A stretch of 64,000 nt of DNA, from NCBI GenBank assembly GCA_964629685.1, contig CAZVTT010000002.1, positions 51,468 through 115,467 of the forward strand. The letters are read 5' to 3'. Source of the stretch: an uncultured Gammaproteobacteria bacterium (lineage in GTDB: Bacteria > Patescibacteriota > Microgenomatia > UBA10105 > UBA927). The position numbers and the translations under genes are program-made. The number at the start of each line of letters is the position of its first letter. The stretch's first letter is position 1. The notes under the pieces are model-generated. The model searched no databases, had not been told where the DNA came from, and saw only the letters and a program-made list of their open reading frames with translations. This document shows, in pieces, positions 1-64,000 of the stretch.

Positions 1-898
1 GTACCGTCGCATATACGAAGAGTATTACGCCATTCCTGTTGTGCTTGGAACAAAAAGTGCTTCGGAGCGGTTTGCCGGCGCTAAAAGTACGTACACGTTA
101 GAAGCGCTCATGCCGGATGGAAAGGCTTTACAGAGCGGAACCTCTCATAATTTGGGACAGAATTTTTCTCAGGCCTTTCATATTCAATTCCAGAATAAAG
201 AGGGAAAATTAGACCATGTATGGCAAACGTCATGGGGCTTGTCTACCCGAAGTATGGGAGGATTGTTCCTGACACATGGCGATGATAACGGACTTATACT
301 ACCGCCTAAAATTGCACCTATAGAAGTGGTGATTATACCCATACTCAAGAAAGGTGCAGATGAGAATAAAATTATTGAATACTGTGAGGATTTATGCGAC
401 ACCCTGCGGAATGGCGGAGTACGGGTAAAACTTGATCACCGATTGGAGCAAAGCGTCGGTCGCAAGTTTAACGATTGGGAAGTAAAAGGTGTACCAGTGC
501 GGTACGAAGTAGGTGCAGCGGAAGTAGAAAAACGCATAGTGACTATCGCGAGGCGCGATACGGGAGAAAAAGTTACCGTGGATCGGATATACGCACTGGT
601 GGAAACGCAGAAGCTATTGGACATAATCCAGAAAGCACTTTTCCAAAAAGCTAAAGAATTTTTGCAGGCTAATACGCATATCATTAATACGTTTGATGAA
701 TTTAAAACAGCCATGGAGACATCCCGTGGATTTTTAAGCGCATTATGGTGTGAAGACGCTGCCTGTGAAGCAAAAATTAAAGCGGAAACTCATGCGACAA
801 CCCGCTGTCTGCCGCTAAACGCACCGGAAGAGCAGGGTGTTTGTGTCCATTGCGGGAATCCCGCACGACACCGATGGTTATTCGGACAGTCGTATTAA
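1..898 (+). CDS. proS: Prolyl-tRNA synthetase, archaeal/eukaryote-like class II, 5'-truncated by window edge
   Basis: In-frame translation from nt 2 gives YRRIYEEYYAIPVVLGTKSASERFAGA...; class II motif 3 and a C-terminal zinc-binding-like domain (CVHCGNPA). Confidence 0.9.
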   Translation, partial: YRRIYEEYYAIPVVLGTKSASERFAGAKSTYTLEALMPDGKALQSGTSHNLGQNFSQAFHIQFQNKEGKLDHVWQTSWGLSTRSMGGLFLTHGDDNGLILPPKIAPIEVVIIPILKKGADENKIIEYCEDLCDTLRNGGVRVKLDHRLEQSVGRKFNDWEVKGVPVRYEVGAAEVEKRIVTIARRDTGEKVTVDRIYALVETQKLLDIIQKALFQKAKEFLQANTHIINTFDEFKTAMETSRGFLSALWCEDAACEAKIKAETHATTRCLPLNAPEEQGVCVHCGNPARHRWLFGQSY

Positions 899-937
899 CA
901 TTGTGGTATCGTTGTCTATAGACTTATAGTATAATAT

Positions 938-960
938 CGTACGCCTCACAGGGGCGTACG
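938..960 (+). terminator. GC hairpin (cgtacgcc-tcacag-gggcgtacg) followed by A/T run between proS and the next gene
   Basis: 8-bp inverted repeat seen directly, then atattttat. Confidence 0.3.
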
Positions 961-967
961 ATATTTT

Positions 968-1966
968 ATGTTGGAAACATTTAAGCACCCATCATGGTTC
1001 TCAGTGGCCAAAGGCTTTACCGCGCGGTTGATTCATCAACCGCGGACTACCTTACGGCAAGTATCTTTGGAACAGGCTGCGTTCGCAGGAAATGAAACGG
1101 CAATTTCCGATTTATACTCTTCACTGGAAAGTCCAACGGTTATAGAATTTCGGAAAGCCGCAACCGCCATCAGGTCATCCGAACGGCAGACGACGGTGCA
1201 ATCATACAATTTTGAAAGAACCCGCCAATGGTTTGTCATGATTGAACGGGTTGGGTTAAAAACCGGTAAAGGGGTAAGTGTGGCAGCCGTAAACGAGTCC
1301 AAAAAAGTGATAACGGCTATGGCAGATTTAAGTGCCAAACATCCAAGGTTTTCTTCACTGGGGCAAGCAGATTTATACGCTACGTTTCTGCAAAGTACGT
1401 CACCTGTTATCAGACAAGCGGCGAATGACGGATTTGGTGCGTTGGGATTTATGCAGGCAGTAACGGTATTCGGATCATTAACCGAGTCACAGGATAGGTT
1501 TTTGGCTGAAAACAGGGTAACACCGGATCTCAGGCAAATATTGGTACAATCAGGTCAGTTTGATGTTGCGGAATTTGCCGGAAGAGCGACGGCACTTGAC
1601 CATATATTCCAACGCGGGTTGCGAATGCAATATCTTAAAGATATTCAGACGTTGACCGGCAGCCTGCCTCCGGGGTATGAAGCTATGGATTTGCATCAGA
1701 TATCCGATTTTGATCTGGATGCGATGCAGAGTGTAGATACGTACGATACCCGCAGACTACAACTCACGACGGAATTACAGCAGACATTGCTTTCCCCGAG
1801 GGGGTATTTGCGGCGGACGGTAGATATAGGCTTGCGCTTGTATGGAACATTTTATACTGATAACAGCGATGTCCTTGCACCGCTCGCGCCTGCAATGCAA
1901 GCGGGAATGTTTGCTGATGTGTGGGAAAAATTCAGCAGTGGTCTGCCGTATTCGCAATCTGCATAA
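968..1966 (+). CDS. hypothetical protein
   Basis: 332-aa ORF with no recognised motif; tightly packed behind proS. Confidence 0.55.
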   Translation: MLETFKHPSWFSVAKGFTARLIHQPRTTLRQVSLEQAAFAGNETAISDLYSSLESPTVIEFRKAATAIRSSERQTTVQSYNFERTRQWFVMIERVGLKTGKGVSVAAVNESKKVITAMADLSAKHPRFSSLGQADLYATFLQSTSPVIRQAANDGFGALGFMQAVTVFGSLTESQDRFLAENRVTPDLRQILVQSGQFDVAEFAGRATALDHIFQRGLRMQYLKDIQTLTGSLPPGYEAMDLHQISDFDLDAMQSVDTYDTRRLQLTTELQQTLLSPRGYLRRTVDIGLRLYGTFYTDNSDVLAPLAPAMQAGMFADVWEKFSSGLPYSQSA

Positions 1967-2022
1967 GTAGTACCCTCTGATTGTTGTCCGGAAGTGCTTC
2001 AGGTATACTAGCGGGTAATCGT

Positions 2023-2847
2023 ATGAAAACAGTAGTCACACATATCGGTCCTGATTTGGATGCATTAACCAGCGTGTGGTTAACGAAGTCATTTATTCCC
2101 GGATGGGAAGAAGCGGTAGTGGCGTTTGTTCCCGCCGGTACCACTTTAAAAGGTATGCCTCCCGATGCTGATCCGGAAATCAGGCATGTAGATACGGGAT
2201 TCGGGAAATACGATCACCATCAAACAAATGCCGATACCTGCGCCGCCCGGCTAGTATACGAGGAAATTAAACAGTTACACGGTGATGACCCCGCACTCCT
2301 GCGTTTGGTTCAGGTGGTAAACGATGTGGATCATTTTCGTGAGGTATTCTATCCGAATCCGACGGCGGATTTTTGGGATTTTTCGCTGGTCACCCAAATA
2401 GACGGATGGCGGTTAATTTATCATGACGATCCGCTTAAAATTGTGGCTTTAGCAATGGATTGTTTAGATGCGGTATATAAATCATTTCAAAATAAGGTAT
2501 GGGCGGAAAAAGAGTTGACGGAAAAAGGTATTTCATTTACCTGCGAGTGGGGCAAAGCCCTCGCCATCGAAACGACCAACGACGAGGTGGTGCACCTGGG
2601 ACAGAAAATGGGATATGTTATGGTGATCCGGAAAGATCCCAAGAAAGGGTACCTGAGGATTAAGGCTTTGCCACAAGACCATGTCGACCTAGCGCCGTAT
2701 TATGAAATGTTAAAAGCCGCAGAACCGCAAGCTACCTGGTTTTTGCATGCCAGTCATCATATGGTATTAAACGGCAGCAGTAAAAATCCTGATATGCGTC
2801 CATCCATGCGTCCGCTGGCGGAAATAATAGACGTATTCAAAAAATAA
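2023..2847 (+). CDS. DHH-family phosphoesterase (NrnA-like nanoRNase/pAp phosphatase-like)
   Basis: Motif I HIGPDLDALTS (HxxPDxDxxxS) and the DHH motif (GFGKYDHHQT). The ATG at 2023 is preferred over the TTG at 1981 used by the ORF track. Confidence 0.7.
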   Translation: MKTVVTHIGPDLDALTSVWLTKSFIPGWEEAVVAFVPAGTTLKGMPPDADPEIRHVDTGFGKYDHHQTNADTCAARLVYEEIKQLHGDDPALLRLVQVVNDVDHFREVFYPNPTADFWDFSLVTQIDGWRLIYHDDPLKIVALAMDCLDAVYKSFQNKVWAEKELTEKGISFTCEWGKALAIETTNDEVVHLGQKMGYVMVIRKDPKKGYLRIKALPQDHVDLAPYYEMLKAAEPQATWFLHASHHMVLNGSSKNPDMRPSMRPLAEIIDVFKK

Positions 2848-2855
2848 GGAGGTCT

Positions 2856-3350
2856 ATGGCAGGTGCTCTAAAACAAGAACTGGTGCAGATTATAAACCCA
2901 GATGCCAAAAATTTTATCTTCGGTCAATCGCATTTCATAAAAACGGTAGAGGATCTTCATGAAACGTTAGTTTCATCCGTTCCCGCAATAAAATTCGGTG
3001 TAGCTTTTTGCGAGGCTTCCGGACCACGGTTAATCCGAAAAACCGGAACCAGTGCGGAAATGATGGAATTGGCGGTGAAGAACGCCCGGGCAGTCGGTTG
3101 TGGCCACACGTTCTTTGTGTTTTTGGATAATGCTTTTCCCATAAATGTGGTAAATGGAATTAAAGCCGTTCCGGAAGTTGTGCGTCTTTTTTGCGCGACG
3201 GCAAACCCCGCACAAGTAGTCGTAGCCGAGTCGGATCAGGGACGGGGAGTACTTGGTGTTATAGATGGTGCTTCACCTCTCGGAGTTGAGGATAAAGCAG
3301 GAGAACAGGCAAGGAAGGATTTTTTACGGACCATCGGATACAAACTGTAA
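2856..3350 (+). CDS. small conserved protein resembling the adenosine-specific kinase family (PF04008-like)
   Basis: 164 aa; perfect RBS aaggagg; GQSHFIKTVEDLHE...GCGHTFFVFLDNAFPINVVNGIKAVPEV pattern recalled from PF04008. The family assignment is from memory and not verified. Confidence 0.5.
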   Translation: MAGALKQELVQIINPDAKNFIFGQSHFIKTVEDLHETLVSSVPAIKFGVAFCEASGPRLIRKTGTSAEMMELAVKNARAVGCGHTFFVFLDNAFPINVVNGIKAVPEVVRLFCATANPAQVVVAESDQGRGVLGVIDGASPLGVEDKAGEQARKDFLRTIGYKL

Positions 3351-3368
3351 CAGGGACAAGAAAACGTC

Positions 3369-3776
3369 ATGGTAAAAGATACGTCGTGCGTTTTTTGTAA
3401 GATTGTCGCGGGGGCTGCACCTGCGCATATTGTCTACGAGGATGCTTTCACTATCGCTTTTTTGGATAAATATCCACGGACAAGAGGCCACCTGCAATTA
3501 GTGCCGAAACAGCATTATCGTTGGATCTATGAGCTTCCGGATATGGGAGCGTTCTTCACTACCTCGCAACGGATTATCCGTGGTATAATACCGGTATTAA
3601 GAGCGGATCATGTTACGCTCTCGAGTTTCGGACACGAAGTTACACACGCGCATCTGTGGATAGTCCCGCAGTACGCCGAACGGGTGACGGTATCCGAAAG
3701 ATCGAGGCAAAGTAACGGTTCCGATCAAGAGCAAATAGCGCAAATTCTGCGAAATGAATTTTTAAAGGGGGTGTAG
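3369..3776 (+). CDS. HIT-family (histidine triad) nucleotide hydrolase/transferase
   Basis: Histidine triad HEVTHAHLWIVPQ (HxHxHxx); N-terminal CxxC. Confidence 0.85.
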   Translation: MVKDTSCVFCKIVAGAAPAHIVYEDAFTIAFLDKYPRTRGHLQLVPKQHYRWIYELPDMGAFFTTSQRIIRGIIPVLRADHVTLSSFGHEVTHAHLWIVPQYAERVTVSERSRQSNGSDQEQIAQILRNEFLKGV

Positions 3777-3785
3777 TTTTACTGT

Positions 3786-3974
3786 ATGGTGGTTGTAAAA
3801 GCACAACCGGGCGATTCTTCCGATGCATTAATCCGGAAGTTTACTCGGAAAGTATTATCTGAAGGAATATTACAGGACTTGAAAAAGAAAGAGTTTTATC
3901 AGAAACCAGCTGAAGTTCGAAAAGAAAAACGACGTGAACTTGAGCGACGTTTGCGGCATCCGAATCGACCGTAA
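3786..3974 (+). CDS. rpsU: 30S ribosomal protein S21
   Basis: 62 aa; KFTRKVLSEGILQDLKKKEFYQKPAEVRKEKRR is typical of S21. Confidence 0.85.
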   Translation: MVVVKAQPGDSSDALIRKFTRKVLSEGILQDLKKKEFYQKPAEVRKEKRRELERRLRHPNRP

Positions 3975-3991
3975 AGTTTGTCGGAATTTTT

Positions 3992-4441
3992 ATGCTGATG
4001 ACTCAATTGCGAAAAGATTTAACTGATTCCATGAAACAGGGGAATGCTGTTGCTGTGGAAACCATCAGATTTCTCATATCGGCAATCAAAAATGCTGCCA
4101 TTACGAAATACGGAGCTACGGGTGAATCGGCACTCACTGATGCTGACGTCCTCGAATCCGTAAAAAAGCAGGTTAAAAGCCATCGGGAATCCATTGATGC
4201 GTTTGGTCGTGCGGGACGGAAGGACCTGGTTGAGAAGGAATCGGCACAGCTTGCTGTTTTGGAGCATTATATGCCGAAACAGTTATCTGATGATGAGTTA
4301 AAACAAATAGTCGCACCGATTGTTGCCGGCGGAGAAACAAATTTCGGTTTGCTCATGAAGGCGGCTAAGGAAGCCGCAGGTGATGGTGCCGATGGCGGTC
4401 GGATATCAACGATGATCCGGTCCCTCATGCAACCGAAGTAA
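3992..4441 (+). CDS. GatB/YqeY domain protein
   Basis: 149 aa; alpha-helical, YqeY-like (AVETIRFLISAIKNAAI..., DDELKQIV). Confidence 0.75.
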   Translation: MLMTQLRKDLTDSMKQGNAVAVETIRFLISAIKNAAITKYGATGESALTDADVLESVKKQVKSHRESIDAFGRAGRKDLVEKESAQLAVLEHYMPKQLSDDELKQIVAPIVAGGETNFGLLMKAAKEAAGDGADGGRISTMIRSLMQPK

Positions 4442-4478
4442 ATACAAAGTTATTCTGTCCGATAGCTAAACGATTACA

Positions 4479-4901
4479 TTGTCCGTTAGCAGTTTACCCA
4501 TGACTACTATTTCCGTTCTCTTTCAAACAGAATCACATTTCCCGGTTCCTACCAAAGTGGTAAAGGAAGCCGTTACGGCAGCTTTGGAAAAACGGGTAAA
4601 AGGAAACGTGGAAGTCAGCGTTACGATAGTGGGTGATCGACGAATGAAAGATCTTAATTCAAGTTACCGGAAAATAGAAGATACTACCGATGTGCTTTCG
4701 TTTCCCCAAAATGATCCGTCTCAGAAAGCTTACCCCTTTGTGAATCCTCCGGATAATACCCTGTATTTGGGAGACATCGTCGTTTCTTATCCGCAGGCAG
4801 TCCTGGAAGCTGCGCATGAAAACAAAATGGTCGATGCCAAAATAGTTGAACTTGTGCTGCATGGTTTGGATCACCTTTTGGGGATACATCATCCCGAATA
4901 G
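4479..4901 (+). CDS. ybeY: rRNA maturation endoribonuclease YbeY
   Basis: Metal-binding HGLDHLLGIHH motif (HxxxHxxGxxH); VLSFPQNDP. Confidence 0.85.
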   Translation: MSVSSLPMTTISVLFQTESHFPVPTKVVKEAVTAALEKRVKGNVEVSVTIVGDRRMKDLNSSYRKIEDTTDVLSFPQNDPSQKAYPFVNPPDNTLYLGDIVVSYPQAVLEAAHENKMVDAKIVELVLHGLDHLLGIHHPE

Positions 4902-4964
4902 TACCGGTGTTTTTTCGGAATAGGGGGTTTTCCTTTTTTCCGAATTCCTTCTATACTGTACTCC

Positions 4965-6419
4965 ATGTCCTTCTATAGAAAATACCGGCCCCGTGTGTTC
5001 GCGGAATTGGATAACGCGTCGGTCCGCGATACATTACATTCTTTTCTGAAAAAAGAAAAAACGGAATTGCCCCATGCTTTTTTATTCTGCGGAACCCGGG
5101 GGACAGGAAAAACCACTGCTGCGCGGTTAATTGCAAAGTTATTTACCTGTGAAAATCCCAAAAAAAGCGGAGAGCCCTGCGGCGCATGTGAAGCCTGCGT
5201 GGGTATTGCCGACGGTAACTATATAGACGTATTGGAAATAGATGCAGCCAGTAATACCGGAGTAGATAATATTCGGGATTTACGGGATAAAATAATGCTG
5301 TCTCCCAGTCGCGGGAAGTGGAAGGTATATATTATCGATGAGGTGCACATGTTATCGACAGGCGCCTTTAATGCGTTGTTGAAAACACTGGAAGAACCTC
5401 CCGGTCACGCCGTATTTATACTCGCAACTACCGACCAACATAAGGTTCCCGCTACGATTCAGTCTCGCTGTATGACTCTGGTGTTTAAGCGGCCGACGCT
5501 GGCAGAAATTTCCGGTGTGCTTAACAGGATTTCTGCTTCAGAAAAAATAGATATAACGCCGGAGGCAGTAGATTTGATTGCCAATATTGCCGATGGGTCA
5601 TTTCGGGACGCAGTGAAATTGCTTGAGCAGGTAGGATTGTCAGCCAACACGGTAACACGAACGGAAGTGGAAAACGTGTTGTCCATGAGCAACGCGGATA
5701 CTATCGTACAGTTTACGGATGCGGTATTAAAACGACAGGCAAAACAGGCATTAACACTACTGAATACTGCGGTAACGGAAGGAAAAGATTGTAAATCATT
5801 TTTAACTCAGGTACTGGCAGGGTTAGAGCAAAGACTTACCGCGCAGGTTACGGGCTCAGCCGCAACAGGTTGGGTCCTCACGGATTTAACTGATGTTATC
5901 AGAAAATTATCCCTTGCCTACGGGGAAATGAGATATACGTCTATTCCGCAGCTACCCATAGAAATAGCCGTTGTAGAATTCTGTGAAGCCGGTGCAGTGA
6001 GTAAACCGAAAGCAGTACCACCGGTATTGCCGCCGCAAAAACCGGCACCGGTTCCGTCCGCACCAGTTGCACATGCCGTTCCTGCGGCAAAATCATCCGT
6101 TCCCGCGCCGACGGTTCGGGAAGCAGTACCGGAAGTGGAAATTGCCCCTATCTCTACCGGATTGATTACGTTGGAAAAACTGCAGGAATACTGGAAGGAA
6201 ATAATAGACGCCATGAAAACGGTAAATCACTCCGCGGCCGGAATGCTCCGGTCTACTAGACCAAAAGCGGTAGCAAATGGTATAGTTACCATCGAAGCGT
6301 TTTACACGTTCCATCAGGAGCGATTGTCAGATTCAAAGGTAAAGGACGGTTTGGCAGGCACGCTTAAAAAATTGTTTGGTGAACCCGTAAAAGTGGAAGT
6401 TGTGCTCGGCAAAAAATAA
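4965..6419 (+). CDS. dnaX: DNA polymerase III subunit gamma/tau
   Basis: Walker A GTRGTGKTTAARLIAK; CGACEAC zinc module; IIDEVHML; Pro/Ala-rich linker. Confidence 0.9.
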   Translation: MSFYRKYRPRVFAELDNASVRDTLHSFLKKEKTELPHAFLFCGTRGTGKTTAARLIAKLFTCENPKKSGEPCGACEACVGIADGNYIDVLEIDAASNTGVDNIRDLRDKIMLSPSRGKWKVYIIDEVHMLSTGAFNALLKTLEEPPGHAVFILATTDQHKVPATIQSRCMTLVFKRPTLAEISGVLNRISASEKIDITPEAVDLIANIADGSFRDAVKLLEQVGLSANTVTRTEVENVLSMSNADTIVQFTDAVLKRQAKQALTLLNTAVTEGKDCKSFLTQVLAGLEQRLTAQVTGSAATGWVLTDLTDVIRKLSLAYGEMRYTSIPQLPIEIAVVEFCEAGAVSKPKAVPPVLPPQKPAPVPSAPVAHAVPAAKSSVPAPTVREAVPEVEIAPISTGLITLEKLQEYWKEIIDAMKTVNHSAAGMLRSTRPKAVANGIVTIEAFYTFHQERLSDSKVKDGLAGTLKKLFGEPVKVEVVLGKK

Positions 6420-6437
6420 TTGCCGGAAAGGAGCAGT

Positions 6438-6704
6438 ATGCAAAACCCATTTAAAGCTTTAGGAGACCTAAATTCTATGCGAAAACAAGCCCAACAGATT
6501 CAGGCGGCGCTTGAACAACAGGAGTTTGAGGTTATGGAAGGCAACGTAAAGTTGGTAATTACCGGAAACCAAAATGTAAAATCAGTAGAAATTGACGGAG
6601 TTCCTGCCGAAAACGTGAAACGGGCTTTTAATAACGCGATTAAAAAATCCCAACAGGCGGCAGCCATGAAACTTGCCGAAATGAGTAAAGGGATGGGAAT
6701 GTAA
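6438..6704 (+). CDS. ybaB: nucleoid-associated protein YbaB/EbfC
   Basis: Follows dnaX as in the canonical dnaX-ybaB arrangement; RBS aaaggag then ATG at 6438. The track's TTG at 6420 was rejected. Confidence 0.8.
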   Translation: MQNPFKALGDLNSMRKQAQQIQAALEQQEFEVMEGNVKLVITGNQNVKSVEIDGVPAENVKRAFNNAIKKSQQAAAMKLAEMSKGMGM

Positions 6705-7651
6705 TGAATCAACGTGTTATTGTTACCGGGACAATTGCTTACGATTATATTATGGATTTTACCGGCAAGTTTGCTGACCGGATAATGCCGGAAAAAATTC
6801 ATAAGCTGTCGTTATCTTTCCTGGTCGATCATCTCTCCCGGCAATTCGGCGGTACAGCGGGTAACATTGCATATTCACTGAAATTGCTGGGTATCGATCC
6901 GCTTATTGTGTCACCTGCAGGGAATGATTTCCCCCTATACGAAGCACACTTAAAGAAACAGAAAATTTCGGCTAAGTATATATCCGTGCATAAGGACGTA
7001 TCTATGGGTTCGTATTTTGTGATCACTGATCAGGATGATAATCAAATCGGTGCTTTCTACGCCGGCGGAGCCAAATACGCGGCCAAACTCAATCTCTCGG
7101 CAGTAAAAGAAAAAGTCGGATTTATCGTAGTGGCACCCACGGATGCGAAGGCGATGATATCGTATGCCCGGCAGGCTGCAAAAATGAATATCCCATATTT
7201 ATTTGATCCTGCGTTCCAGATTGCGGATTTCCCTTTGGAAGAACTTCGGGAGGGGATTACCCGTGCGCAGATACTCATCGGGAATGATTATGAAATAGCG
7301 TTAATAGAACAACGACTGGAAGTTAGTCATGAGGAATTACGGACAATGGTTCCGCTCGTCATTACGACACTGGCGGGAAAAGGATCAATTATAGAAACCC
7401 GTTATGAAAGTGTGCATTGTGCTGTTGCCCGGCCTGACAACACCAGTGATCCTACCGGAGCAGGCGATGCCTTCCGGGCTGGTTTTTTAGCAGGGTATTT
7501 ACGGAGCTACGATCTGAAAGTATGCGGACAAATGGGTTCTACTGCTGCGGTATATACGGTAGAAAAATACGGAACGCAAACACATACATTTACCCCCGCA
7601 GCGTTTATGAAACGCTACACGGAAAACTTCGGTACTGCCGTAAAACTGTAA
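6704..7651 (+). CDS. PfkB-family carbohydrate/nucleoside kinase (ribokinase-like)
   Basis: Start overlaps the ybaB stop (taATGa); GGTAGNIAY (GG motif); C-terminal DPTGAGDAFRAGF anion-hole motif. Confidence 0.8.
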   Translation: MNQRVIVTGTIAYDYIMDFTGKFADRIMPEKIHKLSLSFLVDHLSRQFGGTAGNIAYSLKLLGIDPLIVSPAGNDFPLYEAHLKKQKISAKYISVHKDVSMGSYFVITDQDDNQIGAFYAGGAKYAAKLNLSAVKEKVGFIVVAPTDAKAMISYARQAAKMNIPYLFDPAFQIADFPLEELREGITRAQILIGNDYEIALIEQRLEVSHEELRTMVPLVITTLAGKGSIIETRYESVHCAVARPDNTSDPTGAGDAFRAGFLAGYLRSYDLKVCGQMGSTAAVYTVEKYGTQTHTFTPAAFMKRYTENFGTAVKL

Positions 7652-7686
7652 ATATCTGCACGTGTTGAGCCGAATATATTTCACTA

Positions 7687-7715
7687 TTGACACAGATTGT
7701 AATATGCATTACATT
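7687..7715 (+). promoter_or_regulatory. sigma70-like promoter candidate TTGACA-N17-TACATT
   Basis: Seen directly: ttgaca 7687-7692, 17-nt spacer, tacatt 7710-7715; embedded in a partial palindrome (tgtaatatgcattaca). Confidence 0.3.
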
Positions 7716-7913
7716 TTGACTGTGTTCGTACATTAACACGTGAAGATAAAGAAAAGACTACAGTGTTCCGACAAGGATATAAGTGTATCTTTGTGGGAGC
7801 ACTGTAAAGGAATAAAACATCCGAAAGGAGAAAAGGCACCGAATAGGGCCTTGCTTCCGCATCCAGCCGTTTTGGTGAAGATGTGAACGAAAACGTATTT
7901 GTGAGGAGGTTTC

Positions 7914-8063
7914 ATGATGTTGTACCAAGGTCTGAGGCAGAGTTGTCGCACCGTCCACCGCCGTCGCCGTGAAGAAGGTCGTTTCAACACCATCTGGCGC
8001 GAGCAGTCATCCGGTCACGATCATCAGCCGAACACCCCCGAAGCGCACGCCGCCACCAGCTAG
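7914..8063 (+). CDS. candidate 49-aa Arg-rich small ORF (MMLYQGLRQSCRTVHRRRREEGRFNTIW...) in a GC-rich structured segment; may instead be part of an ncRNA
   Basis: Strong RBS gtgaGGAGGtttcATG. Codon usage is GC-rich, unlike neighbouring genes, so coding status is doubtful. Confidence 0.2.
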   Translation: MMLYQGLRQSCRTVHRRRREEGRFNTIWREQSSGHDHQPNTPEAHAATS

Positions 8064-8140
8064 GCAGACGAGCCGACCAGCAAGGTTGCGTGCAGTACAC
8101 ATGTCGTAGGTGAGCCGAGAGGTTCGCCCCCACAAGTACA

Positions 8141-8207
8141 TCGTAGGATGGAAGGGAATCGGCCCAGGCTGATTCCCGACCTACGTTTCCGTAGCTATTC
8201 TTTTTTG
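8141..8207 (+). terminator. Nested hairpins plus T-run (Rho-independent terminator-like)
   Basis: Outer stem cgtagg...cctacg encloses gggaatc-ggcccaggct-gattccc; then ctacg-tttc-cgtag followed by ctattctttttt. Confidence 0.4.
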
Positions 8208-8517
8208 ATTCATCCTTTTATTCACTTTTTTCTTTTTCCTTTACCGCTTTCGCTTAACGACATTACTCCGGAAATACGCAGTATTTTCGGACCCATATCG
8301 TTAAGCGCAGGCAGATGTCGAACACAAATCCGCTATCCGAAAATGCATCGGTAACAGCGGATTTTTTTGTGGCACTAAGCGGGTCAGCGATGGAACCATT
8401 CCCGTTATCTGGGCTCATCCGTTCTGGCAGAAATACGTCACACCTCGGGATACGCAGGGTAGAGAACCGAGCATACTTACGCGGCTGTTTCAATTGTGCT
8501 AGCATAAATACTTGCAT

Positions 8518-9210
8518 ATGAAACGACCATTAGTGCTCTTCGATATTGACGGTACGTTAATTAAAAGCGGTGATAAGAAGTTACGCAAACGGTTTGATCA
8601 TGCGTTTAAATCCGTGTACGGCGTTGATCATCAGGTTAGATGGGATATGCACGAAGGCGCCATAGACCGACAGCTGTTTTTGGAAGAGATGCTGTTCTGT
8701 GGTGTCGCGGAGTCCGTTATTCTCGAACGATTGGATGTCGCCTACGAGGCGGCATTTATCTACTTTCACGAACATGTAGACCGGAAGGAATATGCTGCAT
8801 ACGAGTTACCCCATGCACGGGCTTTACTGGAGACACTCTGGGAACAAACGCATATGGGCGTTCTTACCGGTAATTACGTAAAGTTGGGATGGCTGAAGTT
8901 GGAAATTTTGAATATGAAGCAATTTTTCCCCTTCGGTTTATTCGGAAACGAAGCAGGAAAACGAACTGAGCTTGCCGCGCAGGCCCTGCCACGGGCAAAA
9001 AATCATTTTGGCGTAGAATTTATTCCGCGGGATATCATTATAATCGGAGATACCACCCGTGATATCGACTGTGCCAGGGCGATAGGCGCCAGGGTGATCG
9101 CTACCGCTACCGGAAGAATTCCCTATACGGATTTGGTGAACGCTAAACCCGATTTGGCGGTACACGATCTATCCGACGACAGAATTATTCCGTTTATTCT
9201 TCAATCCTGA
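8518..9210 (+). CDS. HAD-superfamily hydrolase
   Basis: Motif I LFDIDGTL; IIIGDTTRD motif IV. Confidence 0.8.
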   Translation: MKRPLVLFDIDGTLIKSGDKKLRKRFDHAFKSVYGVDHQVRWDMHEGAIDRQLFLEEMLFCGVAESVILERLDVAYEAAFIYFHEHVDRKEYAAYELPHARALLETLWEQTHMGVLTGNYVKLGWLKLEILNMKQFFPFGLFGNEAGKRTELAAQALPRAKNHFGVEFIPRDIIIIGDTTRDIDCARAIGARVIATATGRIPYTDLVNAKPDLAVHDLSDDRIIPFILQS

Positions 9211-9300
9211 TCTGCCGTGTACGTCAGGGGTAGTCACACCAACCACAGAACGAGCATAAGCCGGAGTTTTCTCGTCACTCTTCCTAATACGGTAATATGA

Positions 9301-10614
<1,314 letters not shown>

Positions 10615-10642
10615 TACTCCGTAACTTTCCCTGCCTGTATCT

Positions 10643-11200
10643 ATGGGCAAAGAGACCGGAATTGGTTATACCGTGCGGCGGGTTCTACCCGAACGCGTTA
10701 TGCATCGCATAGATACGGTTAAATTACGTATCGGTGCCGTTGATGCTGTTTCCCTGGTTGATTTCGTTTCCTCCTGTCCCAGTCCGGCCTTCCGGTATCA
10801 CGAGACGGAAAATCCTTTATGGAAACGATGGGGCCAACTGTTCTGGGGATATTATACGGATGCCGACACGGATGCCCGGCAGTTGCTGGTTTCGGAAATG
10901 TCAGGAAGGTTGCGTCCATATCTGCAGGTTGTGGCAGCAGAAATGGCTTGGCAGGCAAACATTGCCCGGGACGTCCCAACGCAAAAGCCAACCAGGGACC
11001 AATTGGAATCTGCTGAACCATTTGTAGAATTTCTCCTTTTGCTCCGTGACCAGCATACTCCGGATACTTCCGTATATGCGAACTTTCAGGAGGAGGTAAG
11101 GTTAAATACCGTACTACCACGTTCGGTAAAAAACCGAGTGCTGGGTTTACCCGATATAGAAGATCAGGAAGAACCGGAATCGGATACCGCTTCCGTGTAA
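10643..11200 (+). CDS. hypothetical protein
   Basis: 185-aa ORF with acidic C-terminus and no recognised motif. Confidence 0.5.
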   Translation: MGKETGIGYTVRRVLPERVMHRIDTVKLRIGAVDAVSLVDFVSSCPSPAFRYHETENPLWKRWGQLFWGYYTDADTDARQLLVSEMSGRLRPYLQVVAAEMAWQANIARDVPTQKPTRDQLESAEPFVEFLLLLRDQHTPDTSVYANFQEEVRLNTVLPRSVKNRVLGLPDIEDQEEPESDTASV

Positions 11201-11221
11201 TACTGCCGTGCGGGGTATACG

Positions 11222-12088
11222 TTATCCCGGTATTATTTTCCCGATATACCGTTTAACCTGCGGGAGAATTCCTGGCTGACGGACAGACATACACTGTAGA
11301 ATTTTTGGAAGAACTTCATCCGTAGCAATTTCACCGGATTTGATGACGGCGGCACTACCTTTTGCCGTCATAAATTTGCTGAAGAGTCCTACCGTACCGA
11401 CTTTTGGATAAATTACGACGTCCGCTAGTTGCGCATTCTCCCTTGCCAAATGCAGTGTAAGTGTCGCCACGGAACGGCTTATAAGTGTATTAAATCCGTA
11501 TTTTTGTTCGGGAACAATATCCGCATACGTTTCATTTACATTTACTGCAATAACTATGTCTGCCCCCATGTCACGTACAACCTGTACGGGGACGGGCATG
11601 GACGTACCGCCGTCTACCAATATCATGCCGTCTTTAAGTACCGGTTTAAACAGTATCGGTATAGAAATGCTGGCCCGGACAGCGTCCACTAAATTGCCCT
11701 TACTGAAAGTTACCGTTTTTCCGCCAACCAGATCCGTAGCTACTGCCGTAAACGGAATTTTTAAGCCGGAAAAATCTTCGTCTACATATTTTTGAATTAG
11801 GGTACTAATACGTTGACCGCGCAGCAATCCGTGGCGGATAGAAGGTTCCAAAAAAATAGGTAATAGCTGTGGCCAGTTAAGTTGTAAAGCCAGTTGCTCC
11901 AATTTATGGATATCTTTCATTGACGCGTAAGCAGCTCCTACTAAAGCGCCAATGCTTGTTCCGGCAATGTAGTCTATCGGAATATTTTCGCGCTCCAATA
12001 CCTTAATGACACCAATGTGCGCGAGACCTTTTGCTCCGCCTGAACCCAGGGCCAGTCCAATGGTGGGACGACTTCCGAATAATTTCAT
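11222..12088 (-). CDS. patatin-like phospholipase
   Basis: Oxyanion GSGGAKG; nucleophile elbow GTSIG (GxSxG); catalytic DGG. Confidence 0.85.
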   Translation of the reverse strand: MKLFGSRPTIGLALGSGGAKGLAHIGVIKVLERENIPIDYIAGTSIGALVGAAYASMKDIHKLEQLALQLNWPQLLPIFLEPSIRHGLLRGQRISTLIQKYVDEDFSGLKIPFTAVATDLVGGKTVTFSKGNLVDAVRASISIPILFKPVLKDGMILVDGGTSMPVPVQVVRDMGADIVIAVNVNETYADIVPEQKYGFNTLISRSVATLTLHLARENAQLADVVIYPKVGTVGLFSKFMTAKGSAAVIKSGEIATDEVLPKILQCMSVRQPGILPQVKRYIGKIIPG

Positions 12089-12173
12089 GCATGTAGTATA
12101 CTACGAAATGCTAAAATAACCGGTAACATATCCCGTCAGGATATGCCGTACGGTTATTTGCTATAATCCGCAT

Positions 12174-12962
12174 ATGAACGAACCAGCCTTTATTCAACTC
12201 GTGGCCGATTACGGTGTGGGTGATCCGGCGTTCGGGGAAGTAATTCAGAAATTACAACTGTTAGCACCCGGTGTGCGCGTGCATCCGACCAGTGTGCCGG
12301 CTTTCAGCACCCTGTCCACCGGCTTCTGGACATATCAGTATGCCATGGTGAATGCGTTGCCCGGCATGGGGATATACACAAATACCGCGCCCCGCAAAGA
12401 CAGGAAGGAATCCCGGGAAAACAACGAAGGCGAACGGTTAGTTTACGCAAAACTGAAAAACGGTGTCCAAATTATCGGGGTAAACGCAGGGTATTGTTTT
12501 TCCTTTGTAAAACCATTCATTGCAGAATTTGTCGCGGTTAATGTAGCCAATAAAGGATCACAGTTTCGTTCCCGGGATTTTTATCCGGAAGCGGTGATCG
12601 GCATATTACGGGGAGATGCTCAATTTCATGGAAATAGTATGCCGTTAGCTGCTATTCCGGACGTCCCCCAAAATAAAATTGCCTGGATAGACGGTTATGG
12701 CAATATAAAAACTTCCGTACGCCGATCGGCTTTGTCTTTGGAAGTGGGCAAACCATTAACGATAACGTTAAACGGTATGAAGCGGACAGCGTTTTTTTCC
12801 GATGGAACTTTTGCCGTCAGGGAGGGCGAACTGGCATTTTCTCCCGGTTCATCCGGAGGCGATGATAAATTTATGGAAATATTTCTCCGGGGTTTATCGG
12901 CCTGGAAGGAATTCGGTAAACCGCATGTGGAAGATGAGTTTTCGGTTGGGGTGACAACCTGA
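12174..12962 (+). CDS. DUF62-family SAM hydroxide adenosyltransferase-like protein (SAM hydrolase / fluorinase-chlorinase fold)
   Basis: N-terminal ADYGVGDPAFGEVIQKL resembles TDFGxxDxYVGxMKGVI. C-terminal WIDGYGNIKT...FSPGSSGG...FMEIFLRG matches the DUF62 C-domain pattern. Sits 1.5 kb from ahcY. Confidence 0.6.
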   Translation: MNEPAFIQLVADYGVGDPAFGEVIQKLQLLAPGVRVHPTSVPAFSTLSTGFWTYQYAMVNALPGMGIYTNTAPRKDRKESRENNEGERLVYAKLKNGVQIIGVNAGYCFSFVKPFIAEFVAVNVANKGSQFRSRDFYPEAVIGILRGDAQFHGNSMPLAAIPDVPQNKIAWIDGYGNIKTSVRRSALSLEVGKPLTITLNGMKRTAFFSDGTFAVREGELAFSPGSSGGDDKFMEIFLRGLSAWKEFGKPHVEDEFSVGVTT

Positions 12963-13567
12963 TGGAACGGTTTCTCCGTCGTCCGTTGGATTTTTTCAGT
13001 GCACCATACCGTCGTCAGCGTATCCTCTATAAACTTCATCATGAGCATAACTCTAGTGATGTATTGTCCGCTATCCGCGATATTAAGACTCCGGACGATT
13101 TATTATATGTGAACACCGTACTGAATGAGGAATTGTCCCGCCGGAAAAACGAAAAACCTAAAAGTATCCATATTGAGATTCCGCCGGAACCGGTAGAGCC
13201 ATCGATAACGGATATCCGGCTGAATCTGTACGGTATTAATTCTCCCGGGTGGCAGCACTCCGTAGATGTTTTGCTGGTACATGCGCTGTTATCGAAAGAC
13301 AGGTTTAACCTGTCGGCCTTGTCCGGTATAGAACATGATTTTACTCCCTGGCAGCAGGGGTTACTTACGTCGTTGTGTTACTGGTACGGTTCATCCTGGC
13401 ACAGACAAACCTGGTTACCGGACATGACGAACGGTATGTATGCTGCCATGGAAACGGAAAGTGCGCGTTCGGAATATACTACTGCGCTGTCTGATTTTTC
13501 GGTTCCGTACCGGGTGGGAAATGAAGGAATTGTGTTTGAATATTACTTCGGTGAGGTACACGAATAG
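12962..13567 (+). CDS. hypothetical protein
   Basis: 201-aa ORF; its start overlaps the upstream stop (ATGA). Confidence 0.5.
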   Translation: MERFLRRPLDFFSAPYRRQRILYKLHHEHNSSDVLSAIRDIKTPDDLLYVNTVLNEELSRRKNEKPKSIHIEIPPEPVEPSITDIRLNLYGINSPGWQHSVDVLLVHALLSKDRFNLSALSGIEHDFTPWQQGLLTSLCYWYGSSWHRQTWLPDMTNGMYAAMETESARSEYTTALSDFSVPYRVGNEGIVFEYYFGEVHE

Positions 13568-13643
13568 TAATCTTGCCGTGCGTATTGTTTTTTGCTGCGG
13601 AGTTGTTGCAAAGCAGGGATTGGTCGGTATACCATAGCAACAT

Positions 13644-14558
13644 ATGCGGGACTTTATTTTGTTTTCCGGAAGTAGTAATCAACCCTTAGCTGCAGCAGTA
13701 GCCGAAAAACTCGGTATTCAACTCGGGAAGGTAGACTTAACCAGATTTGCCGATGGTGAATTACGTCCGTGGATTCAGGAGGATGTACGGGATAAAACGG
13801 TTGTGGTGTTAAATTCACTCAGCAATCCCATAGACCATAATGTCATGGAAATGGTACTCCTGGGGGATGCGATCAGACGGAGTGCACCCAAAACGATGAT
13901 AGCAGTCGTGCCCTATATGGGCTACTCCCGTCAGGATAAGCAGCATCGGGTGGGGGAGCCGGTCTCTGCGCGGGTGATTGCTAAAATGTTGGAAATTTCC
14001 AAGTATCGCGAAGTTATGTCTGTCGATTTGCACAATGACGCCATCGTGGGATTTTTTCAGGTTCCGGTTACGCATTTGGCTGCATTAACCATTCTTGCCG
14101 ATGAAGTCAAAAAATTAAAATTGGTAAATCCCGTGGTGATCTCACCTGATGTCGGTGGAGTTAAACGCGCTCGGAATTTTGCATATGCCCTCGATGTTCC
14201 TATGGTAGTAATGGAAAAGAAGCGGTATCTGGATCGGTACGATCAGAGTGAAACGTTTCAGATCATCGGTGATGTTTCCGGTAAAACCGCCATTATTGTA
14301 GACGACATTATTTCTACCGGCGGAACCATTGTAAACAGCGCTAAGTCGTTGATAGCCGCAGGCGTTAAAAGTGTCGTCGTGTGTGCGACGCATGCTGTTA
14401 TGACCGGAGAGGCTGCCAAGAATCTGGAAGCAGCGCCATTGGAAACGGTTATTCTCACTGACTCAATCTTAATTCCCCCGGAAAAGCGGTTTTCTAAGTT
14501 GAAAGTGGCGTCACTCGCTCCGGTAATTGCCCAGGCATTATCCGGAGTAGTCGGGTAA
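13644..14558 (+). CDS. prs: ribose-phosphate pyrophosphokinase (PRPP synthetase)
   Basis: RFADGE; PRPP-binding loop VDDIISTGGT; 304 aa. Confidence 0.9.
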   Translation: MRDFILFSGSSNQPLAAAVAEKLGIQLGKVDLTRFADGELRPWIQEDVRDKTVVVLNSLSNPIDHNVMEMVLLGDAIRRSAPKTMIAVVPYMGYSRQDKQHRVGEPVSARVIAKMLEISKYREVMSVDLHNDAIVGFFQVPVTHLAALTILADEVKKLKLVNPVVISPDVGGVKRARNFAYALDVPMVVMEKKRYLDRYDQSETFQIIGDVSGKTAIIVDDIISTGGTIVNSAKSLIAAGVKSVVVCATHAVMTGEAAKNLEAAPLETVILTDSILIPPEKRFSKLKVASLAPVIAQALSGVVG

Positions 14559-14567
14559 AATAACCCC

Positions 14568-15185
14568 ATGGAAATAGTTCCCAAAGCAGTATCACGACTG
14601 ATTGAATCGTTTGAACGGTTACCCGGCATTGGTCCGAAAACCGCACAGCGTTTAGTGTTTTATCTGTTGCATGTGCCTCAGGGGGATCTGGATAAGTTTG
14701 GTGATTATTTAAAGTCCTTAAAAACTTCCACCGTTTTGTGCAGCGTATGCCGCAATATTGCAGACAATGATCCGTGTGTTATTTGTGAAAATCCGGCACG
14801 CGATACGGAAATAGTCTGTGTGGTAGAACAGCCGACGGATGTTTTGTCGCTGGAACGAACCGGGAAATTCAGAGGCAGATATCACGTGCTTCACGGGCAT
14901 ATTGATCCGCTCAATAATATTGGCCCTGATGAGTTGTATATAACTGATTTACTGAAGCGGATAGAAGCACCGGACTCCCGGATTTCTGAAGTACTCCTGG
15001 CTACCAATCCGAATATGGAAGGGGAAGCTACAGCCATGTACATCCAAAAACAAGTGGAATTGCACAGCAACGGCAGGCAAATTGCCTGTTCACGTTTGGC
15101 ACATGGTTTACCGGTCGGCGGTGATCTGGAATATGCCGATGAAGTCACACTTTCGAGGGCGATAGAGGGCAGACGCACGTATTAG
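14568..15185 (+). CDS. recR: recombination protein RecR
   Basis: HhH LPGIGPKTAQRL; C4 zinc finger CSVCRN...CVIC; Toprim. Confidence 0.9.
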   Translation: MEIVPKAVSRLIESFERLPGIGPKTAQRLVFYLLHVPQGDLDKFGDYLKSLKTSTVLCSVCRNIADNDPCVICENPARDTEIVCVVEQPTDVLSLERTGKFRGRYHVLHGHIDPLNNIGPDELYITDLLKRIEAPDSRISEVLLATNPNMEGEATAMYIQKQVELHSNGRQIACSRLAHGLPVGGDLEYADEVTLSRAIEGRRTY

Positions 15186-15274
15186 TATTAAATCTCCTAG
15201 TATTTCATTCTGTATCTACTACAATAGTGTGTTATATCACGGGTTTTACAGTACCCCGTAAAAAGGAGGACTAT

Positions 15275-15577
15275 ATGAAAGGATTTCTGGAGTTTGTCAG
15301 AGAACAGGGCGTGGTGGGCTTGGCGGTAGGTTTTATACTCGGCGGCGCGGTATCTAAAGTAGTGGCGTCGTTGGTCTCGGATATTATTAATCCCGTTTTA
15401 GGAATATTGCTGGGTGCGGCCGGAGATTTAGCTACCATGTCGCTTAAAGTAGGTTCAGCAGAAATTATGTGGGGTAAGTTTATAAATACGGGTATAGATT
15501 TCCTGGTAATTGCGTTGGTGGTATATTTCGGGGTAAAGCGATTAGGATTGGATAAAATAGATAAGAAAAAAAGTTAA
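15275..15577 (+). CDS. mscL: large-conductance mechanosensitive channel
   Basis: MKGFLEFVREQGVVGLAVGFILGGA...; RBS aaaggagga. Confidence 0.85.
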   Translation: MKGFLEFVREQGVVGLAVGFILGGAVSKVVASLVSDIINPVLGILLGAAGDLATMSLKVGSAEIMWGKFINTGIDFLVIALVVYFGVKRLGLDKIDKKKS

Positions 15578-15667
15578 GAGAAATACAAAGAGCGTCAAGG
15601 GAGATTGTCTGCGCGGGGCAGGTCTGTTGACGCTCAGTTGTTTTGCACCTTTCGCACATTCGTTAAA

Positions 15668-15970
15668 TCAGTTATATCGTTCGTTGATCTTAGGGTATCT
15701 TCCCGCGATAGCGTTCCAGCGGAACAGCGATCTTTCTTTTTCGCTTTTCCCGTCAAGAAGCAAAACTCGGACATCGTGAGGGTATTTGTATACCCGATGA
15801 TGGTTGCCCGGGTCAATCACAGGACGTAGCAGTTGCGTTTGTATTTCTTCGTCGGAGTATCCCACGATGACGTGTACGATGACGCCGTCAGCGGTGAATA
15901 CCATACCAATGGCTTTCTCGCCGTGTTGGTCGATGATTTCGCCGAGTGTTGGGTTTTGGTTTGTTGACAT
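15668..15970 (-). CDS. hypothetical protein
   Basis: 100-aa ORF preferred over the overlapping + ORF 15605-15829 on amino-acid composition. No family recognised. Confidence 0.4.
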   Translation of the reverse strand: MSTNQNPTLGEIIDQHGEKAIGMVFTADGVIVHVIVGYSDEEIQTQLLRPVIDPGNHHRVYKYPHDVRVLLLDGKSEKERSLFRWNAIAGRYPKINERYN

Positions 15971-16173
15971 CCGTTCTCCTCGTAACTACCTGATTTATTG
16001 TTTGTGCGTTAAGGTGCGTGCGACTGCAAGCGTGTTTTTGGTACCAAGCGTAGTGTGGTGTAACACTTGCAACAGCATATAAGTGTACCATTTCGGCATA
16101 CCGGTGTCAAATACTATAGGACTATATTTGCCAGTGGTCAGGTGGGGTTTGAGCGTGGTATGCTAGGTAATAC

Positions 16174-16476
16174 ATGGCTACAGAAGCAGATGTTATTACC
16201 GTGTTAAAGGAAATCCCGGATCCGGAAATTGGAGTCTCTTTGTGGGATTTGGGGCTTATCTATGGCATCACGTTTAAGGATAAGGGTATTGTGGAGGTGC
16301 GGGTAACCCTGACATCCATCGGCTGTCCGTTATTTAATCTGATATCCGAACCGATTAAAACAAAGGTCGGTGCCCTGGACGGTGTGAAAGGGGTTGAGGT
16401 GGAATTAACGTTTGAACCCCCATGGACACCCGACAAAATGTCTGAAGATGCCAAATTGCAGTTAGGCTTTGTTTAA
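16174..16476 (+). CDS. DUF59/MIP18-family Fe-S cluster assembly protein (SufT-like)
   Basis: DPEIGVSLWDLGLIY ... TSIGCP motif. Confidence 0.8.
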   Translation: MATEADVITVLKEIPDPEIGVSLWDLGLIYGITFKDKGIVEVRVTLTSIGCPLFNLISEPIKTKVGALDGVKGVEVELTFEPPWTPDKMSEDAKLQLGFV

Positions 16477-16485
16477 TTGCTTACT

Positions 16486-16965
16486 ATGCCCGGAGGACCA
16501 GGAAATATCATCGGGGAGCTGTCAGAGCTCGGGAAACAGATAGGCACGGAAGCCGCAAAGGTACCGGCAGATCTTACCGGAAAAGCACTGGAAAGCTTAG
16601 GCATGTCCGGTGGGAAAAAAGGACAACACGGATCTCCGTCCAAGTCCGTGCAAATGCCGCATGAACGAACCGCCAATCCTACTGCATGGGAATCTATAGA
16701 TCAGGAAAGTGATATTCAAATTAAAAAAAGTATTGCCAGAGCAGCCCTGGAAGAACTTATTCATCCTAAACCGAAACAGCGTGAACCTTCAATTTGGGAA
16801 CGGATTCAGATGGAAGAGAATCAGAAAAAAGAACAGGCTGCGAAAAAAGCTGCAACTCAAAATACAATACCCATGCCTTCCGGTAAAAAAGCCCGAGGTG
16901 ACCTGTATGGCGTTAAAGCTAAACGGCAGGGATCCGAATTGGGAAAGAATGTAAAGCACGATTAA
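16486..16965 (+). CDS. hypothetical Lys-rich hydrophilic protein
   Basis: Low-complexity, K/E-rich; ATG at 16486 preferred over the upstream TTG. Confidence 0.45.
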   Translation: MPGGPGNIIGELSELGKQIGTEAAKVPADLTGKALESLGMSGGKKGQHGSPSKSVQMPHERTANPTAWESIDQESDIQIKKSIARAALEELIHPKPKQREPSIWERIQMEENQKKEQAAKKAATQNTIPMPSGKKARGDLYGVKAKRQGSELGKNVKHD

Positions 16966-17037
16966 TTGTCGGCGTTTCCGTGATTAGGTTTATGCGGTAT
17001 ACTACCTGTCACAACAGTATGCGAAGGTTTATCCACT

Positions 17038-18492
17038 ATGCAGTTTTATAACACGTTAACCAAATCCATAGCCGAATTTAAACCACTGTTACCGAATCAG
17101 GTGAGTATTTATGCCTGTGGTCCGACTGTTTACGATTATGCCCATATCGGAAATTTCCGGACATATACGCTCACGGATCTGGTTGTGCGGGCGTTAAAGC
17201 GCGCCGGTTACTCCGTCAAATATGTAATGAATATTACGGATGTGGGGCATTTGGTGTCCGACGCGGATTCAGGAGAAGATAAAATGGAAAAAGGTGCGCG
17301 TCGGGAAGGAAAAAGTGCATGGGATATTGCCAAATATTTTACGGACGTATTTTTGTCCGACAGTACAAAGCTTAATTTGCTTGAACCGGATGTCCGTCCG
17401 AAACCAACCGAACATATTCCGGAACAAATTGCTATGGTACAGGCGTTACTTGATCGAGGGTATGCATACGTCATAGATGACGGCATTTATTTTGATACAT
17501 CAAAATTTTCCGGTTATGGTGCATTAACCGGTCAGAATTTGGAAGAGCTAAAAGCCGGGGCCCGTGTGGAGATGAATCCGCAGAAACGGAATTTAACGGA
17601 TTTTGCTCTGTGGAAGTTCAGTTATCCGATGGGACGTGCATTTGACTCCAAATTGGATGATCCGAAACTTGTCAGACAGATGGAGTGGGACAGTCCCTGG
17701 GGAAAAGGGTTTCCCGGATGGCATATAGAGTGTTCTGCCATGATCAGAAAACATTTGGGGGATCAGATAGATATACACACCGGCGGAATGGACTTGGTTC
17801 CCGTGCATCACACCAATGAAATTGCCCAAAGTGAAGCTACCACCGGAAAAGTTCCGTTCGTGGAATATTGGGTTCATGGGCAATTTATTCAGGTAGACGG
17901 GGAAAAAATGTCCAAAAGTAAAGGAAATTTTTATCGTTTAGCCGACATAGAGGCTAAAGGATATGACCCATTGGCGTTACGGTACCTGTATCTTACGGCC
18001 CATTACCGCACATTTCTTAATTTTACCTGGAACGGACTGGATGCTGCCCAAAATGCACTCCGTGAGCTGCGTAATCACATCGTTACGCTTAGAGAACAAA
18101 TGCAGCAGGGAGAGCGGGTACAGTTATCACCGGAAAAATTACGGAAAGTAGATGAATACAGGCAGTCATTTACACATGCATTATCATTGGATTTAAATCT
18201 TCCCCGCGCGTTATCGGTTGTATGGGAAGTCGTTAAATCAAATATTCCGGCAGGTGACAAATATGATTTGTTGCTGGATTTTGATGAAGTATTAGGTCTC
18301 GATCTTGCACACGTGAGCGGGAAACCCGTTGCGGAAATACCCGCAGAAATCCAACAGCTCGGAGATAAACGGTTTGCATTGCGGGCTGCAAAAAAATTCA
18401 GCGAAGCGGATGCCATACGTGAACAATTAACCGCAAAAGGATTTGAAGTCAAAGATACCGCTACGGGAACGGTAGTTACCAGGAAGCCATAA
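17038..18492 (+). CDS. cysS: cysteinyl-tRNA synthetase
   Basis: HIGH (AHIGNFRTY) and KMSKS motifs; zinc-binding Cys residues; 484 aa. Confidence 0.95.
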   Translation: MQFYNTLTKSIAEFKPLLPNQVSIYACGPTVYDYAHIGNFRTYTLTDLVVRALKRAGYSVKYVMNITDVGHLVSDADSGEDKMEKGARREGKSAWDIAKYFTDVFLSDSTKLNLLEPDVRPKPTEHIPEQIAMVQALLDRGYAYVIDDGIYFDTSKFSGYGALTGQNLEELKAGARVEMNPQKRNLTDFALWKFSYPMGRAFDSKLDDPKLVRQMEWDSPWGKGFPGWHIECSAMIRKHLGDQIDIHTGGMDLVPVHHTNEIAQSEATTGKVPFVEYWVHGQFIQVDGEKMSKSKGNFYRLADIEAKGYDPLALRYLYLTAHYRTFLNFTWNGLDAAQNALRELRNHIVTLREQMQQGERVQLSPEKLRKVDEYRQSFTHALSLDLNLPRALSVVWEVVKSNIPAGDKYDLLLDFDEVLGLDLAHVSGKPVAEIPAEIQQLGDKRFALRAAKKFSEADAIREQLTAKGFEVKDTATGTVVTRKP

Positions 18493-18545
18493 ATCATGCG
18501 TAATTTTCCTGCATAACTTCCGGTCGGAAGAGGATAAGCGCTCGT

Positions 18546-18944
18546 TCAGCGCATCGGGACGATGGCGGTGGCAGTGAGTGTTTTGCTGCTGGCAATAAAC
18601 GTTTCCGCTACAACACTGATAATAACCTTAGTTCCCGGAGAAAGGGAAGTAACCGAAACGTTTGCGGGCGGAGTAACAGTCCACGACCCAAGGGATTTAC
18701 TTCCTGCTTCAGCATCTTCGAACATCAAGTTGTCTACTGTCACCGTATTTGTATTTTCATCAACTTCGGTAACTGTCCCTACAAATTTTAAAGCGGACGC
18801 CACGGCAGCTTTTGCTCTGATATCGGTGGTGGTGCCGTCATCTTTTTTCGCTGACGTACCCAAAATAGTAATGACCATAATACCAAGAAGCACAAAAATA
18901 ACACTGCCGGCAAAGAAAATAATAGAATTTTTTCCGCTGTTCAT
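18546..18944 (-). CDS. hypothetical membrane-anchored protein
   Basis: N-terminal TM helix IIFFAGSVIFVLLGIMVITILG then a Thr-rich soluble domain. The antisense + ORF 18562-19029 was rejected. Confidence 0.4.
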   Translation of the reverse strand: MNSGKNSIIFFAGSVIFVLLGIMVITILGTSAKKDDGTTTDIRAKAAVASALKFVGTVTEVDENTNTVTVDNLMFEDAEAGSKSLGSWTVTPPANVSVTSLSPGTKVIISVVAETFIASSKTLTATAIVPMR

Positions 18945-19057
18945 AGTGAGGCTATTGTTTCACTCACACTGCAAGGCTGTCAAGTATCCGGCTTTCCATT
19001 GCATTAGGACTCCGGGTTTTTTATACTGATGAACAGACAAGGAGCGGTAAATACATT

Positions 19058-19267
19058 ATGACAAAACTTTTGTATATTTTATTCGGGTTAATGGCAACTG
19101 CATTTATCGTTGGTGCCGGGTATTACGTCATTAAGCCACCGTCTCCCGATAAAACACTTGTTCCCAGGCTAACTCCCAGTCCCACTCCCGAAACTGAGTT
19201 TCAGGAAGGGTTTTTTAACGAAAACGCGGAAGAACAACCGGCGGAAAGTCCGGCTATTACCGAATAA
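19058..19267 (+). CDS. small membrane-anchored protein
   Basis: RBS caaggag; one TM helix then Pro/Thr/Glu tail. Confidence 0.45.
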   Translation: MTKLLYILFGLMATAFIVGAGYYVIKPPSPDKTLVPRLTPSPTPETEFQEGFFNENAEEQPAESPAITE

Positions 19268-19284
19268 ATATCCGTCACAAGACT

Positions 19285-19923
19285 ATGCAACGCGGTTTTA
19301 TTGATCACGTGTTTTTATTTCTGACCAAACGGACGGTAACCGTTATTCTGCTTTTTAAAATAGTCTACGGTTTGCTGTGTATTTTTTTGTTTTTGGCCTC
19401 CGTCTCAGCGTATTACCACAATCAGTGGTTTATTACCGTCTATAAATTAGCCAGACAAAGTGGTGAAGTAGCGTTGGTGTTGTATATACTCACATGTTTA
19501 CCGGGTTTGGGACGTCGTTTGGGAGTGCGTCACAAGTTATTGGCGTTACTTATGATCTTCCGTCGACAAATCGGAATACTAATGTATATGTTCGTACTGA
19601 TTCATAGTGTGATTCTCAGGTTTATTCCGGTAATATCGGACGGTCTGCCTTTACTTCCCGATAGCTGGTTTGAAATATTCGGGAGTATTGCTTCAGGAAT
19701 GTTATTCCTGTTATTTGTTACGTCGAATGATGTCAGTGTGAAGCGTCTGGGACCGTGGTGGCACAAAATTCATCAATTAACCTATATCACGATGTTTTTT
19801 ATACTACTGCATGTGGCATTTCAGGAGATAAGCCTTTGGACTATTTTGGCCGGCCTGCTGGTAGCTGCGCAGGTGGTTTCCTATGGCGTGAGCCGCATGC
19901 GAAAGCGGAATACTTCAGGGTAA
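19285..19923 (+). CDS. polytopic membrane protein with ferric-reductase-like TM domain (MsrQ/YedZ-like)
   Basis: Paired His in TM helices (MYMFVLIHSV; WHKIHQLTYITMFFILLHV), the pattern of haem-b-binding MsrQ-type domains. Confidence 0.4.
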   Translation: MQRGFIDHVFLFLTKRTVTVILLFKIVYGLLCIFLFLASVSAYYHNQWFITVYKLARQSGEVALVLYILTCLPGLGRRLGVRHKLLALLMIFRRQIGILMYMFVLIHSVILRFIPVISDGLPLLPDSWFEIFGSIASGMLFLLFVTSNDVSVKRLGPWWHKIHQLTYITMFFILLHVAFQEISLWTILAGLLVAAQVVSYGVSRMRKRNTSG

Positions 19924-19940
19924 AACACGTTTATTGTGGT

Positions 19941-21038
19941 TTAGCGTTTCCACCAATTGGCACAACCGGCAAATACGAAAGCGCTTTCCTGGCAACCGGC
20001 TCCCGATTGTCCGTTCGTGGTAACGGACAGAATGTACCATCCCGGAAGTAAAGCCCTGATGGTTTCTGCATTGCTCACATTAGTGTTTAATCCGAATGGT
20101 CCTGATATGTGCAGCGTCGTGTCGCTGGCAAATTGTCCGGTGCCATTATGAAAAGAACCTACTCTAAATGTTTCACCGCACTGTACTCCCAGACTAGAAA
20201 CCCAGCTCTGTTGTTCGTCCCGTTGAATACGGGCCTGAGTATCACGATACGCACATGATCCCGGAGCAACTGGTGGGGGCGAAATCCACGGAGTGGGAGT
20301 CGGCGTCGGTGTGGGCTTGGTTGTCACGCATTGAACGGATACGGATGCTGTCTCCGAGCAGCCAAAGCCGGACTGTCCGTTCGTATTTACCTGAAGCACA
20401 TATATGCCGTTAATTCCTGCCGTTACCGTCTCTCCATTTCGTACTGTCCGGTAAAATCCGTTCGGACCGGTTACTACGGCAGTCGTGTCTCCGGCAAATT
20501 GTCCGGTACCGTTATGGAACGATCCGACATTAAATGTTTTCTCGCATCCAACCCGGATTGCCTGAGACCATGGTGTTCGGATTGAATTCTGTACGCGGGC
20601 TTGTGTATCACGATATTGGCACTGACCAGCCGGAATGGGTGTGGGTGTTGGAGGCGGAGGTGTATTTGGACATACAACGTTTACCGTGGCGGTTTCCGAA
20701 CATGCCGGACCGTCCTGATTATTCGTCGTTACGTTAAGTGTATATGTCCCGGGGTGTTGTACGCGAACGGTATCTCCATTGCGGAAATATCCCGTAAAGT
20801 TGCCAGGGCCGGTAACCAATAGTGACGTGTCTCCGGCAAATTGTCCGGTACCGTTATGGAACGATCCGACATTAAATGTTTTCTCACATCCTACCGTAAT
20901 TGAGGGGGCCCAGGGTACAGTTATGGAATTCTGTACACGAGCTTGGGTGTTGCCATAGGAGCATGAAGCAGCCTGTACCGAATGCGGATGCGTCAGCATT
21001 GCAAATATTGTCAGTAATCCTGCCAGTATATGTTCCAT
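19941..21038 (-). CDS. secreted protein with three tandem ~114-aa Cys-containing repeats joined by Pro/Thr linkers
   Basis: Signal peptide MEHILAGLLTIFAMLTHPHSVQA. Repeats carry CEKTFNVGSFHNGTGQFAGDT...CSETA...C; linkers TPPPPTPTPIP and TPTPTPTP. Confidence 0.75.
   Translation of the reverse strand: MEHILAGLLTIFAMLTHPHSVQAASCSYGNTQARVQNSITVPWAPSITVGCEKTFNVGSFHNGTGQFAGDTSLLVTGPGNFTGYFRNGDTVRVQHPGTYTLNVTTNNQDGPACSETATVNVVCPNTPPPPTPTPIPAGQCQYRDTQARVQNSIRTPWSQAIRVGCEKTFNVGSFHNGTGQFAGDTTAVVTGPNGFYRTVRNGETVTAGINGIYVLQVNTNGQSGFGCSETASVSVQCVTTKPTPTPTPTPWISPPPVAPGSCAYRDTQARIQRDEQQSWVSSLGVQCGETFRVGSFHNGTGQFASDTTLHISGPFGLNTNVSNAETIRALLPGWYILSVTTNGQSGAGCQESAFVFAGCANWWKR
20119..20885. repeat. Intragenic tandem DNA repeats (period ~342-366 bp) with two identical 59-bp copies
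   Basis: gtgtctccggcaaattgtccggtaccgttatggaacgatccgacattaaatgttttctc is present at 20485-20543 and 20827-20885; a diverged copy lies at ~20119-20178. Confidence 0.75.
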
Positions 21039-21117
21039 TGGTACCTCCGTACGCTCACTATTATACGGGACGTGTCAATCTGGAATGAAACGGATTTTGG
21101 GATTATACTGGTTTATA

Positions 21118-21308
21118 TGAAAAAACGATTAGTCAGACCACGCAAAGGCCGTATGGTAGCAGGGGTTTGTCTGGCAGTGGCGGATTATTTTTCGGTTGAT
21201 CCCACAATCGTGCGTTTAGTTTGGGCATTCCTCTTGCTTCCGGGAGGTTTGCCGGGATTTATACCGTACGTACTGTGTTGGATTATTATCCCTGAGGAAC
21301 GGTCATAG
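21118..21308 (+). CDS. PspC-domain protein
   Basis: MKKRLVRPRKGRMVAGVCLAVADYFSVDPTIVRL (PspC N-domain); 3' end overlaps the convergent kinase gene. Confidence 0.7.
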
Positions 21309-22566
21309 AGCCATCGCGGGGGGCGAGCGGTAATAAGAGTTTAAACGAGGAGCCGACGCCCGGTTCACTTTTTTCCAAAACCAGGTCACCTTTCATAAGT
21401 AATGCCAATTTTTTGGCAATATAAAGTCCAAGTCCCGTACTCTTGGTAGTTGCCATTGATCGGGATGCGCCGATCTGTTGAAATTTGCGGAAAAGTAACC
21501 TGTGATTTTCTTCTGCAATGCCGTTCCCGGTATCGCTTACTATTGTGGCCACAAATGAGCCTTCAATTTTATGAGTGACTTCTATTCCGCCCTGATGTGT
21601 GTATTTAATGCCGTTACTTATCAGATTGGTAAGTATTTCCTGAGTTTTGTCCCGATCACCCATAACTTTGGGAATCAGTTCGGTAATCGTATGATTTATA
21701 TACAGTTTATGTTCCTTGGCTTGAATTTCCGATTTGCCGATAACTTCTTTTACTAAGAGCGATAGGTCGAACGGTTCGCGTTTTAGTTCAATGCGGCCTT
21801 GTTCTATGCGCGATACGCTGAGATAGTCGTTTACGAGCAGCATCAGATGAGCGGTGTATTCCAGGGTCTCTTTCAGCATTTCCCGGGCTTTGTCCTTTTG
21901 TAGCGTATCAAAATCGTTAACCACTAAGGAAAGCACGGCCTGAATTGTGGTAAGCGGAGAACGAAGTTCGTGTGCGGCTGCGGAAAAGAAGGCTTTCTCT
22001 TCCTCAATATCTTTAAATTCCTGGGTACCATCCCGCAGAATTAATACGATGGAACTTGTTCCGTCAGGGTTTTTTAGTGGAGTTACCGTACCGCTAAAGG
22101 GTACTTTGGTTGTTCTGTTGGTCACAAACGTCCATTTTGGAAATGTGGCTAAGTGTCCCAGTAATCCTGCCTGGATTGCATCGAACTCAGGTTCTCCTTT
22201 TTGGTTTGTAAACTGAAGGACGTCGCGATATTGTTTTTTTAAGGTGTCAACGCGGTACAATCCCGTTAATTTTTCTGCTGCCGGGTTAAATAAAGAAATT
22301 ATTCCGGACTGATCAAGTACGATGACTGCTTGTTCAATATCCCGAATAACCGTTCCCGATAGTATCTGTTCGCGGTCAGTCTGTTGTAGTGCGTCCAGAT
22401 TTTTCTGGGCCATTTTTAGTTGTGCCTCCAATTGTACGATAGTTAACGAAGATTGTTCCTGCTTTTTTTCGAGTTGGGTTGCTCGGGCAAAATGGAAAAT
22501 TACACCGGCCACAAGAACGGCGATAAGCACTACAAACAGAATGATCAGTACGGCAATAACGGTCAT
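21286..22566 (-). CDS. sensor histidine kinase (TM + PAS + HisKA + HATPase_c)
   Basis: H-box AAAHELRSPLTTIQ; N/G boxes (NLISNGIKYT; DTGNGI; GLGLYIAKK); N-terminal TM helix. No adjacent response regulator. Confidence 0.85.
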   Translation of the reverse strand: MTVIAVLIILFVVLIAVLVAGVIFHFARATQLEKKQEQSSLTIVQLEAQLKMAQKNLDALQQTDREQILSGTVIRDIEQAVIVLDQSGIISLFNPAAEKLTGLYRVDTLKKQYRDVLQFTNQKGEPEFDAIQAGLLGHLATFPKWTFVTNRTTKVPFSGTVTPLKNPDGTSSIVLILRDGTQEFKDIEEEKAFFSAAAHELRSPLTTIQAVLSLVVNDFDTLQKDKAREMLKETLEYTAHLMLLVNDYLSVSRIEQGRIELKREPFDLSLLVKEVIGKSEIQAKEHKLYINHTITELIPKVMGDRDKTQEILTNLISNGIKYTHQGGIEVTHKIEGSFVATIVSDTGNGIAEENHRLLFRKFQQIGASRSMATTKSTGLGLYIAKKLALLMKGDLVLEKSEPGVGSSFKLLLPLAPRDGSMTVPQG

Positions 22567-22593
22567 TATATTTATGGTATCACGGTTTTCGTT

Positions 22594-22926
22594 TTACTGT
22601 CGGGGGTGCGTGGGGAAGGTGTATAAGACAGTATCAAAGTCAACTATTTTACCGTGAAGTACCTGAACTCCTTCAGCGGAAAGTAAACCGATTTTTTTCT
22701 GTATTTCCTGTCCATCGGTTTTTCCCATAAATCCGCCTAGTTTGCCGGTGGATGAAACTACGCGATGACACGGTACATCCGGCGCATATGGGTTTTTTCG
22801 CATTGCTTGTCCGACTGCTCTATATGCTGTCGTACCCGCCGCATGGGCTAGTTCCTTATACGTTGTTACTTTTCCCCGGGGTACCGTTTTTAGCAATGTG
22901 TACAATGTTTGATCAAGATTGGTCAT
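22594..22926 (-). CDS. ogt: methylated-DNA-protein-cysteine methyltransferase (DNA-binding/catalytic domain)
   Basis: Active-site PCHRVV motif; 110 aa. Confidence 0.8.
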   Translation of the reverse strand: MTNLDQTLYTLLKTVPRGKVTTYKELAHAAGTTAYRAVGQAMRKNPYAPDVPCHRVVSSTGKLGGFMGKTDGQEIQKKIGLLSAEGVQVLHGKIVDFDTVLYTFPTHPRQ

Positions 22927-22967
22927 ACGCTTATTTTATCCTGATTTTGTGATTTATAATACCCCTA

Positions 22968-23534
22968 GTGGAAACGTTTCGTCACAAAATACATGTACGT
23001 AAAAATATAATAAAACGTCGCCGGGAATTGCCGGTAACGGACCGGCGTGCTGCCGGGTCGGTTATAGCTGATTCGTTATATCTACGTCCCGAATATGCTG
23101 CTGCGGGAACTATTTGTCTTTACGTCTCCATGGCGGAGGAAGTAGATACGACTAACATTTTACGTACCAGTTTGGGTACCAAGCGGGTTGTTGCTCCCAG
23201 AGTCGGTACGGATGGAAATTTGGTACTTCATTTAGTTACTGCTCCGGAACGCTTAGTACATGGGATGTTCGGTATATTGGAACCGGACGGGGAAAGTGAA
23301 ACAGTTTCGCCTGAAGCAGTAGATACGTTTATCGTGCCGGGTGTAGCATTTGACCGACTGGGAGGTCGGATAGGATACGGGCATGGATACTACGACAGAA
23401 TGCTGGAAAAAATTTCGGTACCGGTTATTGCTTTGGCGTTTGCAGCCCAAATCGTACCGGATACGTATGCTGAGCCTCATGATGTTCCGGTGGACTTAAT
23501 CATTACCGAGAAAGAAGTCATTGAAATATGTTAA
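22968..23534 (+). CDS. 5-formyltetrahydrofolate cyclo-ligase
   Basis: GYGHGYYDRML signature; sits beside thyA-folA as a folate cluster. Confidence 0.8.
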   Translation: METFRHKIHVRKNIIKRRRELPVTDRRAAGSVIADSLYLRPEYAAAGTICLYVSMAEEVDTTNILRTSLGTKRVVAPRVGTDGNLVLHLVTAPERLVHGMFGILEPDGESETVSPEAVDTFIVPGVAFDRLGGRIGYGHGYYDRMLEKISVPVIALAFAAQIVPDTYAEPHDVPVDLIITEKEVIEIC

Positions 23535-23579
23535 GCAATCTATGTAGTATGGAGTACGTAGAACGAAGGAGGTTCATAT

Positions 23580-24575
23580 ATGGCAAGGCCAAAAAAAGTT
23601 GATCATTCCCATCCGGAGTACCAGTACCTGGATCTGATGCAGGATATTATGGACAACGGCACCTGGAAGGTAAGTCATTCCACCGGTGTCAGACTAAAAA
23701 GTGTGTTTGGTCGGATCTGCCGATATGATCTTTCACAGGGTTTCCCGTTATTAACCACCAAAAAAGTATTCGTGCGGGGTATACTCCATGAATTGCTCTG
23801 GTTCCTTTCCGGTAACAGTAACATTAAATATCTGGTAGATAATAACGTGCATATTTGGGATGAATGGGCCTTCATGAAATATGAGTGGGCAGTTAAAGCC
23901 AAACAAGCGGAACCTATGACATTCGAAGCGTTTATGGAGCGTGCAAAAACGGATCCCAAATTTTTGGAAGTGTGGGGAGAGCTCGGTCCGGTTTACGGCG
24001 TACAGTGGCGTAAATGGCCGGCATACGTAAAGGAGACGGTCGGGAAACCTGCACTTCGGGAGAAAACGATTGATCAATTGGGTTGGGCTATAGAAAAAAT
24101 AAAGAAATACCCGATGAAGAAGCATTACATAATTTCCGCCTGGAATGCGGGCTGTATATATGAAATGTCCGGGAGTCACTCGGCTTCCATGGTGATTGCG
24201 CCGTGCCATACCATGTTCCATATCAATATTACGGGTGATAAGTTATCGCTTTTGCTGTACCAACGCAGTGCTGACTTATTTCTCGGGGTACCCTTTAATA
24301 TTGCGTCATATGCATTGCTGACGATGATGTTGGCGCAGGTTACCGGGTATAAGCCGGGGGATTTCGTGCACGTTTTCGGAGATGTGCATATTTACGAGAA
24401 TCATTTTGAACAGTGTAAAGAACAATTGGCCAGGATTCCGAGAGCATTTCCGACAATTCACATCAATCCGGATAAAAAGAATATAGATGATTTTGTATTC
24501 GAGGATTTTGCAGTAGAGCATTACGATCCGTATCCGCCGATTAAAGGGGATATAACCGTCGTAGGCGGATTTTAA
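23580..24575 (+). CDS. thyA: thymidylate synthase (long form)
   Basis: LLWFLSGNSN; catalytic Cys in APCHTMFH; QRSADLFLGVPFNIASYALLT. Confidence 0.95.
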   Translation: MARPKKVDHSHPEYQYLDLMQDIMDNGTWKVSHSTGVRLKSVFGRICRYDLSQGFPLLTTKKVFVRGILHELLWFLSGNSNIKYLVDNNVHIWDEWAFMKYEWAVKAKQAEPMTFEAFMERAKTDPKFLEVWGELGPVYGVQWRKWPAYVKETVGKPALREKTIDQLGWAIEKIKKYPMKKHYIISAWNAGCIYEMSGSHSASMVIAPCHTMFHINITGDKLSLLLYQRSADLFLGVPFNIASYALLTMMLAQVTGYKPGDFVHVFGDVHIYENHFEQCKEQLARIPRAFPTIHINPDKKNIDDFVFEDFAVEHYDPYPPIKGDITVVGGF

Positions 24576-24581
24576 GGATTC

Positions 24582-25076
24582 ATGAAATCAAAACTATCGC
24601 TGATTGCCGTGGTCGGAAAACATCGTGAGTTAGGTAAAGACAACCACTTGCTTTGGAAAATACCGGGGGATTTACCGAGGTTTAAAAAAATTACCTACGG
24701 ACACCCGGTAATCATGGGACGTAAAACGCATTCCACATTTCAATACAACGGTGGTCCGCTACCCGGAAGAACCAACATCGTTATCACCAGAAATCCGGAA
24801 TTTCATCCGGAGGGGTTTATAGCGGCACACTCGTTACCGGAAGCTATAGAAATAGCTGAAGGTTCACCGGGTAACGAAGAAATATTTATCATCGGCGGGG
24901 GAGAAATATACCGGCAGGCCATTGAACAGGCCGATCGTTTATATCTCACCGAAGTACAGGCTACCGCAGATGCAGATACGTTTTTCCCGGAATATTCCGT
25001 TTTTACTAATGTCATTTCGGAAGAACGGCCGGCGGCAACGGAAGTTCCGTTTCGCTATGTGGTGTTGGAACGGTAG
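24582..25076 (+). CDS. folA: dihydrofolate reductase
   Basis: LIAVVGKHRELGKDNHLLWKIPGDLPRFKKITYGHPVIMGRKTH; 164 aa. Confidence 0.9.
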   Translation: MKSKLSLIAVVGKHRELGKDNHLLWKIPGDLPRFKKITYGHPVIMGRKTHSTFQYNGGPLPGRTNIVITRNPEFHPEGFIAAHSLPEAIEIAEGSPGNEEIFIIGGGEIYRQAIEQADRLYLTEVQATADADTFFPEYSVFTNVISEERPAATEVPFRYVVLER

Positions 25077-25188
25077 TACTACTTCATCCGACTTCCCGGA
25101 AGCAATACATCATCGTTACATACTGACAGGTATTTAGCCTGCCATTAGGATGGCTAGTATTCGTATAAGAATTTATTTCAAGGAACGT

Positions 25189-25977
25189 ATGAAAAAAGAT
25201 ACTCTCGCCATTCTGTTTTTAGTTGTACTGGAATTTGCTTTAATTTTTGTCCCCAATCCGCTTAAACCTCTACCGGTAACACCGGCCGCCCATTCAACCG
25301 TTTCACATTGGAGCTATGAAGGAACTACCGGTCCGGCACATTGGGGAGATATTAGTGAGGAGTATCAGACATGCAAAACCGGAACGATGCAAACTCCGAT
25401 AAACATAGATGCCTCAAATGTGATGCCTGCGTCTACGAAAGATTTTAATTTTGGCTATAAACCCAGCCCGTTACATGTTGTTAATAATGGGCATACGATT
25501 CAGGTAAACTATGCGCCGGGAAGTTTTGTAACCTTTAACGGCGGCAAGTATCAGTTAGTTCAGTTCCATTTTCATGTTCCGTCGGAACATACAATAAACG
25601 GAAAAGCCTGGCCGATGAATGTGCATCTGGTGCACAAAGACGATGCAGGTAAACTGTTAGTGGTAGAAGTATTGTTCAATGCCGGAAATAAAAATGAAGA
25701 GCTGGCCAAAATTTTCAGCCTGATGCCGAAAGACGAAGGGGAAGTAAAGGACGAGCATATACTGGTAGATGCGACCAAGCTGTTACCGGCTAAAATTTCT
25801 TATTTCCATTATGACGGTTCACTCACGACACCACCGTGTACGGAAGGTGTTTCCTGGTTTGTGATGAAACAGGCAATAGACGTGGCCGGGAGTGATATAG
25901 AGAATTTTAAATCCATATATCCCATGAATGCCCGTCCCGTTCAGCCGGTCGGAGGACGTGTAATTGAATCATTGTAA
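25189..25977 (+). CDS. alpha-class carbonic anhydrase, secreted
   Basis: Signal peptide; HWSYEG, QTPINID, zinc-ligand His triad (QFHFHVPSEH), SLTTPPCTEGVSWFV. Confidence 0.9.
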   Translation: MKKDTLAILFLVVLEFALIFVPNPLKPLPVTPAAHSTVSHWSYEGTTGPAHWGDISEEYQTCKTGTMQTPINIDASNVMPASTKDFNFGYKPSPLHVVNNGHTIQVNYAPGSFVTFNGGKYQLVQFHFHVPSEHTINGKAWPMNVHLVHKDDAGKLLVVEVLFNAGNKNEELAKIFSLMPKDEGEVKDEHILVDATKLLPAKISYFHYDGSLTTPPCTEGVSWFVMKQAIDVAGSDIENFKSIYPMNARPVQPVGGRVIESL

Positions 25978-25997
25978 AACGGTAGCGTATACATCGT

Positions 25998-27635
25998 GTG
26001 TGGGCGATAGTTTCGTCAGTTGTTCCTCTCACAACGGTAAATAGACTAACCGCCACTGATTCATGGCAGTGTAGTATTATAGTTTTACCTATGGTTGAAA
26101 GCGAAAGTACTGAACTCCCACGGCAGGAGTCCTCTGAACTTATTCTCGCCAGGTCACACGGAGCGTTTTACCGTGAGATGATTCATGGATTACTGCCGGA
26201 TTCTACTGACTCTACGGCAAAAACGCTACAGTTGGAAACGGCTATCTCAAAGTTACCTACACATCTACAACCATTGTATCGGCGAGGTGTCCATGTCCTG
26301 CAAACCGAACTACGTCATCAACAATCATGGTTATCCGAACACGCTGCAACACCGGTAGTGGACATGATGGATGCTGTTTTGGCGCAGGAAGCAGCGGAAC
26401 CACAACTCATAGAGCGGATAAAAACCGAATTTGCCGCAAAAGGAGAATATCATGAGGTATTCCCGGGAATTCCGGCAATTATAGTTCCTGCCGAAACATA
26501 TGTGACGTTAAGAGAATTAGGCGGCGTACTTGGTGCCAGTTCTGCCGTAGCATTCTTGGGAGATGAGCGTGAAGAAGTTACCTTTATGGTCGTTCGCCGG
26601 GGGATGAAAAACGGAGAAATAAATGAAGCTAAGCTGCAGCACGAAGCGCATCATATCGTTTGGCGGATGTTAAAACGCGGCGGGTTTATCCGTCCGCCGG
26701 AATACGCGGACCCGAAAATGGCGGAAGCATTTGAAAAAATGCGCGATGAATTAACTGCGTATATTGTTGAGCAGGGACAAAACGTAAATATAAAAGTTGT
26801 AGAGCCGGAATTATTAACGTATAGCCAGGATCAGGATACATTGAATCGAGCGCGTGATTCACGGGATCGACTCCATGTAATAACCGAACTAATCAAGTTG
26901 TCCGGTACCTCACCGGATATATTACTTTATCCTATCGCCTCATCAGTTTCGTTAGAGGATATGGAAGCGAAGGCAAAGTCCCTGCTTTTAGAATTACCCA
27001 GATCTGGAGACAGTATTATCGCACCAATCTATGGATTCTGGCAGTCAGATGTAGTAGTAGATAGAAAAACCTGGACTAAGCAAAGACAGGAGCGGACTAC
27101 ACCAATACTCAGAGAATATATGGCGGGTAATCCCGATATTTCGGCGGAGTCGTTTGAAGAGGCGTTTATCGGAATGTATGCGACGGAACAGTTAACCGAT
27201 ATTGCAAGGGTTCAGGAGCATATAGCGGATTTTACGCAGTTTGCGGAAGATGTTAGCGGAGTCCAAATAGATCTCCCTGCAAGGGTAAAGCAGTGGGTAG
27301 AAAGTCAATTTCCTTTTGCAGAGAGTACAAGGAATTTTTTAACACAACAAGTATTAGCCGGAGACGTTCCGGCTTTTATTCCTTTTCATACTCAGGATAG
27401 CACTGGTTTTGCAAGGAGTTTGGTACGTTCAGTTGGTTGGAGTATGGATAAACCGGGTGTGATAGACACGTTTAAAGCTATTCGTCGTAACTGTCCCGAT
27501 GTTGCTGCAGAGATAGTGCGAAATCGGGAAGAGGTATTACAACAGCTTCAGATAGACATGTCCCGTGAGATGGGAGATGTAACCGCACATGGAAGAATTG
27601 TACAGCTTGCTGCTGTTTTACAGGATATTACATAA
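25998..27635 (+). CDS. hypothetical protein (start uncertain; possible ATG at 26092)
   Basis: 545-aa ORF with no recognised motif; its stop overlaps the msrB start (ATAATG). Confidence 0.55.
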   Translation: MWAIVSSVVPLTTVNRLTATDSWQCSIIVLPMVESESTELPRQESSELILARSHGAFYREMIHGLLPDSTDSTAKTLQLETAISKLPTHLQPLYRRGVHVLQTELRHQQSWLSEHAATPVVDMMDAVLAQEAAEPQLIERIKTEFAAKGEYHEVFPGIPAIIVPAETYVTLRELGGVLGASSAVAFLGDEREEVTFMVVRRGMKNGEINEAKLQHEAHHIVWRMLKRGGFIRPPEYADPKMAEAFEKMRDELTAYIVEQGQNVNIKVVEPELLTYSQDQDTLNRARDSRDRLHVITELIKLSGTSPDILLYPIASSVSLEDMEAKAKSLLLELPRSGDSIIAPIYGFWQSDVVVDRKTWTKQRQERTTPILREYMAGNPDISAESFEEAFIGMYATEQLTDIARVQEHIADFTQFAEDVSGVQIDLPARVKQWVESQFPFAESTRNFLTQQVLAGDVPAFIPFHTQDSTGFARSLVRSVGWSMDKPGVIDTFKAIRRNCPDVAAEIVRNREEVLQQLQIDMSREMGDVTAHGRIVQLAAVLQDIT

Positions 27636-28186
27636 TGCGTACCAGACAGTATCACTATATATCTATCGTGATTTTTATTGCGATCATTATCTGTGTTGTA
27701 GGATTATGGTTGAGCTTCGTTACGCTTAACCGAAAAATTCCGCCAGTAGAGTCGCTTACCAGAACTCATATTATCTCCGGAAATTTTGATCAGGCAAAAG
27801 TGAAAACGGAAGCGGAATGGAAAGCACTGTTAACTCCGGAGCAGTATCACATTTTACGGGAAGCGGGGACGGAAATACCGTTTTCCGGTGCACTCCTTGG
27901 GGAAAAAAGGAAGGGCACATACGTTAGCGTCGGGTGTGAACAGCCGGTTTTCCGATCAGAACAGAAATTTGAATCCGGTACCGGGTGGCCCAGTTTTTGG
28001 GCACCAATACATGAGAATGCGGTTGTACTGCGGGAAGACACCAGTTTGGGGACAACACGGGTAGAAGTGCTGGATATGTGTGGCGGACATTTGGGTCATG
28101 TATTTGATGACGGTCCGGAACCTACCGGGAAACGGTATTGTATGAATTCTGCAGCACTCAGGTTTATTCCTGATGAGGGAGAGTAG
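27635..28186 (+). CDS. msrB: peptide-methionine (R)-S-oxide reductase MsrB with N-terminal membrane anchor
   Basis: GTYVSVGCEQPVF; GWPSF; catalytic RYCMNSAAL; one N-terminal TM helix. Confidence 0.9.
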   Translation: MRTRQYHYISIVIFIAIIICVVGLWLSFVTLNRKIPPVESLTRTHIISGNFDQAKVKTEAEWKALLTPEQYHILREAGTEIPFSGALLGEKRKGTYVSVGCEQPVFRSEQKFESGTGWPSFWAPIHENAVVLREDTSLGTTRVEVLDMCGGHLGHVFDDGPEPTGKRYCMNSAALRFIPDEGE

Positions 28187-28232
28187 TCATGCATGATGTT
28201 GTGCAGTTTATTTGGTATGATATAACACACTC

Positions 28233-29297
28233 ATGCGTAAAGTTCCCGTTTGGTTTTTCCCCATCGTTATTTTAGTCTGTCTGATTATCCCATTAGTATT
28301 TTTTGTGAAGATCATTCTCCAAGATCGGTCAGCACAAAAACCTCAGACGCAATTACCTAACGCACAAATTTCCACAACTCCTACCCTCACGCCGTTTCCG
28401 TTTCAGGAAATGACTATCCCATATCTGCGAAAGCGCCAATATGTGAGCACCCTGGGATCTCGCCAGCACTCATATGAACGGGCTACCTATACCGCATATG
28501 TAACCAGTTATAATTCGGATGGATTAACCATAAACGGATTACTCACAGTTCCAAAAGGGGAAAAGCCTGCGGGTGGATATCCGGCAATCGTTTTTGTACA
28601 CGGCTATATTGCTCCATCCATATATAGAACCCTAGAGCGTTATGGTGATTACGTCGACTATTTGGCCAGGAATGGGTTTGTGGTTTTTAAAATTGATCTG
28701 CGCGGGCATGGTGATTCAGAAGGAACGCCCGGTGGAGGGTACTATTCATCGGACTATGTTGTAGACACCCTGAATGCATATGCAGCACTGCAGCGTTCAG
28801 ATTTTGTGGACGGCAATAAAATAGGTTTGTGGGGACACAGCATGGCGGGAAACATTCTCATGAGAAGCTTTGCTGTTAAACCGGAAATTCCGGCGGTCGT
28901 AATCTGGGCGGGTGCAGGGTATACGTATAAAGATTTGTTGGAATACAGATTAAATGATACGAGTTATCGCCCACCGCAGAATAACACGGAACGACAGCGC
29001 CTGAGACAACAGTTGTTTGATACACACGGACAGTTCGACGAGAAAAGTCCTTTTTGGAGTCAGGTTGCCGTAACACAATACTTACCGGATTTACGTGGTG
29101 CACTTTCGTTACATCATGCAGTAGATGACACAGTCGTCAGTATCGAATACAGCCGGAATTTAAAGACGTTGTTAGATCAGACAAGTGTTCCTCATGAATT
29201 ATTTGAATATGCGAATGGAGGACATAATATTACGGGGAGCGGCTGGGTTTCCGCGATGCAGCGCACGGTAGAGTTTTATAAAAAATATCTTCAGTAA
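28233..29297 (+). CDS. alpha/beta hydrolase (S9/dienelactone-hydrolase-like), membrane-anchored
   Basis: Nucleophile elbow GLWGHSMAGN (GxSxG); HGYI, DLRGHGDSEG; paralog of 45308-46366. Confidence 0.75.
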   Translation: MRKVPVWFFPIVILVCLIIPLVFFVKIILQDRSAQKPQTQLPNAQISTTPTLTPFPFQEMTIPYLRKRQYVSTLGSRQHSYERATYTAYVTSYNSDGLTINGLLTVPKGEKPAGGYPAIVFVHGYIAPSIYRTLERYGDYVDYLARNGFVVFKIDLRGHGDSEGTPGGGYYSSDYVVDTLNAYAALQRSDFVDGNKIGLWGHSMAGNILMRSFAVKPEIPAVVIWAGAGYTYKDLLEYRLNDTSYRPPQNNTERQRLRQQLFDTHGQFDEKSPFWSQVAVTQYLPDLRGALSLHHAVDDTVVSIEYSRNLKTLLDQTSVPHELFEYANGGHNITGSGWVSAMQRTVEFYKKYLQ

Positions 29298-29299
29298 TA

Positions 29300-30436
29300 T
29301 TATTGCTGCAGTTTCGCCAGGGCGGTTATCGCCGGCTTATACGCTGAATTGTACAACACCGCCTTTCGGTATTCCGCAATTGCCTGGGGAATGCGTTGTT
29401 GTTGTTCGTATGCCTGCCCCCGTATAAAGTACAGTTCCGAAAACGCCCGGTTCTGATTTTTCAGTACGCCGTCCGTAACTGCGAACAATGTGTCATATGC
29501 TCCGATTTCGTAATATGAGAGAATCGGTTCAATTTGATACCACAACATTCTGAAGGGGAGACGTGCTTCTATCTGTTCGAATTCTTTTACTGACTGCTGA
29601 TAATTACCGGTATGGTAATAGGCAACGGAAAGGTTAAACCTGGCATACACATCATCGGGGTTTACTGCTATTTCTTCCTGGGATAGCCGGACGGCAGCGT
29701 TCCAGGCAAATTTTTCATCGGTGTTAGTACCGAGAATGGCTTCAGCGATTTCTTGTTTTTCGCGAGGAACGAATACAACGTATTCGTAACTGAATTTTTT
29801 CCATAAGTCGATAAATAGGGTATAGGAATATCTCAAATTTTTCCCCTGTAGTGAGTCATCCTGAATAAACTCGCCGGTAGCATCATCGTACCCTTTAATG
29901 ACCCGGAAATGTCCGATATCGTCGTTCGGTTTAAGCCAGGTTCTGGTAACTACGGGCATGTCATGCGCTATGAATTGTTTTACTATCTCCAATGTCCCGT
30001 TGGGACGGTGGTAAGCCAGCAGATTATATTCCGGAGCGAGTCGGGCAAGTTCCGAAAGGGTTACGGATTTATCGTCATTGTCACCCTGTTTATTTTGATA
30101 CGGGCGAAGAAGTTCACCCAGTTTCTGTTGTGTTTCGTTAATGCCAAAGTATGAAAGTGCCATAGACATGGCTGCCGGACCGCAATTGTTAAAGGTTTGG
30201 AATACATGCGTACCGCCGGGCAATATTTTTTGTTCTGGCGGGGTAGGTAAGCGCAGGCCGGGTGTAGGTGTGGGTGTGGTAGCAGGAAAATGGCTGTCAG
30301 GTTTGCCTGAGTTTTCCGTAATAGTAAATACGGATTCAAGTGTAGACGCGCGCCGAGGGTGCAAACTAAAAAGTATGCCTATGCAGAATACGAGTAAACC
30401 TGCCCAGAATAATACAAATGGTGTTTTAAATTTCAT
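29300..30436 (-). CDS. secreted C39-like peptidase domain protein with TPR repeats
   Basis: N-terminal TM/signal; NNCGPAAMSMALSYFG (papain-like Cys motif); C-terminal TPR-like helices. Confidence 0.55.
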   Translation of the reverse strand: MKFKTPFVLFWAGLLVFCIGILFSLHPRRASTLESVFTITENSGKPDSHFPATTPTPTPGLRLPTPPEQKILPGGTHVFQTFNNCGPAAMSMALSYFGINETQQKLGELLRPYQNKQGDNDDKSVTLSELARLAPEYNLLAYHRPNGTLEIVKQFIAHDMPVVTRTWLKPNDDIGHFRVIKGYDDATGEFIQDDSLQGKNLRYSYTLFIDLWKKFSYEYVVFVPREKQEIAEAILGTNTDEKFAWNAAVRLSQEEIAVNPDDVYARFNLSVAYYHTGNYQQSVKEFEQIEARLPFRMLWYQIEPILSYYEIGAYDTLFAVTDGVLKNQNRAFSELYFIRGQAYEQQQRIPQAIAEYRKAVLYNSAYKPAITALAKLQQ

Positions 30437-31209
30437 TAGGGTTCAAGGAGTTTTTGTTCCGTCAGGAACATAATAACACCATCAGCAATTCCCCGGGCAG
30501 AACGCTCAGGTTGGTCAACAATAACCCGACGATCCGAGCTATTGGTCAGAAAACCCGTTTCCAGAATAACCGCCGGAGTCATGGGGTGTACCGCATGTTT
30601 GTACCTCCACCAGGCAAAGGCGTAATACCCGAGCATATTTCTACTCACATTCGGGTCCAGATCGAGTTTGGTTGTTAAGGCATACGTCCGTTCAATTGTG
30701 GTTGCCAGTTTTACTGCGTTTCCGCTGCGGTCACGTCTCGGTCCGGAAATTTTAAATCCGGAAACGCCGGTATTGGTATTGCCGTCAGCATGGATAGCAA
30801 TGAAGGCATCGGCAATATAGTTTTCCGGAACCGTGGCTGGGATAATATCGACGGTTATCCCTTTACTTTGCAGTAATGCCGCCGTCTCGCCGGCAATCCG
30901 TAAATTTACTTCCCATTCCGTTTTTCCTGCTGCGTTTGCACCTGTGCTGCCGCGTAACCGTTCCAATTCATCAGGAAGTTCTTCGTTTTTCCAGTGTCCG
31001 ACTTGTAATCCTACCCTTACGGGTCCTTCCGGCCTTTTCCACTGAGACAATCCATACGGATCGACTACCGGCGGTTCTAAGTCTTCAGCCACATAAGGCG
31101 GTGCTCCGGACTGAAAAGAGCCGCTGTTTCTTACAATCAATACACTTAAGACGATTATCGGTATGAGGAAAAGCAGTATACGAAAACCAGTGAAGGATTG
31201 TTTATGCAA
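30436..31209 (-). CDS. N-acetylmuramoyl-L-alanine amidase (Amidase_3)
   Basis: FIAIHADGNTN, ETGF motifs; signal/TM; start overlaps the upstream gene's stop. Confidence 0.8.
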   Translation of the reverse strand: MHKQSFTGFRILLFLIPIIVLSVLIVRNSGSFQSGAPPYVAEDLEPPVVDPYGLSQWKRPEGPVRVGLQVGHWKNEELPDELERLRGSTGANAAGKTEWEVNLRIAGETAALLQSKGITVDIIPATVPENYIADAFIAIHADGNTNTGVSGFKISGPRRDRSGNAVKLATTIERTYALTTKLDLDPNVSRNMLGYYAFAWWRYKHAVHPMTPAVILETGFLTNSSDRRVIVDQPERSARGIADGVIMFLTEQKLLEP

Positions 31210-31304
31210 AGTTATTTAGTGTATATCCCATAACTGAAAATTAACTGAAAATATGTGCTTCCGGTGTTTCTGCTGAGGTGTTTTCCGTGATACTATAACA
31301 GGGT

Positions 31305-31721
31305 ATGAAGCTTCTCCGTCATTTTAACGCAGGTCCCATACCCATCGGAATTATGTTGTTGGCCTTGTGTCTGGCTTTAATCGTGATTCAATCGCAACTA
31401 CAACTAAATAAGTCGAAACAGATAGTACCCGTTTTACCTACGCCGACCCAAATACCCGGGGCACATATCACGGTGAGCGGTACGTTTATGTGTCTGCCGC
31501 ATAAGGATCAAACCGGTATACAAACTATGGAATGCGCATTTGGCTTAATGGACGATAACAAAACTTATTACGGATTACGCGATTCCGACCCTGGGTATAA
31601 AAATATAAGCAGCGTACCAGGCAACAGTAGGGTAACGATAGACGGCATGTTTTATCCACAGGACAATGAAAAATACCCAACCGTCGGAACAATAGAAATA
31701 TTTACACTTAAACAACTGTAA
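31305..31721 (+). CDS. hypothetical secreted protein
   Basis: N-terminal TM/signal; three Cys. Confidence 0.5.
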   Translation: MKLLRHFNAGPIPIGIMLLALCLALIVIQSQLQLNKSKQIVPVLPTPTQIPGAHITVSGTFMCLPHKDQTGIQTMECAFGLMDDNKTYYGLRDSDPGYKNISSVPGNSRVTIDGMFYPQDNEKYPTVGTIEIFTLKQL

Positions 31722-31793
31722 TTATCCCCGTATGAAATCTCGTGTGTCTTTCCTCTTGACTCTTACGTAACGTCACGGTTTATACTCCGAAAT

Positions 31794-32549
31794 ATGGAAT
31801 ATACAGTGAAGCAATTAGCTACGATTGCCGGTATTAGCGTCCGAACCTTGCATTATTATGACGGAATAGGATTATTACAACCGTCCTTTCTCAAGGCCAA
31901 CGGGTACAGATGTTACCGCGAGTCGGAATTACTGAAGTTGCAACAAATATTATTCTTCAGGGAATTGGAGTTTTCTCTTGAGGAAATCACAAAAATTGTA
32001 CATACAAAAGATTTTAATGCGTTAGAAGCGCTAACAGAACACAAAAAATTGTTGCAGCTAAGGCAAAAAAGAATAAACGGGCTGTTGGACACAGTGGATA
32101 CCACTATCGCTGCGTTAAAGGGGGGTAAAAATATGAAAACAGATGATATGTTTGCTTCGTTTAGTGATGTGCAAATGGAAAAGTATAAAACAGAAGCCAA
32201 AAAAAGGTGGGGAAATACTGAAGCCTATAAACAATCGCAGGAACGGACCCGCAATTGGACAAAAGCGGATTATAAACGGGTGGCAGAGGAAGGCAAGGCG
32301 TTTACGCAAAAATTGGCGGCCGTGATGGACAAGGATGTGAAGAGTCCGGAAGTACAAACGCTCATTGATCAGCATCACGCTGGAATTGAAATTTTTTACG
32401 ATTGTCCGCCGGAAATGTACAGAGTGTTAGGACAGATGTACGTACAGGATAAGCGGTTTATGGAGTATTATGACGGGTTTAAACCCGGTCTGGCAAAATT
32501 CGTCGCTGAAGCAATTGCGTATTATTGCGACGTCCGGGGGAATACGTAA
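31794..32549 (+). CDS. MerR-family transcriptional regulator with TipAS-like C-terminal domain
   Basis: HTH YTVKQLATIAGISVRTLHYYDGIGLL; long helical C-domain typical of TipAS/Mta. Confidence 0.85.
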   Translation: MEYTVKQLATIAGISVRTLHYYDGIGLLQPSFLKANGYRCYRESELLKLQQILFFRELEFSLEEITKIVHTKDFNALEALTEHKKLLQLRQKRINGLLDTVDTTIAALKGGKNMKTDDMFASFSDVQMEKYKTEAKKRWGNTEAYKQSQERTRNWTKADYKRVAEEGKAFTQKLAAVMDKDVKSPEVQTLIDQHHAGIEIFYDCPPEMYRVLGQMYVQDKRFMEYYDGFKPGLAKFVAEAIAYYCDVRGNT

Positions 32550-32620
32550 CGAAAGACCAGGCTGCTGCTGCATCAGCTTTCGGTCTGTGATACACTTCGG
32601 CAAGTTAAAAATAATCCATA

Positions 32621-33189
32621 TGCCGGAAATAGAATATCCCTTCACACCGAACGAACATGGTATTCCGTTTTCCACTCTCTTTCAGCGAGTTTCAGCGGGT
32701 GAAACAACCGGAACTATCCAGGGCGGATCCGGATTGGAGTTGACGTATGAAGTACAACCGGATTTGATTTATATTCAGGATAAAACATATGCGGATAGGC
32801 TTATGGCCGCTCGATTTGAGGAAGGTGTTGCTCGATTTGAAATTCAAACCCGTGAATCGGAGCTCGATGTAGTCGGTAAAAAAATTCCGTGGGAAGTACA
32901 TCCCGATATGTACGCGCGGGAGTTTGTGGGAGTATCACTCGCTTATTTTGCACGCAACGGATTAACCGTAGACGCATGTAAGGGTATATGGAAACCAGGT
33001 TCGGATAATTATCGACAGTATCGCCAGGAACTACAACTTAATGGAAACTATATCCGTGCAGCTAAGCAAACGAAATCAGCTAAAATTTTTGCAGCATATG
33101 GGTATACGGAAGTGACAAAAGAGGATATCGGGAGTATACCACTCTGGAATACGAGCATCGTGACTGTATTATTTCATAAAAAAATATAG
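32621..33189 (+). CDS. hypothetical protein downstream of MerR/TipAS regulator
   Basis: ATG at 32621 chosen; the track ORF 32470 overlaps the MerR gene. Confidence 0.45.
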
Positions 33190-33226
33190 AAGATTATTTT
33201 GTATTCAAAGTATTTATTGAACGTTA

Positions 33227-34702
33227 ATGGTATTTAATTCGTTATCGTTTTTCATTTTTTTTCCTGTCGTTACGTTGCTGTATTATCTGATGCCGTTCAG
33301 ATGGCGCTGGGTATTGTTACTGATAGCCAGCTGCATCTTCTATGCGGCGTTTATTCCGGCTTATATTTTAGTTTTGTTTTATCTGATAGCGGTAGATTAT
33401 ATTGCAGGAAGAACGCTGGAAAAGACCGCTGGGAAGCTTCGGTTTCGCATCCTCGTAATAAGTTTGGCTTCCAATCTGGGAGTGCTCTTTTTCTTTAAGT
33501 ATTTTAACTTTTTTCAAACCGGTGTGGCTCAGTTGGGACAGTTTATCCATTGGAATTATTCGCCATATTTACTGCAGCTTATTTTACCCATTGGTTTATC
33601 GTTTCATACCTTTCAAAGCATCAGTTACGTAGTGGAAGTGTACAAGGGAAATATTAAAGCAGAGCGTCATATAGGGATTTACGGACTCTTTGTTTTATTT
33701 TTTCCGCAACTTGTAGCCGGACCAATAGAACGACCGCAGCACATGTTGCCCCAACTGCATACTGAACATGTTTTCGACGCTGCAGGGGTAACCGAGGGAT
33801 TACGGCGGATACTGTTAGGATTATTTAAAAAAATGATTATTGCCGATCGCCTGGCCATTCTGGTTAATCAGATTTACGGAGCTCCGCGGGAGTATACCGG
33901 CTTCCCATTATTACTGGCGACTGTTGCGTTTGCGTTTCAGGTGTATTGTGATTTTTCCGGGTACAGCGATATCGCTATCGGTGCCGCCCGCTGTCTCGGG
34001 ATAAAACTTAGCGAAAATTTTAATCAGCCGTATCTTGCCGGTTCAATCAGTTCGTTTTGGAGAAGATGGCATATTTCCCTGTATTCCTGGTTTCGCGATT
34101 ATGTGTACATACCTTTGGGTGGAAACAGAAGGGGAATAGTAAAACAGTTCCGGAATATCCTCATCGTATTTAGTATTACCGGGTTGTGGCATGGCGCAAA
34201 CTGGACGTATGTAATTTGGGGACTTATTCATGGCGTTTACATGGGCATACATATGTTGGGGACAAAGGTGCTCCGGTTTAATCTTGTTCCATCTGTATTG
34301 CCCCAAATAGTCCGGAACATTTTGGCTGTTGCGCTAACATTTTACTTCGTATGTTTTGCCTGGATATTTTTTCGTGCGAATACCCTTGCGGATGCCTGGT
34401 ATATAGCTACGCACGCTTCAGTGGGACTGGGAAGTTTGTTGTCATATATCGTGCACGGGCGATGGGAATATTTTAACGCTATCGTGTTCGGTCAGGGGCA
34501 GGGTTTAGGGTTAACTTTACCGCAAATCGGCATTGCTGTTGCCGCACTTGCGGCGCTGCTTTGGTTGGAATATGTACAGGGAAAAACAGGAATACAGAAA
34601 CTTCCCGTCGTCAGCCGTTGGGTAATTTATGTCGGATTGGTGCTGGCAGTGATTAATTTAGGTCCGGCAAATCAGGTTCCGTTTATTTATTTTCAATTCT
34701 GA
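33227..34702 (+). CDS. MBOAT-family membrane-bound O-acyltransferase (AlgI/DltB-like)
   Basis: FRDYVYIPLGGNRRG; WHGANW; conserved His; multi-TM. Confidence 0.85.
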   Translation: MVFNSLSFFIFFPVVTLLYYLMPFRWRWVLLLIASCIFYAAFIPAYILVLFYLIAVDYIAGRTLEKTAGKLRFRILVISLASNLGVLFFFKYFNFFQTGVAQLGQFIHWNYSPYLLQLILPIGLSFHTFQSISYVVEVYKGNIKAERHIGIYGLFVLFFPQLVAGPIERPQHMLPQLHTEHVFDAAGVTEGLRRILLGLFKKMIIADRLAILVNQIYGAPREYTGFPLLLATVAFAFQVYCDFSGYSDIAIGAARCLGIKLSENFNQPYLAGSISSFWRRWHISLYSWFRDYVYIPLGGNRRGIVKQFRNILIVFSITGLWHGANWTYVIWGLIHGVYMGIHMLGTKVLRFNLVPSVLPQIVRNILAVALTFYFVCFAWIFFRANTLADAWYIATHASVGLGSLLSYIVHGRWEYFNAIVFGQGQGLGLTLPQIGIAVAALAALLWLEYVQGKTGIQKLPVVSRWVIYVGLVLAVINLGPANQVPFIYFQF

Positions 34703-34703
34703 T

Positions 34704-35687
34704 ATGAAATTATTTTTTGCGAAATTGGCGTTCCTTTTTTTCATTATCCTCGTGCTGCAAACACTGATTGTAAAAAGCGTACCGTATCCGCCTCCTGAGG
34801 CCATTACGTTGTTGGATGAATATCGGCACCGGGGGATAGATATAGTGTATTTCGGTGACAGTACTACCACCTGGTACAGTAAGTTTGATACGGATATCCG
34901 CTCGATGCCGGTCATGGTTCAGGATATATTGGGAAAGCCTATCGGGGCTGTGACGCACAATTCATATCATGCCTGGAATTATGATGTGTATACCGAATAT
35001 ATGGTTCGGCACGGGTATAATCCTTCGTGGATACTTATTCCGATTAATTTGCGTTCATTTCCGCCGGAATGGGATCAGCGTCCCAATTTCCAATTTACCG
35101 ATGAGTCCTTGTATTTATCGCTATATAAAAGTCCGTTTCTTCCGTTATTATCGTTTCTCGTAAATATAACGGTACCGGAGATGGATAGACTGTACCGGAA
35201 TATATATCTGGCCGCTCCGTATTATGACGGAAGTACTAAAGTAGGAAACGGTGCTGACTATGAACGGAAGGTAAGTACGGAAAACCCTGACAGTATCCGC
35301 ATGCCGGCCATGGTACAAATGTTTTATCTGGGAGATATTGCCCCCACACACCGAAAGCTTCAGAATTTTATCCGGATCACGGAACGTTTCCGGTCCGGGA
35401 ATACTCATGTAGTATTTTATATTACCCCCATAGATTATCAGGCGGGCGAGCAGTATTTTGGTCCCAGGTTTACGGTACAACTCCGAAAAAATGTGCAGAC
35501 GGTTATGCAAATATTAAAGCAACACGAAGCGGACGTAATCGACTTAAGCCTTTCCCGGCCTACCGAGGATTTTTCCTGGCATGAGGTTTGGTATATTAAC
35601 GAACACTTAACCGCAACCGGCCGGGCATCGGTATCTGCCGAATTGGTAAAACATATGGCTTCCGTTTCCGCCACACGGAAAAATTAA
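34704..35687 (+). CDS. hypothetical membrane-anchored protein, likely the MBOAT partner (DltD/AlgJ-like role inferred from position)
   Basis: N-terminal TM; starts 2 nt after the MBOAT stop; no motif recognised. Confidence 0.45.
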   Translation: MKLFFAKLAFLFFIILVLQTLIVKSVPYPPPEAITLLDEYRHRGIDIVYFGDSTTTWYSKFDTDIRSMPVMVQDILGKPIGAVTHNSYHAWNYDVYTEYMVRHGYNPSWILIPINLRSFPPEWDQRPNFQFTDESLYLSLYKSPFLPLLSFLVNITVPEMDRLYRNIYLAAPYYDGSTKVGNGADYERKVSTENPDSIRMPAMVQMFYLGDIAPTHRKLQNFIRITERFRSGNTHVVFYITPIDYQAGEQYFGPRFTVQLRKNVQTVMQILKQHEADVIDLSLSRPTEDFSWHEVWYINEHLTATGRASVSAELVKHMASVSATRKN

Positions 35688-35830
35688 GCACAACACGTAG
35701 AATTTGACTTGTTCGTATCTCTGCAGTACGCTGCATTCAGTTTTTCAATTTTGCGCACCTTACCATCGGAGAAGATAAAAATCTTCTGCAGCCAAATTCC
35801 TCCAGTATAAAGTAGAGAAAGGTGGTCATC

Positions 35831-35974
35831 ATGACCAGCCGGCGTGGACTGTGTCTGTTAGTATGTGCTTTGTGTGTTGTGGCTACGGGCATTACAGCTC
35901 AATTCCTGTTCGTTACGAGCCAGACATGGTACAGCCAGACATGGGACTGGTTGTACTCACTCCCGTTGCGGTAA
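35831..35974 (+). CDS. candidate 47-aa secreted Trp-rich peptide (MTSRRGLCLLVCALCVVATGITAQFLFVTSQTWYSQTWDWLYSLPLR)
   Basis: RBS gagaaaggtgg 7 nt upstream; signal-peptide-like N-terminus; a 10-bp GC hairpin lies ~170 nt downstream (36148-36183). Missed by the 60-aa ORF track. Confidence 0.3.
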   Translation: MTSRRGLCLLVCALCVVATGITAQFLFVTSQTWYSQTWDWLYSLPLR

Positions 35975-36348
35975 CATGAATTGTCGTACCGGACGATGGG
36001 AAAGGATCAAGTTCTATATCGGGGTACCGTATGCGTGTCTGTTAATTCTCGTGCTGATCATACGGTACAAATTCGGTCGGTTTATTCCCCGGATATCGTT
36101 GAAAAAAACTATATGGCACATCCGTAGGTGATCAAACTAACCGATGCAACTGAAGGGAAGAGGGAGCTCTGGGAGATTTGACTCCCTCTTCATGGTTTAC
36201 GTATTACTGTTTCGGTTTAGGAGATTTATACGTACGGGGATAATCGCGTTTATATATTCCTCCTATACTGAAATCAGCTGAATTGATTTACTAATCCTCA
36301 CCGGAAGCGAAGTGCACTTTCGGGCGGGGATTTTTTTTGAAATACTGC

Positions 36349-36377
36349 TTGACGCAATAAATAATTAGCAGTATAAA
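36349..36377 (+). promoter_or_regulatory. sigma70-like promoter TTGACG-N17-TATAAA
   Basis: ttgacg 36349-36354, 17-nt spacer, tataaa 36372-36377; preceded by a palindrome and T8 run (terminator of the upstream unit). Confidence 0.45.
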
Positions 36378-36795
36378 TACGACTTAGTGTGTTAATCCGC
36401 TGTGATTATTACATGTTGCACGTTACCATTTGAAACACATAAAAATAGGAAAAGTTTCCCCGGGGAACAGAGCTATGAACAAATATTCACAGTTCCGTCC
36501 CCTGGGGAAAACCGGTTTCCACTGTGGGATTCACTCCTCGCTTAGCTAAGTTAACGCCAATCAAAAATGAAGGGAGGTGCCTCGACAAAAAGACGAAAAC
36601 TGTTCACAAACGGTAAAGTAAGAATCGTCAAAAAGAAAGAGGATCACCTATGAGAGCACTGAACAACTCACCCAATGGCGCGGACAATCGGGCGGCTAAG
36701 GCTGTCTGGCACTAGGCTGGCGATGCGATGATACCCCCCGTCAAAAATCGGCTACACTGTCGCAGTCCTACTTAAATCCCTAGGAGGCGGACAGA

Positions 36796-36860
36796 GGAGT
36801 TCGCGAATAAACGACGCGTGGCACGCGAACTCCTTCTGTACTGTTGTCTATTTTTTCTAT
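36796..36860 (+). terminator. Rho-independent terminator: 10-bp stem ggagttcgcg/cgcgaactcc plus T-rich tail
   Basis: Seen directly; followed by ttctgtactgttgtctattttttctattctttattg. Confidence 0.45.
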
Positions 36861-37054
36861 TCTTTATTGTTTCATTTTTTATTGCCCCGTGCTTAATCTC
36901 GTTTTTTCCGGAAAGATGATGTCTTTTTGGAAACAGAAGAGATTAAGCATGGAAATTCGTGTACGGAAAATCCGCTGACCATATATGCATGGGTAGGCGG
37001 GTTTTTTTTGTTTAGCCTGAGTGTCTATCTTGGACGAAGGGTGGAACGGAAGGC

Positions 37055-37381
37055 TTATGCGTATGTATTCGCGAATTTTTCTATTTCAGCCATGATGGGA
37101 AGTACAGCCTGTCCTTTTACGGTTAAAACATAGGTGACGGATAATTTATCTACCGTTTCTTCCTGTCGCCGGATAATGTTATCCTGTTCCAGTTTTTTTA
37201 ATCGATTGGTGAGTGTCGTAGGATTAAGTCCGCCCAAATCCCGCTGCAGTTGGCAAAATCGTTTTTCTCCGTCCCGTAGCGCCTGAATCAGCGCCAGGGT
37301 CCAGTAATCACCCAGCATTTTTAAGCCCTCGGCTGAGCAGTGCGGTTTTTTCCCGGGAGACGATCCTGTATGATTTTGCAT
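37055..37381 (-). CDS. HxlR-family (MarR-like winged helix) transcriptional regulator
   Basis: CSAEGLKMLGDYWTLALIQALRDGEKRFCQLQRDLGGLNPTTLTNRLKKLEQDNII; divergent from the FMN reductase. Confidence 0.8.
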   Translation of the reverse strand: MQNHTGSSPGKKPHCSAEGLKMLGDYWTLALIQALRDGEKRFCQLQRDLGGLNPTTLTNRLKKLEQDNIIRRQEETVDKLSVTYVLTVKGQAVLPIMAEIEKFANTYA

Positions 37382-37463
37382 AGTTGACACTGCTATAAAA
37401 TCTATAGTACTATAAATACTATAGTATTAGGGTGTTTCAGTCAATATTTTATAAAGGAGTCCT

Positions 37464-38051
37464 ATGTCTACGCAAGCATCAACCCCAATTTCTCTTCAGG
37501 TTATAATCGGCAGTACCCGGGAAGGCCGATTTAGCGAAAAGCCGGCCGGTTGGATTTTTAAAGAACTGCAGAAACGCAGTAACGTACAGGCGGAACTTGT
37601 CGATTTACGGGATTATCCGTTACCATTTTTTGAAGAAGGAATCTCACCCTCAATGATGAAGGAACCTTATGCGCATCCCGTGGTGGCAAAGTGGACGAAA
37701 AAAGTCGCAGAGGCAGACGGATATATTATAGTAACCCCGGAGTATAATCACGGCTATCCTGCGGTACTTAAAAACGCACTGGACTATGTGTACAAAGAAT
37801 GGAACAGAAAAGCTGTGGGATTTGTCAGTTATGGTTCGGTTGGAGGTGGAAGATCTATCGAACAACTGCGGCAGGTTGCCGTAGAATTACAAATGGCTCC
37901 GGTTCGACCATCTGTGCATATTACCTGGGCGGAATATATGGCCGCAGTAAAAGGGCAACCGGACGCATTTGCTCCGTTGGAACAGCAGGCAAATGTGTTA
38001 CTGGATCACATCATCTGGTGGACTACCGCCTTAAAGGTTGCCAGAACATAA
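37464..38051 (+). CDS. NADPH-dependent FMN reductase (flavodoxin-like fold)
   Basis: IIGSTREGR...; YIIVTPEYNHGYPAVLKNALDY. Confidence 0.85.
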   Translation: MSTQASTPISLQVIIGSTREGRFSEKPAGWIFKELQKRSNVQAELVDLRDYPLPFFEEGISPSMMKEPYAHPVVAKWTKKVAEADGYIIVTPEYNHGYPAVLKNALDYVYKEWNRKAVGFVSYGSVGGGRSIEQLRQVAVELQMAPVRPSVHITWAEYMAAVKGQPDAFAPLEQQANVLLDHIIWWTTALKVART

Positions 38052-38103
38052 ATGATTTTCCGGAAATATTGCCGGACGCGGCAAGAGTGAGTACACTGAT
38101 AGT

Positions 38104-38379
38104 ATGGAATCGCGTCAGTCTCTATCCGTTTGGTTATATGTCGGTGTGATAGCGATTTTCGCAATAGTGGTCGTATTTTCTTTATATAAATCAAAAAAGG
38201 AAAATGCTTTACGGCAGGTAAGCGATTTTGAAACATGTGCGCAGGCAGGCTTTCCCGTAATGGAATCTTATCCTGAACAATGCCGGACTTCTGATGGCCG
38301 CACGTTCGTGCGAAAGATTACGGAACCGGTTGAAACGACGACTCCGGAATTCCCCGAAAGTGATGAACCGACAATGTAG
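38104..38379 (+). CDS. small membrane-anchored hypothetical protein
   Basis: N-terminal TM helix, two Cys, acidic tail. Confidence 0.4.
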   Translation: MESRQSLSVWLYVGVIAIFAIVVVFSLYKSKKENALRQVSDFETCAQAGFPVMESYPEQCRTSDGRTFVRKITEPVETTTPEFPESDEPTM

Positions 38380-38382
38380 GTG

Positions 38383-39792
38383 TTATCTCTGCAGTGTTAA
38401 CGTTGCGGTAACCGGTTTATCCGGTCTCATAACTGCTAGCACAGCGGGCTCTGGTGAGTTGGTTAAGGCTATGTCGTACCGTGAAAGCGTCATTGCTACC
38501 AGTGCCGGTCCTTCCAGCATTGCCAACGGAGCACCTATGCAGCTCCGTGGGCCCATGCCAAATGGAATATACGTTCCCGCTTTCTGAGATTCGTTCCGAA
38601 TAAATCTCAGCGGGTTAAACTCTTCGGGATTCTGCCAATGACGATTATCATGGTGCATAATGTACGGACTTATAACAATGGTCCGTGCGATGGGGACGAT
38701 GCGGCCCTTAGTAAGTTCAAGCTGACGTGTGGCTCTACGGCTAAATACCCAAACAGGCGGATGAAGCCGCATCGCTTCCTTAAAGCACATTTTCGCCATT
38801 TCCATTCCCCTAAATTGTTCAACTGCTGGCCGTCCTGTCGCTTCGTTCGCCTGTAACCGTATTGTCTTCACGTGTTCCGGTTGGGTATGAAGTTCGTTAA
38901 TTGTCCAAATAGCGGCGTTTGCTGTTGTTTCATGACCGGCGACGAAAAATCCGACGACTTCGTCAATCATCTCCTGTCTGGTAAATTTCTCCGGGTTATC
39001 CCGGTGTGCCTGTATTAAAGATGACAATAAATTCTGTCTATCGGGGGTGGCATGTGCGAGCATGTCTTCCGCAAAAGCCCGTAGATAGGTAATACTTTCC
39101 TGGGCTTTTCTGTAACCGGAAAATGCGAAATTACGGAGTATCCAGGGAAGTCCTGCACCCCTGACGGCATCGCTATAGTATTGAAATACGGTACTTATGG
39201 CTCCCCCCAATTCTTGAGCTTGCTGCGTATTTATCCGGTAATCAAATAAGGCTTCTGCGATGATTCCCGCAGCGAGGTTATTCAAACTTTGGTGCAGATT
39301 ATCTATATGAATTGTACCGTCGGGTAAGGCAGTTCTTTCCCAGTCCGTAAACATCTCACGGGTTTGTCGTGAGACTACCTCCATGTATCCGTCAATCATG
39401 GTACGGTGAAATGCAGGTTGGGATATGGCCCTATGTATCATCCATTGATCCCCGCCGATTACTCCAAACAGATTATCGCCGTACAGTTCCCGGAAAATTC
39501 TGATATCCCGTCCGTCCCTGAGTACGTCGTCGCTATAGGTGGTTAATACTAATCTGATATCTTCGGGGTCACTCAGGAGAAATACGCGCTTAGTTGCCAG
39601 ATCAAATTCTACAAAATCTCCATACTGATCCTGTACGTTTAGCAGTTCATTATACGGATCGCGCGCTAAAGCATAACCGGTTCGGATGGTATCAATGCCC
39701 CGGATGACGGTAGTGTCACCTTCTTTAATCATAATTTTCGGCGTATTGTACCGGAACGTTGCTGATTTCACAACCATTACCGTCAGTCCCAA
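38383..39792 (-). CDS. cytochrome P450 monooxygenase
   Basis: Haem-binding FGMGPRSCIGAPLA (FxxGxRxCxG); EAMRLHPP (ExxR); AGHETT (I-helix). Confidence 0.9.
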   Translation of the reverse strand: MGLTVMVVKSATFRYNTPKIMIKEGDTTVIRGIDTIRTGYALARDPYNELLNVQDQYGDFVEFDLATKRVFLLSDPEDIRLVLTTYSDDVLRDGRDIRIFRELYGDNLFGVIGGDQWMIHRAISQPAFHRTMIDGYMEVVSRQTREMFTDWERTALPDGTIHIDNLHQSLNNLAAGIIAEALFDYRINTQQAQELGGAISTVFQYYSDAVRGAGLPWILRNFAFSGYRKAQESITYLRAFAEDMLAHATPDRQNLLSSLIQAHRDNPEKFTRQEMIDEVVGFFVAGHETTANAAIWTINELHTQPEHVKTIRLQANEATGRPAVEQFRGMEMAKMCFKEAMRLHPPVWVFSRRATRQLELTKGRIVPIARTIVISPYIMHHDNRHWQNPEEFNPLRFIRNESQKAGTYIPFGMGPRSCIGAPLAMLEGPALVAMTLSRYDIALTNSPEPAVLAVMRPDKPVTATLTLQR

Positions 39793-39814
39793 AGGAGGAT
39801 TACCGTAATCGCAG

Positions 39815-40792
39815 TTAGTATACAGCCTTTACGTTGGTGTAATTTATGGTTTCTTCGGCTATATTGGCGATATAACTCCTGATCCGTTCTATGCTGTCCT
39901 CAATCATAATATTCAGTGCGGATTTGGATACGCTTTTTATGGACATGTATTCGTTCTTTGGATGTGATTCATAGAGGTCCAAAACCTGATGGGCTTTTCG
40001 TTTATCTGTAGACGCCACAGTAGCTTTCAGCAGTGAAAAATATTCATCGAGCTTAGTCAGATTCGCGTGTTCAAATTTATTGAGCTGAATCTTTTCATTC
40101 TCCTTTAATAACAGAATAGTAGAAGCGATCCGGACCATATGGTCTGCCATACGTTCCAGACGAATTGCTACATGTTCATAATAATGTAGATCAAGAAGGG
40201 GTAGGTCTGCCGGTTGCTCCTGAACAATGGAATAGAGCATACGGTTAAACTGCCTTAGCATCATCAGATGAATACGGTCAACTTCCACATCACGTTCGAC
40301 GACGTCTTTGGCAAGTCTTTTATCCTGATGTTCGACAACATGTGTAACATCCTGATACATGGAGTAAACCAGTTCAGCCATTTTCATACAATACTCGGGA
40401 GCTGTTATGCGGGTACTGGCTACATTTTTCATGACAATTTGTTGCGAGGTCTGTTCAAATAGTTCAAAGCCGAATAGTTTATATGAGGTGGCACGTACAA
40501 ACGCCCGTTGTTCATACGTTATTGCTCTGGCTTGTACTACTATTTCTTCCACTCCCGATACAAACATGCCGATTATTTCCCGAAGTACGTGCGTATTACT
40601 TAAATAATCAATCGTGATAACGGCCCGGGCGGGATCTTTACTTTTCCGCGATCGGATGAGCAATTGTCCGCCGGGAAGCGTATCAATATTTACGATTCCT
40701 TTATCTTCCAGCTGATGGTGTAGTATCCATTCTTTTGGCAGGGTTACTATGTAGCTGGAACCTCCGGTCTTTTGTATACAGCGTGTTTCCAT
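39815..40792 (-). CDS. PhoU-domain regulator with N-terminal SpoVT/AbrB-like swapped-hairpin domain (archaeal-type phosphate uptake regulator, COG0704-like)
   Basis: N-terminal GGSSYIVTLPKEWILHHQLEDKGIVNI then two helical PhoU-like repeats. Family call from pattern memory. Confidence 0.55.
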   Translation of the reverse strand: METRCIQKTGGSSYIVTLPKEWILHHQLEDKGIVNIDTLPGGQLLIRSRKSKDPARAVITIDYLSNTHVLREIIGMFVSGVEEIVVQARAITYEQRAFVRATSYKLFGFELFEQTSQQIVMKNVASTRITAPEYCMKMAELVYSMYQDVTHVVEHQDKRLAKDVVERDVEVDRIHLMMLRQFNRMLYSIVQEQPADLPLLDLHYYEHVAIRLERMADHMVRIASTILLLKENEKIQLNKFEHANLTKLDEYFSLLKATVASTDKRKAHQVLDLYESHPKNEYMSIKSVSKSALNIMIEDSIERIRSYIANIAEETINYTNVKAVY

Positions 40793-40986
40793 ATGGTTAT
40801 CTCTGTAGATCTATAGATGACTATATAGTTGCGAATTTAGATCTTTAAGACAAGACAATTCCTTCATTACGATCAATAATCTTATAGTATTTATCTTATT
40901 TTGTCTGCGGTAATGATTATTTAGCATAAATATATATTAACAATTAAATATATAGATATCATAACGTAAAGAGAAAGTACAGTCCT

Positions 40987-43900
40987 ATGCCTGTAGAAAG
41001 ACAATTTACTCCGGAACAAGTAAGACCTGATATTGCCACACCCCGTATTCAGGAACACTTTACGGCGTTAAGCCTAGTCCCTCCGGAAACGCCGATTGAA
41101 CGGGGTGATTTATTTACTGCAGTCACCGATACATTGCAGGTCCCGGTGAATACGTTGCAACTCCTCGAACCGTTGTGGGATAAAGCAGTTCAGGAACGGG
41201 GACGATTGGCAGATGAAACCTTTCGAAATGAATTTGTGGCTGATTTCCTGACGGAATGGACGGATGCCGTGCTGAGTGCACCGGATATTACCGTTTCCGA
41301 TAAAGCCGTTCGACTGTTTCATCATCTATCAGTTCCCGAGGATACAGGTGAACGGATTTTGGAAGTGTTGCGGAAGCCGGGAACGATTCACAAACGGAAA
41401 ACGCAGATATTGGAAGATGTTTCCCTGGTTGCTGCAGCCGTTGCGGAAAGTCAGGAACTCTCATTGCCTGTTGCACATGCATTCACGGAAATTTGCCTAC
41501 AAGTACGGCCGTTGTTGGGTCGTAAAAAAAAGGTACAGCTTGAACATGCGGTCGCGACAGTTATAGATTCATTGCGCGAAAACGCCCCGTATCAGTCAGC
41601 TGCGGTATATATGGCTTTACACGATGGCATGTACGCCCAAGACCAACAGGGAGACGTGCAGGTTGGGAAGAAAATAAACGTCCGGCGGATTTCCCGTCAA
41701 ACTCAGTTTTTACCGTACTTACTGCAAACACTTCCGCAGCGTGAATTTGACCGGGTAGGACAAGTTGTTCGGACAGCACTAACGGATAGTAAGGGTGTAA
41801 CCGCGGCAGAACTACAGGTACTCGATTCGTCACTGGCGGATATTCCACCACGCGTATTTCGGGAAATGATGGATTCGTTCACACAAACCGGCTACGTAAA
41901 GAAGAACGGCAACGAGAAGTATTCATTGACGAGTACGGGTAAGCTGCGTGATCATCTTGGATTCGAAGAAATAAACCGTGTGCAGGTAGCAAGGGAAATG
42001 CAGGATAGCGGTGCCGTAACCGGAAAAACCATAAAAAGTATACAGGATATCGTTTCCATATACCGGCACAATCGGGAAGAAATAAAGGTTTCCGAACGCC
42101 AGGTAACTGTGAGTGGAAGCGGTTACCGTATGCTGTACCTTTCCGAATTACCCATCGGAAATAAAGATGTGGATATAGAATTGGCGGCCCGGATCGTAGA
42201 TTACTATCACAGACTTCCTGCGGATCAGCGTCCTGACGTGATTGTTATCTCCGGATTACTGCAGGGAGGTTTTCAACATCGGGACAAAAACAGAAGGGGT
42301 GCTTTGGCCATTAAAAGCGTAGATGAACAGTTACAGGCTGCTCATGTATTTATGACGCACCTGCAGACCATAGGCGTGCCTATTCTTTACAACATGAGTA
42401 ATGATGATTTTGAAATTTGTCATAATTATGCACTGGAGGCAGTCCGTATGGTGGGGGCTGCTGCCGCACCGCAGTCAGACACGGATAAATCATTTATCAG
42501 TTATTGGAATATTGACCGGTTAAAGCAGACGCGTGAGTGGGATATTCATTTAAGTTTCCAGCTAAATGTCGCGTTTCCCTATATGTTGCGGTTGGGTAGA
42601 CGATTACGGTCTGCAGATGAAGTGGCGGAATTTACCGACGGTAAGCTACGGAGAGAAGAATATTTACTCCTATACGAAGCATATCGTGCCGGTGTGCGGG
42701 GTGAGCACGTCACTGCAGAACAGTTCGGCGGCGTAGTTGATTTGGGAGCGCTACCTTTTGAAGGCAGGATATTTCCGTTTGATATTGTTGATGACGTTGA
42801 TCTCACGGTAAAAACGGATAATCAAACATATGTGCACTACATTAAGCATAATTTTAATTTCGGGGATAAACCTATGTATCAAAACCCCACAGCTGCGATG
42901 GAAGCCAGCGTGGGTCAGCTTTCGGCCAGAGGTGAAACGGTACCCAATGTATTTACCATTCAGCATCAATTGCAGGGATTAGCACTGAGTACCGGAGAAT
43001 CCTGGGTGATTTCTACCCCAGGATTTCTCCGACCCGATATCCGGCAACGTGCAGCGGTGGCAAATATTCAAGGCGAGCCGATTCACCGGACGTTAAAAAC
43101 CAGAAGGTTGGAGCCGACACCCGGTGCGTTTACTGCAGAACAAACGGATGACGGTCGGACTATATTTCATGTTCTTACCGATAAATTTCTGGATAAAGCC
43201 ACAATAGAGTCGGACCGGTCTACGGTCGTATATTTTAACGACTGGCAAACGGGTTCCATGACGGCACAATCTGATTTACAGGCGAAGCTAATAGATATTG
43301 TGGCACACGAATTGTTACCAACCAGACCGGTATACCTAAATCTGATTGGCGATATGATTCAGGGAAGAAATTATCCCGGAATGGAATTGGAAAATAAAGC
43401 GTTGGGATTAGTTGAAATAGACGATCAGGCCAGATTTGTAACCGAAATGCTTTCATTGGGCCTGGCTGATGTATCTGCCGCAAACGTGGCAAATTTAAAA
43501 CGGGTAGGAATATTACCCGGTAATCATGAATGGAATTCTCAGTATGTAAAAACCGGAGCAGTCCATACCGGATATCTCTATGATTTCTTCAGATATTATT
43601 ATCAACTCCACGGCATTACGCCAAATGCCAAAAATTTACAATTCTACCGGCAATTACAGGCTGACCGGGATCATGTAAAGGCCTGGACCGGAATGGAAAC
43701 GGTTGCCGGATACGGTATGTTATCCCAGCATATTATTATCGAAAAAGGAGCTAAAGGAAATTCGGCTGGCGCGCCGGTATATCAGGCGCAAAATTTATTT
43801 ACCGGAGTCGGCTCCCTGGTTGAATCCGTAGACACGATGGTTGCCGGTCATTGGCATCATGGGCAGTTGGCTTTATTTAACGGAAAAGTCGCTACCATTG

Positions 43901-44211
43901 CCCCGGCTCTCGCCGGTTTATCCGGCTACGAATGGTTACGCGGATATCGTCCGCAATTGGGCGCACTGTTCATTCATCTGGGCGGGGGACGTGTGCCGGC
44001 GTTCGAATACCTCAGTGCGCAGGCGTTATACCGACATAGGATGCAGGGAAAATATTTTTCTGAGGAGCATCTCCGGTCACTAGGATTTAAAGATGATCGT
44101 CATTATGATCCGGCCAAGCATGGATTCATGTCGCGAAAGAGTGGGTTACAAAAGGCGTTATGGGATCTGAAAGATCATATTATCGGTGATTCCCATGCGA
44201 TTATTGCGTAA
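40987..44211 (+). CDS. large (1074-aa) uncharacterised protein with a C-terminal calcineurin-like metallophosphoesterase domain
   Basis: LIGDMIQGRNYPG (GDxxxxG), ILPGNHEWN (GNHE), VAGHWHHGQ (GHxHH). Degenerate earlier copy (DVIVISGLLQGG ... VPILYNMSNDDFEI). wHTH-like FTQTGYVKKNGNEKYSLTSTGKL. No signal peptide. Confidence 0.6.
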   Translation: MPVERQFTPEQVRPDIATPRIQEHFTALSLVPPETPIERGDLFTAVTDTLQVPVNTLQLLEPLWDKAVQERGRLADETFRNEFVADFLTEWTDAVLSAPDITVSDKAVRLFHHLSVPEDTGERILEVLRKPGTIHKRKTQILEDVSLVAAAVAESQELSLPVAHAFTEICLQVRPLLGRKKKVQLEHAVATVIDSLRENAPYQSAAVYMALHDGMYAQDQQGDVQVGKKINVRRISRQTQFLPYLLQTLPQREFDRVGQVVRTALTDSKGVTAAELQVLDSSLADIPPRVFREMMDSFTQTGYVKKNGNEKYSLTSTGKLRDHLGFEEINRVQVAREMQDSGAVTGKTIKSIQDIVSIYRHNREEIKVSERQVTVSGSGYRMLYLSELPIGNKDVDIELAARIVDYYHRLPADQRPDVIVISGLLQGGFQHRDKNRRGALAIKSVDEQLQAAHVFMTHLQTIGVPILYNMSNDDFEICHNYALEAVRMVGAAAAPQSDTDKSFISYWNIDRLKQTREWDIHLSFQLNVAFPYMLRLGRRLRSADEVAEFTDGKLRREEYLLLYEAYRAGVRGEHVTAEQFGGVVDLGALPFEGRIFPFDIVDDVDLTVKTDNQTYVHYIKHNFNFGDKPMYQNPTAAMEASVGQLSARGETVPNVFTIQHQLQGLALSTGESWVISTPGFLRPDIRQRAAVANIQGEPIHRTLKTRRLEPTPGAFTAEQTDDGRTIFHVLTDKFLDKATIESDRSTVVYFNDWQTGSMTAQSDLQAKLIDIVAHELLPTRPVYLNLIGDMIQGRNYPGMELENKALGLVEIDDQARFVTEMLSLGLADVSAANVANLKRVGILPGNHEWNSQYVKTGAVHTGYLYDFFRYYYQLHGITPNAKNLQFYRQLQADRDHVKAWTGMETVAGYGMLSQHIIIEKGAKGNSAGAPVYQAQNLFTGVGSLVESVDTMVAGHWHHGQLALFNGKVATIAPALAGLSGYEWLRGYRPQLGALFIHLGGGRVPAFEYLSAQALYRHRMQGKYFSEEHLRSLGFKDDRHYDPAKHGFMSRKSGLQKALWDLKDHIIGDSHAIIA

Positions 44212-44232
44212 TGCGGTGCCGGGAGGTAATTC

Positions 44233-44493
44233 ATGCGTATGTTTAGAAGAATAGTTGTTCAATCCCTATCTTTTGAAGACCAGCTGAGATATCGGTTGAA
44301 ACCTTATCTGGAAGCAAAATTAATAGAAGATTGGATTTTCCGGATGCAGGAACAATTGAAAATTATCCGGCGTGATCCAAACTGGTGGCCCAAAGGAGAA
44401 TTAGATTACAAATTATTTATTCTGGAACTGGTATCGGATGTTATCGCAGTTAACCGAGCTATGCAAAAAGGAAAGGAGGTGATTAGTCAATGA
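44233..44493 (+). CDS. small protein, paralog A of a tandem WWP-motif pair
   Basis: 86 aa; DPNWWPKGELDYKLFILELVSDVIAV; RBS gggaggtaattcATG. Confidence 0.55.
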   Translation: MRMFRRIVVQSLSFEDQLRYRLKPYLEAKLIEDWIFRMQEQLKIIRRDPNWWPKGELDYKLFILELVSDVIAVNRAMQKGKEVISQ

Positions 44494-44747
44494 ATGTATC
44501 TCCGTTGTATACGACAAATGCCTTTGAACAGGCAATGGTCAGTAATCTTACGCCGCAATTCGGTAGGAGATTAGTGCATACCTGGATATGCGAGTTGCGG
44601 GCAAATATGGTGGGTATGCATAAAGGTACTGACTGGTGGCCACGGGATGTCGAAGCGTTTACGATGTTTGTCTTGGATATTCTTACTCAGGTAGTACCGT
44701 CGTATTCCCTTTATTCCCGGGTGGGTATAAACCCGGCGGTGGAATAG
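44490..44747 (+). CDS. small protein, paralog B of the tandem WWP-motif pair
   Basis: 85 aa; GTDWWPRDVEAFTMFVLDILTQVV; start overlaps paralog A's stop by 4 nt (ATGA). Confidence 0.55.
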   Translation: MNVSPLYTTNAFEQAMVSNLTPQFGRRLVHTWICELRANMVGMHKGTDWWPRDVEAFTMFVLDILTQVVPSYSLYSRVGINPAVE

Positions 44748-44804
44748 TTAATATTGTAATCTACCGTACAAAGGCCTCATAATACGGTAAAGGGGGAAAT
44801 TATT

Positions 44805-45227
44805 ATGGAAGTTCAGGTTAATTTTTTGGCAATCTTACTTGCCGGCATCGTATCTATGGCCGTGGGATTTTTTTGGTATAGCCCTATGGTATTGGGAAAG
44901 CCATGGATGAAGTTGAAGGGGTATACCGCCGACTCATTAAAAAAAGCCCAGAAGGAAATGGGAAAACTATATGGCGTAAGTTTTGTCGTTAGTTTGATTA
45001 CGGCTTACGTGCTTTCTCATGTCATGACGCTTTCTGTTGCATTTTTTCATTATGGAAAGTTGGAAACAGGACTGATTACCGCGTTTTGGATGTGGCTGGG
45101 ATTTATGATGCCGGTACAACTGACAGCAACTATTTTCGGTGACAAAAAATGGAAACTGTTGGCAATAGACAGCGGATATCAGTTGGCATCCGTACTTCTG
45201 ATGGGGGTCGTGCTGGGGTTACTGTAA
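44805..45227 (+). CDS. DUF1761-like small membrane protein
   Basis: NFLAILLAGIVSMAVGFFWYSPMVLGKPWMKLKG pattern; 4 TM helices. Confidence 0.55.
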   Translation: MEVQVNFLAILLAGIVSMAVGFFWYSPMVLGKPWMKLKGYTADSLKKAQKEMGKLYGVSFVVSLITAYVLSHVMTLSVAFFHYGKLETGLITAFWMWLGFMMPVQLTATIFGDKKWKLLAIDSGYQLASVLLMGVVLGLL

Positions 45228-45307
45228 CATAGGGTTTTCAGTTCATTCTCGGCAATATATAATACAAATCCATTCAGGTGGATTGGTGTTACTCGTCGGA
45301 TTTCACC

Positions 45308-46366
45308 ATGAACAAAAAATTATTCCCCATTGTTATAAGTAGTCTTATTCTCGGTTTCGGTATTGTTGCGTTTGTATCTCAATTCCCCCAAAGTACTCCT
45401 CAAGTGTCTCCGTTGCCGGAAGAGACGGAGGTAGCGGAAAATCAGGGTGGTCCCGCGCTAGTGCCCCATGCATTATCGATAGAATCCTTGCGGAATGGGG
45501 AGTATCCCGGCAGCGATATTACTATAGAAAATACTCTTGCTCCCGGTTCCAATTACCAACGCTATCTGACATCGTATAAATCTGAAGGACTTAAAATATA
45601 CGCGTTATTAACCGTGCCGAACGGTACGCCTCCCGCAGGCGGCTGGCCGGCGATTGTATTTAATCATGGATATATTCCGCCGACACAGTACAGGACAACG
45701 GAGCGGTATATTGCGTATACCGATGGATTTTCCCGCAACGGATACGTACTCATCCGTCCGGATTACCGGGGACATGGAAATTCGGAAGGTCGAGCCTCGG
45801 GCGGATACGGTTCGAACGACTATACCGTAGACGTTCTGAACGCACTTGCCAGTATAAAAAAATATACAAACGTAAATCCCGAAAATATAGGTATGTGGGG
45901 TCACTCTATGGGTGGGCATATTACCCTGCGGTCGATGGTAGTTTCTAAAGACATAAAAGCCGGTGTTATTTGGGCTGGAGTAGTGGCTTCGTACCCTGAT
46001 TTGCTTTCCAAATGGCGCAGGCAAAACAATAATCTTACTCCGTTTCCTACTACGTCAAATCGCGGGGGGTGGCGACAGGGTTTACTTGCGGAGTTCGGTA
46101 CGCCTGAAGCGAATCCCGCATTTTGGAATTCAATTTCCTCTAATTCGTATCTGGCCGATATTTCCGGTCCGTTACAGTTACATCACGGGACAGCAGATCA
46201 TTCCGTACCGCACGAATTTTCGGAAATCTTGGCGGATCAGATGAAACAGGCAGGGAAGGTTGCAGAACTGTATATTTACCCCGGGGATGAACACGATATA
46301 CCCAATAATTTCAGTGTGGCCATGTCCCGTTCGATTGCGTTCTTCGATACGTTCTTAAAGCAGTAA
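45308..46366 (+). CDS. alpha/beta hydrolase, paralog of 28233-29297
   Basis: GMWGHSMGGH; shared blocks LLTVPxGxxPAGGxPAIVFxHGYIxP and YRGHGNSEG. Confidence 0.75.
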   Translation: MNKKLFPIVISSLILGFGIVAFVSQFPQSTPQVSPLPEETEVAENQGGPALVPHALSIESLRNGEYPGSDITIENTLAPGSNYQRYLTSYKSEGLKIYALLTVPNGTPPAGGWPAIVFNHGYIPPTQYRTTERYIAYTDGFSRNGYVLIRPDYRGHGNSEGRASGGYGSNDYTVDVLNALASIKKYTNVNPENIGMWGHSMGGHITLRSMVVSKDIKAGVIWAGVVASYPDLLSKWRRQNNNLTPFPTTSNRGGWRQGLLAEFGTPEANPAFWNSISSNSYLADISGPLQLHHGTADHSVPHEFSEILADQMKQAGKVAELYIYPGDEHDIPNNFSVAMSRSIAFFDTFLKQ

Positions 46367-46489
46367 CGGTGTAAACTAAATTACAATATTTTTCCTGTAC
46401 GTGTGATACAGGAAGAGTATCACAACGTGTAGCCGCAGTTTTTCCCAATGAAAATTTTTTCTAAAGACCAAATATTAACAGGGGCATCC

Positions 46490-46594
46490 ATGTTAATTCT
46501 GTTTGTAACTGCCATGGTGAACTGGACCATTTACTCGTGGTTTATACTGGTCGCGATTATTCTTTTATTGTTCGCCTGGTATTCCAGGAAGTAA
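46490..46594 (+). CDS. candidate 34-aa hydrophobic peptide (MLILFVTAMVNWTIYSWFILVAIILLLFAWYSRK)
   Basis: Single predicted TM helix; weak RBS; lies in a 240-bp intergenic region. Confidence 0.2.
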   Translation: MLILFVTAMVNWTIYSWFILVAIILLLFAWYSRK

Positions 46595-46608
46595 AAAAGC
46601 AAGATCGT

Positions 46609-46995
46609 TTATTTGTGGGGATTTAGTACGTACGTGGCTATGGCTTTCTGAACGGCTTCCAGGTTTGATCCCTTTTTAAATTCTTTCATTATCGGTTGTT
46701 CATGTCCGCGGATCCATATTTTTAATTCCGAATCCAAATCAAAATGTCCGGCGGTTTCGGTGCTGAAGTGACTAATATCGCTGTAGGGGATGGAGTGGTA
46801 TTCAATTTTTTTACCGGTTACACCTTGTTTGTCTATCAGAATAAGCCGCTTATCGGTAAAAATAAACAGGTCACGGATAAGTTTAAATGCTTTTTCCGCC
46901 TTTTCATTTTCGATCAATAAATGGGAGAGCTCTTCTTCAAGCTCTTTTACATCTATTTCGCTGGCGTTTCCGAGTAGTCCCGATAAAAATCCCAT
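46609..46995 (-). CDS. bacterial PH-domain protein (YokE/bPH_2-like)
   Basis: 128 aa; FIFTDKRLILIDKQGVTGKKIEYHSIPYSDISHF pattern. Confidence 0.65.
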   Translation of the reverse strand: MGFLSGLLGNASEIDVKELEEELSHLLIENEKAEKAFKLIRDLFIFTDKRLILIDKQGVTGKKIEYHSIPYSDISHFSTETAGHFDLDSELKIWIRGHEQPIMKEFKKGSNLEAVQKAIATYVLNPHK

Positions 46996-47028
46996 ATGGT
47001 TAGTATAAACGAAAAATCGGTAAAACGA

Positions 47029-47067
47029 GATAAGCGGATCAGGGTTGTCGGGCTTGACCCGCTTATC
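47029..47067 (-). terminator. 9-bp-stem hairpin (gataagcgg...ccgcttatc) between lemA and the PH-domain gene
   Basis: Inverted repeat seen directly; flanked by T-rich sequence on both strands. Confidence 0.4.
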
Positions 47068-47108
47068 TTTTAGGTTACTTCAGTGGATGGAAACAAGACG
47101 GTTGCTGA

Positions 47109-47792
47109 TTACTGCGACGGAACAGCCGCAGTCAGGGCATCAAGCGCATCCTGCGTCAGAATCAGGTTGGTCAGCCGGAGCGCACGGGACGACGGGTCGG
47201 TCAGGGGCTGGAAATTCATCCCTGCCAACCAAGGCGATACCGGCGAAACGCGGTAGCTGTTGAACGCATCTACCGTCGTATCGTAGTTGCGGGTCGCTGT
47301 TGCCGCAAAATGCAGTACGATGTCGAGATTGCGGACGGCATCCAGAAATTCAGGCGACTGGGCGAGTTCCGGGACGGCGGTGTTGCCGGTCAGGAAACTG
47401 TGAGCGTTCCGCTTGTAGGTGTCGAGCGCCGAGAACATGGTCGCCGGTACTTGCGGGCTGGTGTCCCATGCCGATCTCCATGTATCGTAGGTGCGGTTGA
47501 ATGTCGTCACGGCACTGTTATCGGCGGGCGCAAGCTGATCTACCAGCGATTTCACTTGCTCGACGGCATCGGGAACCGGAACCATCATGGCACTGTACGC
47601 CGCCGCCGCATTGTTCGCATCGGTTTGCATGGTAGCAAGCGTACTGTTCGCGCCGGGAAGTCCGACGAGGGTAAGCACCACGCCCACGACGAGCGCGATG
47701 AACAGGAACTTGTTGCGCCGGCTCAGACGCAAAAAGAGATTCAGAAAGACGTTGCCGCCAGTCTGACCGGTGGGTTTGGTAGTAGCTGTCAT
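47109..47792 (-). CDS. lemA: LemA-family protein
   Basis: N-terminal TM; C-terminal RNYDTTVDAFNSYRVSPVSPWLAGMNFQP matches the LemA signature (RYNxAVxxYNxxIxxFPxxxxAGxxGFxP). The gene is markedly GC-richer than its neighbours. Confidence 0.8.
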   Translation of the reverse strand: MTATTKPTGQTGGNVFLNLFLRLSRRNKFLFIALVVGVVLTLVGLPGANSTLATMQTDANNAAAAYSAMMVPVPDAVEQVKSLVDQLAPADNSAVTTFNRTYDTWRSAWDTSPQVPATMFSALDTYKRNAHSFLTGNTAVPELAQSPEFLDAVRNLDIVLHFAATATRNYDTTVDAFNSYRVSPVSPWLAGMNFQPLTDPSSRALRLTNLILTQDALDALTAAVPSQ

Positions 47793-48095
47793 GATCGTTA
47801 CTCCATATCACTAACTCTTCGGATAGTTCTGCAGCGATTCTTGGATGGGTTTGTTTCTCCTTTCGTATTGAAGACGTAATAGTTAAGACTTCAGAAAATC
47901 TGAACTATTACGCCTTCAACGGATAAGGACCACTGAAGTTGTTAAAGTACAAAGTATAGTTTTACTGTACACAGCTTGCTGTGTAGGTAAAATATAATAA
48001 TTGCTATAGGGCAATTGACCGCATTATAGGCGTGCAGGGGTGAAGTAGCAAATTATTATTTCGGGGCTTTACAAACAGGAGTAGAATTGGGGTAT

Positions 48096-48656
48096 ATGAA
48101 TTTGAAATTGGTATCGTTACTGTTGCTGGTGGTGGTCTTAATGGTCCTGGGTACATTCGGTATCGGATTTATGACGTCACGGCTCATTGCAGCGCAGCGA
48201 ATCGGGAAGACACCTGCTCCTACCGGTATACAAGAAAATACTGACTTGCGAAAGCAGCGAGTGCCGAACATTGGTCTCACATTGTCCATTCCCGCCGGAT
48301 TATCGTACCGGGAAGAGCTGGCCGATGACTACGGAAAAATCCGAACTATGGCATTTTATCTGGAAAATGCCGATCAGTCGAAAATTCCTTATCAGCTTTA
48401 TGCGTTGTACCAGGCAAATACGTCTGCGACGCAGGCGGATTTAGTTAAGGCAAAATCAGAAATGGATCCCACAACAATTAAAGACATTTCCATTGCGGGA
48501 TTTCCGGGAATAGAAGGAGTAATAACCGGACCGAAGGCGCGGTACATTTCAATAATTATCAAAGACGGACAATTGTTTTCCGTATCCACTACACCTGTAA
48601 CGGCGGAAAGCAAAAAGCGTACCGACGATATACTATCCACTTTTCGCTTCGAATAA
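48096..48656 (+). CDS. hypothetical membrane-anchored protein
   Basis: N-terminal TM LVSLLLLVVVLMVLGTFGIGFM; ~165-aa soluble domain. Confidence 0.5.
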   Translation: MNLKLVSLLLLVVVLMVLGTFGIGFMTSRLIAAQRIGKTPAPTGIQENTDLRKQRVPNIGLTLSIPAGLSYREELADDYGKIRTMAFYLENADQSKIPYQLYALYQANTSATQADLVKAKSEMDPTTIKDISIAGFPGIEGVITGPKARYISIIIKDGQLFSVSTTPVTAESKKRTDDILSTFRFE

Positions 48657-48749
48657 ACAGAGTTGCGGAATCTTGCAAACTTCTTACCGTATTTTTATTG
48701 GAACATTACCCTTGGTCGTTACGATGGATATGGAAAGGAGGTGATACGC

Positions 48750-48998
48750 ATGAATGATGATACTCGCAGAAATACAGACACGGATCAGCAACCGTCTCCA
48801 ACACAACCATCTAATCCCGCGAACGATGCAAATGATCCGCGTCGGACATCGGATCCAGGGCAAAAAGGCGGACAGGTATCGGGCCAAAATCGTCAGCCGG
48901 ATGATGATCAGGAAGCAAAAGGAAATCGTCCGACGGTTAGCGGAACTACCACAGTTCCAGGGGATGCCCGGGGGGGCATGCACGGTGGGATGAGATAA
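48750..48998 (+). CDS. small intrinsically disordered hydrophilic protein, KGG-repeat stress-protein-like
   Basis: RBS aaaggaggtga; MNDDTRRNTDTDQQPSP...DPGQKGGQVSGQN...; low complexity with no hydrophobic core. Confidence 0.4.
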   Translation: MNDDTRRNTDTDQQPSPTQPSNPANDANDPRRTSDPGQKGGQVSGQNRQPDDDQEAKGNRPTVSGTTTVPGDARGGMHGGMR

Positions 48999-49076
48999 AA
49001 TCCTACCCTCTATCGCTAAGCGAGATTCGTCTACTTACTTAGCGGTAGAAGAAATTATTTATTAAATAATCTAAAT

Positions 49077-49253
49077 ATGGCTAAATACGGTAAAAAATCA
49101 CAGCAGAAAGTCAGAAAAGCCTTGCACGAAATGCATGAAGGAAAACTTAAGAGTGGGAAAAATGGTAAGAAGGTTACCAATCCCAAGCAAGCTATTGCCA
49201 TAGGATTATCGCAGGCGCGTAAAGCAGGCGGCAAAGTCCCCAAAAAGAAATAA
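49077..49253 (+). CDS. small (58-aa) basic conserved protein (MAKYGKKSQQKVRKALHEMHEGKLKSGKNGKKVTNPKQAIAIGLSQARKAGGKVPKKK)
   Basis: Missed by the ORF track (<60 aa). Resembles a widespread ~60-aa family (xKYSxxAxxKVxxxMHEFKxGxLKSGxxGxKVTxRKQAIAIxLSEARKxGxKVP). Family recalled from memory. Confidence 0.5.
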   Translation: MAKYGKKSQQKVRKALHEMHEGKLKSGKNGKKVTNPKQAIAIGLSQARKAGGKVPKKK

Positions 49254-49320
49254 CAAAGAGTATTTGAAGTAGATTCATATAATTCTAGCGTTTTAGGGCG
49301 CCGCTTGTTACAATTGCTGC

Positions 49321-50394
49321 ATGAATTTGAAAGTCGGGATTGTTGGATTGCCCAACGCCGGGAAGTCTACATTATTTAATGCGCTGTTAAAAAAGCAGGT
49401 AGCGGACGCTGCGCCGTATCCCTTTTGTACTATAGAACCCAATAAGGGCGTGGTGCCGGTTCCGGATGAACGGCTAACAAAACTTGCGGACATTGTCGAG
49501 CAGACAGAAGGCGGTCGTCCGCCGTTGGTTCCCGCGGTAGTGGAATTCGTTGATATTGCCGGATTAGTAAAAGGTGCGTCCGAAGGTGAAGGATTGGGGA
49601 ATAAATTCCTGGCACATATCCGCGAGGTAGACCTGATTTGTCATGTGCTGCGGTTCTTTGATGACGGAGCAGTCATGCACGTTGCCGGCTCGGTAGATGC
49701 CGCCCGGGATAAAGAAATTATCGAAACGGAATTAATATTGGCGGATTTACAAACCTTAAACAAACAGGCGGAACCACGGGGGGTAAAAGAGCGTGATGCT
49801 CAGGCCCGCTGGCAGATCATCGTTCGGCTTAAAACTGCACTGGACACCGGAAAACTGGCCCGTCAGGTGGTAGTAGACCCGGAAGAACAACTGTTAATCC
49901 GGGATTTACAGTTATTAACCATGAAACCGATGATGTATGTGGCGAATGTGAGTGAATCGGTGTTGGGTACGTTTGCAGCAGGACCGGAATTTGAGCCTAT
50001 TGTTCCCATTTCCGCTAAAATCGAACAGGAGTTGTCAACGCTCGCTCCTGAGGAACAACAGGTGTATTTGGAATCACTGGGTGTCACGTCTTCCGGTTTA
50101 GATAGACTCATTACTAAAGCGTATTCATTTTTAGGGTTAATTTCATTTTTAACTTGCGGTATTAAGGAAGCCAGAGCTTGGACAATTACGTCCGGCATGA
50201 AAGCTCCCCAGGCTGCCGGCGTGATTCACACGGATTTTGAAAAAAAGTTTATTAAAGCCGACGTGGTTTCTTTTACCGATTTTGTATCCGCTGTGGGTTG
50301 GGTAAAAGCCCGCGAACAGGGGAAAGCCCGCATGGAAGGCAAAGAATATATTATGCGGGATGGAGATGTGGTAGAGTTTAAAATAGGCAGTTAA
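49321..50394 (+). CDS. ychF: ribosome-binding ATPase YchF
   Basis: [17 protein letters not shown]; C-terminal TGS domain; 357 aa. Confidence 0.95.
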
Positions 50395-50461
50395 TAATTA
50401 TAGGATATTTATCGTCCACCTCTTGTCAGTACCGGGCGTGACGTGATATCATCCCACTATT

Positions 50462-50779
50462 ATGCGTCAGTACAATCTTATGTTGGTGTTTCGGCCTGAT
50501 TTCGATATAGAAGATTCGAAAAAACGGGACGATCTTATCAAAAAATTACTTAACGGCACGACAGCAACAGTTGCAGAAACTGAAGTTCTCGGAAAAAGGG
50601 AACTCGCCTACGAAATAAATAAATTTCGGGAAGCAAATTATGTTTTGCTTCGCTTAACTGCTGAAAGTTTTCAGCTTGCACCGTTCGAGCAACAGATTAA
50701 ACTAGGTGACACGGTTATCCGCTATCTGCTGACGGTTCGTAAACCGGTTAAAGCAGACACAGCGGAGAGTAAAAAGTAA
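50462..50779 (+). CDS. rpsF: 30S ribosomal protein S6
   Basis: MRQYNLMLVFRPD...; S6-ssb-S18 cluster. Confidence 0.9.
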   Translation: MRQYNLMLVFRPDFDIEDSKKRDDLIKKLLNGTTATVAETEVLGKRELAYEINKFREANYVLLRLTAESFQLAPFEQQIKLGDTVIRYLLTVRKPVKADTAESKK

Positions 50780-50788
50780 GGAGTTGGT

Positions 50789-51262
50789 ATGGCAGCACGG
50801 AGTTTGAATAAAGTAATGCTGATCGGAAATCTGACCCGCGATCCTGAATTACGGTATACTCCCCAAGGCACAGCCGTCTGTACCATCGGATTGGCTACCA
50901 ACCGTTCCTGGTCTACTGAATCAGGTGAGAAAAAAGAAGAAGTAGAATATCACCGTGTAGTGGCCTGGAATAAACTGGCTGAACTGTGTAGTCAGTTATT
51001 AACAAAGGGTAGGAAAATTTATGTAGAAGGCCGTTTGCAAACCCGTTCCTGGCAAGCACAGGACGGATCACAACGGAATACGGTAGAAGTAATAATAGAA
51101 GACATGATTTTGCTGGATTCGCGACGTACAGCCGAAGAAGGGGAAGCACCAGTTGTTACCCGCCCTGCTGCCAGTACGGCAAAAGCTCCTACGGCTCAAC
51201 CGGAAACACCGGTAGCCTCAGAGGCAACAGAAACAGTAAATCCTGATGATATTCCGTTTTAA
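50789..51262 (+). CDS. ssb: single-stranded DNA-binding protein
   Basis: OB fold NKVMLIGNLTRDPELRYTPQG; acidic C-terminal tail DDIPF. Confidence 0.9.
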   Translation: MAARSLNKVMLIGNLTRDPELRYTPQGTAVCTIGLATNRSWSTESGEKKEEVEYHRVVAWNKLAELCSQLLTKGRKIYVEGRLQTRSWQAQDGSQRNTVEVIIEDMILLDSRRTAEEGEAPVVTRPAASTAKAPTAQPETPVASEATETVNPDDIPF

Positions 51263-51295
51263 GCTTTTTTTCAGTTTAGGAGGAAATAATACATT

Positions 51296-51523
51296 ATGAA
51301 ACGCATGATGAAACGAGTAGTTCCGAAAAATTCGACCATTTGGACTCCGACGACGGAGCCGGATTATCTGGATACGACATCCTTGGAAAAGTTTTTATCC
51401 GAGCGGGGTAAGATAATTCCGCGAAGCAAGAGCGGTCTAAGCAGTAAGCAACAACGGGCAGTGACGACAGCCATTAAACGGGCACGACACTTGGCTTTGT
51501 TGCCTTTTTTAGTTAAAGTATAA
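51296..51523 (+). CDS. rpsR: 30S ribosomal protein S18
   Basis: [39 protein letters not shown]. Confidence 0.9.
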
Positions 51524-51570
51524 CGACGCAATTGTTACACAAAACGACACGGGGAAGATATTTCGCATTC

Positions 51571-52866
51571 ATGAGTACACTGCCATTTTCCAAAATCCGT
51601 TCATTTGTTATTATCATTGCTTTATTACTCCTGGTGGGAGGAACGGGCTATAGACTGGGCGAGCATAAAGTTTTCGGCCCTAATTCTTCGTCAACATCTT
51701 CCGGTTCAAAAAGTATTATAAACACGGCAGCCCCCGGCGGTTCCAATATCGATTTTGCGATGTTTTGGGATGTATGGCAGCGGTTGTTTAAGTACTATAT
51801 CGATGCTTCCGCCTTGGATAAACAAAAAATGGTATGGGGTGCCATATCGGGAATGGTAAATTCCCTGGACGATCCGTATACGGTATTTTTACCTCCGAAA
51901 GAAAATACTGATTTTAAGGAAGATTTAGGCGGTCAATTTGAAGGTATCGGTGCGCAACTGGGATTAAAAGAAGGCCGGGTTATGGTTATTTCTCCCCTAA
52001 AAGGAAATCCCGCGGAAAAAGCCGGGATTAAGAGCGGGGATTTTATATTAAAAGTAAATGATGAAGATACCAGTGGCTGGACATTACCGGAAGCGGTTTC
52101 CAAAATCAGAGGGAAAAAGGGTACCACGGTAAAGTTAAATATTCTGCACGAAGGTCAGATGAAAGCATCCGATATTACCGTAACCCGCGATGAAATCCGC
52201 GTGCCGTCTGTGGAGTCATGGATTAAATCAGCCGGAGAAATCACGGAAATAACCGGTGTAACCGGAATTGAAGCCCTGAAGAGTAATACCGGAAAAGTCG
52301 GATATATCAGATTAACCCGTTTCGGTGACAATTCAAATCAGGAATGGTTATCCGCAGTAGACCAGATGGTGCAGTCGGGCATCCGTGACGGAAAAGTAAA
52401 GGGTTTAGTGTTCGACTTGCGCGGAAATCCCGGCGGATATTTGCAGGGAGCAGTATTTGTGGCCAGCGAATTTATTCCCAAAGGAACGGTTGTTTCTCAG
52501 GTGAATAGTGACGGAACCAAAGAAGATTATCCGGTAGACCGTAACGGCAGGCTTACTGACATTCCGGTTGTGGTGTTAATAGATAAAGGAAGTGCTTCCG
52601 CTGCCGAAATTGTGGCCGGAGCACTCCGTGACTACAAACGGGCTACATTAGTCGGTGAACAATCATTCGGAAAGGGTTCCGTACAGACGCCTATGGATTT
52701 AAACGGCGGTGCCGGATTACATATTACTACCGGTAAATGGTTATTGCCGAACGGAGATTCCATAAATAAAACCGGAATTAAGCCTGAATTTGAGGTAAAA
52801 TTAGAGAATCCGACTGCTTCTGCCGACGCCCAACTTGCCAAAGCAGTGGAATTATTATTAAAATAA
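51571..52866 (+). CDS. carboxyl-terminal processing protease (S41) with PDZ domain
   Basis: PDZ GIGAQLGL...IKSGDFILKVND; S41 block GLVFDLRGNPGGYL; TM anchor. Confidence 0.85.
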   Translation: MSTLPFSKIRSFVIIIALLLLVGGTGYRLGEHKVFGPNSSSTSSGSKSIINTAAPGGSNIDFAMFWDVWQRLFKYYIDASALDKQKMVWGAISGMVNSLDDPYTVFLPPKENTDFKEDLGGQFEGIGAQLGLKEGRVMVISPLKGNPAEKAGIKSGDFILKVNDEDTSGWTLPEAVSKIRGKKGTTVKLNILHEGQMKASDITVTRDEIRVPSVESWIKSAGEITEITGVTGIEALKSNTGKVGYIRLTRFGDNSNQEWLSAVDQMVQSGIRDGKVKGLVFDLRGNPGGYLQGAVFVASEFIPKGTVVSQVNSDGTKEDYPVDRNGRLTDIPVVVLIDKGSASAAEIVAGALRDYKRATLVGEQSFGKGSVQTPMDLNGGAGLHITTGKWLLPNGDSINKTGIKPEFEVKLENPTASADAQLAKAVELLLK

Positions 52867-52875
52867 TTCGCGCAT

Positions 52876-54051
52876 ATGAAACTTCCAAGACTTTTTGTTT
52901 TCGGAGCCGCAGTAGTTCTTGTGTTGTACGCTTTGGGTAATACCGGAGCAATAGCCTTACCCAAACTGGACTGGAAACAACTAAGCCAGCAGTTACGGTT
53001 ACCCGGTAAGACTACTACTATTCCGTCTTTTGATGCGGAAAATACCAGAGTGGTGAATGAAGAAAGCGTCGTCATAGATGCCGTAGAAAAAGTATCTCCA
53101 TCAGTTGTGACCGTCGGCATTTCCACTACCAGGCGCTCGAACGGATATTTTGAAATAAATCCGTTTGATCCGTTTAGTCCGTTCCGCCAACAACCGGGAT
53201 CTTCCCAAAAAATAGAACAGGATATAGGGACTGGCTTTGTGGTAAGCAAAGACGGGATTATCGTAACCAATAAACACGTGGTTTCCGAGACGGACGCAAC
53301 ATACAGAATTATTACCAAGGATGATAAAACGTATACGGTAGACAGAATTTACCGCGATCCGGTAAACGATTTGGCGATCATAAAAATAAACGCGACGGAC
53401 CTTAAACCTGCAGAATTGGGTGATTCCAGTAAAATTAAGGTTGGTCAGTTGGCGATTGCTATCGGTACCGCGCTGGGTGAATTCAGAAATACGGTTACCA
53501 CTGGAGTAATTTCCGGTGTAGGGAGGGGAATTAGTGCCGGAAGTCCGTTTGAAGGCTCCGTGGAACGACTGGATAACGTGATTCAGACCGATGCGGCAAT
53601 AAACCCCGGTAATTCAGGTGGCCCGCTATTAAATTCCGCCGGTCAGGTTATCGGTATAAACACGGCAGTATCGTCTGAAGGGCAAAATATCGGTTTTGCC
53701 ATTCCGATTAACGTTATCAAGGATTCCATAGATAATTTTAATAAAACAGGGCAATTCGACAGACCGTATTTAGGTGTACGGTACAAGGTGGTGACTAAAG
53801 ATGTTGCCATATTAAACGATATTCCTGAGGGAGCATATATCATGGAGGTGGTAGCTGGTAGTCCTGCCGAAAAATCCGGACTCGAGCAGGGAGATATTGT
53901 TACTAAAATCGGGGACGTACGGTTAAGTGGTGAGAATGCCGAGCTATCAAAAATTATCAGTCAGCGGAAAGCCGGAGAAGCGCTGAACCTTACCATCTGG
54001 CGCGACGGAAAAGAAAACTCGATTACCGTTACGCTGGGAACGCAAAACTAA
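52876..54051 (+). CDS. htrA: HtrA/DegP-family serine protease with PDZ domain
   Basis: GTGFVVSKDGIIVTNKHVV (His), DLAIIKI (Asp), GNSGGPLLN (Ser); C-terminal PDZ. Confidence 0.9.
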   Translation: MKLPRLFVFGAAVVLVLYALGNTGAIALPKLDWKQLSQQLRLPGKTTTIPSFDAENTRVVNEESVVIDAVEKVSPSVVTVGISTTRRSNGYFEINPFDPFSPFRQQPGSSQKIEQDIGTGFVVSKDGIIVTNKHVVSETDATYRIITKDDKTYTVDRIYRDPVNDLAIIKINATDLKPAELGDSSKIKVGQLAIAIGTALGEFRNTVTTGVISGVGRGISAGSPFEGSVERLDNVIQTDAAINPGNSGGPLLNSAGQVIGINTAVSSEGQNIGFAIPINVIKDSIDNFNKTGQFDRPYLGVRYKVVTKDVAILNDIPEGAYIMEVVAGSPAEKSGLEQGDIVTKIGDVRLSGENAELSKIISQRKAGEALNLTIWRDGKENSITVTLGTQN

Positions 54052-54074
54052 CGCGAAGGGAATTTATTTCTCCT

Positions 54075-54794
54075 TTACAGACCACTCTGGAGCATGGCTT
54101 CTGTTACTTTCTGCATTTTGCCTTCCATAATATCCTCCAGATTGTGCCATGATTTATTGATCCGGTGATCCGTAACACGGTTTTGCGGGTAGTTATACGT
54201 TCTGATTTTTTCCGCCCGCATGCCTTTGCCGATAACACTGCGGCTGTCGCTTAACGTTTGTGAATTCTTTATTTCTTCCGCTTCCCAGAGTTTTGCCCGC
54301 AACATAGACAAAGCTACTTGTCGGTTCTGGAATTGATCCCGTTCGTTGCTGCAGCTCACTACGATACCCGTTGGTTTATGACGCAGGCGTACTGCCGAGC
54401 TGACTTTGTTTACATTCTGGCCGCCGTGACCACCAGCACGATGAAAATCCCATTCCAGATCCTCGTTACGGATGTTAATATCCGTCTCCGGAATTTCCGG
54501 GAGTACCGCTACTGTAGCTGTGGATGTGTGAATCCGCCCCTGTCTTTCCGTGGTGGGTATCCGTTGCACGCGGTGTGTGCCTGCTTCATACTGTAGTTTT
54601 GTGAATACTTCGGGACCCTTTATCCTGATAGCAGTTTCGCTTACTGTACTGACTTTCCAGCCGTTAATGTTGGCATAGCGGTTATACATACGGAGTAGAT
54701 CATCAGCCCAGATTTTAGCTTCCTCACCACCGGGACCTGCTCTAAACTCAAGTATGGCAACATCGGTATTCATAGGATAGTTGTACGCAGACAC
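54075..54794 (-). CDS. prfA: class I peptide chain release factor, RF1-like, lacking N-terminal domain 1 (239 aa)
   Basis: GGQ motif (AGGHGGQNVNKV); RF1-type tripeptide region RVQRIPTTERQGRIHTS (PxT = PTT); RTYNYPQNRVTDHRI. GTG start, in frame with rpmE 12 nt upstream. Confidence 0.75.
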   Translation of the reverse strand: MSAYNYPMNTDVAILEFRAGPGGEEAKIWADDLLRMYNRYANINGWKVSTVSETAIRIKGPEVFTKLQYEAGTHRVQRIPTTERQGRIHTSTATVAVLPEIPETDINIRNEDLEWDFHRAGGHGGQNVNKVSSAVRLRHKPTGIVVSCSNERDQFQNRQVALSMLRAKLWEAEEIKNSQTLSDSRSVIGKGMRAEKIRTYNYPQNRVTDHRINKSWHNLEDIMEGKMQKVTEAMLQSGL

Positions 54795-54806
54795 GCCAAA
54801 GGAAAT

Positions 54807-55115
54807 CTACTTGGCACCCATGAGCATGTCTTTGAGGGATCGCGGATTACGCAGCTGTTCCTGTCGTTCGACCTTTTTCTTTTTCTTTTCGGCTAGTTTC
54901 CCGGCTAATTCTACAGCCTGCTTTTGTTTCTGTACGAAGCGGTCTACGCGGCCCAAGGCATCAACGAATTTCATTTCGCCGGTATAGAACGGGTGGCAAT
55001 TTGCACAAATTTCTACTTTAATTTCCGGTTTGGTAGCACCCAGAGTAAATACTGCGCCACAGGCACAGGCAACTCGTGCTTCCGGATACCATTGAGGATG
55101 TACGCCCTGTTTCAT
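54807..55115 (-). CDS. rpmE: 50S ribosomal protein L31 with Lys-rich C-terminal extension
   Basis: HPQWYPEARVACACGAVFTLGATKPEIKVEICANCHPFYTGE...GRVDRF. Ends with a TAG stop that is in frame with the RF1-like gene. Confidence 0.85.
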   Translation of the reverse strand: MKQGVHPQWYPEARVACACGAVFTLGATKPEIKVEICANCHPFYTGEMKFVDALGRVDRFVQKQKQAVELAGKLAEKKKKKVERQEQLRNPRSLKDMLMGAK

Positions 55116-55169
55116 AGACTACGATTATAGCACATTATTTATATATTGTGGAGTATAGGGTAAAGTCGG

Positions 55170-56144
55170 TTATTTCCTGCGTGAATGCTTGGGTTTTTTA
55201 CCTGTTCTCCGTTGCTTTAATTTTTGCCGGCGTTTATATTCTGCCAAAGCCACACCCACAGCAATCAGTACCGCACCGAATATAAAACCTACGGTAACCC
55301 GTTCTCCCAGCCAGAAAAAGGCCAGAGGTGCTGCCCACACGGGGAGCAGATAAGAAAAAATTGCCGCTTCGCCGGCTTCTATATTTTTTAAACCGCGGTG
55401 CCATAGTGTGTACGCTACGGTTCCGGATAGAATCCCCATATACCACACGCCTAAATGAGCAGCAAGCGGAGCTGACACAAGTGCATTCCAGACACCCGGT
55501 GCACCGTGATACCAGACAGCCACGGGTGCTATGGTGGCAAATCCGATCACAAAGCTTAAGTTCGTCATATACAATGGCGACGATTCTTTATTCAGTAATA
55601 CTTTGCTCCAGATAGCCAGAAAAACTCCCAGAAAAACCGACATCAGAACAATAATGTTTCCGGTCATTTCACCCGTAAAATTCTGATGGCTAATATCCGT
55701 CAGCGGCGCAATGATGCTTATACCGGTACCTAATAAGGCAATTATCATACCGATCCGTTCCTGAGAGGTAATTGTTTCATGTAAAAATAATGCTCCCGCA
55801 GCAACGATAAGCAGGGGTTGGACGGCACCCAACACGGTGGCGGATATTGCAGTCGTCTGATCGTATCCGAAAAATAACAAGCCAAGACTAACGGTGGATG
55901 TTAAAAAGCCATATACCAGCATTGATCCGATATTGTTTGGACTGACCCGTTTATTTTGTGTTTGTTTCCGCTCAACAAAAAATGTCAGTATCAGTGCCAG
56001 GGTTGCACTGACGGCAAACCGATAGCTCAGGAATATGAGTGGGGATAGGTCCGAAAGCGTATATTTTATGATCGGACCGGCCGCACCCCAAATCAGGGAC
56101 ACGATAAGTAAATAGATATACGCCTGTATTCTTTTTTGTGACAT
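55170..56144 (-). CDS. EamA-family (DMT superfamily) transporter
   Basis: 10 predicted TM helices; two EamA repeats. Confidence 0.8.
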   Translation of the reverse strand: MSQKRIQAYIYLLIVSLIWGAAGPIIKYTLSDLSPLIFLSYRFAVSATLALILTFFVERKQTQNKRVSPNNIGSMLVYGFLTSTVSLGLLFFGYDQTTAISATVLGAVQPLLIVAAGALFLHETITSQERIGMIIALLGTGISIIAPLTDISHQNFTGEMTGNIIVLMSVFLGVFLAIWSKVLLNKESSPLYMTNLSFVIGFATIAPVAVWYHGAPGVWNALVSAPLAAHLGVWYMGILSGTVAYTLWHRGLKNIEAGEAAIFSYLLPVWAAPLAFFWLGERVTVGFIFGAVLIAVGVALAEYKRRQKLKQRRTGKKPKHSRRK

Positions 56145-56161
56145 GGGCAGTGCCTTTGGTT

Positions 56162-57379
56162 TTATGAACCGGTTGTAAACCGTTTTATAACGGCGTCAAC
56201 CGCGATCACTTCCTGTTGGTTCGTTTTCATATCTTTTATTTTAAGGACATTCCCGGCCACTTCCTCCGGTCCCTGGATAATGACGTACGGAATGCTTTTT
56301 TTGTCTGCGTATTTCAATTGCTTTTCCAGTTTGGCATCCGGCTGTAAATATATTTCCGTGGAAACCCCCGCACCACGCAGTGCTGCGGTTATTTCCAGTG
56401 CCTGCGGCAGTAAATCCGGTGCAAATATGGTAACCAGAACCTGCGTTTTGGTTGATTGGACTCTGGTTAATTTTAATTCTTCGAGTGCATCCAGTATTCG
56501 GTCAAATCCAAATGCCACACCGATGGCGGGAAGCTCTTTTCCGCTAAATTGTCCTATTAATCGGTCGTAGCGGCCGCCGCCGGCCAATGATCCTCCGGTA
56601 TACGCCGGTACTTTCAATTCAAAAATAGTACTGGTGTAATAATCCAGACCGCGGGCTAAAAACGGATCAAAGCGGAAATCTATATCCCTGCGGAAGCCAC
56701 TGGCTTCCAAAGCCGAAAATATACCGGCTAATCTTTCCGTAATCCGGCTTCCTTCCAATGTGGTAAGGAGGGCTTCGGGATTTTCCCTCCCGGTTTTCCC
56801 TAATTCGGAAATTACCGCAGTGCGGCCTATTTTATCAAGCTTATCGAGAATAATTATTTCCGTTTTCGTCAGTTGCAGTACATCAAAAATGGTGCGGTCA
56901 TTAATAAGCATTATCGGTTGCGGTAAGCCCAATCGTTTAGCCACAGTCAGTACGCATAATATAATTTCGGCATCTGCCAGCGCCGCATCCGTTCCCACCG
57001 TGTCAATATCGCATTGCAGAAACTCACGGTAGCGACCTTTTTGGGTATTTTCCGCACGCCAGACAGGTTGGATTTGGTAGCGTTTAAACGGCAGGGGAAG
57101 TTCCGGATATTGTGCTATAACCCGGGAGAACGGGACTGTTTGATCGTAACGTAATCCTACTTTTCGTTGTCCGTTATCTTCAAAAAGATACAGCAACTTA
57201 TCGGCTTCGCTGCCGTATTTTCCCAATAATGTCTCCGCATATTCCAGCGCCGGCGTTTCCAGCGGATCAAACCCGAATAGTTCAAAAACGGAACGGATGG
57301 TGGAAATTAGCTCCTGCCGTTGAATTGCCATTGGGGGCAGAAAGTCGCGAAATCCTTTTAATGTTTGTGGTTTAATCAT
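56162..57379 (-). CDS. hisS: histidyl-tRNA synthetase
   Basis: LKGFRDFLP; class II motifs; C-terminal anticodon-binding domain. Confidence 0.9.
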   Translation of the reverse strand: MIKPQTLKGFRDFLPPMAIQRQELISTIRSVFELFGFDPLETPALEYAETLLGKYGSEADKLLYLFEDNGQRKVGLRYDQTVPFSRVIAQYPELPLPFKRYQIQPVWRAENTQKGRYREFLQCDIDTVGTDAALADAEIILCVLTVAKRLGLPQPIMLINDRTIFDVLQLTKTEIIILDKLDKIGRTAVISELGKTGRENPEALLTTLEGSRITERLAGIFSALEASGFRRDIDFRFDPFLARGLDYYTSTIFELKVPAYTGGSLAGGGRYDRLIGQFSGKELPAIGVAFGFDRILDALEELKLTRVQSTKTQVLVTIFAPDLLPQALEITAALRGAGVSTEIYLQPDAKLEKQLKYADKKSIPYVIIQGPEEVAGNVLKIKDMKTNQQEVIAVDAVIKRFTTGS

Positions 57380-57420
57380 AAAACTCCTTTATTATGAGCA
57401 GAAATATGTCGGATTGCTTG

Positions 57421-58494
57421 TTATAGTTTAGTCGGTATTTTCGGTGCCTGACTGAGTATTTCTACGCCAGCTGAAGTTAAGCGTACCAAATCCTCAATTC
57501 TGATACCATATTCTCCCTCTACATAAATTCCCGGTTCGACCGAAAAAATCATACCAGTTTCTACTGTTTCATCGTACATTTCTGACAGTCGTGGCCCTTC
57601 ATGAATATCCAATCCGACGTTGTGACCCAGACTATGCGGATAAACCGGAAAACCACGGGCGGTAATTTCCGCTTTGGCAGCTTTGTCTAAAACGGCTCCG
57701 GATCGTTCTCCGTTAGCCAGGAGTTGTAACGCTTTCTCCTGACCAGCGAGAGTGGCTTCATAGGCGCTCATCACTGTCTCCGACGGTGTACCCACAAATA
57801 CCACTCTGGTCATATCGGCACAGTATCCGTTTATGCGTGCACCAAAGTCCATCAGGACTGCCGAATCTTCCTGCAGCGTGCAGTTCCTACGGGGAGCGTA
57901 ATGCGGCTGACTGGCGTTTTTACCGAAGGCCACAATTGGTGCAAATGCCAGCTCCGCATTGCGTTCCTTAAAGTATTTCTCAATCTGCCAGGCTATATAT
58001 GTCTCGGAAACTCCGGGTCGGAGGAGTTCACATATTGCCGCATAACACTCATCAGTAAGGATGCAGGCTTTCCGGATGTGAGCGACTTCGTCATCCCGCT
58101 TTATCATGCGCATACGTTCTATCTGCGGTAATGCCGGCGACCATTGTACCGACGGTAGTTTGGATACCAGTCGGTTGTATTCTGCCACGGTGATTTCCTG
58201 ATCTTCAAAACCTATTTTTTTTATTTGTTCAGCCTCGACTATTTCTGACAATAAAACGGATAATGGTTTACCGGGACCCATTATTTTTACCGTCCAGTCC
58301 TGCTTGTCGGCCGTGAGTTCTTTGGCTTTCTCGGCATAAAGTGGGTTCGTAAAAAGGTACGTTTTATTCTTTCCGATCAGTAACTGAGCCTCCCGATGTC
58401 CTGCTTCCACGGGAATAAATCCACTTAAGTACCGTACGTTGGTTTGATTGCTGACGAGTAGGGCATCTATGTCGGGTAATAATTCGGATTTCAT
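57421..58494 (-). CDS. M24-family Xaa-Pro aminopeptidase/prolidase
   Basis: HSLGHNVGLDIHE; VEPGIYVEGEYGIRIED metal-ligand blocks. Confidence 0.85.
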   Translation of the reverse strand: MKSELLPDIDALLVSNQTNVRYLSGFIPVEAGHREAQLLIGKNKTYLFTNPLYAEKAKELTADKQDWTVKIMGPGKPLSVLLSEIVEAEQIKKIGFEDQEITVAEYNRLVSKLPSVQWSPALPQIERMRMIKRDDEVAHIRKACILTDECYAAICELLRPGVSETYIAWQIEKYFKERNAELAFAPIVAFGKNASQPHYAPRRNCTLQEDSAVLMDFGARINGYCADMTRVVFVGTPSETVMSAYEATLAGQEKALQLLANGERSGAVLDKAAKAEITARGFPVYPHSLGHNVGLDIHEGPRLSEMYDETVETGMIFSVEPGIYVEGEYGIRIEDLVRLTSAGVEILSQAPKIPTKL

Positions 58495-58512
58495 ATACCT
58501 ATTGTACGTGGT

Positions 58513-59217
58513 TTACCTCAGCTTCTCCAGCACTTCCTGGCAGGAAATTTGCGTATACAGCGCAAACGGCTGTTTATAGTAATATGCCCATTCCCGGTCG
58601 CCGTACGAGAAATGCCACCACTCTCCGTCAAAAGGTGCAAACCCTTCCTGCATCAGCACTGATCTGAGCAGTAAACGGTTGACTCGTTCATTTGCTGTTA
58701 AATCGGGTGAAAACGTATAACACCGTTTGGTGGAATAGTCATACATTTCCGACCCGAAATGGAGTGGCTGCGAATTGGTACGATTTCTGATATATATATC
58801 GACGGCGCCCCCGGTCGGATGTCCCGCCACGGTCGGAACGGCGACACGCCTGTGGGCAGTTTCATATAAAGTTACCGGGTCGGAATTCCAGTCCGACTGT
58901 ATTACGGAACATAATTGCTCTTTGAACCGTTGCTCCTGAAATTCCAATGTCCTGTACCCGAATGCAACGTACAGTTCCAAATCGGGATTTGTTTTGGTTA
59001 ACCGTTGCTGCGCTCTTTTTAGTTTGGCGCGCACTGCGCGGCGGACAATAATTCCCGGTCCAAGTGTATTTTCCTGTGCTTTCATCTGCTTCAGATAGCC
59101 ATTGGCAATGTCACGTGTCGTTAGCCTTACCATCGTTTCACTTTTCGGTATAACCGGAACCATCAGCAGCTCGCTGTACGTCACCATTTGTCGCTCGAGT
59201 TGGGTATACGTATCCAT
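58513..59217 (-). CDS. VanX/DdpX-like D-alanyl-D-alanine dipeptidase (peptidase M15D)
   Basis: AGHPTGGAVDIYI (SxHxxGxAxD) and GEWWHF (EWWH) signatures. Confidence 0.75.
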   Translation of the reverse strand: MDTYTQLERQMVTYSELLMVPVIPKSETMVRLTTRDIANGYLKQMKAQENTLGPGIIVRRAVRAKLKRAQQRLTKTNPDLELYVAFGYRTLEFQEQRFKEQLCSVIQSDWNSDPVTLYETAHRRVAVPTVAGHPTGGAVDIYIRNRTNSQPLHFGSEMYDYSTKRCYTFSPDLTANERVNRLLLRSVLMQEGFAPFDGEWWHFSYGDREWAYYYKQPFALYTQISCQEVLEKLR

Positions 59218-59221
59218 AGTT

Positions 59222-60637
59222 TTATGATTTTTTGGTAAAGAATATCCGTCTGTCGGTTTTTACGGAACCATCTGTGCGTTTGCCTGTTATATCCTGCTGT
59301 ACTCCGGGAATCCGGATAAACCCCAGTGAACGGTAAAGGGATTGGGAAATAATATTATTTTCCGATGTACGCATCACAATCTGTTTACCTGCGAGCGCGT
59401 CCAGTCTGGCTTCCACTAATCGTTTGCCGATACCTTTTTGCCTGCCTGCGTCAGCTACTCCCAGGTCAGCCATATACCAGCCGTCGGCGGATATGTCTGC
59501 GTTAATGATGCTATCGGCTACTTCGGGTACTTCCGTAAGGGGTAAGGCGGCGCCGAATCCGACAATCCCATTTTTCCCTTTAGCCACAAAAAGCAAGCCG
59601 CGCGAGACATATTGTGCAAATATGTCGGATACTTCCGTGTCGGAAAACACTTCTTCATAGGGAGGTTTCCCGAATATTTCCTGATACAACCGATTTAATC
59701 CGCCGCTATTTAATGCGTCCTGCAAAGCCCCTGCATCGGAAACGCGTTCAATGGAAAACGGTTCACCATTGCGGTCAAATTCCAGCTTTCCGCGCTCGAG
59801 TACTTTAACCGGGCCGCTGATTTGGGCATAGCCAAATACATCGTTTCGGTAATCTATCTGTACGTTTATCGGTATACCGGTAGGCTGGATAACCGGCAGA
59901 TTGGTAATTGATTGCTTATTTATGCGTGAAAGCGCCATGCCAAGGGCGGTAGTCCCGCTGCCGCAAGCTGTTTCCAAAAATAGCGTATCTATACTTTTAA
60001 CATAGACTACCGGCGTAATTTGCCACGAATCTCCCTGGCGCTGACTATACATCACCCCTGCAGCCGGGTATTCGGTAAGGCCTTTTTCTCTGATAGTCCG
60101 CATGGCTTTAGCTTTAATGTCTTCCGCGGATAATCCGGATAAACCGGCACTATTAAAATCTATATATTGGGTAATACCTTCCATCTCGACTATGAAATTG
60201 TCCTGACCGGAAGGGGAAACTACATCGGTTCTGACTTTACCGACCTCCGGAAAGATAGGCATTTGAGCGAACGCTTCACCGTTTGTATCTATACCTGCCC
60301 GTAATGTATCCGCGACACCGGATACCGTCAGGGAAAGCGTTCCCGGCTCGCCCCCCAGAGCCAGATACGCAGTAGATCTGGTAGCATTTCCACAAAATTC
60401 ACCGCCTGCCATTTGCAGTCGTTCATTACCCGGAGACAAGTCAATAAATCCGACCTGTTCTATATTCGGATATAACGACATGATGGCATCGTTAAGTGTT
60501 CTCCTAACTTCCGGATCTTCTATAATGCCGTTTATAAGACAGGTATCATTGCCGCCCGGACGGACAATCGTAAAAGAATATTCAGGGCGTTCCGGATTTG
60601 TTACATTCTCCGGTGGTGCTGACTGTTCGGTAACCAT
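59222..60637 (-). CDS. fusion protein: DapF-like PLP-independent epimerase/racemase domain + C-terminal GNAT N-acetyltransferase domain
   Basis: RPGGNDTCLI (GNDF-like), EFCGNATR (first catalytic Cys block CGNGxR), LETACGSGTTALGMA (second Cys block ACGSGA). C-terminal GNAT motif (GKQIVM...QKGIGKRLVEARLD). Confidence 0.65.
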   Translation of the reverse strand: MVTEQSAPPENVTNPERPEYSFTIVRPGGNDTCLINGIIEDPEVRRTLNDAIMSLYPNIEQVGFIDLSPGNERLQMAGGEFCGNATRSTAYLALGGEPGTLSLTVSGVADTLRAGIDTNGEAFAQMPIFPEVGKVRTDVVSPSGQDNFIVEMEGITQYIDFNSAGLSGLSAEDIKAKAMRTIREKGLTEYPAAGVMYSQRQGDSWQITPVVYVKSIDTLFLETACGSGTTALGMALSRINKQSITNLPVIQPTGIPINVQIDYRNDVFGYAQISGPVKVLERGKLEFDRNGEPFSIERVSDAGALQDALNSGGLNRLYQEIFGKPPYEEVFSDTEVSDIFAQYVSRGLLFVAKGKNGIVGFGAALPLTEVPEVADSIINADISADGWYMADLGVADAGRQKGIGKRLVEARLDALAGKQIVMRTSENNIISQSLYRSLGFIRIPGVQQDITGKRTDGSVKTDRRIFFTKKS

Positions 60638-60897
60638 ATAACCTCCTTATCCGCAGAAAAAATAATGGAACTGCGAATAGGGGAAACGGGAACCGATGGA
60701 AGTTGTATTTGTTCAGGACTCACCCACGCGCAGCATTATGCCGTTACGGGGTGATGATGAAAAAACGCAGCAAACGTATCCCCTTGGCGAGGGGAAATAA
60801 ACGGGAGGTAGGGAATACGTTTCGGGAACATGTTAGTATGTTAACATGTTAATACAACTATGTCAAGACCTTCGCCAACTGGATCAGAAGGAATACG

Positions 60898-61215
60898 TTA
60901 TTTCTTTAGAATCCGTTCCGCAGCTTTGGCATAGCCACCCATCCCGTGGCGAAGCCAGTAGGCTACACGGGTTACCGTGGTGGTGGAAACATTCAGCTGT
61001 TTGGCAATTTTTTGATAGGATTGCCCGCGGTTTAATGCTTTTACTATCTGCCAGCGGTTGGCAAATTCCGTAATCTCCGGTAATGTCAGTAAGTCACGAA
61101 AAAAGGCAGCTATTTCTTCTTCAGTTTCCAGAGATTTTACTGCGGTAAACAATTCAGACATGGTAGGTGTGGGGAATTCCGAATGCATACCGGGTGATCG
61201 TTTCATAGTACTCAT
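60898..61215 (-). CDS. TrpR-like YerC/YecD-family DNA-binding protein
   Basis: EEEIAAFFRDLLTLPEITEFANRWQIVKALNRGQSYQKIAKQLNVSTTTVTRVAYWLRHGMGGY. Confidence 0.7.
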   Translation of the reverse strand: MSTMKRSPGMHSEFPTPTMSELFTAVKSLETEEEIAAFFRDLLTLPEITEFANRWQIVKALNRGQSYQKIAKQLNVSTTTVTRVAYWLRHGMGGYAKAAERILKK

Positions 61216-61243
61216 GATACCATGCTATCCGCTTGTCCTATGG

Positions 61244-62074
61244 TTACGGCGTAGCCGTGGTAGTCGGTTTCGGTGTTGCGCTGGGTTTTGCTGTCGGTGT
61301 CGTTGTGACACTTGTTTTCGTTGTGGGTGCAGGTGTATTGGTGGCAGTTGTAGCTGCTGCCGTGGGAGACGGATTGTCGGAAACCGGGGCTGCTTCAGTT
61401 CCCAGAGCCAGACTGATTATCCGGAGTGCGCTAATCCTATTGTCCTTTTTCGGTACGGGAGTTCCGATAATATGAACCGTATCACCGATATTGAGCTTGG
61501 AAAATCCGGATTTTTCTATACCGCCTGCCTTGGTCCAGCCAAATGTTTTGGTGGATTTTTCAATATCGACGGTGTATGTTTGACCTTCGTGCGTATTTAT
61601 CTGCAGGGTAAAATCATTCTTATCGATAGCAGAAGCTGTACCTGATATCCGAATCGGTTTAGCTCCGGTAATAAAAATGATTTTGGCTTTCATTATTTCC
61701 AGTGTGGTATCAAAATCTCCGAAAACCACAACCGGATCTCCCTGTTCCAGATCATTAATTGTCAGTTTCGTCCGGGTGCCTTTCAGATTTTGGTATACCA
61801 AAATATCATCCGTTAATTCGATCTTAATATCTTTGGTTTTGGTTTCGATGGTAACGGTAGATACGGTTACCGTTTTGACGGTGCCGACCATGGCGCGTTT
61901 CTGGGTTTGTCTGAGTTCTGCGACTTTGGTGGCGAGCCGTTCTTTCAGATCTTCTATCTGTTTCGTTTTTGCGCTGGTAGGGGTAGCTGAAGGCGTCGCG
62001 GTTACCGCGAGTACCGCGGCGCTATGTGCGAGGAGTACGCTGCCGAATACGAATGTAAAAAGTATTTTTTTCAT
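61244..62074 (-). CDS. secreted protein with C-terminal Thr/Pro-rich low-complexity tail
   Basis: Signal peptide MKKILFTFVFGSVLLAHSAAVLA; C-terminal TATNTPAPTTKTSVTTTPTAKPSATPKPTTTATP. Confidence 0.55.
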   Translation of the reverse strand: MKKILFTFVFGSVLLAHSAAVLAVTATPSATPTSAKTKQIEDLKERLATKVAELRQTQKRAMVGTVKTVTVSTVTIETKTKDIKIELTDDILVYQNLKGTRTKLTINDLEQGDPVVVFGDFDTTLEIMKAKIIFITGAKPIRISGTASAIDKNDFTLQINTHEGQTYTVDIEKSTKTFGWTKAGGIEKSGFSKLNIGDTVHIIGTPVPKKDNRISALRIISLALGTEAAPVSDNPSPTAAATTATNTPAPTTKTSVTTTPTAKPSATPKPTTTATP

Positions 62075-62077
62075 ATA

Positions 62078-62536
62078 TTAAAACTCATCAGGCGTGTAAT
62101 ACACCGTTACGCTTTGACTTACCGGTTTGCCGCTGCCGTAACTGGTAACCGTTAAGGCGTTGTCACCTTCCTGGAGGGCAATGGTAGCTGCATATTTCCC
62201 ATCCGCAGTTACGGTAGCCACTTGTTCATCAATATCACTTTGGACAAAAACCGTACTTCCCGGAGGTGTATTTCCGGAAACCAGTACATCGTCTTTATTC
62301 TGAATGGTATCGGTAACCGGACTGTCTATAGAAAACGTGGTTGTTTCAGGCGTAGGTGCAGATACCTTGTTTTCCGTGGCTGAAGGTGCAGTTGCAGTTT
62401 GACTTTTTTGCGGAAAGGCAAACGTGGGGAGCTTAGGCATAGCCTTGAGCACGTTGGGCCCAACCAGCAAAATACCGGTGATACATATGCCGATGCCGAA
62501 ACCTATTACAGAAGCCAGGATTGCGTCCTTATTCAT
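62078..62536 (-). CDS. membrane-anchored protein with Ig-like (Big) C-terminal domain
   Basis: ATG at 62536 chosen (MNKDAILASVIGFGIGICITGILL); the longer track ORF would overlap the MBL gene start. Confidence 0.45.
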   Translation of the reverse strand: MNKDAILASVIGFGIGICITGILLVGPNVLKAMPKLPTFAFPQKSQTATAPSATENKVSAPTPETTTFSIDSPVTDTIQNKDDVLVSGNTPPGSTVFVQSDIDEQVATVTADGKYAATIALQEGDNALTVTSYGSGKPVSQSVTVYYTPDEF

Positions 62537-62623
62537 AACAGCTGAGTTACGCTTGTTCTTTTGCGAGTGTAGGCAGATAATTATGACTCGGTGTTGATTT
62601 AGGATATCGAAATCTGTTATAAA

Positions 62624-63280
62624 ATGCAAGCTATGGATATTACACCACTCGGTCATGCTTCGTTTAAGTTACGCGGAAAATCGGTTACCGTTATTACCGA
62701 TCCCTATGATTCGGACTCTGTCGGGCTTAAATTCCCCAAGAATCTGGAAGCGCAGATTGTAACGGTTTCTCATCAGCATGAGGATCATAACCACACAGCG
62801 CAAATTGGCGGGAATCCTTACATAGTGGGAGGTCCGGGAGAATATGAGATCGCGGGAGTACGTATCGAAGGCTTGTCTACTTTTCATGACGCGGAAAAAG
62901 GCGCTTCCCGAGGGAGAAACACGGTTTACTACATACAGTTAGATAAATTAAATATTTTACATGTCGGGGATTTGGGTCATGCACTTTCGGCGGGAGAAAT
63001 TGAACGGATTGGGGATATAGATATCCTGTTCGTACCGGTCGGCGGTGTGTATACCATTACCGCCAAGCAAGCCGCTGATCTGGTTCACGAAATTGAACCG
63101 TCTGTTGTCATTCCGATGCATTATCAGCGGGAGGGATTAAATCCAAAATCGTTTAGCGAACTTTCACCTGTTACGGAATTTCTCAAAGAAATGGGTAAAG
63201 AAGGTGTTGTTCCGCAAAATAAATTTTCGGTAACCAAAGATAAGCTTCCGGAAGAAATGCAGATTATCGTATTGGAATAA
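62624..63280 (+). CDS. MBL-fold metallo-hydrolase
   Basis: HQHEDHNH (HxHxDH) motif; 218 aa. Confidence 0.85.
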   Translation: MQAMDITPLGHASFKLRGKSVTVITDPYDSDSVGLKFPKNLEAQIVTVSHQHEDHNHTAQIGGNPYIVGGPGEYEIAGVRIEGLSTFHDAEKGASRGRNTVYYIQLDKLNILHVGDLGHALSAGEIERIGDIDILFVPVGGVYTITAKQAADLVHEIEPSVVIPMHYQREGLNPKSFSELSPVTEFLKEMGKEGVVPQNKFSVTKDKLPEEMQIIVLE

Positions 63281-63305
63281 ATCCCAGCGCGTTTGATCGT
63301 ACACT

Positions 63306-64000
63306 ATGGCCGACCCCAGAGTTCCGCCTCATGATGAGCAAGCAGAGCAATCCGTGCTCGGCGCTATATTGCTGGATAAAGACGCCCTCATGCAGGTAGC
63401 CGAATTCCTCCGGCCGGAACATTTCTATAAAGAATCACACGGTCATATTTTTGACGCCATGTTAACACTGTTCGAAGAACATGAGCCTGTCGATGCCGTT
63501 ACCCTGCAGGCGCAATTAAAGAAAAACGGATCGCTAAAAGACGCTGGAGGCGCCGCTTATCTTTCGCAGTTACTTACCGTCGTACCCACCAGCGCCAATG
63601 CCGTGAATTATGGTCGTATTATTAAAGAGCTATACGTAAAACGGACATTAGTTACCGTTTCGGCAAAATTAACGGAGTTGGCGTTTCGTGAGCAGGGAGA
63701 GGCGCAGGAGATACTTGACGAAGCGGAGCGGGAAATCTTTGCCATTGCCCAACACAGCACCAAACGTGATTTTGTGCAGATAAAAGAAGCACTGGCTTCA
63801 TCGTTCGACCGCCTGGATGAACTCCACAAACAGGCAGGTGGGCTGCGGGGTGTGGCTACCGGATTTGCTGATCTGGACTTTCGTTTATCAGGCATGCAGG
63901 ATTCTAATTTAATTATTCTGGCGGCCCGTCCCGGTACCGGAAAAACGGCTATGGTGTTAAACATCGCCCAGCACGCGGCACTAAAAACCAAGCAGCCGAT
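63306..64000 (+). CDS. dnaB: replicative DNA helicase DnaB, 3'-truncated by window edge
   Basis: N-terminal domain PPHDEQAEQSVLGAILLD...; Walker A ARPGTGKTAM at the window end. Missed by the ORF track, which only shows an antisense ORF here. Confidence 0.9.
   Translation, partial: MADPRVPPHDEQAEQSVLGAILLDKDALMQVAEFLRPEHFYKESHGHIFDAMLTLFEEHEPVDAVTLQAQLKKNGSLKDAGGAAYLSQLLTVVPTSANAVNYGRIIKELYVKRTLVTVSAKLTELAFREQGEAQEILDEAEREIFAIAQHSTKRDFVQIKEALASSFDRLDELHKQAGGLRGVATGFADLDFRLSGMQDSNLIILAARPGTGKTAMVLNIAQHAALKTKQP

Follow-up and report, generated by a model that had tools for sequence, protein, structure and literature searches.

A candidate large, structured RNA gene with an embedded short reading frame in a narrow clade of Microgenomates-like CPR bacteria

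What occupies the 860 bp between the pfkB kinase gene (6704-7651) and the HAD gene (8512-9210) in the 64,000-nt stretch of DNA analysed here (the window), which derives from a Microgenomates-like genome of the CPR/Patescibacteria? The initial annotation had remarked that this gap contains no ORF longer than 90 aa, and the longest ORF within it (7652-8511) is indeed one of 86 aa. It had also described a promoter, a ribosome binding site feeding a 49-aa ORF, a G+C-rich stretch with nested stems, and a terminator near 8200, and had proposed either a structured noncoding RNA or a cis-regulatory leader. The comparative work presented here leads us to favour, on balance and with some reserve, a stand-alone, highly structured RNA gene of about 650 nt that is probably dual-function, its function being deduced by analogy. 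The features of the locus are collected in Table 1.

Table 1. Features of the RNA gene and its signals (window positions).
Feature	Positions	Strand	Remarks
Sigma-70-type promoter	7687-7715	+	-35 TTGACA 7687-7692, 17-nt spacer, -10 TACATT 7710-7715
RNA gene, whole (predicted)	7722-8368	+	about 647 nt; nhmmer homologue matches run end to end
P1, 5' arm	7722-7733	+	GUGUUCG-U-ACAU; pairs with 8315-8325
P2, 5' arm, purine-rich	7740-7757	+	GUGAAGAUAAAGAAAAGA; pairs with pyrimidine tract 8226-8244
P3, long hairpin	7759-7806	+	about 22 bp (11 + 10), AAGU loop
Translation-initiation region (putative)	7895-7909	+	SD GAGGAGG 7903-7909; predicted pairing with C-rich 8128-8139 (MFE folds)
Mini-ORF	7914-8063	+	49 aa from ATG 7914; ends at conserved CAGCTAG
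Motif CGUGAAGAAGGU	7968-7979	+	reads R-E-E-G in the mini-ORF frame
Hairpin with GNRA tetraloop	8109-8128	+	8 bp, loop GAGA
Nested stem-loop	8142-8185	+	CGUAGG/CCUACG around GGGAAUCGGC/GCUGAUUCCC
Small hairpin and U-run	8181-8207	+	5-bp stem 8181-8194; tail CTATTCTTTT
P2, 3' arm, pyrimidine-rich	8226-8244	+	UUUUUUCUUUUUCCUUUAC; single-copy folds
3' hairpin domain ("unit B")	8246-8312	+	outer stem GCUU-U-CGCUUAACGA with UCGUUAAGCG-C-AGGC; inner hairpin 8268-8290
P1, 3' arm	8315-8325	+	AUGU-CGAACAC; directly adjoins terminator
Intrinsic terminator	8326-8368	+	AAAUCCGCU..AGCGGAUUU stem, inner CCG/CGG, then U7

The promoter reported at 7687, TTGACA-N17-TACATT, is present and matches the consensus at 10 of 12 positions. 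Sites like it occur once in the region, with 1.8 expected by chance. In the alignments, L001 and every copy of the second subfamily (B-type, see below) have TTGACA and a -10 element in the corresponding place, and the promoter is credible because these elements recur at an identical place in all homologues. The promoter spacing would put the transcription start at about 7722. The ribosome binding site and its ORF were likewise found (GAGGAGG at 7903-7909, ORF at 7914-8063), and the stretch described as about 60% GC has a G+C content of 0.61-0.64 over about 7925-8149, compared with about 0.41-0.50 in the flanking genes. The nested stems are also as described, with CGTAGG (8142-8147) and CCTACG (8180-8185) enclosing GGGAATC (8154-8160) and GATTCCC (8171-8177).

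The 3' end of the unit, in contrast, has to be moved. The hairpin and T6 tract that had been read as a terminator at about 8200 consist of a 5-bp stem (8181-8194) whose U-run begins 6 nt later, a terminator that is weak or partial at best. This U-run and the U/C-rich tract that follows it belong to a long pyrimidine region, the 3' part of which (8226-8244) supplies the 3' strand of the long-range helix P2. Beyond the small hairpin, conserved sequence and structure extend a further 170 nt, as far as a strong terminator at 8326-8368. Thus, with an RNA that runs on to 8368, the original coordinates, 7687-8207, leave out roughly a quarter of the unit. The stem of this terminator is invariant across all copies (helix 7 of the pair counting described below). 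Its sequence is not diagnostic of the RNA family, because it is a generic terminator in many unrelated bacteria: in a scan of genome contigs, the pattern AAATCCGCT-N(15-35)-AGCGGATTTTT matched in at least 119 genomes of unrelated bacteria, and the RNA element is absent from all of these loci. The unit is assigned to the + strand because of the promoter, the U-run terminator, and the many G-U pairs; the minimum free energy (MFE) fold of 7722-8368 has a z of -8.8 on this strand versus -6.0 on the - strand. From the DNA we infer a transcript, both of its ends, and translation of the mini-ORF.

Besides the window, eight distinct copies of the element were found, seven of them complete or nearly so (L001, L156, L004, L143, L005, L129, and L008) and one a natural deletion derivative that is also in L008; their nhmmer E-values range from 1e-50 to 1e-149. 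The copies fall into two subfamilies whose mutual identity is only about 45%: the A-type, composed of the window, L156, and L001 (n=3), and the B-type. RNA length across the copies is 540-690 nt. The deletion derivative, or mini copy, keeps the promoter, P1, P2, the 3' domain, and the terminator and is without the ORF. A metagenome scan with a linker and terminator pattern gave 17 loci, of which 7 were genuine and mostly duplicates; L143 and a partial copy, L150, were newly obtained in this way. No copy was seen in the fetched pfkB flanks (up to 10 kb on each side, contig permitting) of L007, L131-136, L154, or L155, and no match to the RNA element came from viral-contig patterns or from phage and plasmid blastn searches. 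In these sequence searches, the RNA family, previously uncatalogued, was found in a few uncultured bacteria that form a narrow, Microgenomates-like clade of the CPR; literature searches turned up no report of an RNA of this kind from CPR bacteria.

The RNA lies within a variable interval between pfkB and SAHH and is single-copy within the 64-kb window. It is followed by HAD in the window and in L001; in L129 this place is taken by a GNAT gene, and in L004, L005, and L008 by a convergent gene on the minus strand. In these last three loci the downstream minus-strand gene is conserved and encodes 88-107 aa, and it was considered as an obligate partner; it is not one, because it is absent from the window and from L129. 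Minus-strand ORFs of the element itself (86 aa in the window, 92 aa as called in L001) were also rejected, as they share no protein similarity and alignment indels break their frames. Neither a target nor a partner protein of the RNA was found, nor any gene consistently linked to it. Elsewhere in the window, the gap at 3350-4965 has small genes only, including ORFs sized like S21, YqeY, and YbeY, in a syntenic position.

When the copies are folded singly, each independently gives one and the same architecture: P1 closes the RNA by joining its 5' and 3' ends, the purine:pyrimidine helix P2 and the 22-bp hairpin P3 come next, and a central domain and a 3' domain with a hairpin precede the terminator. 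Even the shorter segment 7716-8210 folds far better than its shuffles (z = -5.3). P1 is predicted in 8/8 copies folded alone, and in a curated comparison 88% of its cells are paired, with a compensatory change between the subfamilies in 5 of 15 columns. Both ends of the RNA would thus be clamped, since P1 joins the 5' terminus to the stretch immediately preceding the terminator. P2 is preserved in all copies despite differing sequence (in the mini copy it reads GAUAAAAGA / UCUUUUUUAUC); it is weaker evidence, because purine:pyrimidine tracts pair easily. P3 (helix 3 of the pair counting) has 25 pairs, 15 of them changed on both sides, with 93% of cells paired; the segment 3' of it is not conserved between the A-type and B-type subfamilies. 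Within the central domain, the GNRA loop of the 8109-8128 hairpin reads GUAA in L156 and L001, and the changes in its stem in L156 (U-G to C-G, G-C to G-U) preserve pairing. The nested stem-loop at 8142-8185 is positionally equivalent to a GGUGGAAGUCU/AGACUUCCACC stem of the B-type copies, and its L001 counterpart, UUCGUUC/GAGCGAA around GGGGGUCAGCC/GGUUGGCUCCC, has changed bases. The 5' arm of the small hairpin at 8181-8194 overlaps the outer nested stem, so the two are mutually exclusive; L001 shows the same overlap with a different sequence. In the 3' domain, 99% of the cells of the outer stem are paired in the curated comparison and 5 of 15 columns have changed on both sides. The inner stem there varies in sequence and length, and L129 carries a 100-nt insertion in it.

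Multiple counts of covariation agree with this fold. From 7 sequences, RNAalifold derives 92 pairs, of which 30 are compensatory. In the pair counting, 89.4% of cells are paired, compared with 43-47% when the partners are slid, and 31 pairs have changed on both sides, compared with 6-11 for slid partners and with 13.7±2.9 in shuffles that ignore relatedness (0/500 reach 31). The comparison uses 8 distinct full or near-full sequences in two clades, and much of the covariation is therefore a single A-versus-B contrast. Together, the fold of the central branched G+C-rich domain and of P1, P2, P3, and the 3' domain is preserved through many compensatory changes. The suggestion of a structured noncoding RNA is borne out in this respect, being conserved in relatives with its helices intact; the Rfam scan, folding, and comparison with relatives that had been recommended as checks gave no Rfam match but did give a good fold, covariation, and conservation.

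For the mini-ORF, a Shine-Dalgarno (SD) sequence and an AUG with proper spacing are present in 7/7 full-length copies, across about 45% identity. Within the A-type, the mini-ORF is the only frame open in all three copies, which agree in its start region, and its stop codon is common to these copies and L143. ATG 7917, which gives 48 aa, is a likelier start than ATG 7914, because position 7914 reads AAG in L156. Gene callers in public data call the mini-ORF. R-E-E-G stands in frame behind the SD-AUG in 6/7 full-length copies; L004 has lost the motif, and its sole variation (CGC GAG in L129) is synonymous. Between the window and L156, each of the three indels inside the ORF is 3 nt long, and those outside it have lengths of 1, 1, 3, 1, 1, and 1. 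Indels of 3 nt, however, preserve every frame and not that of the mini-ORF alone. The peptides are hydrophilic and Arg/Glu-rich, or only 9-10 aa in length (e.g. MRIFEREEG), the window ORF has four consecutive Arg codons, B-type ORFs are without an Arg run, and six-frame ORFs of the element have no Pfam match. Preservation of the start, the frame, and the R-E-E-G core amid drift in length and sequence makes translation of the mini-ORF probable. The kept frame, stop, and R-E-E-G and the 3-nt indels speak against the earlier doubt about coding, although amino-acid conservation is weak (substitutions by codon position are 7/5/3).

Judged by covariance-model searches, the RNA belongs to no catalogued family. 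A scan of the whole window with Rfam 15 at gathering score gave 0 matches, ARAGORN found 0 genes in the window, and at E<=10 the region 7600-8560 and the loci of L001, L143, L004, and L005 matched only unrelated families at chance level (mir-6, sRNA-Xcc1, Phe_leader, Sphinx, and others). The initial annotation could not match the RNA to tmRNA, RNase P, SRP, or 6S RNA by eye, and the Rfam and ARAGORN searches agree. Thus, tmRNA (RF00023 and relatives) is rejected by both programs, and translation of the present ORF would start at an AUG behind an SD; RNase P RNA (RF00010, RF00011, RF00373) has no match at E<=10 in the region or the four homologous loci; 6S and SRP RNA (RF00013, RF00169 and its clan) have no Rfam match, and the RNA is 540-690 nt long and multibranched, whereas 6S is a single irregular helix of about 180 nt with a central bubble. 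No Rfam model of OLE, ROOL, GOLLD, HEARO, or raiA matches the window. A very divergent universal RNA of the first four kinds that escaped the covariance models would be conceivable in CPR genomes, which are divergent, and the succession of P1, P2, and the P3 hairpin is like the 5' part of RNase P RNA, just as the hairpin between P2' and P1' lies where tmRNA has its T-arm. Given the negative searches, the missing P4 consensus strands, a length of 540-690 nt that is too great, an SD-AUG ORF unlike tmRNA, and several relatives without a copy in the fetched flanks (up to 10 kb each side of pfkB), we regard this as very improbable. Equally little credence is given to a mobile or relic DNA element that has no RNA function, either a pseudogene in decay or a MITE in which terminal inverted repeats give the appearance of P1. 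At the DNA level the two arms of P1 do form an inverted repeat, the pfkB–SAHH interval is variable, and L008 has a second, internally deleted copy. However, the conserved promoter is situated beyond the 5' repeat and the terminator beyond the 3' repeat, and the two were duplicated along with the mini copy, so that the inverted repeats are not at the extreme ends; the internal helices covary, which a DNA element does not need; the 64-kb window contains one copy, where many dispersed ones would mark a MITE; the phage, plasmid, and viral-contig collections had no matches; and six-frame ORFs match no protein family.

A cis-acting leader had also been suggested, and as an attenuator of the HAD-SAHH genes, in which an Arg-codon-rich leader peptide governs terminator read-through, it would account for the four Arg codons, for the two alternative partners of CUACG (8181-8185), and for the failure to detect a separate HAD promoter in 8369-8511. 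Like amino-acid operon attenuators, the RNA has a short ORF, then alternative hairpins and a terminator, with an Arg run in the A-type, and weak Rfam Phe_leader look-alikes score 16 and 27 bits, far below the threshold of 55. The suggestion does not fit the comparison of the copies: the downstream gene differs between them and is in some cases convergent, no conserved regulated gene follows, every copy ends in a strong terminator, B-type ORFs have no such codon run, in L001 the terminator is followed by a promoter-like site, and known attenuators are exceeded 3-4 times in length. We therefore consider this improbable. An mRNA for a small protein, gated like the type I toxin mRNAs hok (plasmid R1) and aapA1 (Helicobacter pylori) so that the full-length transcript is inert until processed, is likewise improbable, if a shade less so. 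Work of the Gerdes and Darfeuille laboratories reportedly established 5'-3' pairing and a sequestered start as hallmarks of these mRNAs, and the RNA shares with them a predicted, covarying 5'-3' helix (P1, in 8/8 copies), an initiation region predicted to pair with sequence 3' of the ORF, and a short ORF. In contrast to the toxins, the peptides contain no hydrophobic helix and are not membrane-like; there are no Pfam matches, and a crude consensus scan of the window, L004, L001, and L129 detected no conserved minus-strand promoter for a cis-encoded antisense RNA. In addition, P1 adjoins a terminator that is intact, not a 3' tail left by processing, the window has a single copy of the RNA, and 540-690 nt far exceeds the size needed for such gating. 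A more serious contender, though still unlikely, is a purely noncoding structural RNA in which the SD-like run, the AUG, and R-E-E-G are elements of the RNA, either strands of helices or a recognition site that is single-stranded, and the open frame is incidental to a G+C-rich segment. Consistent with this idea, third codon positions show no excess of substitutions, the ORF has diverged more rapidly than its 5' flank and spans 9 to 51 codons, L004 is without the motif, the mini copy lacks the ORF yet keeps the rest of the architecture, G+C-rich sequence yields long chance open frames on both strands, and the SD region is predicted to pair within a long-range helix. It does not readily explain the proper SD–AUG spacing in every full-length copy, R-E-E-G in frame in all but one, ORF-internal indels that are all multiples of 3 when 5/6 outside it are not, the common stop of the A-type copies and L143, or a motif for which no conserved pairing partner was found.

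The dual-function RNA that we favour has functional analogues in S. aureus RNAIII, SR1/SR1P, and SgrS/SgrT, which like the window RNA have an independent promoter and a terminator hairpin. RNAs of the RNAIII type are also several hundred nt long, with many stem-loops and long-range helices that join the ends, and embed a short ORF with its own SD, access to which depends on the fold. The element likewise appears to be an independent transcription unit, with a conserved promoter and terminator and a variable downstream gene. The analogy is functional only: there is no similarity in sequence or covariance model, the ORF shows poor conservation and can consist of as few as 9 codons, and the hosts are CPR bacteria, not Firmicutes. 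By this analogy, the RNA might act as a stable riboregulator or dual-function RNA, like RNAIII or B. subtilis SR1. In A-type copies, predicted pairing of the SD and start with sequence 3' of the ORF may limit ribosome access. An equivalent pairing with altered bases is available to L001 (CUAUGUGGAGG : CCGCCACAUAG). In the ensemble, occlusion of the SD is incomplete (unpaired 0.2-0.56), and the partner that occludes it differs between the subfamilies. Translation of the mini-ORF, more than its peptide, may serve to remodel the central domain.

A bolder and doubtful proposal, which we offer tentatively, is that these RNAs form a new class of large ornate RNAs peculiar to CPR/Patescibacteria, in which a mini-ORF that engages ribosomes is part of the fold, such that translation of a few codons, as far as R-E-E-G or the stop, would switch the RNA between conformations. 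Large structured bacterial RNAs are rare, and OLE, ROOL, and GOLLD have proved structurally remarkable. With these, HEARO, and raiA, the window RNA shares a size class of 500-800 nt, a covarying multi-domain fold, GNRA loops, a narrow or patchy distribution, and discovery by comparative genomics; its hosts and gene neighbourhoods differ, and it has no Rfam match. To our knowledge, none of the five bears a conserved SD-AUG ORF. If this proposal is true, the RNA would be a ribosome-sensing riboregulator to which no catalogued RNA family offers a parallel.

The genomes of CPR bacteria are tiny and these organisms account for much of bacterial diversity, yet we know of almost nothing on their regulatory RNAs. 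A conserved 650-nt RNA takes about 0.06% of a 1-Mb genome and is thus unlikely to be idle. A large RNA that has a mini-ORF of conserved frame inside its fold would offer a compact system for the coupling of translation and folding, and the present case shows G+C-rich islands in the intergenic gaps of AT-leaning CPR genomes to be productive ground for new RNAs.

The 860-nt gap between the pfkB-family kinase gene (6704-7651) and the HAD gene (8512-9210) is very probably occupied by a gene for a structured RNA of roughly 650 nt, transcribed on its own and belonging to a family not yet catalogued. As the initial annotation reported, the gap has no long ORF (the largest is 86 aa), and a promoter-like site, TTGACA (7687-7692) followed after 17 nt by TACATT (7710-7715), is present. 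One promoter-like match was found in the region, versus 1.8 expected by chance; the TTGACA promoter is the 5' start of conservation in every copy of the RNA, and an identical terminator, AAAUCCGCU...AGCGGAUUUUUUU, is the 3' end. These conservation limits place the 3' end of the window RNA at 8368, 170 nt past the boundary first assigned. The terminator originally proposed at ~8200 is weak, with a 5-bp stem and a U-run that begins 6 nt later, and the U-rich run taken for its tail is the beginning of a pyrimidine-rich region that contributes, with its 3' part, one strand of helix P2. The earlier interpretation stands in part, as a structured RNA, with its boundaries and terminator in need of correction.

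A genome contig pattern scan showed the terminator pattern AAATCCGCT-N(15-35)-AGCGGATTTTT to be shared by at least 119 unrelated genomes of many phyla; it is a generic terminator and no signature of the RNA family. A consensus scan found no promoter-like site between the RNA terminator and the HAD start (8369-8511), unlike the related locus L001, which has one just past its own terminator; in the window, HAD may be expressed through read-through or from a promoter that went unrecognised. The gene content of the window (dnaX, ybaB, the kinase, the HAD hydrolase, and adenosylhomocysteinase) is that of a CPR/Patescibacteria genome, and the kinase has its nearest named relatives, at 62-64% identity, among entries annotated as Candidatus Gottesmanbacteria, Microgenomates or Patescibacteria. 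A second supposed ORF-free gap, upstream of dnaX (3350-4965), is filled by genes of 135, 62, 149, and 140 aa, the last three like S21, YqeY, and YbeY in size and position relative to syntenic loci, and holds nothing unusual.

Relatives were fetched via the kinase, a metagenome pattern scan, and the ORF product, yielding 8 distinct copies besides that of the window, all from groundwater-type metagenomes. Subfamily A comprises the window, L156/L157 (about 88% identical, on a partial contig), and L001/L002 (61%); subfamily B comprises L004, L143, L005, L129, and L008, with mutual identities of 67-81%. Overall identity between A and B is only about 45%, and the family looks rare and narrow. Locus L008 also carries a mini copy, likewise of subfamily B (8977-9270; also in L009 and L144), 1.2 kb upstream of its full copy. 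A natural deletion running from the P3 loop to that of the GGUGGAAGUCU stem has removed its interior, and the ORF with it; the mini copy retains P1, the 3' hairpin domain, the terminator, and a TTGACA promoter of its own, has a P2 of different sequence, and is flanked by Tricorn-N/PD40 beta-propeller paralogues. The kinase-adenosylhomocysteinase interval is itself variable (L004, L005, L007, L008, L129, L131-136, L154, L155), containing beta-propeller genes, a GNAT gene, dCMP deaminase, HAD, an 88-107-aa minus-strand gene, or the RNA, and is empty in some relatives. In several, adenosylhomocysteinase directly follows the kinase, with no RNA copy within the fetched flanks.

Features of the RNA and its ORF peptides (window coordinates)
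Feature	Position	Strand	Description
P1	7722-7733 with 8315-8325	+	first 12 nt of transcript; directly adjoins terminator
P2	7740-7757 with 8226-8244	+	purine tract with pyrimidine tract
P3	7759-7806	+	22-bp hairpin
Central domain	3' of P3	+	branched
Strong stem-loop	8142-8185	+	just 5' of pyrimidine tract
3' hairpin domain	8246-8312	+	
Terminator	8326-8368	+	
ORF peptide, window			MMLYQGLRQSCRTVHRRRREEGRFN..., 49 aa
ORF peptide, L156			51-aa version
ORF peptide, L001			MFNCQCEGSPPCCNRRHREEGRQ..., 44 aa
ORF peptide, L143			MRVVQCREEGRCRRS..., 33 aa
ORF peptide, L005			MRGFNEREEG
ORF peptide, L129			MRALEREEG
ORF peptide, L008			MRIFEREEG
ORF peptide, L004			MRVFNSSS..., R-E-E-G motif lost

The G+C island noted initially (0.61-0.64 over roughly 7925-8149, against 0.41-0.50 for the locus) and the nested stems at 8142-8185 were both recovered. 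Fold z-scores are -5.3 for 7716-8210 and, for 7722-8368, -8.8 on the + strand versus -6.0 on the - strand, so that the predicted fold of the window RNA is not one of chance, and a common architecture is obtained from every copy when folded individually. RNAalifold, given a 7-sequence alignment, predicts 92 pairs, 30 with compensatory change; 89.4% of cells are paired, versus 43-47% with partners slid by 1-3 columns. Pairs changed on both sides number 31, versus 13.7±2.9 in shuffled controls (0/500 reach 31) and 6-11 in slid ones. Most of the covariation reflects a single deep split between A and B across a small set of sequences, and the shuffles take no account of relatedness. Such changes affect 15 of the 25 pairs in P3. 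Since MAFFT misaligned outer P1 and the 3' domain between A and B, their register was curated by hand, giving 88% and 99% of cells paired, respectively, and 5 compensatory columns in each helix. An 8-bp hairpin (8109-8128) keeps a GNRA loop (GAGA in the window, GUAA in L156 and L001), with conservative stem changes.

Several local variations accompany this architecture. CUACG (8181-8185) has alternative partners, CGUAG at 8142-8146 or at 8190-8194, and L001 has an equivalent mutually exclusive pairing of other bases (UUCGUUC / GAGCGAA / UUUGC); the alternative pairing at 8142-8194 may be a conserved conformational switch yielding a shorter isoform that ends near 8207. In L129, a ~100-nt insertion (12880-12985) forms a long extra hairpin within the 3' hairpin domain, marking a variable-length expansion site, as is common among structured RNAs. 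B-type copies contain an invariant, AT-rich perfect palindrome, TACAATATTATTGTA, just 5' of the pyrimidine tract (about 7955-7990 in L004; equivalent place in L143, L005, and L129), which A-type copies do not have. A promoter scan flagged the site as promoter-like (TTTAAA-17-TATTAT); its possible roles are that of an operator or of an internal promoter that would drive the 3' hairpin domain.

Known families do not account for the RNA. At gathering thresholds, Rfam 15 matched nothing anywhere in the window, and at E<=10 it gave only chance-level matches for the region and four homologous loci; ARAGORN found neither tRNA nor tmRNA, and Pfam had no match to the gap ORFs. A cis-regulatory leader, as had been suggested, was rejected because the gene that follows varies from copy to copy or is convergent. 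A type I toxin system was rejected because the peptide lacks hydrophobicity and a consensus scan of the window, L004, L001, and L129 showed no conserved antisense promoter. A MITE was rejected because the inverted repeat excludes both promoter and terminator, which are duplicated along with the mini copy, and because one copy occurs in the window. Phage or plasmid DNA (by phage and plasmid searches) and a minus-strand protein gene were likewise rejected.

The GAGGAGG (7903-7909) and 49-aa ORF (7914-8063) are present as first described, and an SD-like purine run lies 5-8 nt upstream of an AUG in 7/7 full-length copies. The first ATG (7914) is AAG in L156, making 7917 the likely start. Motif CGUGAAGAAGG reads R-E-E-G in six of seven copies, its sole variation (L129) being synonymous; no conserved pairing partner was found for it, and thus a helix fails to explain its conservation. 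Of the indels that separate the window from L156, the three within the ORF are each 3 nt and the six outside it are 1, 1, 3, 1, 1, and 1 nt (p about 0.05 by our own Fisher estimate), and the frame is the only one open throughout the three A-type copies, with a common stop at CAGCTAG. Against a functional peptide count substitutions by codon position of 7/5/3, greater divergence in the ORF (10.2%) than in the 5' flank (3.8%), five-fold variation in ORF length, and the ORF-less mini copy. The mini-ORF is read, from these comparisons, as keeping its frame and not its sequence, a pattern that would fit translation mattering more than the product; on balance, the RNA seems somewhat likely to carry a translated mini-ORF. 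A 533-aa protein of the representative library (P0123), built of tandem repeats with a period near 53 aa, gives nine matches to ORF residues 17-47 (TI.R.QS..H.HQP..P) with an identity of about 45%, probably by chance inflated by the repeats.

In the predicted MFE structure of the window RNA, 8128-8139 forms a helix with the SD region (7895-7909), as 8097-8109 does with the first codons. Read from the sequences, L001 can form an equivalent SD pairing from other bases (CUAUGUGGAGG and CCGCCACAUAG), and the second pairing is UGUUC with GAACA in L001 versus UGUAC with GUACA in the window; B-type copies instead place the SD in a local hairpin, opposite a CCUU(U) segment upstream of it. The SD is left unpaired at 0.2-0.56 in ensemble calculations, an only partial occlusion, and start-site occlusion by the fold is suggestive only. 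RNAIII-type dual-function RNAs, together with hok/aapA1-type transcripts locked by 5'-3' pairing, are the analogues behind a tentative proposal: the RNA might act as a stable riboregulator whose central domain would be coupled to ribosome access.

What the first reader, a model, noticed from the sequence alone, without database searches (positions are those of the whole stretch)
19941..21308. Secreted triple-repeat Cys-domain protein with identical 59-bp intragenic DNA repeats, adjacent to PspC and an orphan sensor kinase
- The 365-aa protein consists of a signal peptide plus three ~114-aa repeats, each with a conserved C...GCE(K/E)TF(N/R)VGSFHNGTGQFA(G/S)DT...GCSE(T/S)A...C pattern. The repeats are joined by TPTP linkers.
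- Two of the repeats share a 59-bp stretch that is 100% identical at the DNA level (20485-20543 and 20827-20885). This indicates recent duplication or ongoing gene conversion, so the protein may be a length-variable surface or adhesin-like protein.
- I do not recognise the repeat domain.
- It sits next to a PspC-domain membrane protein whose 3' end overlaps a PAS-HisKA sensor kinase that has no partner response regulator nearby.
Basis: seen in the sequence. Interest (0 to 1): 0.5.

Follow-up and report, generated by a model that had tools for sequence, protein, structure and literature searches.

The report
Secreted triple Ig-like repeat protein
This gene in a Patescibacteria-like (candidate phyla radiation) bacterium encodes a secreted protein of three disulfide-stapled immunoglobulin-like domains from an unannotated family, an ordinary kind of bacterial surface protein; the identical DNA stretch is a short gene-conversion tract.

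Summary
Window 19941-21038 (-) encodes a 365-aa protein with a signal peptide, three ~101-aa four-Cys repeats and Pro/Thr linkers. The identical DNA block is 60 nt, not 59. PspC, the PAS-HisKA kinase and the lack of a response regulator in the window are all real.

The family is small: 366 representatives among 1.84 billion proteins. The named genomes that carry it are all Patescibacteria (Woesebacteria, Dojkabacteria/WS6). Copy number is 1-6. Relatives carry it with LPXTG anchors, PKD, DUF11, dockerin, cohesin and glycosidase-like domains.

The 60-nt identity is a gene-conversion tract between repeats 1 and 2. The 78%-identical ortholog lacks it, and the repeats are otherwise 65% identical. 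Close orthologs keep three copies, so length variation is not supported.

PspC adjacency is seen only in the closest ortholog. Kinase adjacency persists only within one syntenic sub-lineage.

The likely role is an extracellular binding or adhesion module. The ligand is unknown.

The parts
19941..21038 (-). Gene for the 365-aa secreted triple-repeat protein
   Evidence: ORF. An identical protein, P0001, is in the database. A GGAGG Shine-Dalgarno lies 5 nt upstream of the ATG.
21044..21048 (-). Shine-Dalgarno GGAGG supporting ATG 21038 as the start
   Evidence: Read directly from the sequence.
20970..21038 (-). Signal peptide (aa 1-23, ending in VQA|A)
   Evidence: Predicted as a helix at aa 2-15 in the full-length model. 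All homologs carry an N-terminal hydrophobic leader. The cleavage site is inferred from the AxA rule.
20667..20969 (-). Repeat 1 (aa 24-124), an Ig-like domain with 4 Cys
   Evidence: HMM domain hit of 143 bits. Beta-sandwich in the model.
20628..20666 (-). Pro/Thr linker 1 (aa 125-137)
   Evidence: Sequence. pLDDT is below 50 for aa 125-138.
20325..20627 (-). Repeat 2 (aa 138-238), an Ig-like domain with 4 Cys
   Evidence: 133 bits. Modelled alone at pLDDT 96.1 and pTM 0.88.
20262..20324 (-). Pro/Thr linker 2 (aa 239-259)
   Evidence: Sequence. pLDDT is below 50 for aa 240-259.
19959..20261 (-). Repeat 3 (aa 260-360), an Ig-like domain with 4 Cys
   Evidence: 128 bits. Model.
19941..19958 (-). 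Trp-rich C-terminal tail NWWKR plus stop codon
   Evidence: Aromatic tails (WWKR, WWRR, FWWQ, DWWRD, DFWKxILQQF...) recur after the last repeat in relatives. Their role is not known.
20826..20885 (-). Copy A (in repeat 1) of the 60-nt exact block, encoding EKTFNVGSFHNGTGQFAGDT
20484..20543 (-). Copy B (in repeat 2) of the 60-nt exact block
21117..21308 (+). Neighbour: PspC-domain membrane protein (probably 63 aa; the longest ORF starts at 21030). Context only.
   Evidence: PF04024 E 1.3e-21, with the domain starting at residue 32 of the 92-aa ORF. The ortholog is called at 63 aa. It is absent from the syntenic locus L012.
21286..22566 (-). Neighbour: one-TM PAS-HisKA-HATPase_c histidine kinase, upstream on the same strand. 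Context only.
   Evidence: An ortholog (38% identity over the full length) sits directly upstream of the repeat gene in L012.

Best explanation
The gene encodes a Sec-exported protein of a Patescibacteria-like (candidate phyla radiation, Microgenomates-type) bacterium.

After signal-peptide cleavage the protein is a flexible 'beads on a string' chain. It has three independently folded, ~100-residue immunoglobulin-like beta-sandwich domains joined by disordered Pro/Thr linkers. Each domain is stapled by two disulfides: C1-C3, nearly universal in the family, and C2-C4, optional. The domains belong to a small, so far unannotated sequence family. This family is a divergent relative of PKD-like bacterial Ig domains.

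The most likely role (inferred, not shown) is a cell-surface or extracellular binding/adhesion module. The strongly conserved polar strand A (T-Q-A-R-V-Q) and the FNVGSFHNGTGQFA strand-loop would present the ligand-contacting surface.

The 60-nt identical block is a short gene-conversion tract between repeats 1 and 2 that arose in this lineage. It is not a recent duplication and not a programmed variation device.

Adjacency to PspC is incidental. Adjacency to the kinase is lineage-level synteny.
For: Shown:
- ORF, four Cys per repeat, linkers and Shine-Dalgarno.
- No curated family reaches its cut-off.
- The single-repeat AlphaFold model has pLDDT 96.1 and eight strands.
- The full-length model has three separate sandwiches, linkers with pLDDT below 50 and pTM 0.36.
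- Foldseek against PDB has no hit at E of 1e-3 or better, and the top hits are Ig-like domains.
- hhalign of the 85-unit profile against K319L-like PKD repeats gives probability 74%, E 2.9e-5, over 78 columns.
- Sub-threshold PKD_4 hits occur in 11 of 85 units.
- Partial hits to the C-terminal half of the profile (checked in two of these proteins) fall in Big_3 and PKD repeat proteins.
- Cys pattern over 119 units: CCCC 61, C-C- 52, others 6. C2 and C4 are lost together, while C1 and C3 are both kept in 117 of 119 units.
- Extracellular usage in relatives: every one has a leader or N-terminal TM segment; P0042 ends in LPKTG + TM + basic tail; P0041 has a C-terminal TM segment. Co-occurring domains are PKD, DUF11/DUF7507, dockerin, cohesin, an Rv2525c glycosidase-like domain and BNR repeats.
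- Family size and taxa: 366 representatives at E of 1e-3 or better; the named genomes are Woesebacteria, Dojkabacteria/WS6 and 'Patescibacteria group'.

Gene conversion:
- 20 of 20 codons are identical inside the block, against 20 of 43 outside.
- The ortholog's longest intragenic exact repeat is 11 nt.
- Ortholog and window differ at synonymous sites inside the block.
- Positional orthology of repeats 1, 2 and 3 is kept.
Against: - No experiment or ligand is available, so adhesion or binding is inferred only from fold, export and domain company.
- The window protein itself has no recognisable anchor: no LPXTG, no C-terminal TM segment and no lipobox. It may be released rather than surface-bound.
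- Ig-like domains also serve as inert spacers.
- The PKD relationship rests on one profile comparison with low-diversity templates and on sub-threshold Pfam hits.
- Model coordinates could not be inspected. The disulfide pairing and the 'conserved face' are therefore inferred from covariation and strand periodicity, not measured.
- The AlphaFold database libraries could not be searched.
Confidence: 0.6

Rival explanations
1. The repeats act as a carbohydrate-binding module. They would bind a polysaccharide (host cell wall, capsule or environmental glycan) through the conserved polar and aromatic face, as CBMs and some PKD/Ig modules do next to glycosidases.
For: - Relatives place the domain beside glycosidase-like modules. 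P0069 has an Rv2525c_GlyHyd-like domain (E 1.5e-33) plus BNR repeats. The 1232-aa WS6 protein in L008 has an N-terminal region with an 'NEP' motif followed by two copies of the repeat and a dockerin-like C-terminus.
- Dockerin and cohesin occur in P0061, P0079 and P0071.
- Invariant or near-invariant W21, F38, H39, F45, Q10, R12 and Q14 are residue types typical of sugar-binding faces (own knowledge).
Against: - No CBM family is matched.
- Most family members (one to three repeats alone) have no enzyme attached.
- The L008 glycosidase assignment is by eye only; Pfam found nothing there.
Confidence: 0.15
2. The protein is a passive structural or spacer component of the cell envelope (an S-layer- or wall-associated scaffold) with no specific ligand. 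The Ig domains would only provide length and protease resistance.
For: - Beads-on-a-string architecture with Pro/Thr linkers.
- The same domain sits between other modules in large multidomain proteins.
Against: Spacer domains usually conserve only core residues. Here exposed polar positions of strand A (Q10, R12, Q14) and the loop N40-D48 are invariant or nearly so across 85 units at about 40% mean column identity. That argues for a functional surface.
Confidence: 0.12
3. The protein is an extracellular co-sensor for the adjacent histidine kinase. The kinase has one TM helix and essentially no extracytoplasmic domain. The secreted protein would bind a signal and report it to the kinase, as LuxP does for LuxQ or TorT for TorS.
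For: - The kinase gene lies directly upstream on the same strand in the window, in L001 and in L012. In L012 the repeat protein is 46% identical, the kinase is 38% identical over its full length, and the gap is 45 nt.
- The kinase's first 25 residues form its only hydrophobic segment. Pfam places its PAS domain at residues 74-179.
- Ser/Thr kinases lie near the gene in L015 and L018.
Against: - The three loci share wider synteny (CysRS, a 132-aa ORF, FeS-assembly protein, RecR), so adjacency may be inherited rather than selected.
- Relatives in L003, L014, L016 and L017 have no kinase nearby.
- In the window an opposite-strand PspC gene separates the two genes, so an operon is unlikely.
- No response regulator is present to complete a pathway.
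Confidence: 0.06
4. The domain is a metal-binding (CopC-like) module that uses the His/Asp or Cys pairs and is linked to neighbouring redox or copper genes.
For: - Weak CopC matches occur in relatives: P0041 E 5.7e-4 and P0079 E 5.1e-4, both below the cut-off.
- Neighbours are a ferric-reductase/MsrQ-like membrane protein in the window and, in L012, a cupredoxin, a YHS-domain regulator and a P-type ATPase.
Against: - CopC is itself an Ig-like sandwich, and the Big_3 repeat protein P0106 matches CopC much more strongly. The hit therefore reflects fold-level similarity.
- Only one His and one Asp are conserved, and there is no Met-rich site.
- The Cys co-loss pattern fits optional disulfides.
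- The metal-related neighbours are not conserved across loci.
Confidence: 0.03
5. The 60-nt direct repeat is a functional recombination substrate. It would let the population switch between 2-, 3- and 4-repeat alleles, making the gene a contingency locus.
For: - The two copies are 342 nt (114 codons) apart. Unequal exchange between them would therefore remove or add exactly one repeat in frame.
- A 27-nt exact repeat between repeats 1 and 2 occurs at another position in L012. Exchange between these repeats therefore recurs.
Against: - No 2- or 4-repeat allele closer than 78% identity exists among 5.8 billion clustered proteins, and the exact protein is seen on one contig only.
- The other eight orthologs and relatives examined have longest intragenic exact repeats of only 10-18 nt.
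- Three copies are constant in 12 orthologs.
- There is no tandem array.
Confidence: 0.04

Closest known systems
PKD-like bacterial Ig domains (Pfam PKD_4 PF18911, PKD PF00801, K319L-like_PKD PF22352; E-set superfamily)
   Same: - Extracellular beta-sandwich of about 90-100 residues, used in tandem and next to enzymes, dockerins and anchors.
- The C-terminal 'G-x-Y-x-L-x-V-x-T...G' strand pair is shared.
- hhalign gives probability 74% over 78 columns.
- Sub-threshold PKD_4 hits occur in 11 of 85 units.
   Different: - No unit reaches the Pfam gathering score.
- The N-terminal third (C-x-Y-x-x-T-Q-A-R-V-Q...P-W) and the FNVGSFHNGTGQFA motif have no PKD counterpart.
- There are two conserved disulfides.
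- The named genomes that carry it are all Patescibacteria.
Big_3 / internalin K D3-D4 Ig-like domains (PF07523, PF18981; PDB 2kpn, 4l3a)
   Same: Best sequence-profile matches in the PDB, aligning the last three strands. InlK_D3 is hit by 6 of 85 units.
   Different: E-values are only 0.3-0.6. hhalign against Big_3 units gives probability 31% over 33 columns only. The match is not significant.
Macroglobulin (MG) domains of complement C5/C4/C3 and alpha-2-macroglobulin, and I-set Ig domains (NCAM)
   Different: Sequence identity is 8-23% (8-11% for the MG domains), with no sequence signal. The similarity is at fold level only.
LPXTG-anchored Gram-positive surface adhesins built of tandem Ig-like repeats (MSCRAMM-type, Rib/aRib, SpaA-like)
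   Same: A signal peptide followed by tandem Ig-like repeats with Pro-rich spacers. One family member (P0042) has an LPKTG sorting signal.
   Different: The window protein lacks any sorting signal. It uses disulfides, and no isopeptide or thioester motifs were noted. No adhesin family is matched.

Membership tests
Immunoglobulin-like beta-sandwich (E-set-type) fold | A two-sheet sandwich of 7-9 strands that superposes on known Ig, PKD or MG domains | tested here: met
Pfam PKD / PKD_4 | A score at or above the curated gathering threshold | tested here: not met
   The window protein has no PKD hit. Among the 85 units the best E-value is 2.2e-5. P0005 scores 26.3 bits against a cut-off of 27.
Pfam PKD / PKD_4 | Remote homology detectable by profile-profile comparison | tested here: inconclusive
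   hhalign gives probability 73.8%, E 2.9e-5, over 78 columns against K319L-like PKD units of P0118. The template alignment is shallow (Neff 2.3).
Big_3 (PF07523) | A significant profile match over the whole domain | tested here: not met
   The PDB profile search gives 2kpn at E 0.31, covering the C-terminal 46 residues only. hhalign probability is 31% over 33 columns.
T9SS C-terminal sorting domain (TIGR04183) | A score at or above the cut-off, covering the CTD at the protein's C-terminus | tested here: not met
   21.7 bits against a cut-off of 23, with only 26 residues (aa 320-345) matched inside repeat 3.
Sortase (LPXTG) substrate | A C-terminal LPXTG motif, a hydrophobic helix and a basic tail | tested here: not met
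   The protein ends ...GCANWWKR, five residues after the last Cys. Relative P0042 does carry LPKTG + TM + RRFR.
Bacterial lipoprotein | A lipobox [LVI][ASTVI][GAS]C at the end of the leader | tested here: not met
   The residues before the first Cys vary among orthologs (AAS, AAA, FNT, VVT, QQA, AAQ, NTQ). That Cys is the family-invariant C1, which is also present in internal repeats.
Contingency or phase-variable repeat locus | A near-identical tandem DNA array with strain-to-strain copy-number change | tested here: not met
   TRF finds nothing. The repeats are 53-65% identical in DNA. Three copies are found in 12 orthologs. No strain variants were available.
PspC family (neighbour) | A PF04024 domain above threshold | tested here: met
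   76.6 bits against a cut-off of 25. It falls below the equivalog cut-off for PspC proper: 38.5 against 104.
Classical two-component system (neighbour kinase) | A cognate response regulator encoded nearby | tested here: not met
   phmmer with four receiver queries finds no receiver domain in the six-frame translation of the 64-kb window.

The most novel reading that the evidence does not exclude
The repeat is a Patescibacteria-specific ligand-recognition module. Its invariant polar face (T-Q-x-R-x-Q of strand A plus the GSFHNGTGQF loop) would bind a host-surface or glycan ligand needed for the episymbiotic lifestyle. In this sub-lineage the secreted protein would also serve as the missing extracellular sensor of the adjacent kinase, which has no sensor domain. 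The recurrent Trp-rich C-terminal tail would act as a new non-covalent envelope anchor.
Probability: 0.08. Interest if true: 0.6.

Novelty: new member of a known kind. Interest (0 to 1): 0.3.

Why it matters
Patescibacteria (the candidate phyla radiation) are mostly uncultured and depend on contact with host cells. Little is known about their surface proteins.

This work defines a compact, confidently modelled, disulfide-stapled Ig-like domain family that Pfam and NCBIfam do not cover. Its boundaries, conserved motifs, disulfide topology and domain partners are now described. That gives a concrete candidate for attachment or binding studies and a seed for a new family model.

The gene-conversion tract is a clean small example of concerted evolution inside a repeat protein. 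None of this challenges current understanding. It is a modest annotation gain rather than a surprise.

Tried and rejected
- Tandem Repeats Finder on 19500-21700 found nothing. The repeats are too diverged at the DNA level, so this is not a DNA tandem array.
- Rfam and tRNA scans of the window found nothing. No RNA element explains the conserved 60 nt.
- The promoter and terminator scan gave no more sites than shuffled sequence. The TTGACA/TATAAT pair upstream of the gene has only a 7-nt spacer, so no promoter is claimed.
- The AFDB Foldseek library was not available.
It was repeated with 13 close units. One hit in Phocaeicola (L011, 41 residues) was not confirmed by the family HMM and was dropped.
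- Lipoprotein, LPXTG and T9SS-CTD readings were each tested and rejected.
- The CopC or metal-centre reading was rejected as fold-level similarity.
- A functional link to PspC was rejected. PspC is absent from the syntenic locus L012 and from all other contexts.
- The direction of conversion could not be determined. The outgroup P0003 repeat 1 has the same residues as the window.
- Two literature searches found nothing on this family.
- Positional orthology of the three repeats is clear only for the two closest orthologs. The age of the triplication beyond that is undetermined.
Full report
**Observation**

The ORF at 19941..21038 on the minus strand encodes 365 aa. A GGAGG Shine-Dalgarno lies 5 nt before the ATG. 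The protein has a hydrophobic leader ending in VQA|A. Three repeats follow at aa 24-124, 138-238 and 260-360. Each repeat has four cysteines at equivalent positions. The repeats are separated by the Pro/Thr linkers NTPPPPTPTPIPA and TTKPTPTPTPTPWISPPPVAP.

The exact DNA identity is 60 nt, not 59: 20484-20543 equals 20826-20885. The finding's span to 21308 also includes the neighbouring PspC gene. The apparent 9-nt overlap of the 92-aa PspC ORF with the start of the repeat gene is an artefact of taking the longest ORF. The PspC domain begins at residue 32, and the ortholog is called at 63 aa, equivalent to ATG 21117. PspC and the kinase (21286..22566, minus strand; PAS + HisKA + HATPase_c) overlap convergently by 23 nt. 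Four response-regulator queries found no receiver domain anywhere in the six-frame translation of the 64 kb.

**The 60-nt block**

Repeats 1 and 2 are only 65% identical in DNA overall. Inside the block 20 of 20 codons are identical. Outside it, only 20 of the 43 codons that encode the same amino acid in both repeats are identical. I re-drew synonymous codons for the real protein from the window's codon usage 5000 times. The longest match at this offset had a median of 11 nt and a maximum of 41 nt.

The 78%-identical, fully syntenic ortholog (L001) has no intragenic exact repeat longer than 11 nt. It differs from the window at several synonymous sites inside the block. Each window repeat is closer to its positional counterpart in the ortholog (72%, 73% and 79% in DNA) than to its sister repeats (53-65%). 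The triplication is therefore old. After the two lineages split, a short tract was copied between repeats 1 and 2. This is gene conversion, not recent duplication.

Among nine other orthologs and relatives the longest exact intragenic repeats are 10-18 nt. The exception is a 27-nt repeat between repeats 1 and 2 at a different position in L012. Such exchange is therefore sporadic. The 342-nt spacing (114 codons) means an unequal exchange would be in frame, but no such allele is on record.

**The domain**

Pfam and NCBIfam give nothing above their cut-offs. The only hits are weak matches to Ig-like families and a 26-residue near-miss to the T9SS tail. An HMM built from the repeats finds 119 units in the 61 homologs.

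Several results point to a divergent PKD-like relationship:
- Scanning each of the 85 units against Pfam gives sub-threshold PKD_4 hits in 11 units and InlK_D3 hits in 6.
- In the exhaustive representative search, some giant repeat proteins match only the C-terminal half of the profile. The two checked carry Big_3 repeats (P0106) and K319L-like PKD repeats (P0118).
- hhalign of the family profile against PKD units from one such protein gives 74% probability over 78 columns. Against Big_3 units it gives 31% over 33 columns.

I therefore read the domain as a divergent PKD-like Ig domain. It is a new sequence family and not a new fold.

**Disulfides and conserved surface**

Of the 119 units, 61 have all four Cys. 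Another 52 lack exactly C2 and C4 together. C1 and C3 are both present in 117 of 119. This supports a C1-C3 disulfide present in nearly every unit, from just before strand A to the start of the last strand. It also supports an optional C2-C4 disulfide, from the loop before strand B to the end of the last strand.

Besides core positions, several polar positions are invariant or nearly so. These are T9, Q10, R12 and Q14 on strand A, and H39 through D48 in the FNVGSFHNGTGQFAxD strand-loop. This is more than a pure spacer would need, and it suggests a binding surface (inference).

**Whole protein**

The full-length model shows a leader helix (aa 2-15), three separate sandwiches and linkers with pLDDT below 50. 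Its pTM of 0.36 indicates no fixed inter-domain packing. A short Trp-rich tail (NWWKR) follows the last repeat. Comparable aromatic tails recur in many relatives. I could not assign them a role.

**Family, taxa and architectures**

The family is small. There are 366 representatives with E of 1e-3 or better, and 163 at 1e-10 or better, among 1.84 billion 50%-identity clusters. The named genomes that carry it are Candidatus Woesebacteria, Dojkabacteria/WS6 and 'Patescibacteria group' MAGs.

Copy number ranges from 1 to 6. However, 12 orthologs down to 43% identity all have three copies, and one relative has four. All members have a leader or an N-terminal TM segment. P0042 ends in LPKTG + TM + basic tail, and P0041 has a C-terminal TM segment. 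Multidomain members combine the domain with PKD, DUF11/DUF7507, dockerin, cohesin, an Rv2525c glycosidase-like domain and BNR repeats. A 1232-aa WS6 protein carries two copies between a glycosidase-like N-terminal region and a dockerin-like C-terminus. The domain is thus an extracellular module of monoderm-type surface proteins.

**Genomic context**

- The closest ortholog shares the whole neighbourhood: CysRS, a 132-aa ORF, the ferric-reductase-like protein, the repeat gene, PspC, the kinase, an Ogt-like protein, ThyA, DHFR and carbonic anhydrase.
- A 46%-identical ortholog (L012) keeps CysRS, the 132-aa ORF and an orthologous kinase (38% identity over the full length). That kinase lies directly upstream on the same strand. 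L012 has no PspC, and a cupredoxin replaces the ferric-reductase-like gene.
- Other relatives sit next to FemAB and UvrD-type helicases; a Ser/Thr kinase, Methyltransf_28 and WecG; ATP-grasp genes and MnmA; or unannotated genes.

No partner is conserved across the family. PspC adjacency is incidental. Kinase adjacency is best explained by inherited synteny, although a co-sensor relationship cannot be excluded.

**Verdict**

It is correct on secretion, on the unannotated repeat and on gene conversion. It is not supported on length variability or on a link to PspC.

The best-supported explanation is a secreted, probably envelope-associated protein of three disulfide-stapled PKD-like Ig domains, acting as an extracellular binding or adhesion module in a Patescibacteria-like bacterium. 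This is a new member of a well-known kind of protein. Interest is modest.

Noticed in passing
window 38383-39792 (-): A full-length cytochrome P450 (PF00067, E 2.9e-60). This seems unusual for a reduced Patescibacteria-type genome (own knowledge, not checked).
   Followed up: no
window 40987-44211 (+) and 25998-27635 (+): Large ORFs of 1074 aa and 545 aa with no Pfam family. A 539-aa unannotated ORF lies in the syntenic block of L012.
   Followed up: no
window 25150-25977 (+), 27635-28186 (+), 19285-19923 (+): An alpha ('eukaryotic-type') carbonic anhydrase. An MsrB (SelR) whose Pfam match starts at residue 66, leaving about 65 unmatched N-terminal residues. A ferric-reductase/MsrQ-like membrane protein convergent with the repeat gene, with 17 nt between their ends.
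   Followed up: partly
window 19944-19958 (-) and the C-termini of P0002-P0037: A recurrent Trp-rich tail after the last repeat (NWWKR, EWWKR, FWWQ, WVWWQ, DWWRD, SWFDWLKGW..., IPDFWKSILQQFMV). It is absent after internal repeats. It could be an envelope-association or sorting signal.
   Followed up: partly
L008 4684-8382 (candidate division WS6 bacterium OLB20): A 1232-aa extracellular protein. It has an N-terminal region with a glycosidase-like 'NEP' motif, two copies of the repeat, Cys-rich modules and a dockerin-like C-terminus. Pfam finds no family in it.
   Followed up: partly
L012 gene positions 109-135 and 424-450 (locus 6109-6135 and 6424-6450): A 27-nt exact repeat between repeats 1 and 2 of a 46%-identical ortholog, at a different place (QKDITDPWK) from the window's block. 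It may be an independent small conversion tract.
   Followed up: partly
L015 3228-4556 and L018 4678-5859: Ser/Thr protein kinases lie next to or near the repeat gene in two relatives, and a histidine kinase lies next to it in three others. This may be coincidence, or a hint of a link to signalling.
   Followed up: no
window 21060-21078 (-): Perfect TTGACA and TATAAT hexamers lie upstream of the repeat gene but are separated by only 7 nt, so they do not form a canonical sigma-70 promoter.
   Followed up: no
window 1-64000: No tRNA gene and no Rfam family at gathering score in 64 kb.
   Followed up: yes
L012 1-4558 and 7133-7621: In the syntenic relative, the genes beyond the kinase on one side of the repeat gene form a copper-related cluster: a P-type ATPase, DUF1573 proteins and an HTH-YHS regulator. 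A cupredoxin lies directly on the other side. The window has no such cluster at this position.
   Followed up: no

Follow-up and report, generated by a model that had tools for sequence, protein, structure and literature searches.

On the plus strand of the 64,000-nt stretch of DNA analysed here (the window), part of a Patescibacteria (Microgenomates-like) chromosome, a promoter-led region that we call locus A converges on a gene for an HxlR regulator (Pfam 3.9e-19), the neighbour that had been recognised from the letters alone. Judged from its strong conservation, the region is a genuine gene, whose product is a folded RNA of ~470-625 bases with one tiny reading frame. The idea of a discrete promoter-to-terminator RNA unit, put forward in an earlier sequence-only reading, is thus borne out, and the locus is neither junk nor a decayed gene. 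The transcript, with ends estimated from sequence, would run from ~36384 to 37009.

Architecture and conservation of locus A

The sigma-70-type promoter consists of TTGACG (36349-36354), a 17-nt spacer and TATAAA (36372-36377), exactly as had been read, and would start transcription at ~36382-36387. In L002, a syntenic relative whose HxlR protein is 76% identical in amino acids, it takes the form TTGACA-18-TATAAA, with an identity of 0.82 over 36341-36384. It lies directly 3' of a conserved terminator (36296-36338) in which reading of the alignment reveals a compensatory change of G-C to C-G. Our consensus scanner demands a T as the sixth base of the -10 element and lists no terminator whose loop exceeds 8; the promoter and terminators of locus A are therefore missing from its output. 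The promoter candidate that it did report, TTGAAA-17-AATAAT (36337-36365), is not conserved in L002.

The predicted fold begins with a 5' hairpin, P1 (36387-36421; GUGUG.../...UGCAC, RNAalifold pairs 8-42), in which one pair has changed on both sides in a compensatory way (C-G to U-A) and two others have gone from G-U to A-U. An A-rich strand (36431-36454) follows and, in the full-length MFE structures of both species, pairs with a U-rich strand at 36850-36874 to form P2, a predicted long-range closing helix of 22-29 bp. The cognate P2 duplexes reach -16.6 and -15.8 kcal/mol, as against -6.9 and -12.0 kcal/mol for the cross-species combinations, with shuffle z values of -2.8 to -5.2. The segment 36846-36886 is only 0.39 identical to L002 and yet in each species the U-rich strand pairs with its own 5' partner. 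Next comes HP1 (36455-36511), a long irregular hairpin with 0.87 identity and a 29-nt perfect block, followed by the conserved AACCGGUUUCC; it corresponds to the GC hairpin noticed earlier (arms 36455-36479 and 36486-36510). A C to U change opposite G preserves the pair in HP1, and the SCI of the 5' region with HP1 is 0.77.

Further downstream lies an orphan Shine-Dalgarno-like box, AUGAAGGGAGGUGCCUC (36567-36583, 0.89 identity), which coincides with the start of a 28-aa ORF and has no start codon at Shine-Dalgarno distance. Two alternative partners are predicted for the box, a local one (GGAG/CCUC) and the RBS region at 36640-36650; the latter pairing is not the MFE structure in L002. The RBS and a 21-codon ORF come next (36636-36715), and then a block, UAGGCUGGCGAUGCGAUGAU, that is 100% identical in L002 and leads into a hairpin UGCGAUG/UGUCGCA with a variable C-rich loop (36713-36768; pairs 350-356/384-390).

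The hairpin that had been described as a clean terminator with a 10-bp stem does exist. Its perfect arms measure 11 bp (36795-36805 and 36824-36834), the stem can be extended to ~16 bp (36791-36839), and within the element as a whole (T1, 36791-36849) the arms are conserved and the loop is variable. The role assigned to it is less secure. A T6/U6 run begins ~12 nt past the perfect stem, the consensus energy of T1 is about equal on both strands, and if P2 forms, T1 sits inside the fold. T1 is probably an internal hairpin or a leaky terminator, as in the folding model the U-rich tract behind it pairs with the A-rich tract 400 nt upstream. Beyond the U-rich spacer, in which inspection of the L002 alignment found no separate conserved promoter, are HP3 (36887-36952, 0.88 identity) and T2, an intrinsic terminator with a stem followed by U8 (36965-37009; SCI of 1.03 on the plus strand versus 0.77 on the minus strand). 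The second hairpin of the sequence-only reading is therefore confirmed, with its run being T8 (37002-37009) rather than T9. To judge by its sequence, T2 is likely the 3' end of the locus A RNA. It lies 45 nt past the stop of the convergent HxlR gene, with an A-tract upstream and a U-tract downstream on reading of the sequence, and could serve both directions, including HxlR transcription.

By blastn, the window aligns to L002 over 36181-38036 at 73% identity, right across the intergenic region. Four-fold sites in the five flanking genes are only 0.30-0.37 identical and hence saturated, whereas the blocks of locus A (promoter, hairpins, RBS and start, terminator) retain 0.82-0.89 identity, indicating that the locus is under selection. 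Folding energy alone cannot decide the matter, since the folding z is nearly equal on the two strands (-3.56 plus, -3.48 minus). From the sequence comparisons, the decisive evidence beyond chance is the conservation in L002 at saturated neutral sites together with the presence of a paralogue in the same window. The hairpins are kept in L002, and changes compatible with G-U pairing, along with consensus energy, identify the plus strand as the RNA strand. The consensus energy of the whole RNA is -138.6 kcal/mol on the plus strand versus -107.9 on the minus strand, and that of HP3 alone is -31.5 versus -15.1 kcal/mol; hand inspection of HP3 showed that, read as plus-strand RNA, 4/4 one-sided changes leave a standard or a G-U pair. 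Alignment shuffling yielded z values of -4.25 for the 5' region with HP1, -5.26 for T1, -9.73 for HP3 with T2 and -8.06 for the whole RNA; in the central region (36519-36794) no conserved fold rose above chance (z = -0.48, SCI 0.36). Each locus provides only one orthologous comparison, and most pairs of HP1, T1 and the Shine-Dalgarno helices never vary and are thus uninformative.

A second copy and a common 3' module

The paralogue, which the sequence-only reading had missed, occupies 7687-8369 of the window, 28 kb away, and was found with a covariance model of the 3' module. In this locus B the parts follow the same order as in locus A, and the transcript, a second family member, would extend from ~7722 to 8369 on the plus strand. 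Its promoter (TTGACA, 17 nt, TACATT; 7687-7715) has 10/12 matches and is the sole promoter-like site in 7600-8500. An A-rich tract precedes a long 5' hairpin (7760-7805 in the MFE structure) that is the positional counterpart of HP1, and an SD-like GGAGG box with no ORF behind it recurs at ~7826-7832. An RBS with its ORF (7903-8063) is followed at 8109-8194 by a GNRA-capped hairpin (loop GAGA, which is GUAA in L071), the anti-SD-like CCCCCACAAGUAC, predicted to pair with the RBS region, and T1-like hairpins, of which the one at 8181-8194 with its U-rich tail was flagged by the scanner. In the consensus fold, CCCCACAAGUA, located downstream of the ORF, is the partner of the RBS region. The locus A U-rich strand matches the locus B spacer in 21/25 nt at the same offset from the estimated transcription start; pairing between the A-rich and U-rich tracts of locus B is no better than with a shuffled U-rich strand (z = -0.75).

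The HP3 and T2 copy of locus B (8245-8369) scores 38.7 bits with model R1 (E ~1e-7, match spanning 8240-8373) and 112.5 bits with model R3. Compared with a third lineage, in which four-fold sites are only 0.28-0.29 identical, locus B retains 0.85-0.98 identity over the 5' UTR, the ORF, the post-ORF segment and the T1-like part (0.98 for the latter), with lower values for T2 (0.90), HP3 (0.80) and the spacer (0.63). Across the four sequences of HP3/T2, 92.4% of the cells are paired and 7 pairs have changed on both sides; for the HP3 helix alone the figures are 94.4% and 6 pairs. The covariation of 0.314 compares with 0.19 in shuffled alignments, none of which reached 0.314 (0/500), and falls to 0.07 or less when the alignment is slid.

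No known family accounts for these elements. The Rfam check proposed earlier was run with Rfam 15 (4227 models), and the whole window gave no match at gathering thresholds; at E <=10, locus A, its L002 orthologue and locus B gave only miRNA-like long-hairpin noise and sub-threshold leader or sRNA matches. ARAGORN found 0 tRNA or tmRNA genes in the window, and Pfam, NCBIfam and PADLOC returned nothing for these elements. Plasmid and phage sequences contained no blastn match to the 1.37-kb gap. Two scans of metagenomes for exact DNA blocks turned up no more than one chance 20-mer (L068), and four scans of viral collections no more than three chance 18-mers. As for further relatives, the 327-aa upstream gene is nearly an orphan (best match 46%), the HxlR homologues checked (P0009 and P0010, <=69% identity) are not syntenic, and neither nhmmer nor the covariance model found the element in 53 Amidase_3-anchored loci of GTDB genomes, a scan that did supply the taxonomic placement, its best matches being 60-66% to Woesebacteria, Amesbacteria and Levybacteria MAGs. 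Covariance-model matches in L027, where the match lies inside a 125-aa ORF, and in L021 were rejected, as was the gap at 44211-44805 as a third copy, which holds two ORFs of 85-86 aa. No other copy of the 5' part was found in the window or in any locus searched. The family has so far been seen in only three closely related lineages of small-genome Patescibacteria.

The small reading frames

Both small ORFs described from the letters, of 28 aa (36567-36653) and 21 aa (36650-36715), are present and overlap by ATGA, and the RBS ascribed to the second, AAAGAGGA, is at 36636-36643. They fare differently under comparison. The 28-aa frame meets a stop after 10 codons in L002 and its body is only 0.34 identical, so that the basic peptide is not conserved; this ORF is a by-product of the conserved RNA box. 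The 21-aa ORF, MRALNNSPNGADNRAAKAVWH, keeps its RBS, AUG, UAG and frame, with 18 codons in L002 owing to a 9-nt in-frame indel. Its counterpart in locus B, MMLYQGLRQSCRTVHRRRREEGRFNTIWREQSSGHDHQPNTPEAHAATS, comprises 48/49 codons behind the RBS GAGGAGG and ends with UAG-GCAGACGAG; this peptide has a 51-aa homologue, P0140, with 79% identity. Between the locus B ORF and its third-lineage counterpart there are three indels, each of 3 nt and in frame, and the codon changes comprise 2 synonymous and 10 non-synonymous ones. A match of the locus B peptide to the 533-aa repeat protein P0139 was set aside because it looks like translated low-complexity repeats. Two other frames were likewise rejected: one of 47/49 aa across HP1, although open in both species, has no RBS and suffers a frameshift through a 2-nt indel, and a 100-aa minus-strand ORF of L002 is broken in the window.

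By codon position, the differences number 6/5/3 in the 21-aa ORF (hand count on the L002 alignment) and 7/5/3 in the locus B ORF. Neither ORF has an excess of third-position substitutions, which argues against a peptide under purifying selection. As conservation far exceeds the neutral level at each of the three codon positions, the transcript would also have a function at the level of RNA.

A proposed structured RNA with gated reading frames, and the alternatives

We propose, with a probability of roughly 55% and on sequence evidence, that loci A and B represent a new family of independently transcribed, structured RNAs of ~0.63-0.65 kb carrying structure-gated mini-ORFs, that is, dual-function riboregulators resembling RNAIII. 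The A-rich 5' tract would pair with the U-rich tract behind T1, making the RNA body a single closed domain. If T1 works as a hairpin within the fold or as a leaky terminator and transcripts end mainly at T2, isoforms of ~470 nt (3' end near 36857) and ~625 nt (3' end near 37009) could arise. The Shine-Dalgarno region of each ORF would be held in helices with CU-rich partners, namely the upstream box GGAGGUGCCUC in locus A and the downstream CCCCCACAAGUA in locus B, and we therefore suggest that translation of the mini-ORFs is gated by RNA folding. Among the candidates listed previously (an sRNA, a dual-function RNA or a toxin-antitoxin-like unit), the dual-function RNA fits best, and the toxin-antitoxin idea is without direct support, given hydrophilic peptides and the lack of any antisense promoter common to both copies. 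RNAIII of Staphylococcus aureus (514 nt) has 14 stem-loops, encodes delta-hemolysin and binds G-rich RBSs through some loops that are C-rich (PMC9266662). The likeness to RNAIII (Rfam RF00503) lies in the comparable size, the own promoter and terminator, the many hairpins, the embedded short ORF and the C-rich or SD-complementary stretches. Unlike RNAIII, loci A and B belong to a different phylum and have no sequence or covariance-model similarity to it, they form two paralogues with a common 3' module and no quorum-sensing locus nearby, and their hydrophilic peptides are not PSM-type toxins. A crude duplex scan of neighbouring start regions gave no usable indication of RNA targets.

The strongest competitor, to which we give clearly less weight, is that these are purely non-coding structured RNAs whose ORFs are never translated, the SD and AUG blocks being kept as structure or as binding sites for protein, 30S subunits or target RNAs. 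It would explain why conservation at third codon positions equals that at the other two, when nearby real genes have a third-position identity of 0.40-0.51, and why the locus A peptide diverges freely past residue 11; the SD-like GGAGG boxes that no ORF follows (36567-36583 in locus A) and our own estimate that an 18-codon frame is open by chance in ~40% of cases are also consistent with it. Against it, indels are multiples of three in 4/4 cases inside the two ORFs versus 3/12 outside (Fisher p = 0.019, for four indels only), canonical RBS spacing and the AUG are preserved in three lineages, and the stop with its context, UAG-GC(A/U)G(A/G)CGA, is common to loci A and B. A type I toxin-antitoxin-like system, in which 5'-3' pairing and SD sequestration silence a toxin mRNA, 3' processing activates it and an antisense RNA opposes it, appears unlikely to us. 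Nearly all known type I toxins are hydrophobic, and RNAs of loci A and B are ~2-3 times longer than those of hok/sok and aapA1/IsoA1. The paralogous copies, the short ORFs, the predicted SD sequestration and the 5'-3' closing helix do resemble aapA1/IsoA1, for which a full-length transcript is described whose fold hinders translation until 3' processing activates it (PMC5416894; also PMC6733600). Either form of such a lock is predicted here (P2 in locus A, RBS pairing with CCCCACAAGUA in locus B), hok/sok and aapA1/IsoA1 likewise occur in several copies per genome, and there, as here, the mRNA fold is more conserved than the peptide (PMC5416894). The poor conservation of our peptides counts against a toxin. 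Constraint at all codon positions would suit an overlapping antisense RNA, and a minus-strand promoter-like site (36434 to 36405, TTCAAA-18-AATAAT with TG) is roughly kept in L002; however, locus B has no antisense promoter, no minus-strand terminator is evident, and neither MRALNNSPNGADNRAAKAVWH nor MLYQGLRQSCRTVHRRRREEGRFNTIWREQSSGHDHQPNTPEAHAATS contains a hydrophobic stretch or transmembrane helix. The silence of PADLOC, Pfam and NCBIfam also speaks against this explanation.

Less probable still is that the two loci are leader-peptide attenuators, in which ribosomes stalled on codon runs would determine how far T1 is read through, and with it synthesis of the 3' module or, in locus A, convergent transcription toward HxlR. 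Both loci do place a short ORF before a hairpin with a U-rich tract and then a second terminator; the ORFs contain codon runs, Asn-rich in locus A (4 of 18-21 codons) and an Arg run, HRRRR, in locus B, where the only two synonymous changes of the ORF fall; and HP3-T2 of both loci exhibits a weak, sub-threshold similarity to Phe_leader (RF01859; E = 1.6 and 7.5). Yet those matches amount to 16-20 bits where the gathering score is 55, the element at ~625 nt has about five times the length of the 125-position model, no same-strand gene that could be regulated comes before T2, which is a strong terminator, a distance of 75-170 nt separates the codon runs from T1 and exceeds the reach of classical coupling, a conserved antiterminator alternative was not seen, and the U-tract behind T1 is predicted to be engaged in P2. 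That the conserved repeats act as DNA, either as a miniature transposable element bounded by 23-nt inverted repeats (36431-36453 and 36852-36874) or as palindromic protein sites such as HxlR operators, is very improbable in our judgement. The inverted repeats I1-I3, the second HP3-T2 copy in the window and TTCCCCGGGGAA, a perfect 12-nt palindrome, would fit such a view, but stem changes stay pairable only with G-U on the plus strand and the minus-strand consensus energy is far worse, an asymmetry that a DNA palindrome would lack. The arms differ between species and stay mutually complementary, the promoter and HP3/T2, outside the repeats, are conserved as well, the locus is not scattered but orthologous and syntenic, plasmid, phage and viral collections gave no matches, and no target-site duplication was seen on inspection; moreover nothing in the element resembles the likely HxlR operator, TATAGTACTATA (37391-37463). 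We regard as equally improbable a precursor peptide of a P450-modified RiPP, suggested by the VWH end of the 21-aa ORF and a cytochrome P450 gene at 38383-39792, biaryl-crosslinking P450s being enzymes that accept very short precursors containing aromatic or His residues. Tail and P450 gene co-occur in the window, whereas in L002 the VWH codons are missing (the 9-nt indel) and no P450 is near; this is, however, a single co-variation (n = 1), the P450 gene is 1.7 kb off, on the opposite strand and beyond two unrelated genes, locus B has no such neighbour, and the RNA-level conservation would be left unexplained.

Beyond the proposal of RNAIII-like riboregulators, we put forward more tentatively that loci A and B could be the founders of an undescribed class of large (~0.63 kb) structured Patescibacteria RNAs, conserved more tightly than the surrounding proteins, with gated mini-ORFs and a 3' module that may be a protein-binding or stability scaffold. 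Such RNAs might act as a new riboregulator, a ribonucleoprotein or a non-canonical RNA-controlled toxin-like module, and additional copies would be likely in other parts of these roughly 1-Mb genomes. With OLE, GOLLD, ROOL, HEARO and raiA they share a multi-hairpin RNA of ~0.6 kb with GNRA- and UUCG-capped hairpins and a long-range closing helix, as well as conservation greater than that of neighbouring proteins; they differ in having no covariance-model match to these at E up to 10, in carrying a frame-conserved ORF with an RBS and in the three closely related lineages that hold them so far.

Patescibacteria genomes are small and densely coding, and to our knowledge almost nothing is known of their regulatory RNAs. 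At least two copies in 64 kb of an element of ~0.6 kb without a long ORF, 82-98% identical in most blocks next to genes whose synonymous sites are saturated, suggest by this level of constraint that the cell depends on these RNAs. The family is a testable entry into RNA-based regulation in uncultivated candidate phyla, for which the predicted 5' and 3' ends, the two mini-ORFs, the common 3' module and the covariance model offer handles. For small-ORF mining it also holds a caution, as one of the two peptides that had been flagged is an artefact of a conserved RNA box.

Conserved blocks and reading frames of locus A

Locus A, a structured-RNA gene with a mini-ORF (about 36384-37009, plus strand), lies within a 1.37-kb stretch (35688-37054) in which the largest ORF does not exceed 88 aa, lying between a 327-aa gene (plus strand, the partner of an MBOAT acyltransferase) and the convergent HxlR regulator (37055-37390), the neighbor that the sequence-only reading had named. 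The promoter proposed there, TTGACG-17-TATAAA, was found at 36349-36377, the GC-rich hairpin HP1 at 36455-36510, and the two short ORFs, the 28-aa one (36567-36653) and the 21-aa one (36650-36715), where that reading had placed them. A consensus scanner missed the promoter and terminator sites of the locus because of its own rules.

Conservation in relatives had been set beforehand as a test of the locus. By blastn, window 36181-38036 aligns at 73% identity, unbroken across the intergenic region, to L002, a syntenic 19-kb Logan contig that carries the closest HxlR homologue (P0008, 76% identity). Across five flanking genes, identity at four-fold degenerate sites is 0.30-0.37 between the two, indicating that neutral sites are saturated. 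The blocks of locus A are 0.82-0.89 identical: promoter 0.82, HP1 0.87 (with a 29-nt perfect block inside), box AUGAAGGGAGGUGCCUC 0.89, RBS plus start 0.83, hairpin HP3 (36887-36952) 0.88 and terminator T2 (36965-37009) 0.82. The corresponding values are 0.43 for the linker 36523-36566, 0.34 for the body of the 28-aa ORF and 0.39 for the U-rich spacer 36846-36886. As the blocks are better conserved than the adjoining proteins and the spacers between them vary freely, carrying indels of 1, 2 and 6 nt, the pattern in this alignment is the signature of an RNA gene and not that of a decayed coding gene. Each locus is represented by one orthologous comparison, A with L002 and the paralogue B with a third lineage.

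The 28-aa ORF is not conserved in L002, where an early stop leaves MKGGASEDER and conservation is confined to an RNA box formed by its first 17 nt. The 47/49-aa frame across HP1 is open in both species solely because the nucleotides are conserved, and a 2-nt indel shifts the frame directly downstream. The 21-aa ORF fared better, as its RBS AAAGAGGA, AUG, UAG and frame persist in L002, but its length differs by a 9-nt in-frame indel (L002 peptide MRTMNNSPNNAHIMEASA) and the differences counted by hand at codon positions 1/2/3 (6/5/3) argue against ordinary purifying selection on the peptide. The indel, at the ORF end (36701-36709), corresponds to V-W-H codons, and a cytochrome P450 gene 1.7 kb from locus A (38383-39792) is likewise missing from L002; their joint presence, a single coincidence, could hint at a P450-modified peptide.

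Strand, fold and 3' ends

The folding energy of locus A is as unusual on the plus strand (z = -3.56) as on the minus strand (z = -3.48), and by itself it decides nothing. Consensus folds of plus versus minus strand gave -138.6 versus -107.9 kcal/mol for the whole locus, -31.5 versus -15.1 for HP3 and -19.5 versus -10.1 for T2, and by-hand inspection showed that all one-sided substitutions in HP3 leave either standard pairs or G-U wobbles on the plus strand; judged by these alignments, the polarity of the family is the plus strand. Column-shuffled alignments yielded z values of -4.25 (5' region and HP1), -5.26 (internal hairpin T1), -9.73 (HP3 and T2) and -8.06 (whole RNA), and just -0.48 for the central region 36519-36794, evidence at the alignment level that several hairpins are under selection. 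The 5' hairpin P1 (36387-36421) carries a C-G to U-A double change relative to L002, and in the consensus fold the RBS region can pair with an upstream GGAGGUGCCUC box.

The full-length MFE folds of the two species both pair A-rich 36431-36454 with U-rich 36850-36874, forming the long-range helix P2. Both tracts diverge between species, and the cognate duplexes (-16.6 and -15.8 kcal/mol) are more stable than the cross-species ones (-6.9 and -12.0), with shuffle z from -2.8 to -5.2. Since the tracts pair in both species, the hairpin at 36796-36860, previously described as a clean terminator, is probably enclosed in the domain closed by P2; it does contain an 11-bp perfect inverted repeat (36795-36805/36824-36834) but would be at most a leaky terminator. 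The second hairpin with its T-run, also described earlier, is present and ends at 37009, although the run is T8 and not T9. This canonical stem with U8 (36965-37009) is the likely 3' end of the RNA, and by its position and flanking A-/U-tracts could also serve the convergent HxlR gene. The predicted transcripts are ~470 nt and ~625 nt.

Locus B and the family

R1, a covariance model of HP3 and T2, matched 8240-8373 over its full length (38.7 bits, E about 1e-7), its sole other hit with filters off. The match belongs to locus B (7687-8369), in an 860-nt gap from a PfkB kinase gene to a HAD hydrolase gene. From its sequence, locus B is a paralogue with the whole layout of locus A, and its plus-strand module of 3' hairpin and terminator is the homologue of 36884-37012. 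On the plus strand it comprises a promoter (TTGACA-17-TACATT, 7687-7715), an A-rich tract and long hairpin (7760-7805), an orphan GGAG box, GAGGAGG with AUG and a 48/49-codon ORF (7914/7917-8063), a GNRA-capped hairpin (8109-8128) and T1-like hairpins with a U-rich tail, followed by spacer, HP3 and T2. The spacer matches that of locus A at 21/25 positions with an identical offset from the inferred start. The ORFs end in UAG-GCAGACGAG (B) and UAG-GCUGGCGAUG (A), and consensus folding of locus B pairs its RBS region with CCCCACAAGUA, 3' of the ORF.

In an exhaustive protein search P0140 (51 aa, 79% identity) was the single genuine homologue of the peptide from locus B; it is encoded on ~0.65-kb ENA contigs of the third lineage (L071, L072). 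The 5' UTR, ORF, post-ORF and T1-like segments are 0.85-0.98 identical there (5' UTR 0.95, ORF 0.85, T1-like hairpin 0.98), the spacer 0.63, HP3 0.80 and T2 0.90, and four-fold sites of two genes are 0.28-0.29 identical between the window and the third-lineage genome. The family comprises two or more paralogous loci and spans three related lineages; its promoters and terminator-like 3' hairpins are conserved, as far as sequence goes. Between the lineages the GNRA loop of locus B switches from GAGA to GUAA, and the accompanying substitutions in the stem are wobble-compatible. ORF B differs by three separate 3-nt indels, 2 synonymous versus 10 non-synonymous codon changes, and 7/5/3 differences by codon position.

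In an alignment of four sequences, 92.4% of the cells in the HP3/T2 structure are paired and 7 pairs differ on both sides; the covariation score of 0.314, compared with 0.19 in shuffles (0/500 reach 0.314) and at most 0.07 when slid, shows that the shared 3' module covaries. With loci A and B pooled, indels are multiples of three in 4/4 cases inside ORFs versus 3/12 in the remaining parts of the RNAs (Fisher p = 0.019), so that the reading frames, preserved in the family by this measure, seem to matter despite drifting peptide sequences. The mini-ORF peptides matched nothing in Pfam, NCBIfam or PADLOC, and R3, a further model of the module, found no additional copies when run over the 0.91 Mb of loci that had been retrieved.

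The locus B peptide contains an arginine-rich stretch, HRRRREEGR...W (7959-7985), that recalls arginine-rich RNA-binding motifs, and it is conceivable that it binds RNA, e.g. the GNRA-capped hairpin of its own transcript. P0139, a 533-aa repeat protein of the representative library to which residues 18-47 of the peptide align in 9 stretches (45% identity), was rejected as a true relative, as it looks like translated tandem repeats or low complexity (…GRQQSEHHEHQPD…).

We infer an RNA of closed architecture in which folding would gate the SD and which would have two 3' isoforms, functioning at the RNA level in addition to, or in place of, the peptide. Among the candidates raised earlier, a dual-function riboregulator appears to be the nearest functional analogue, such as RNAIII, which has 514 nt and 14 stem-loops and encodes Hld (PMC9266662). 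The folding logic also resembles that of type I toxin mRNAs, for example aapA1 (PMC5416894), but the peptides of loci A and B are hydrophilic and an antisense gene common to the two loci was not seen, which speaks against the toxin-antitoxin unit also suggested. Compared with a dual-function riboregulator, reading the loci as attenuators, mobile elements, operators or RiPP precursors is in each case weaker.

Host and neighborhood

The window is chromosomal, since it encodes DnaX, CysS, HisS and AdoHcy hydrolase. By tblastn against species-representative genomes, the best Amidase_3 matches (60-66% identity) are MAGs of Candidatus Woesebacteria, Amesbacteria and Levybacteria (Patescibacteria, Microgenomates group); neither the host species nor a close relative was present in that collection. 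L002 lacks the MerR/TipAS-189aa-MBOAT-327aa block (31794-35687) and the 91aa-P450-PhoU/AbrB-1074aa-140aa block (38104-45227), leaving as conserved core two small membrane-protein ORFs, the RNA, HxlR and FMN reductase. Local gene order, in these contigs, shifts around an RNA-HxlR-FMN reductase core that stays fixed. Missing instead from the third lineage (L069/L070) are the C39 peptidase and Amidase_3 genes that lie between the 354-aa gene and the 138-aa gene.

The tandem small hydrophobic ORFs (35831-35974 and 35976-36131, plus strand; 47 and 51 aa) each have one predicted membrane helix, with RBS AAAGGTGG ahead of the first, and matched nothing in Pfam, NCBIfam or PADLOC. Both stay open in L002, which has a called gene of 46 aa and retains the C-terminus W-x-x-x-PLR. 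Behind them come a conserved hairpin (36157-36191) and a terminator (36296-36338) that has a G-C to C-G change in the L002 alignment and separates the locus A unit from this preceding one.

The divergent HxlR/FMN-reductase promoter region (37391-37463) contains a perfect palindrome, TATAGTACTATA, and repeated ACTATAGTA, likely an HxlR operator and unrelated to the RNA element. The 1074-aa ORF (40987-44211, plus strand), for which Pfam gave no match, has metallophosphoesterase-like motifs (GDxxQG, GNHEW) near its C-terminal half. What first seemed another ORF-free gap is occupied by tandem 85-86-aa ORFs (44233-44493 and 44490-44747, plus strand) that overlap by ATGA and, with a D-W-W-P motif in both, look like mutual paralogues.
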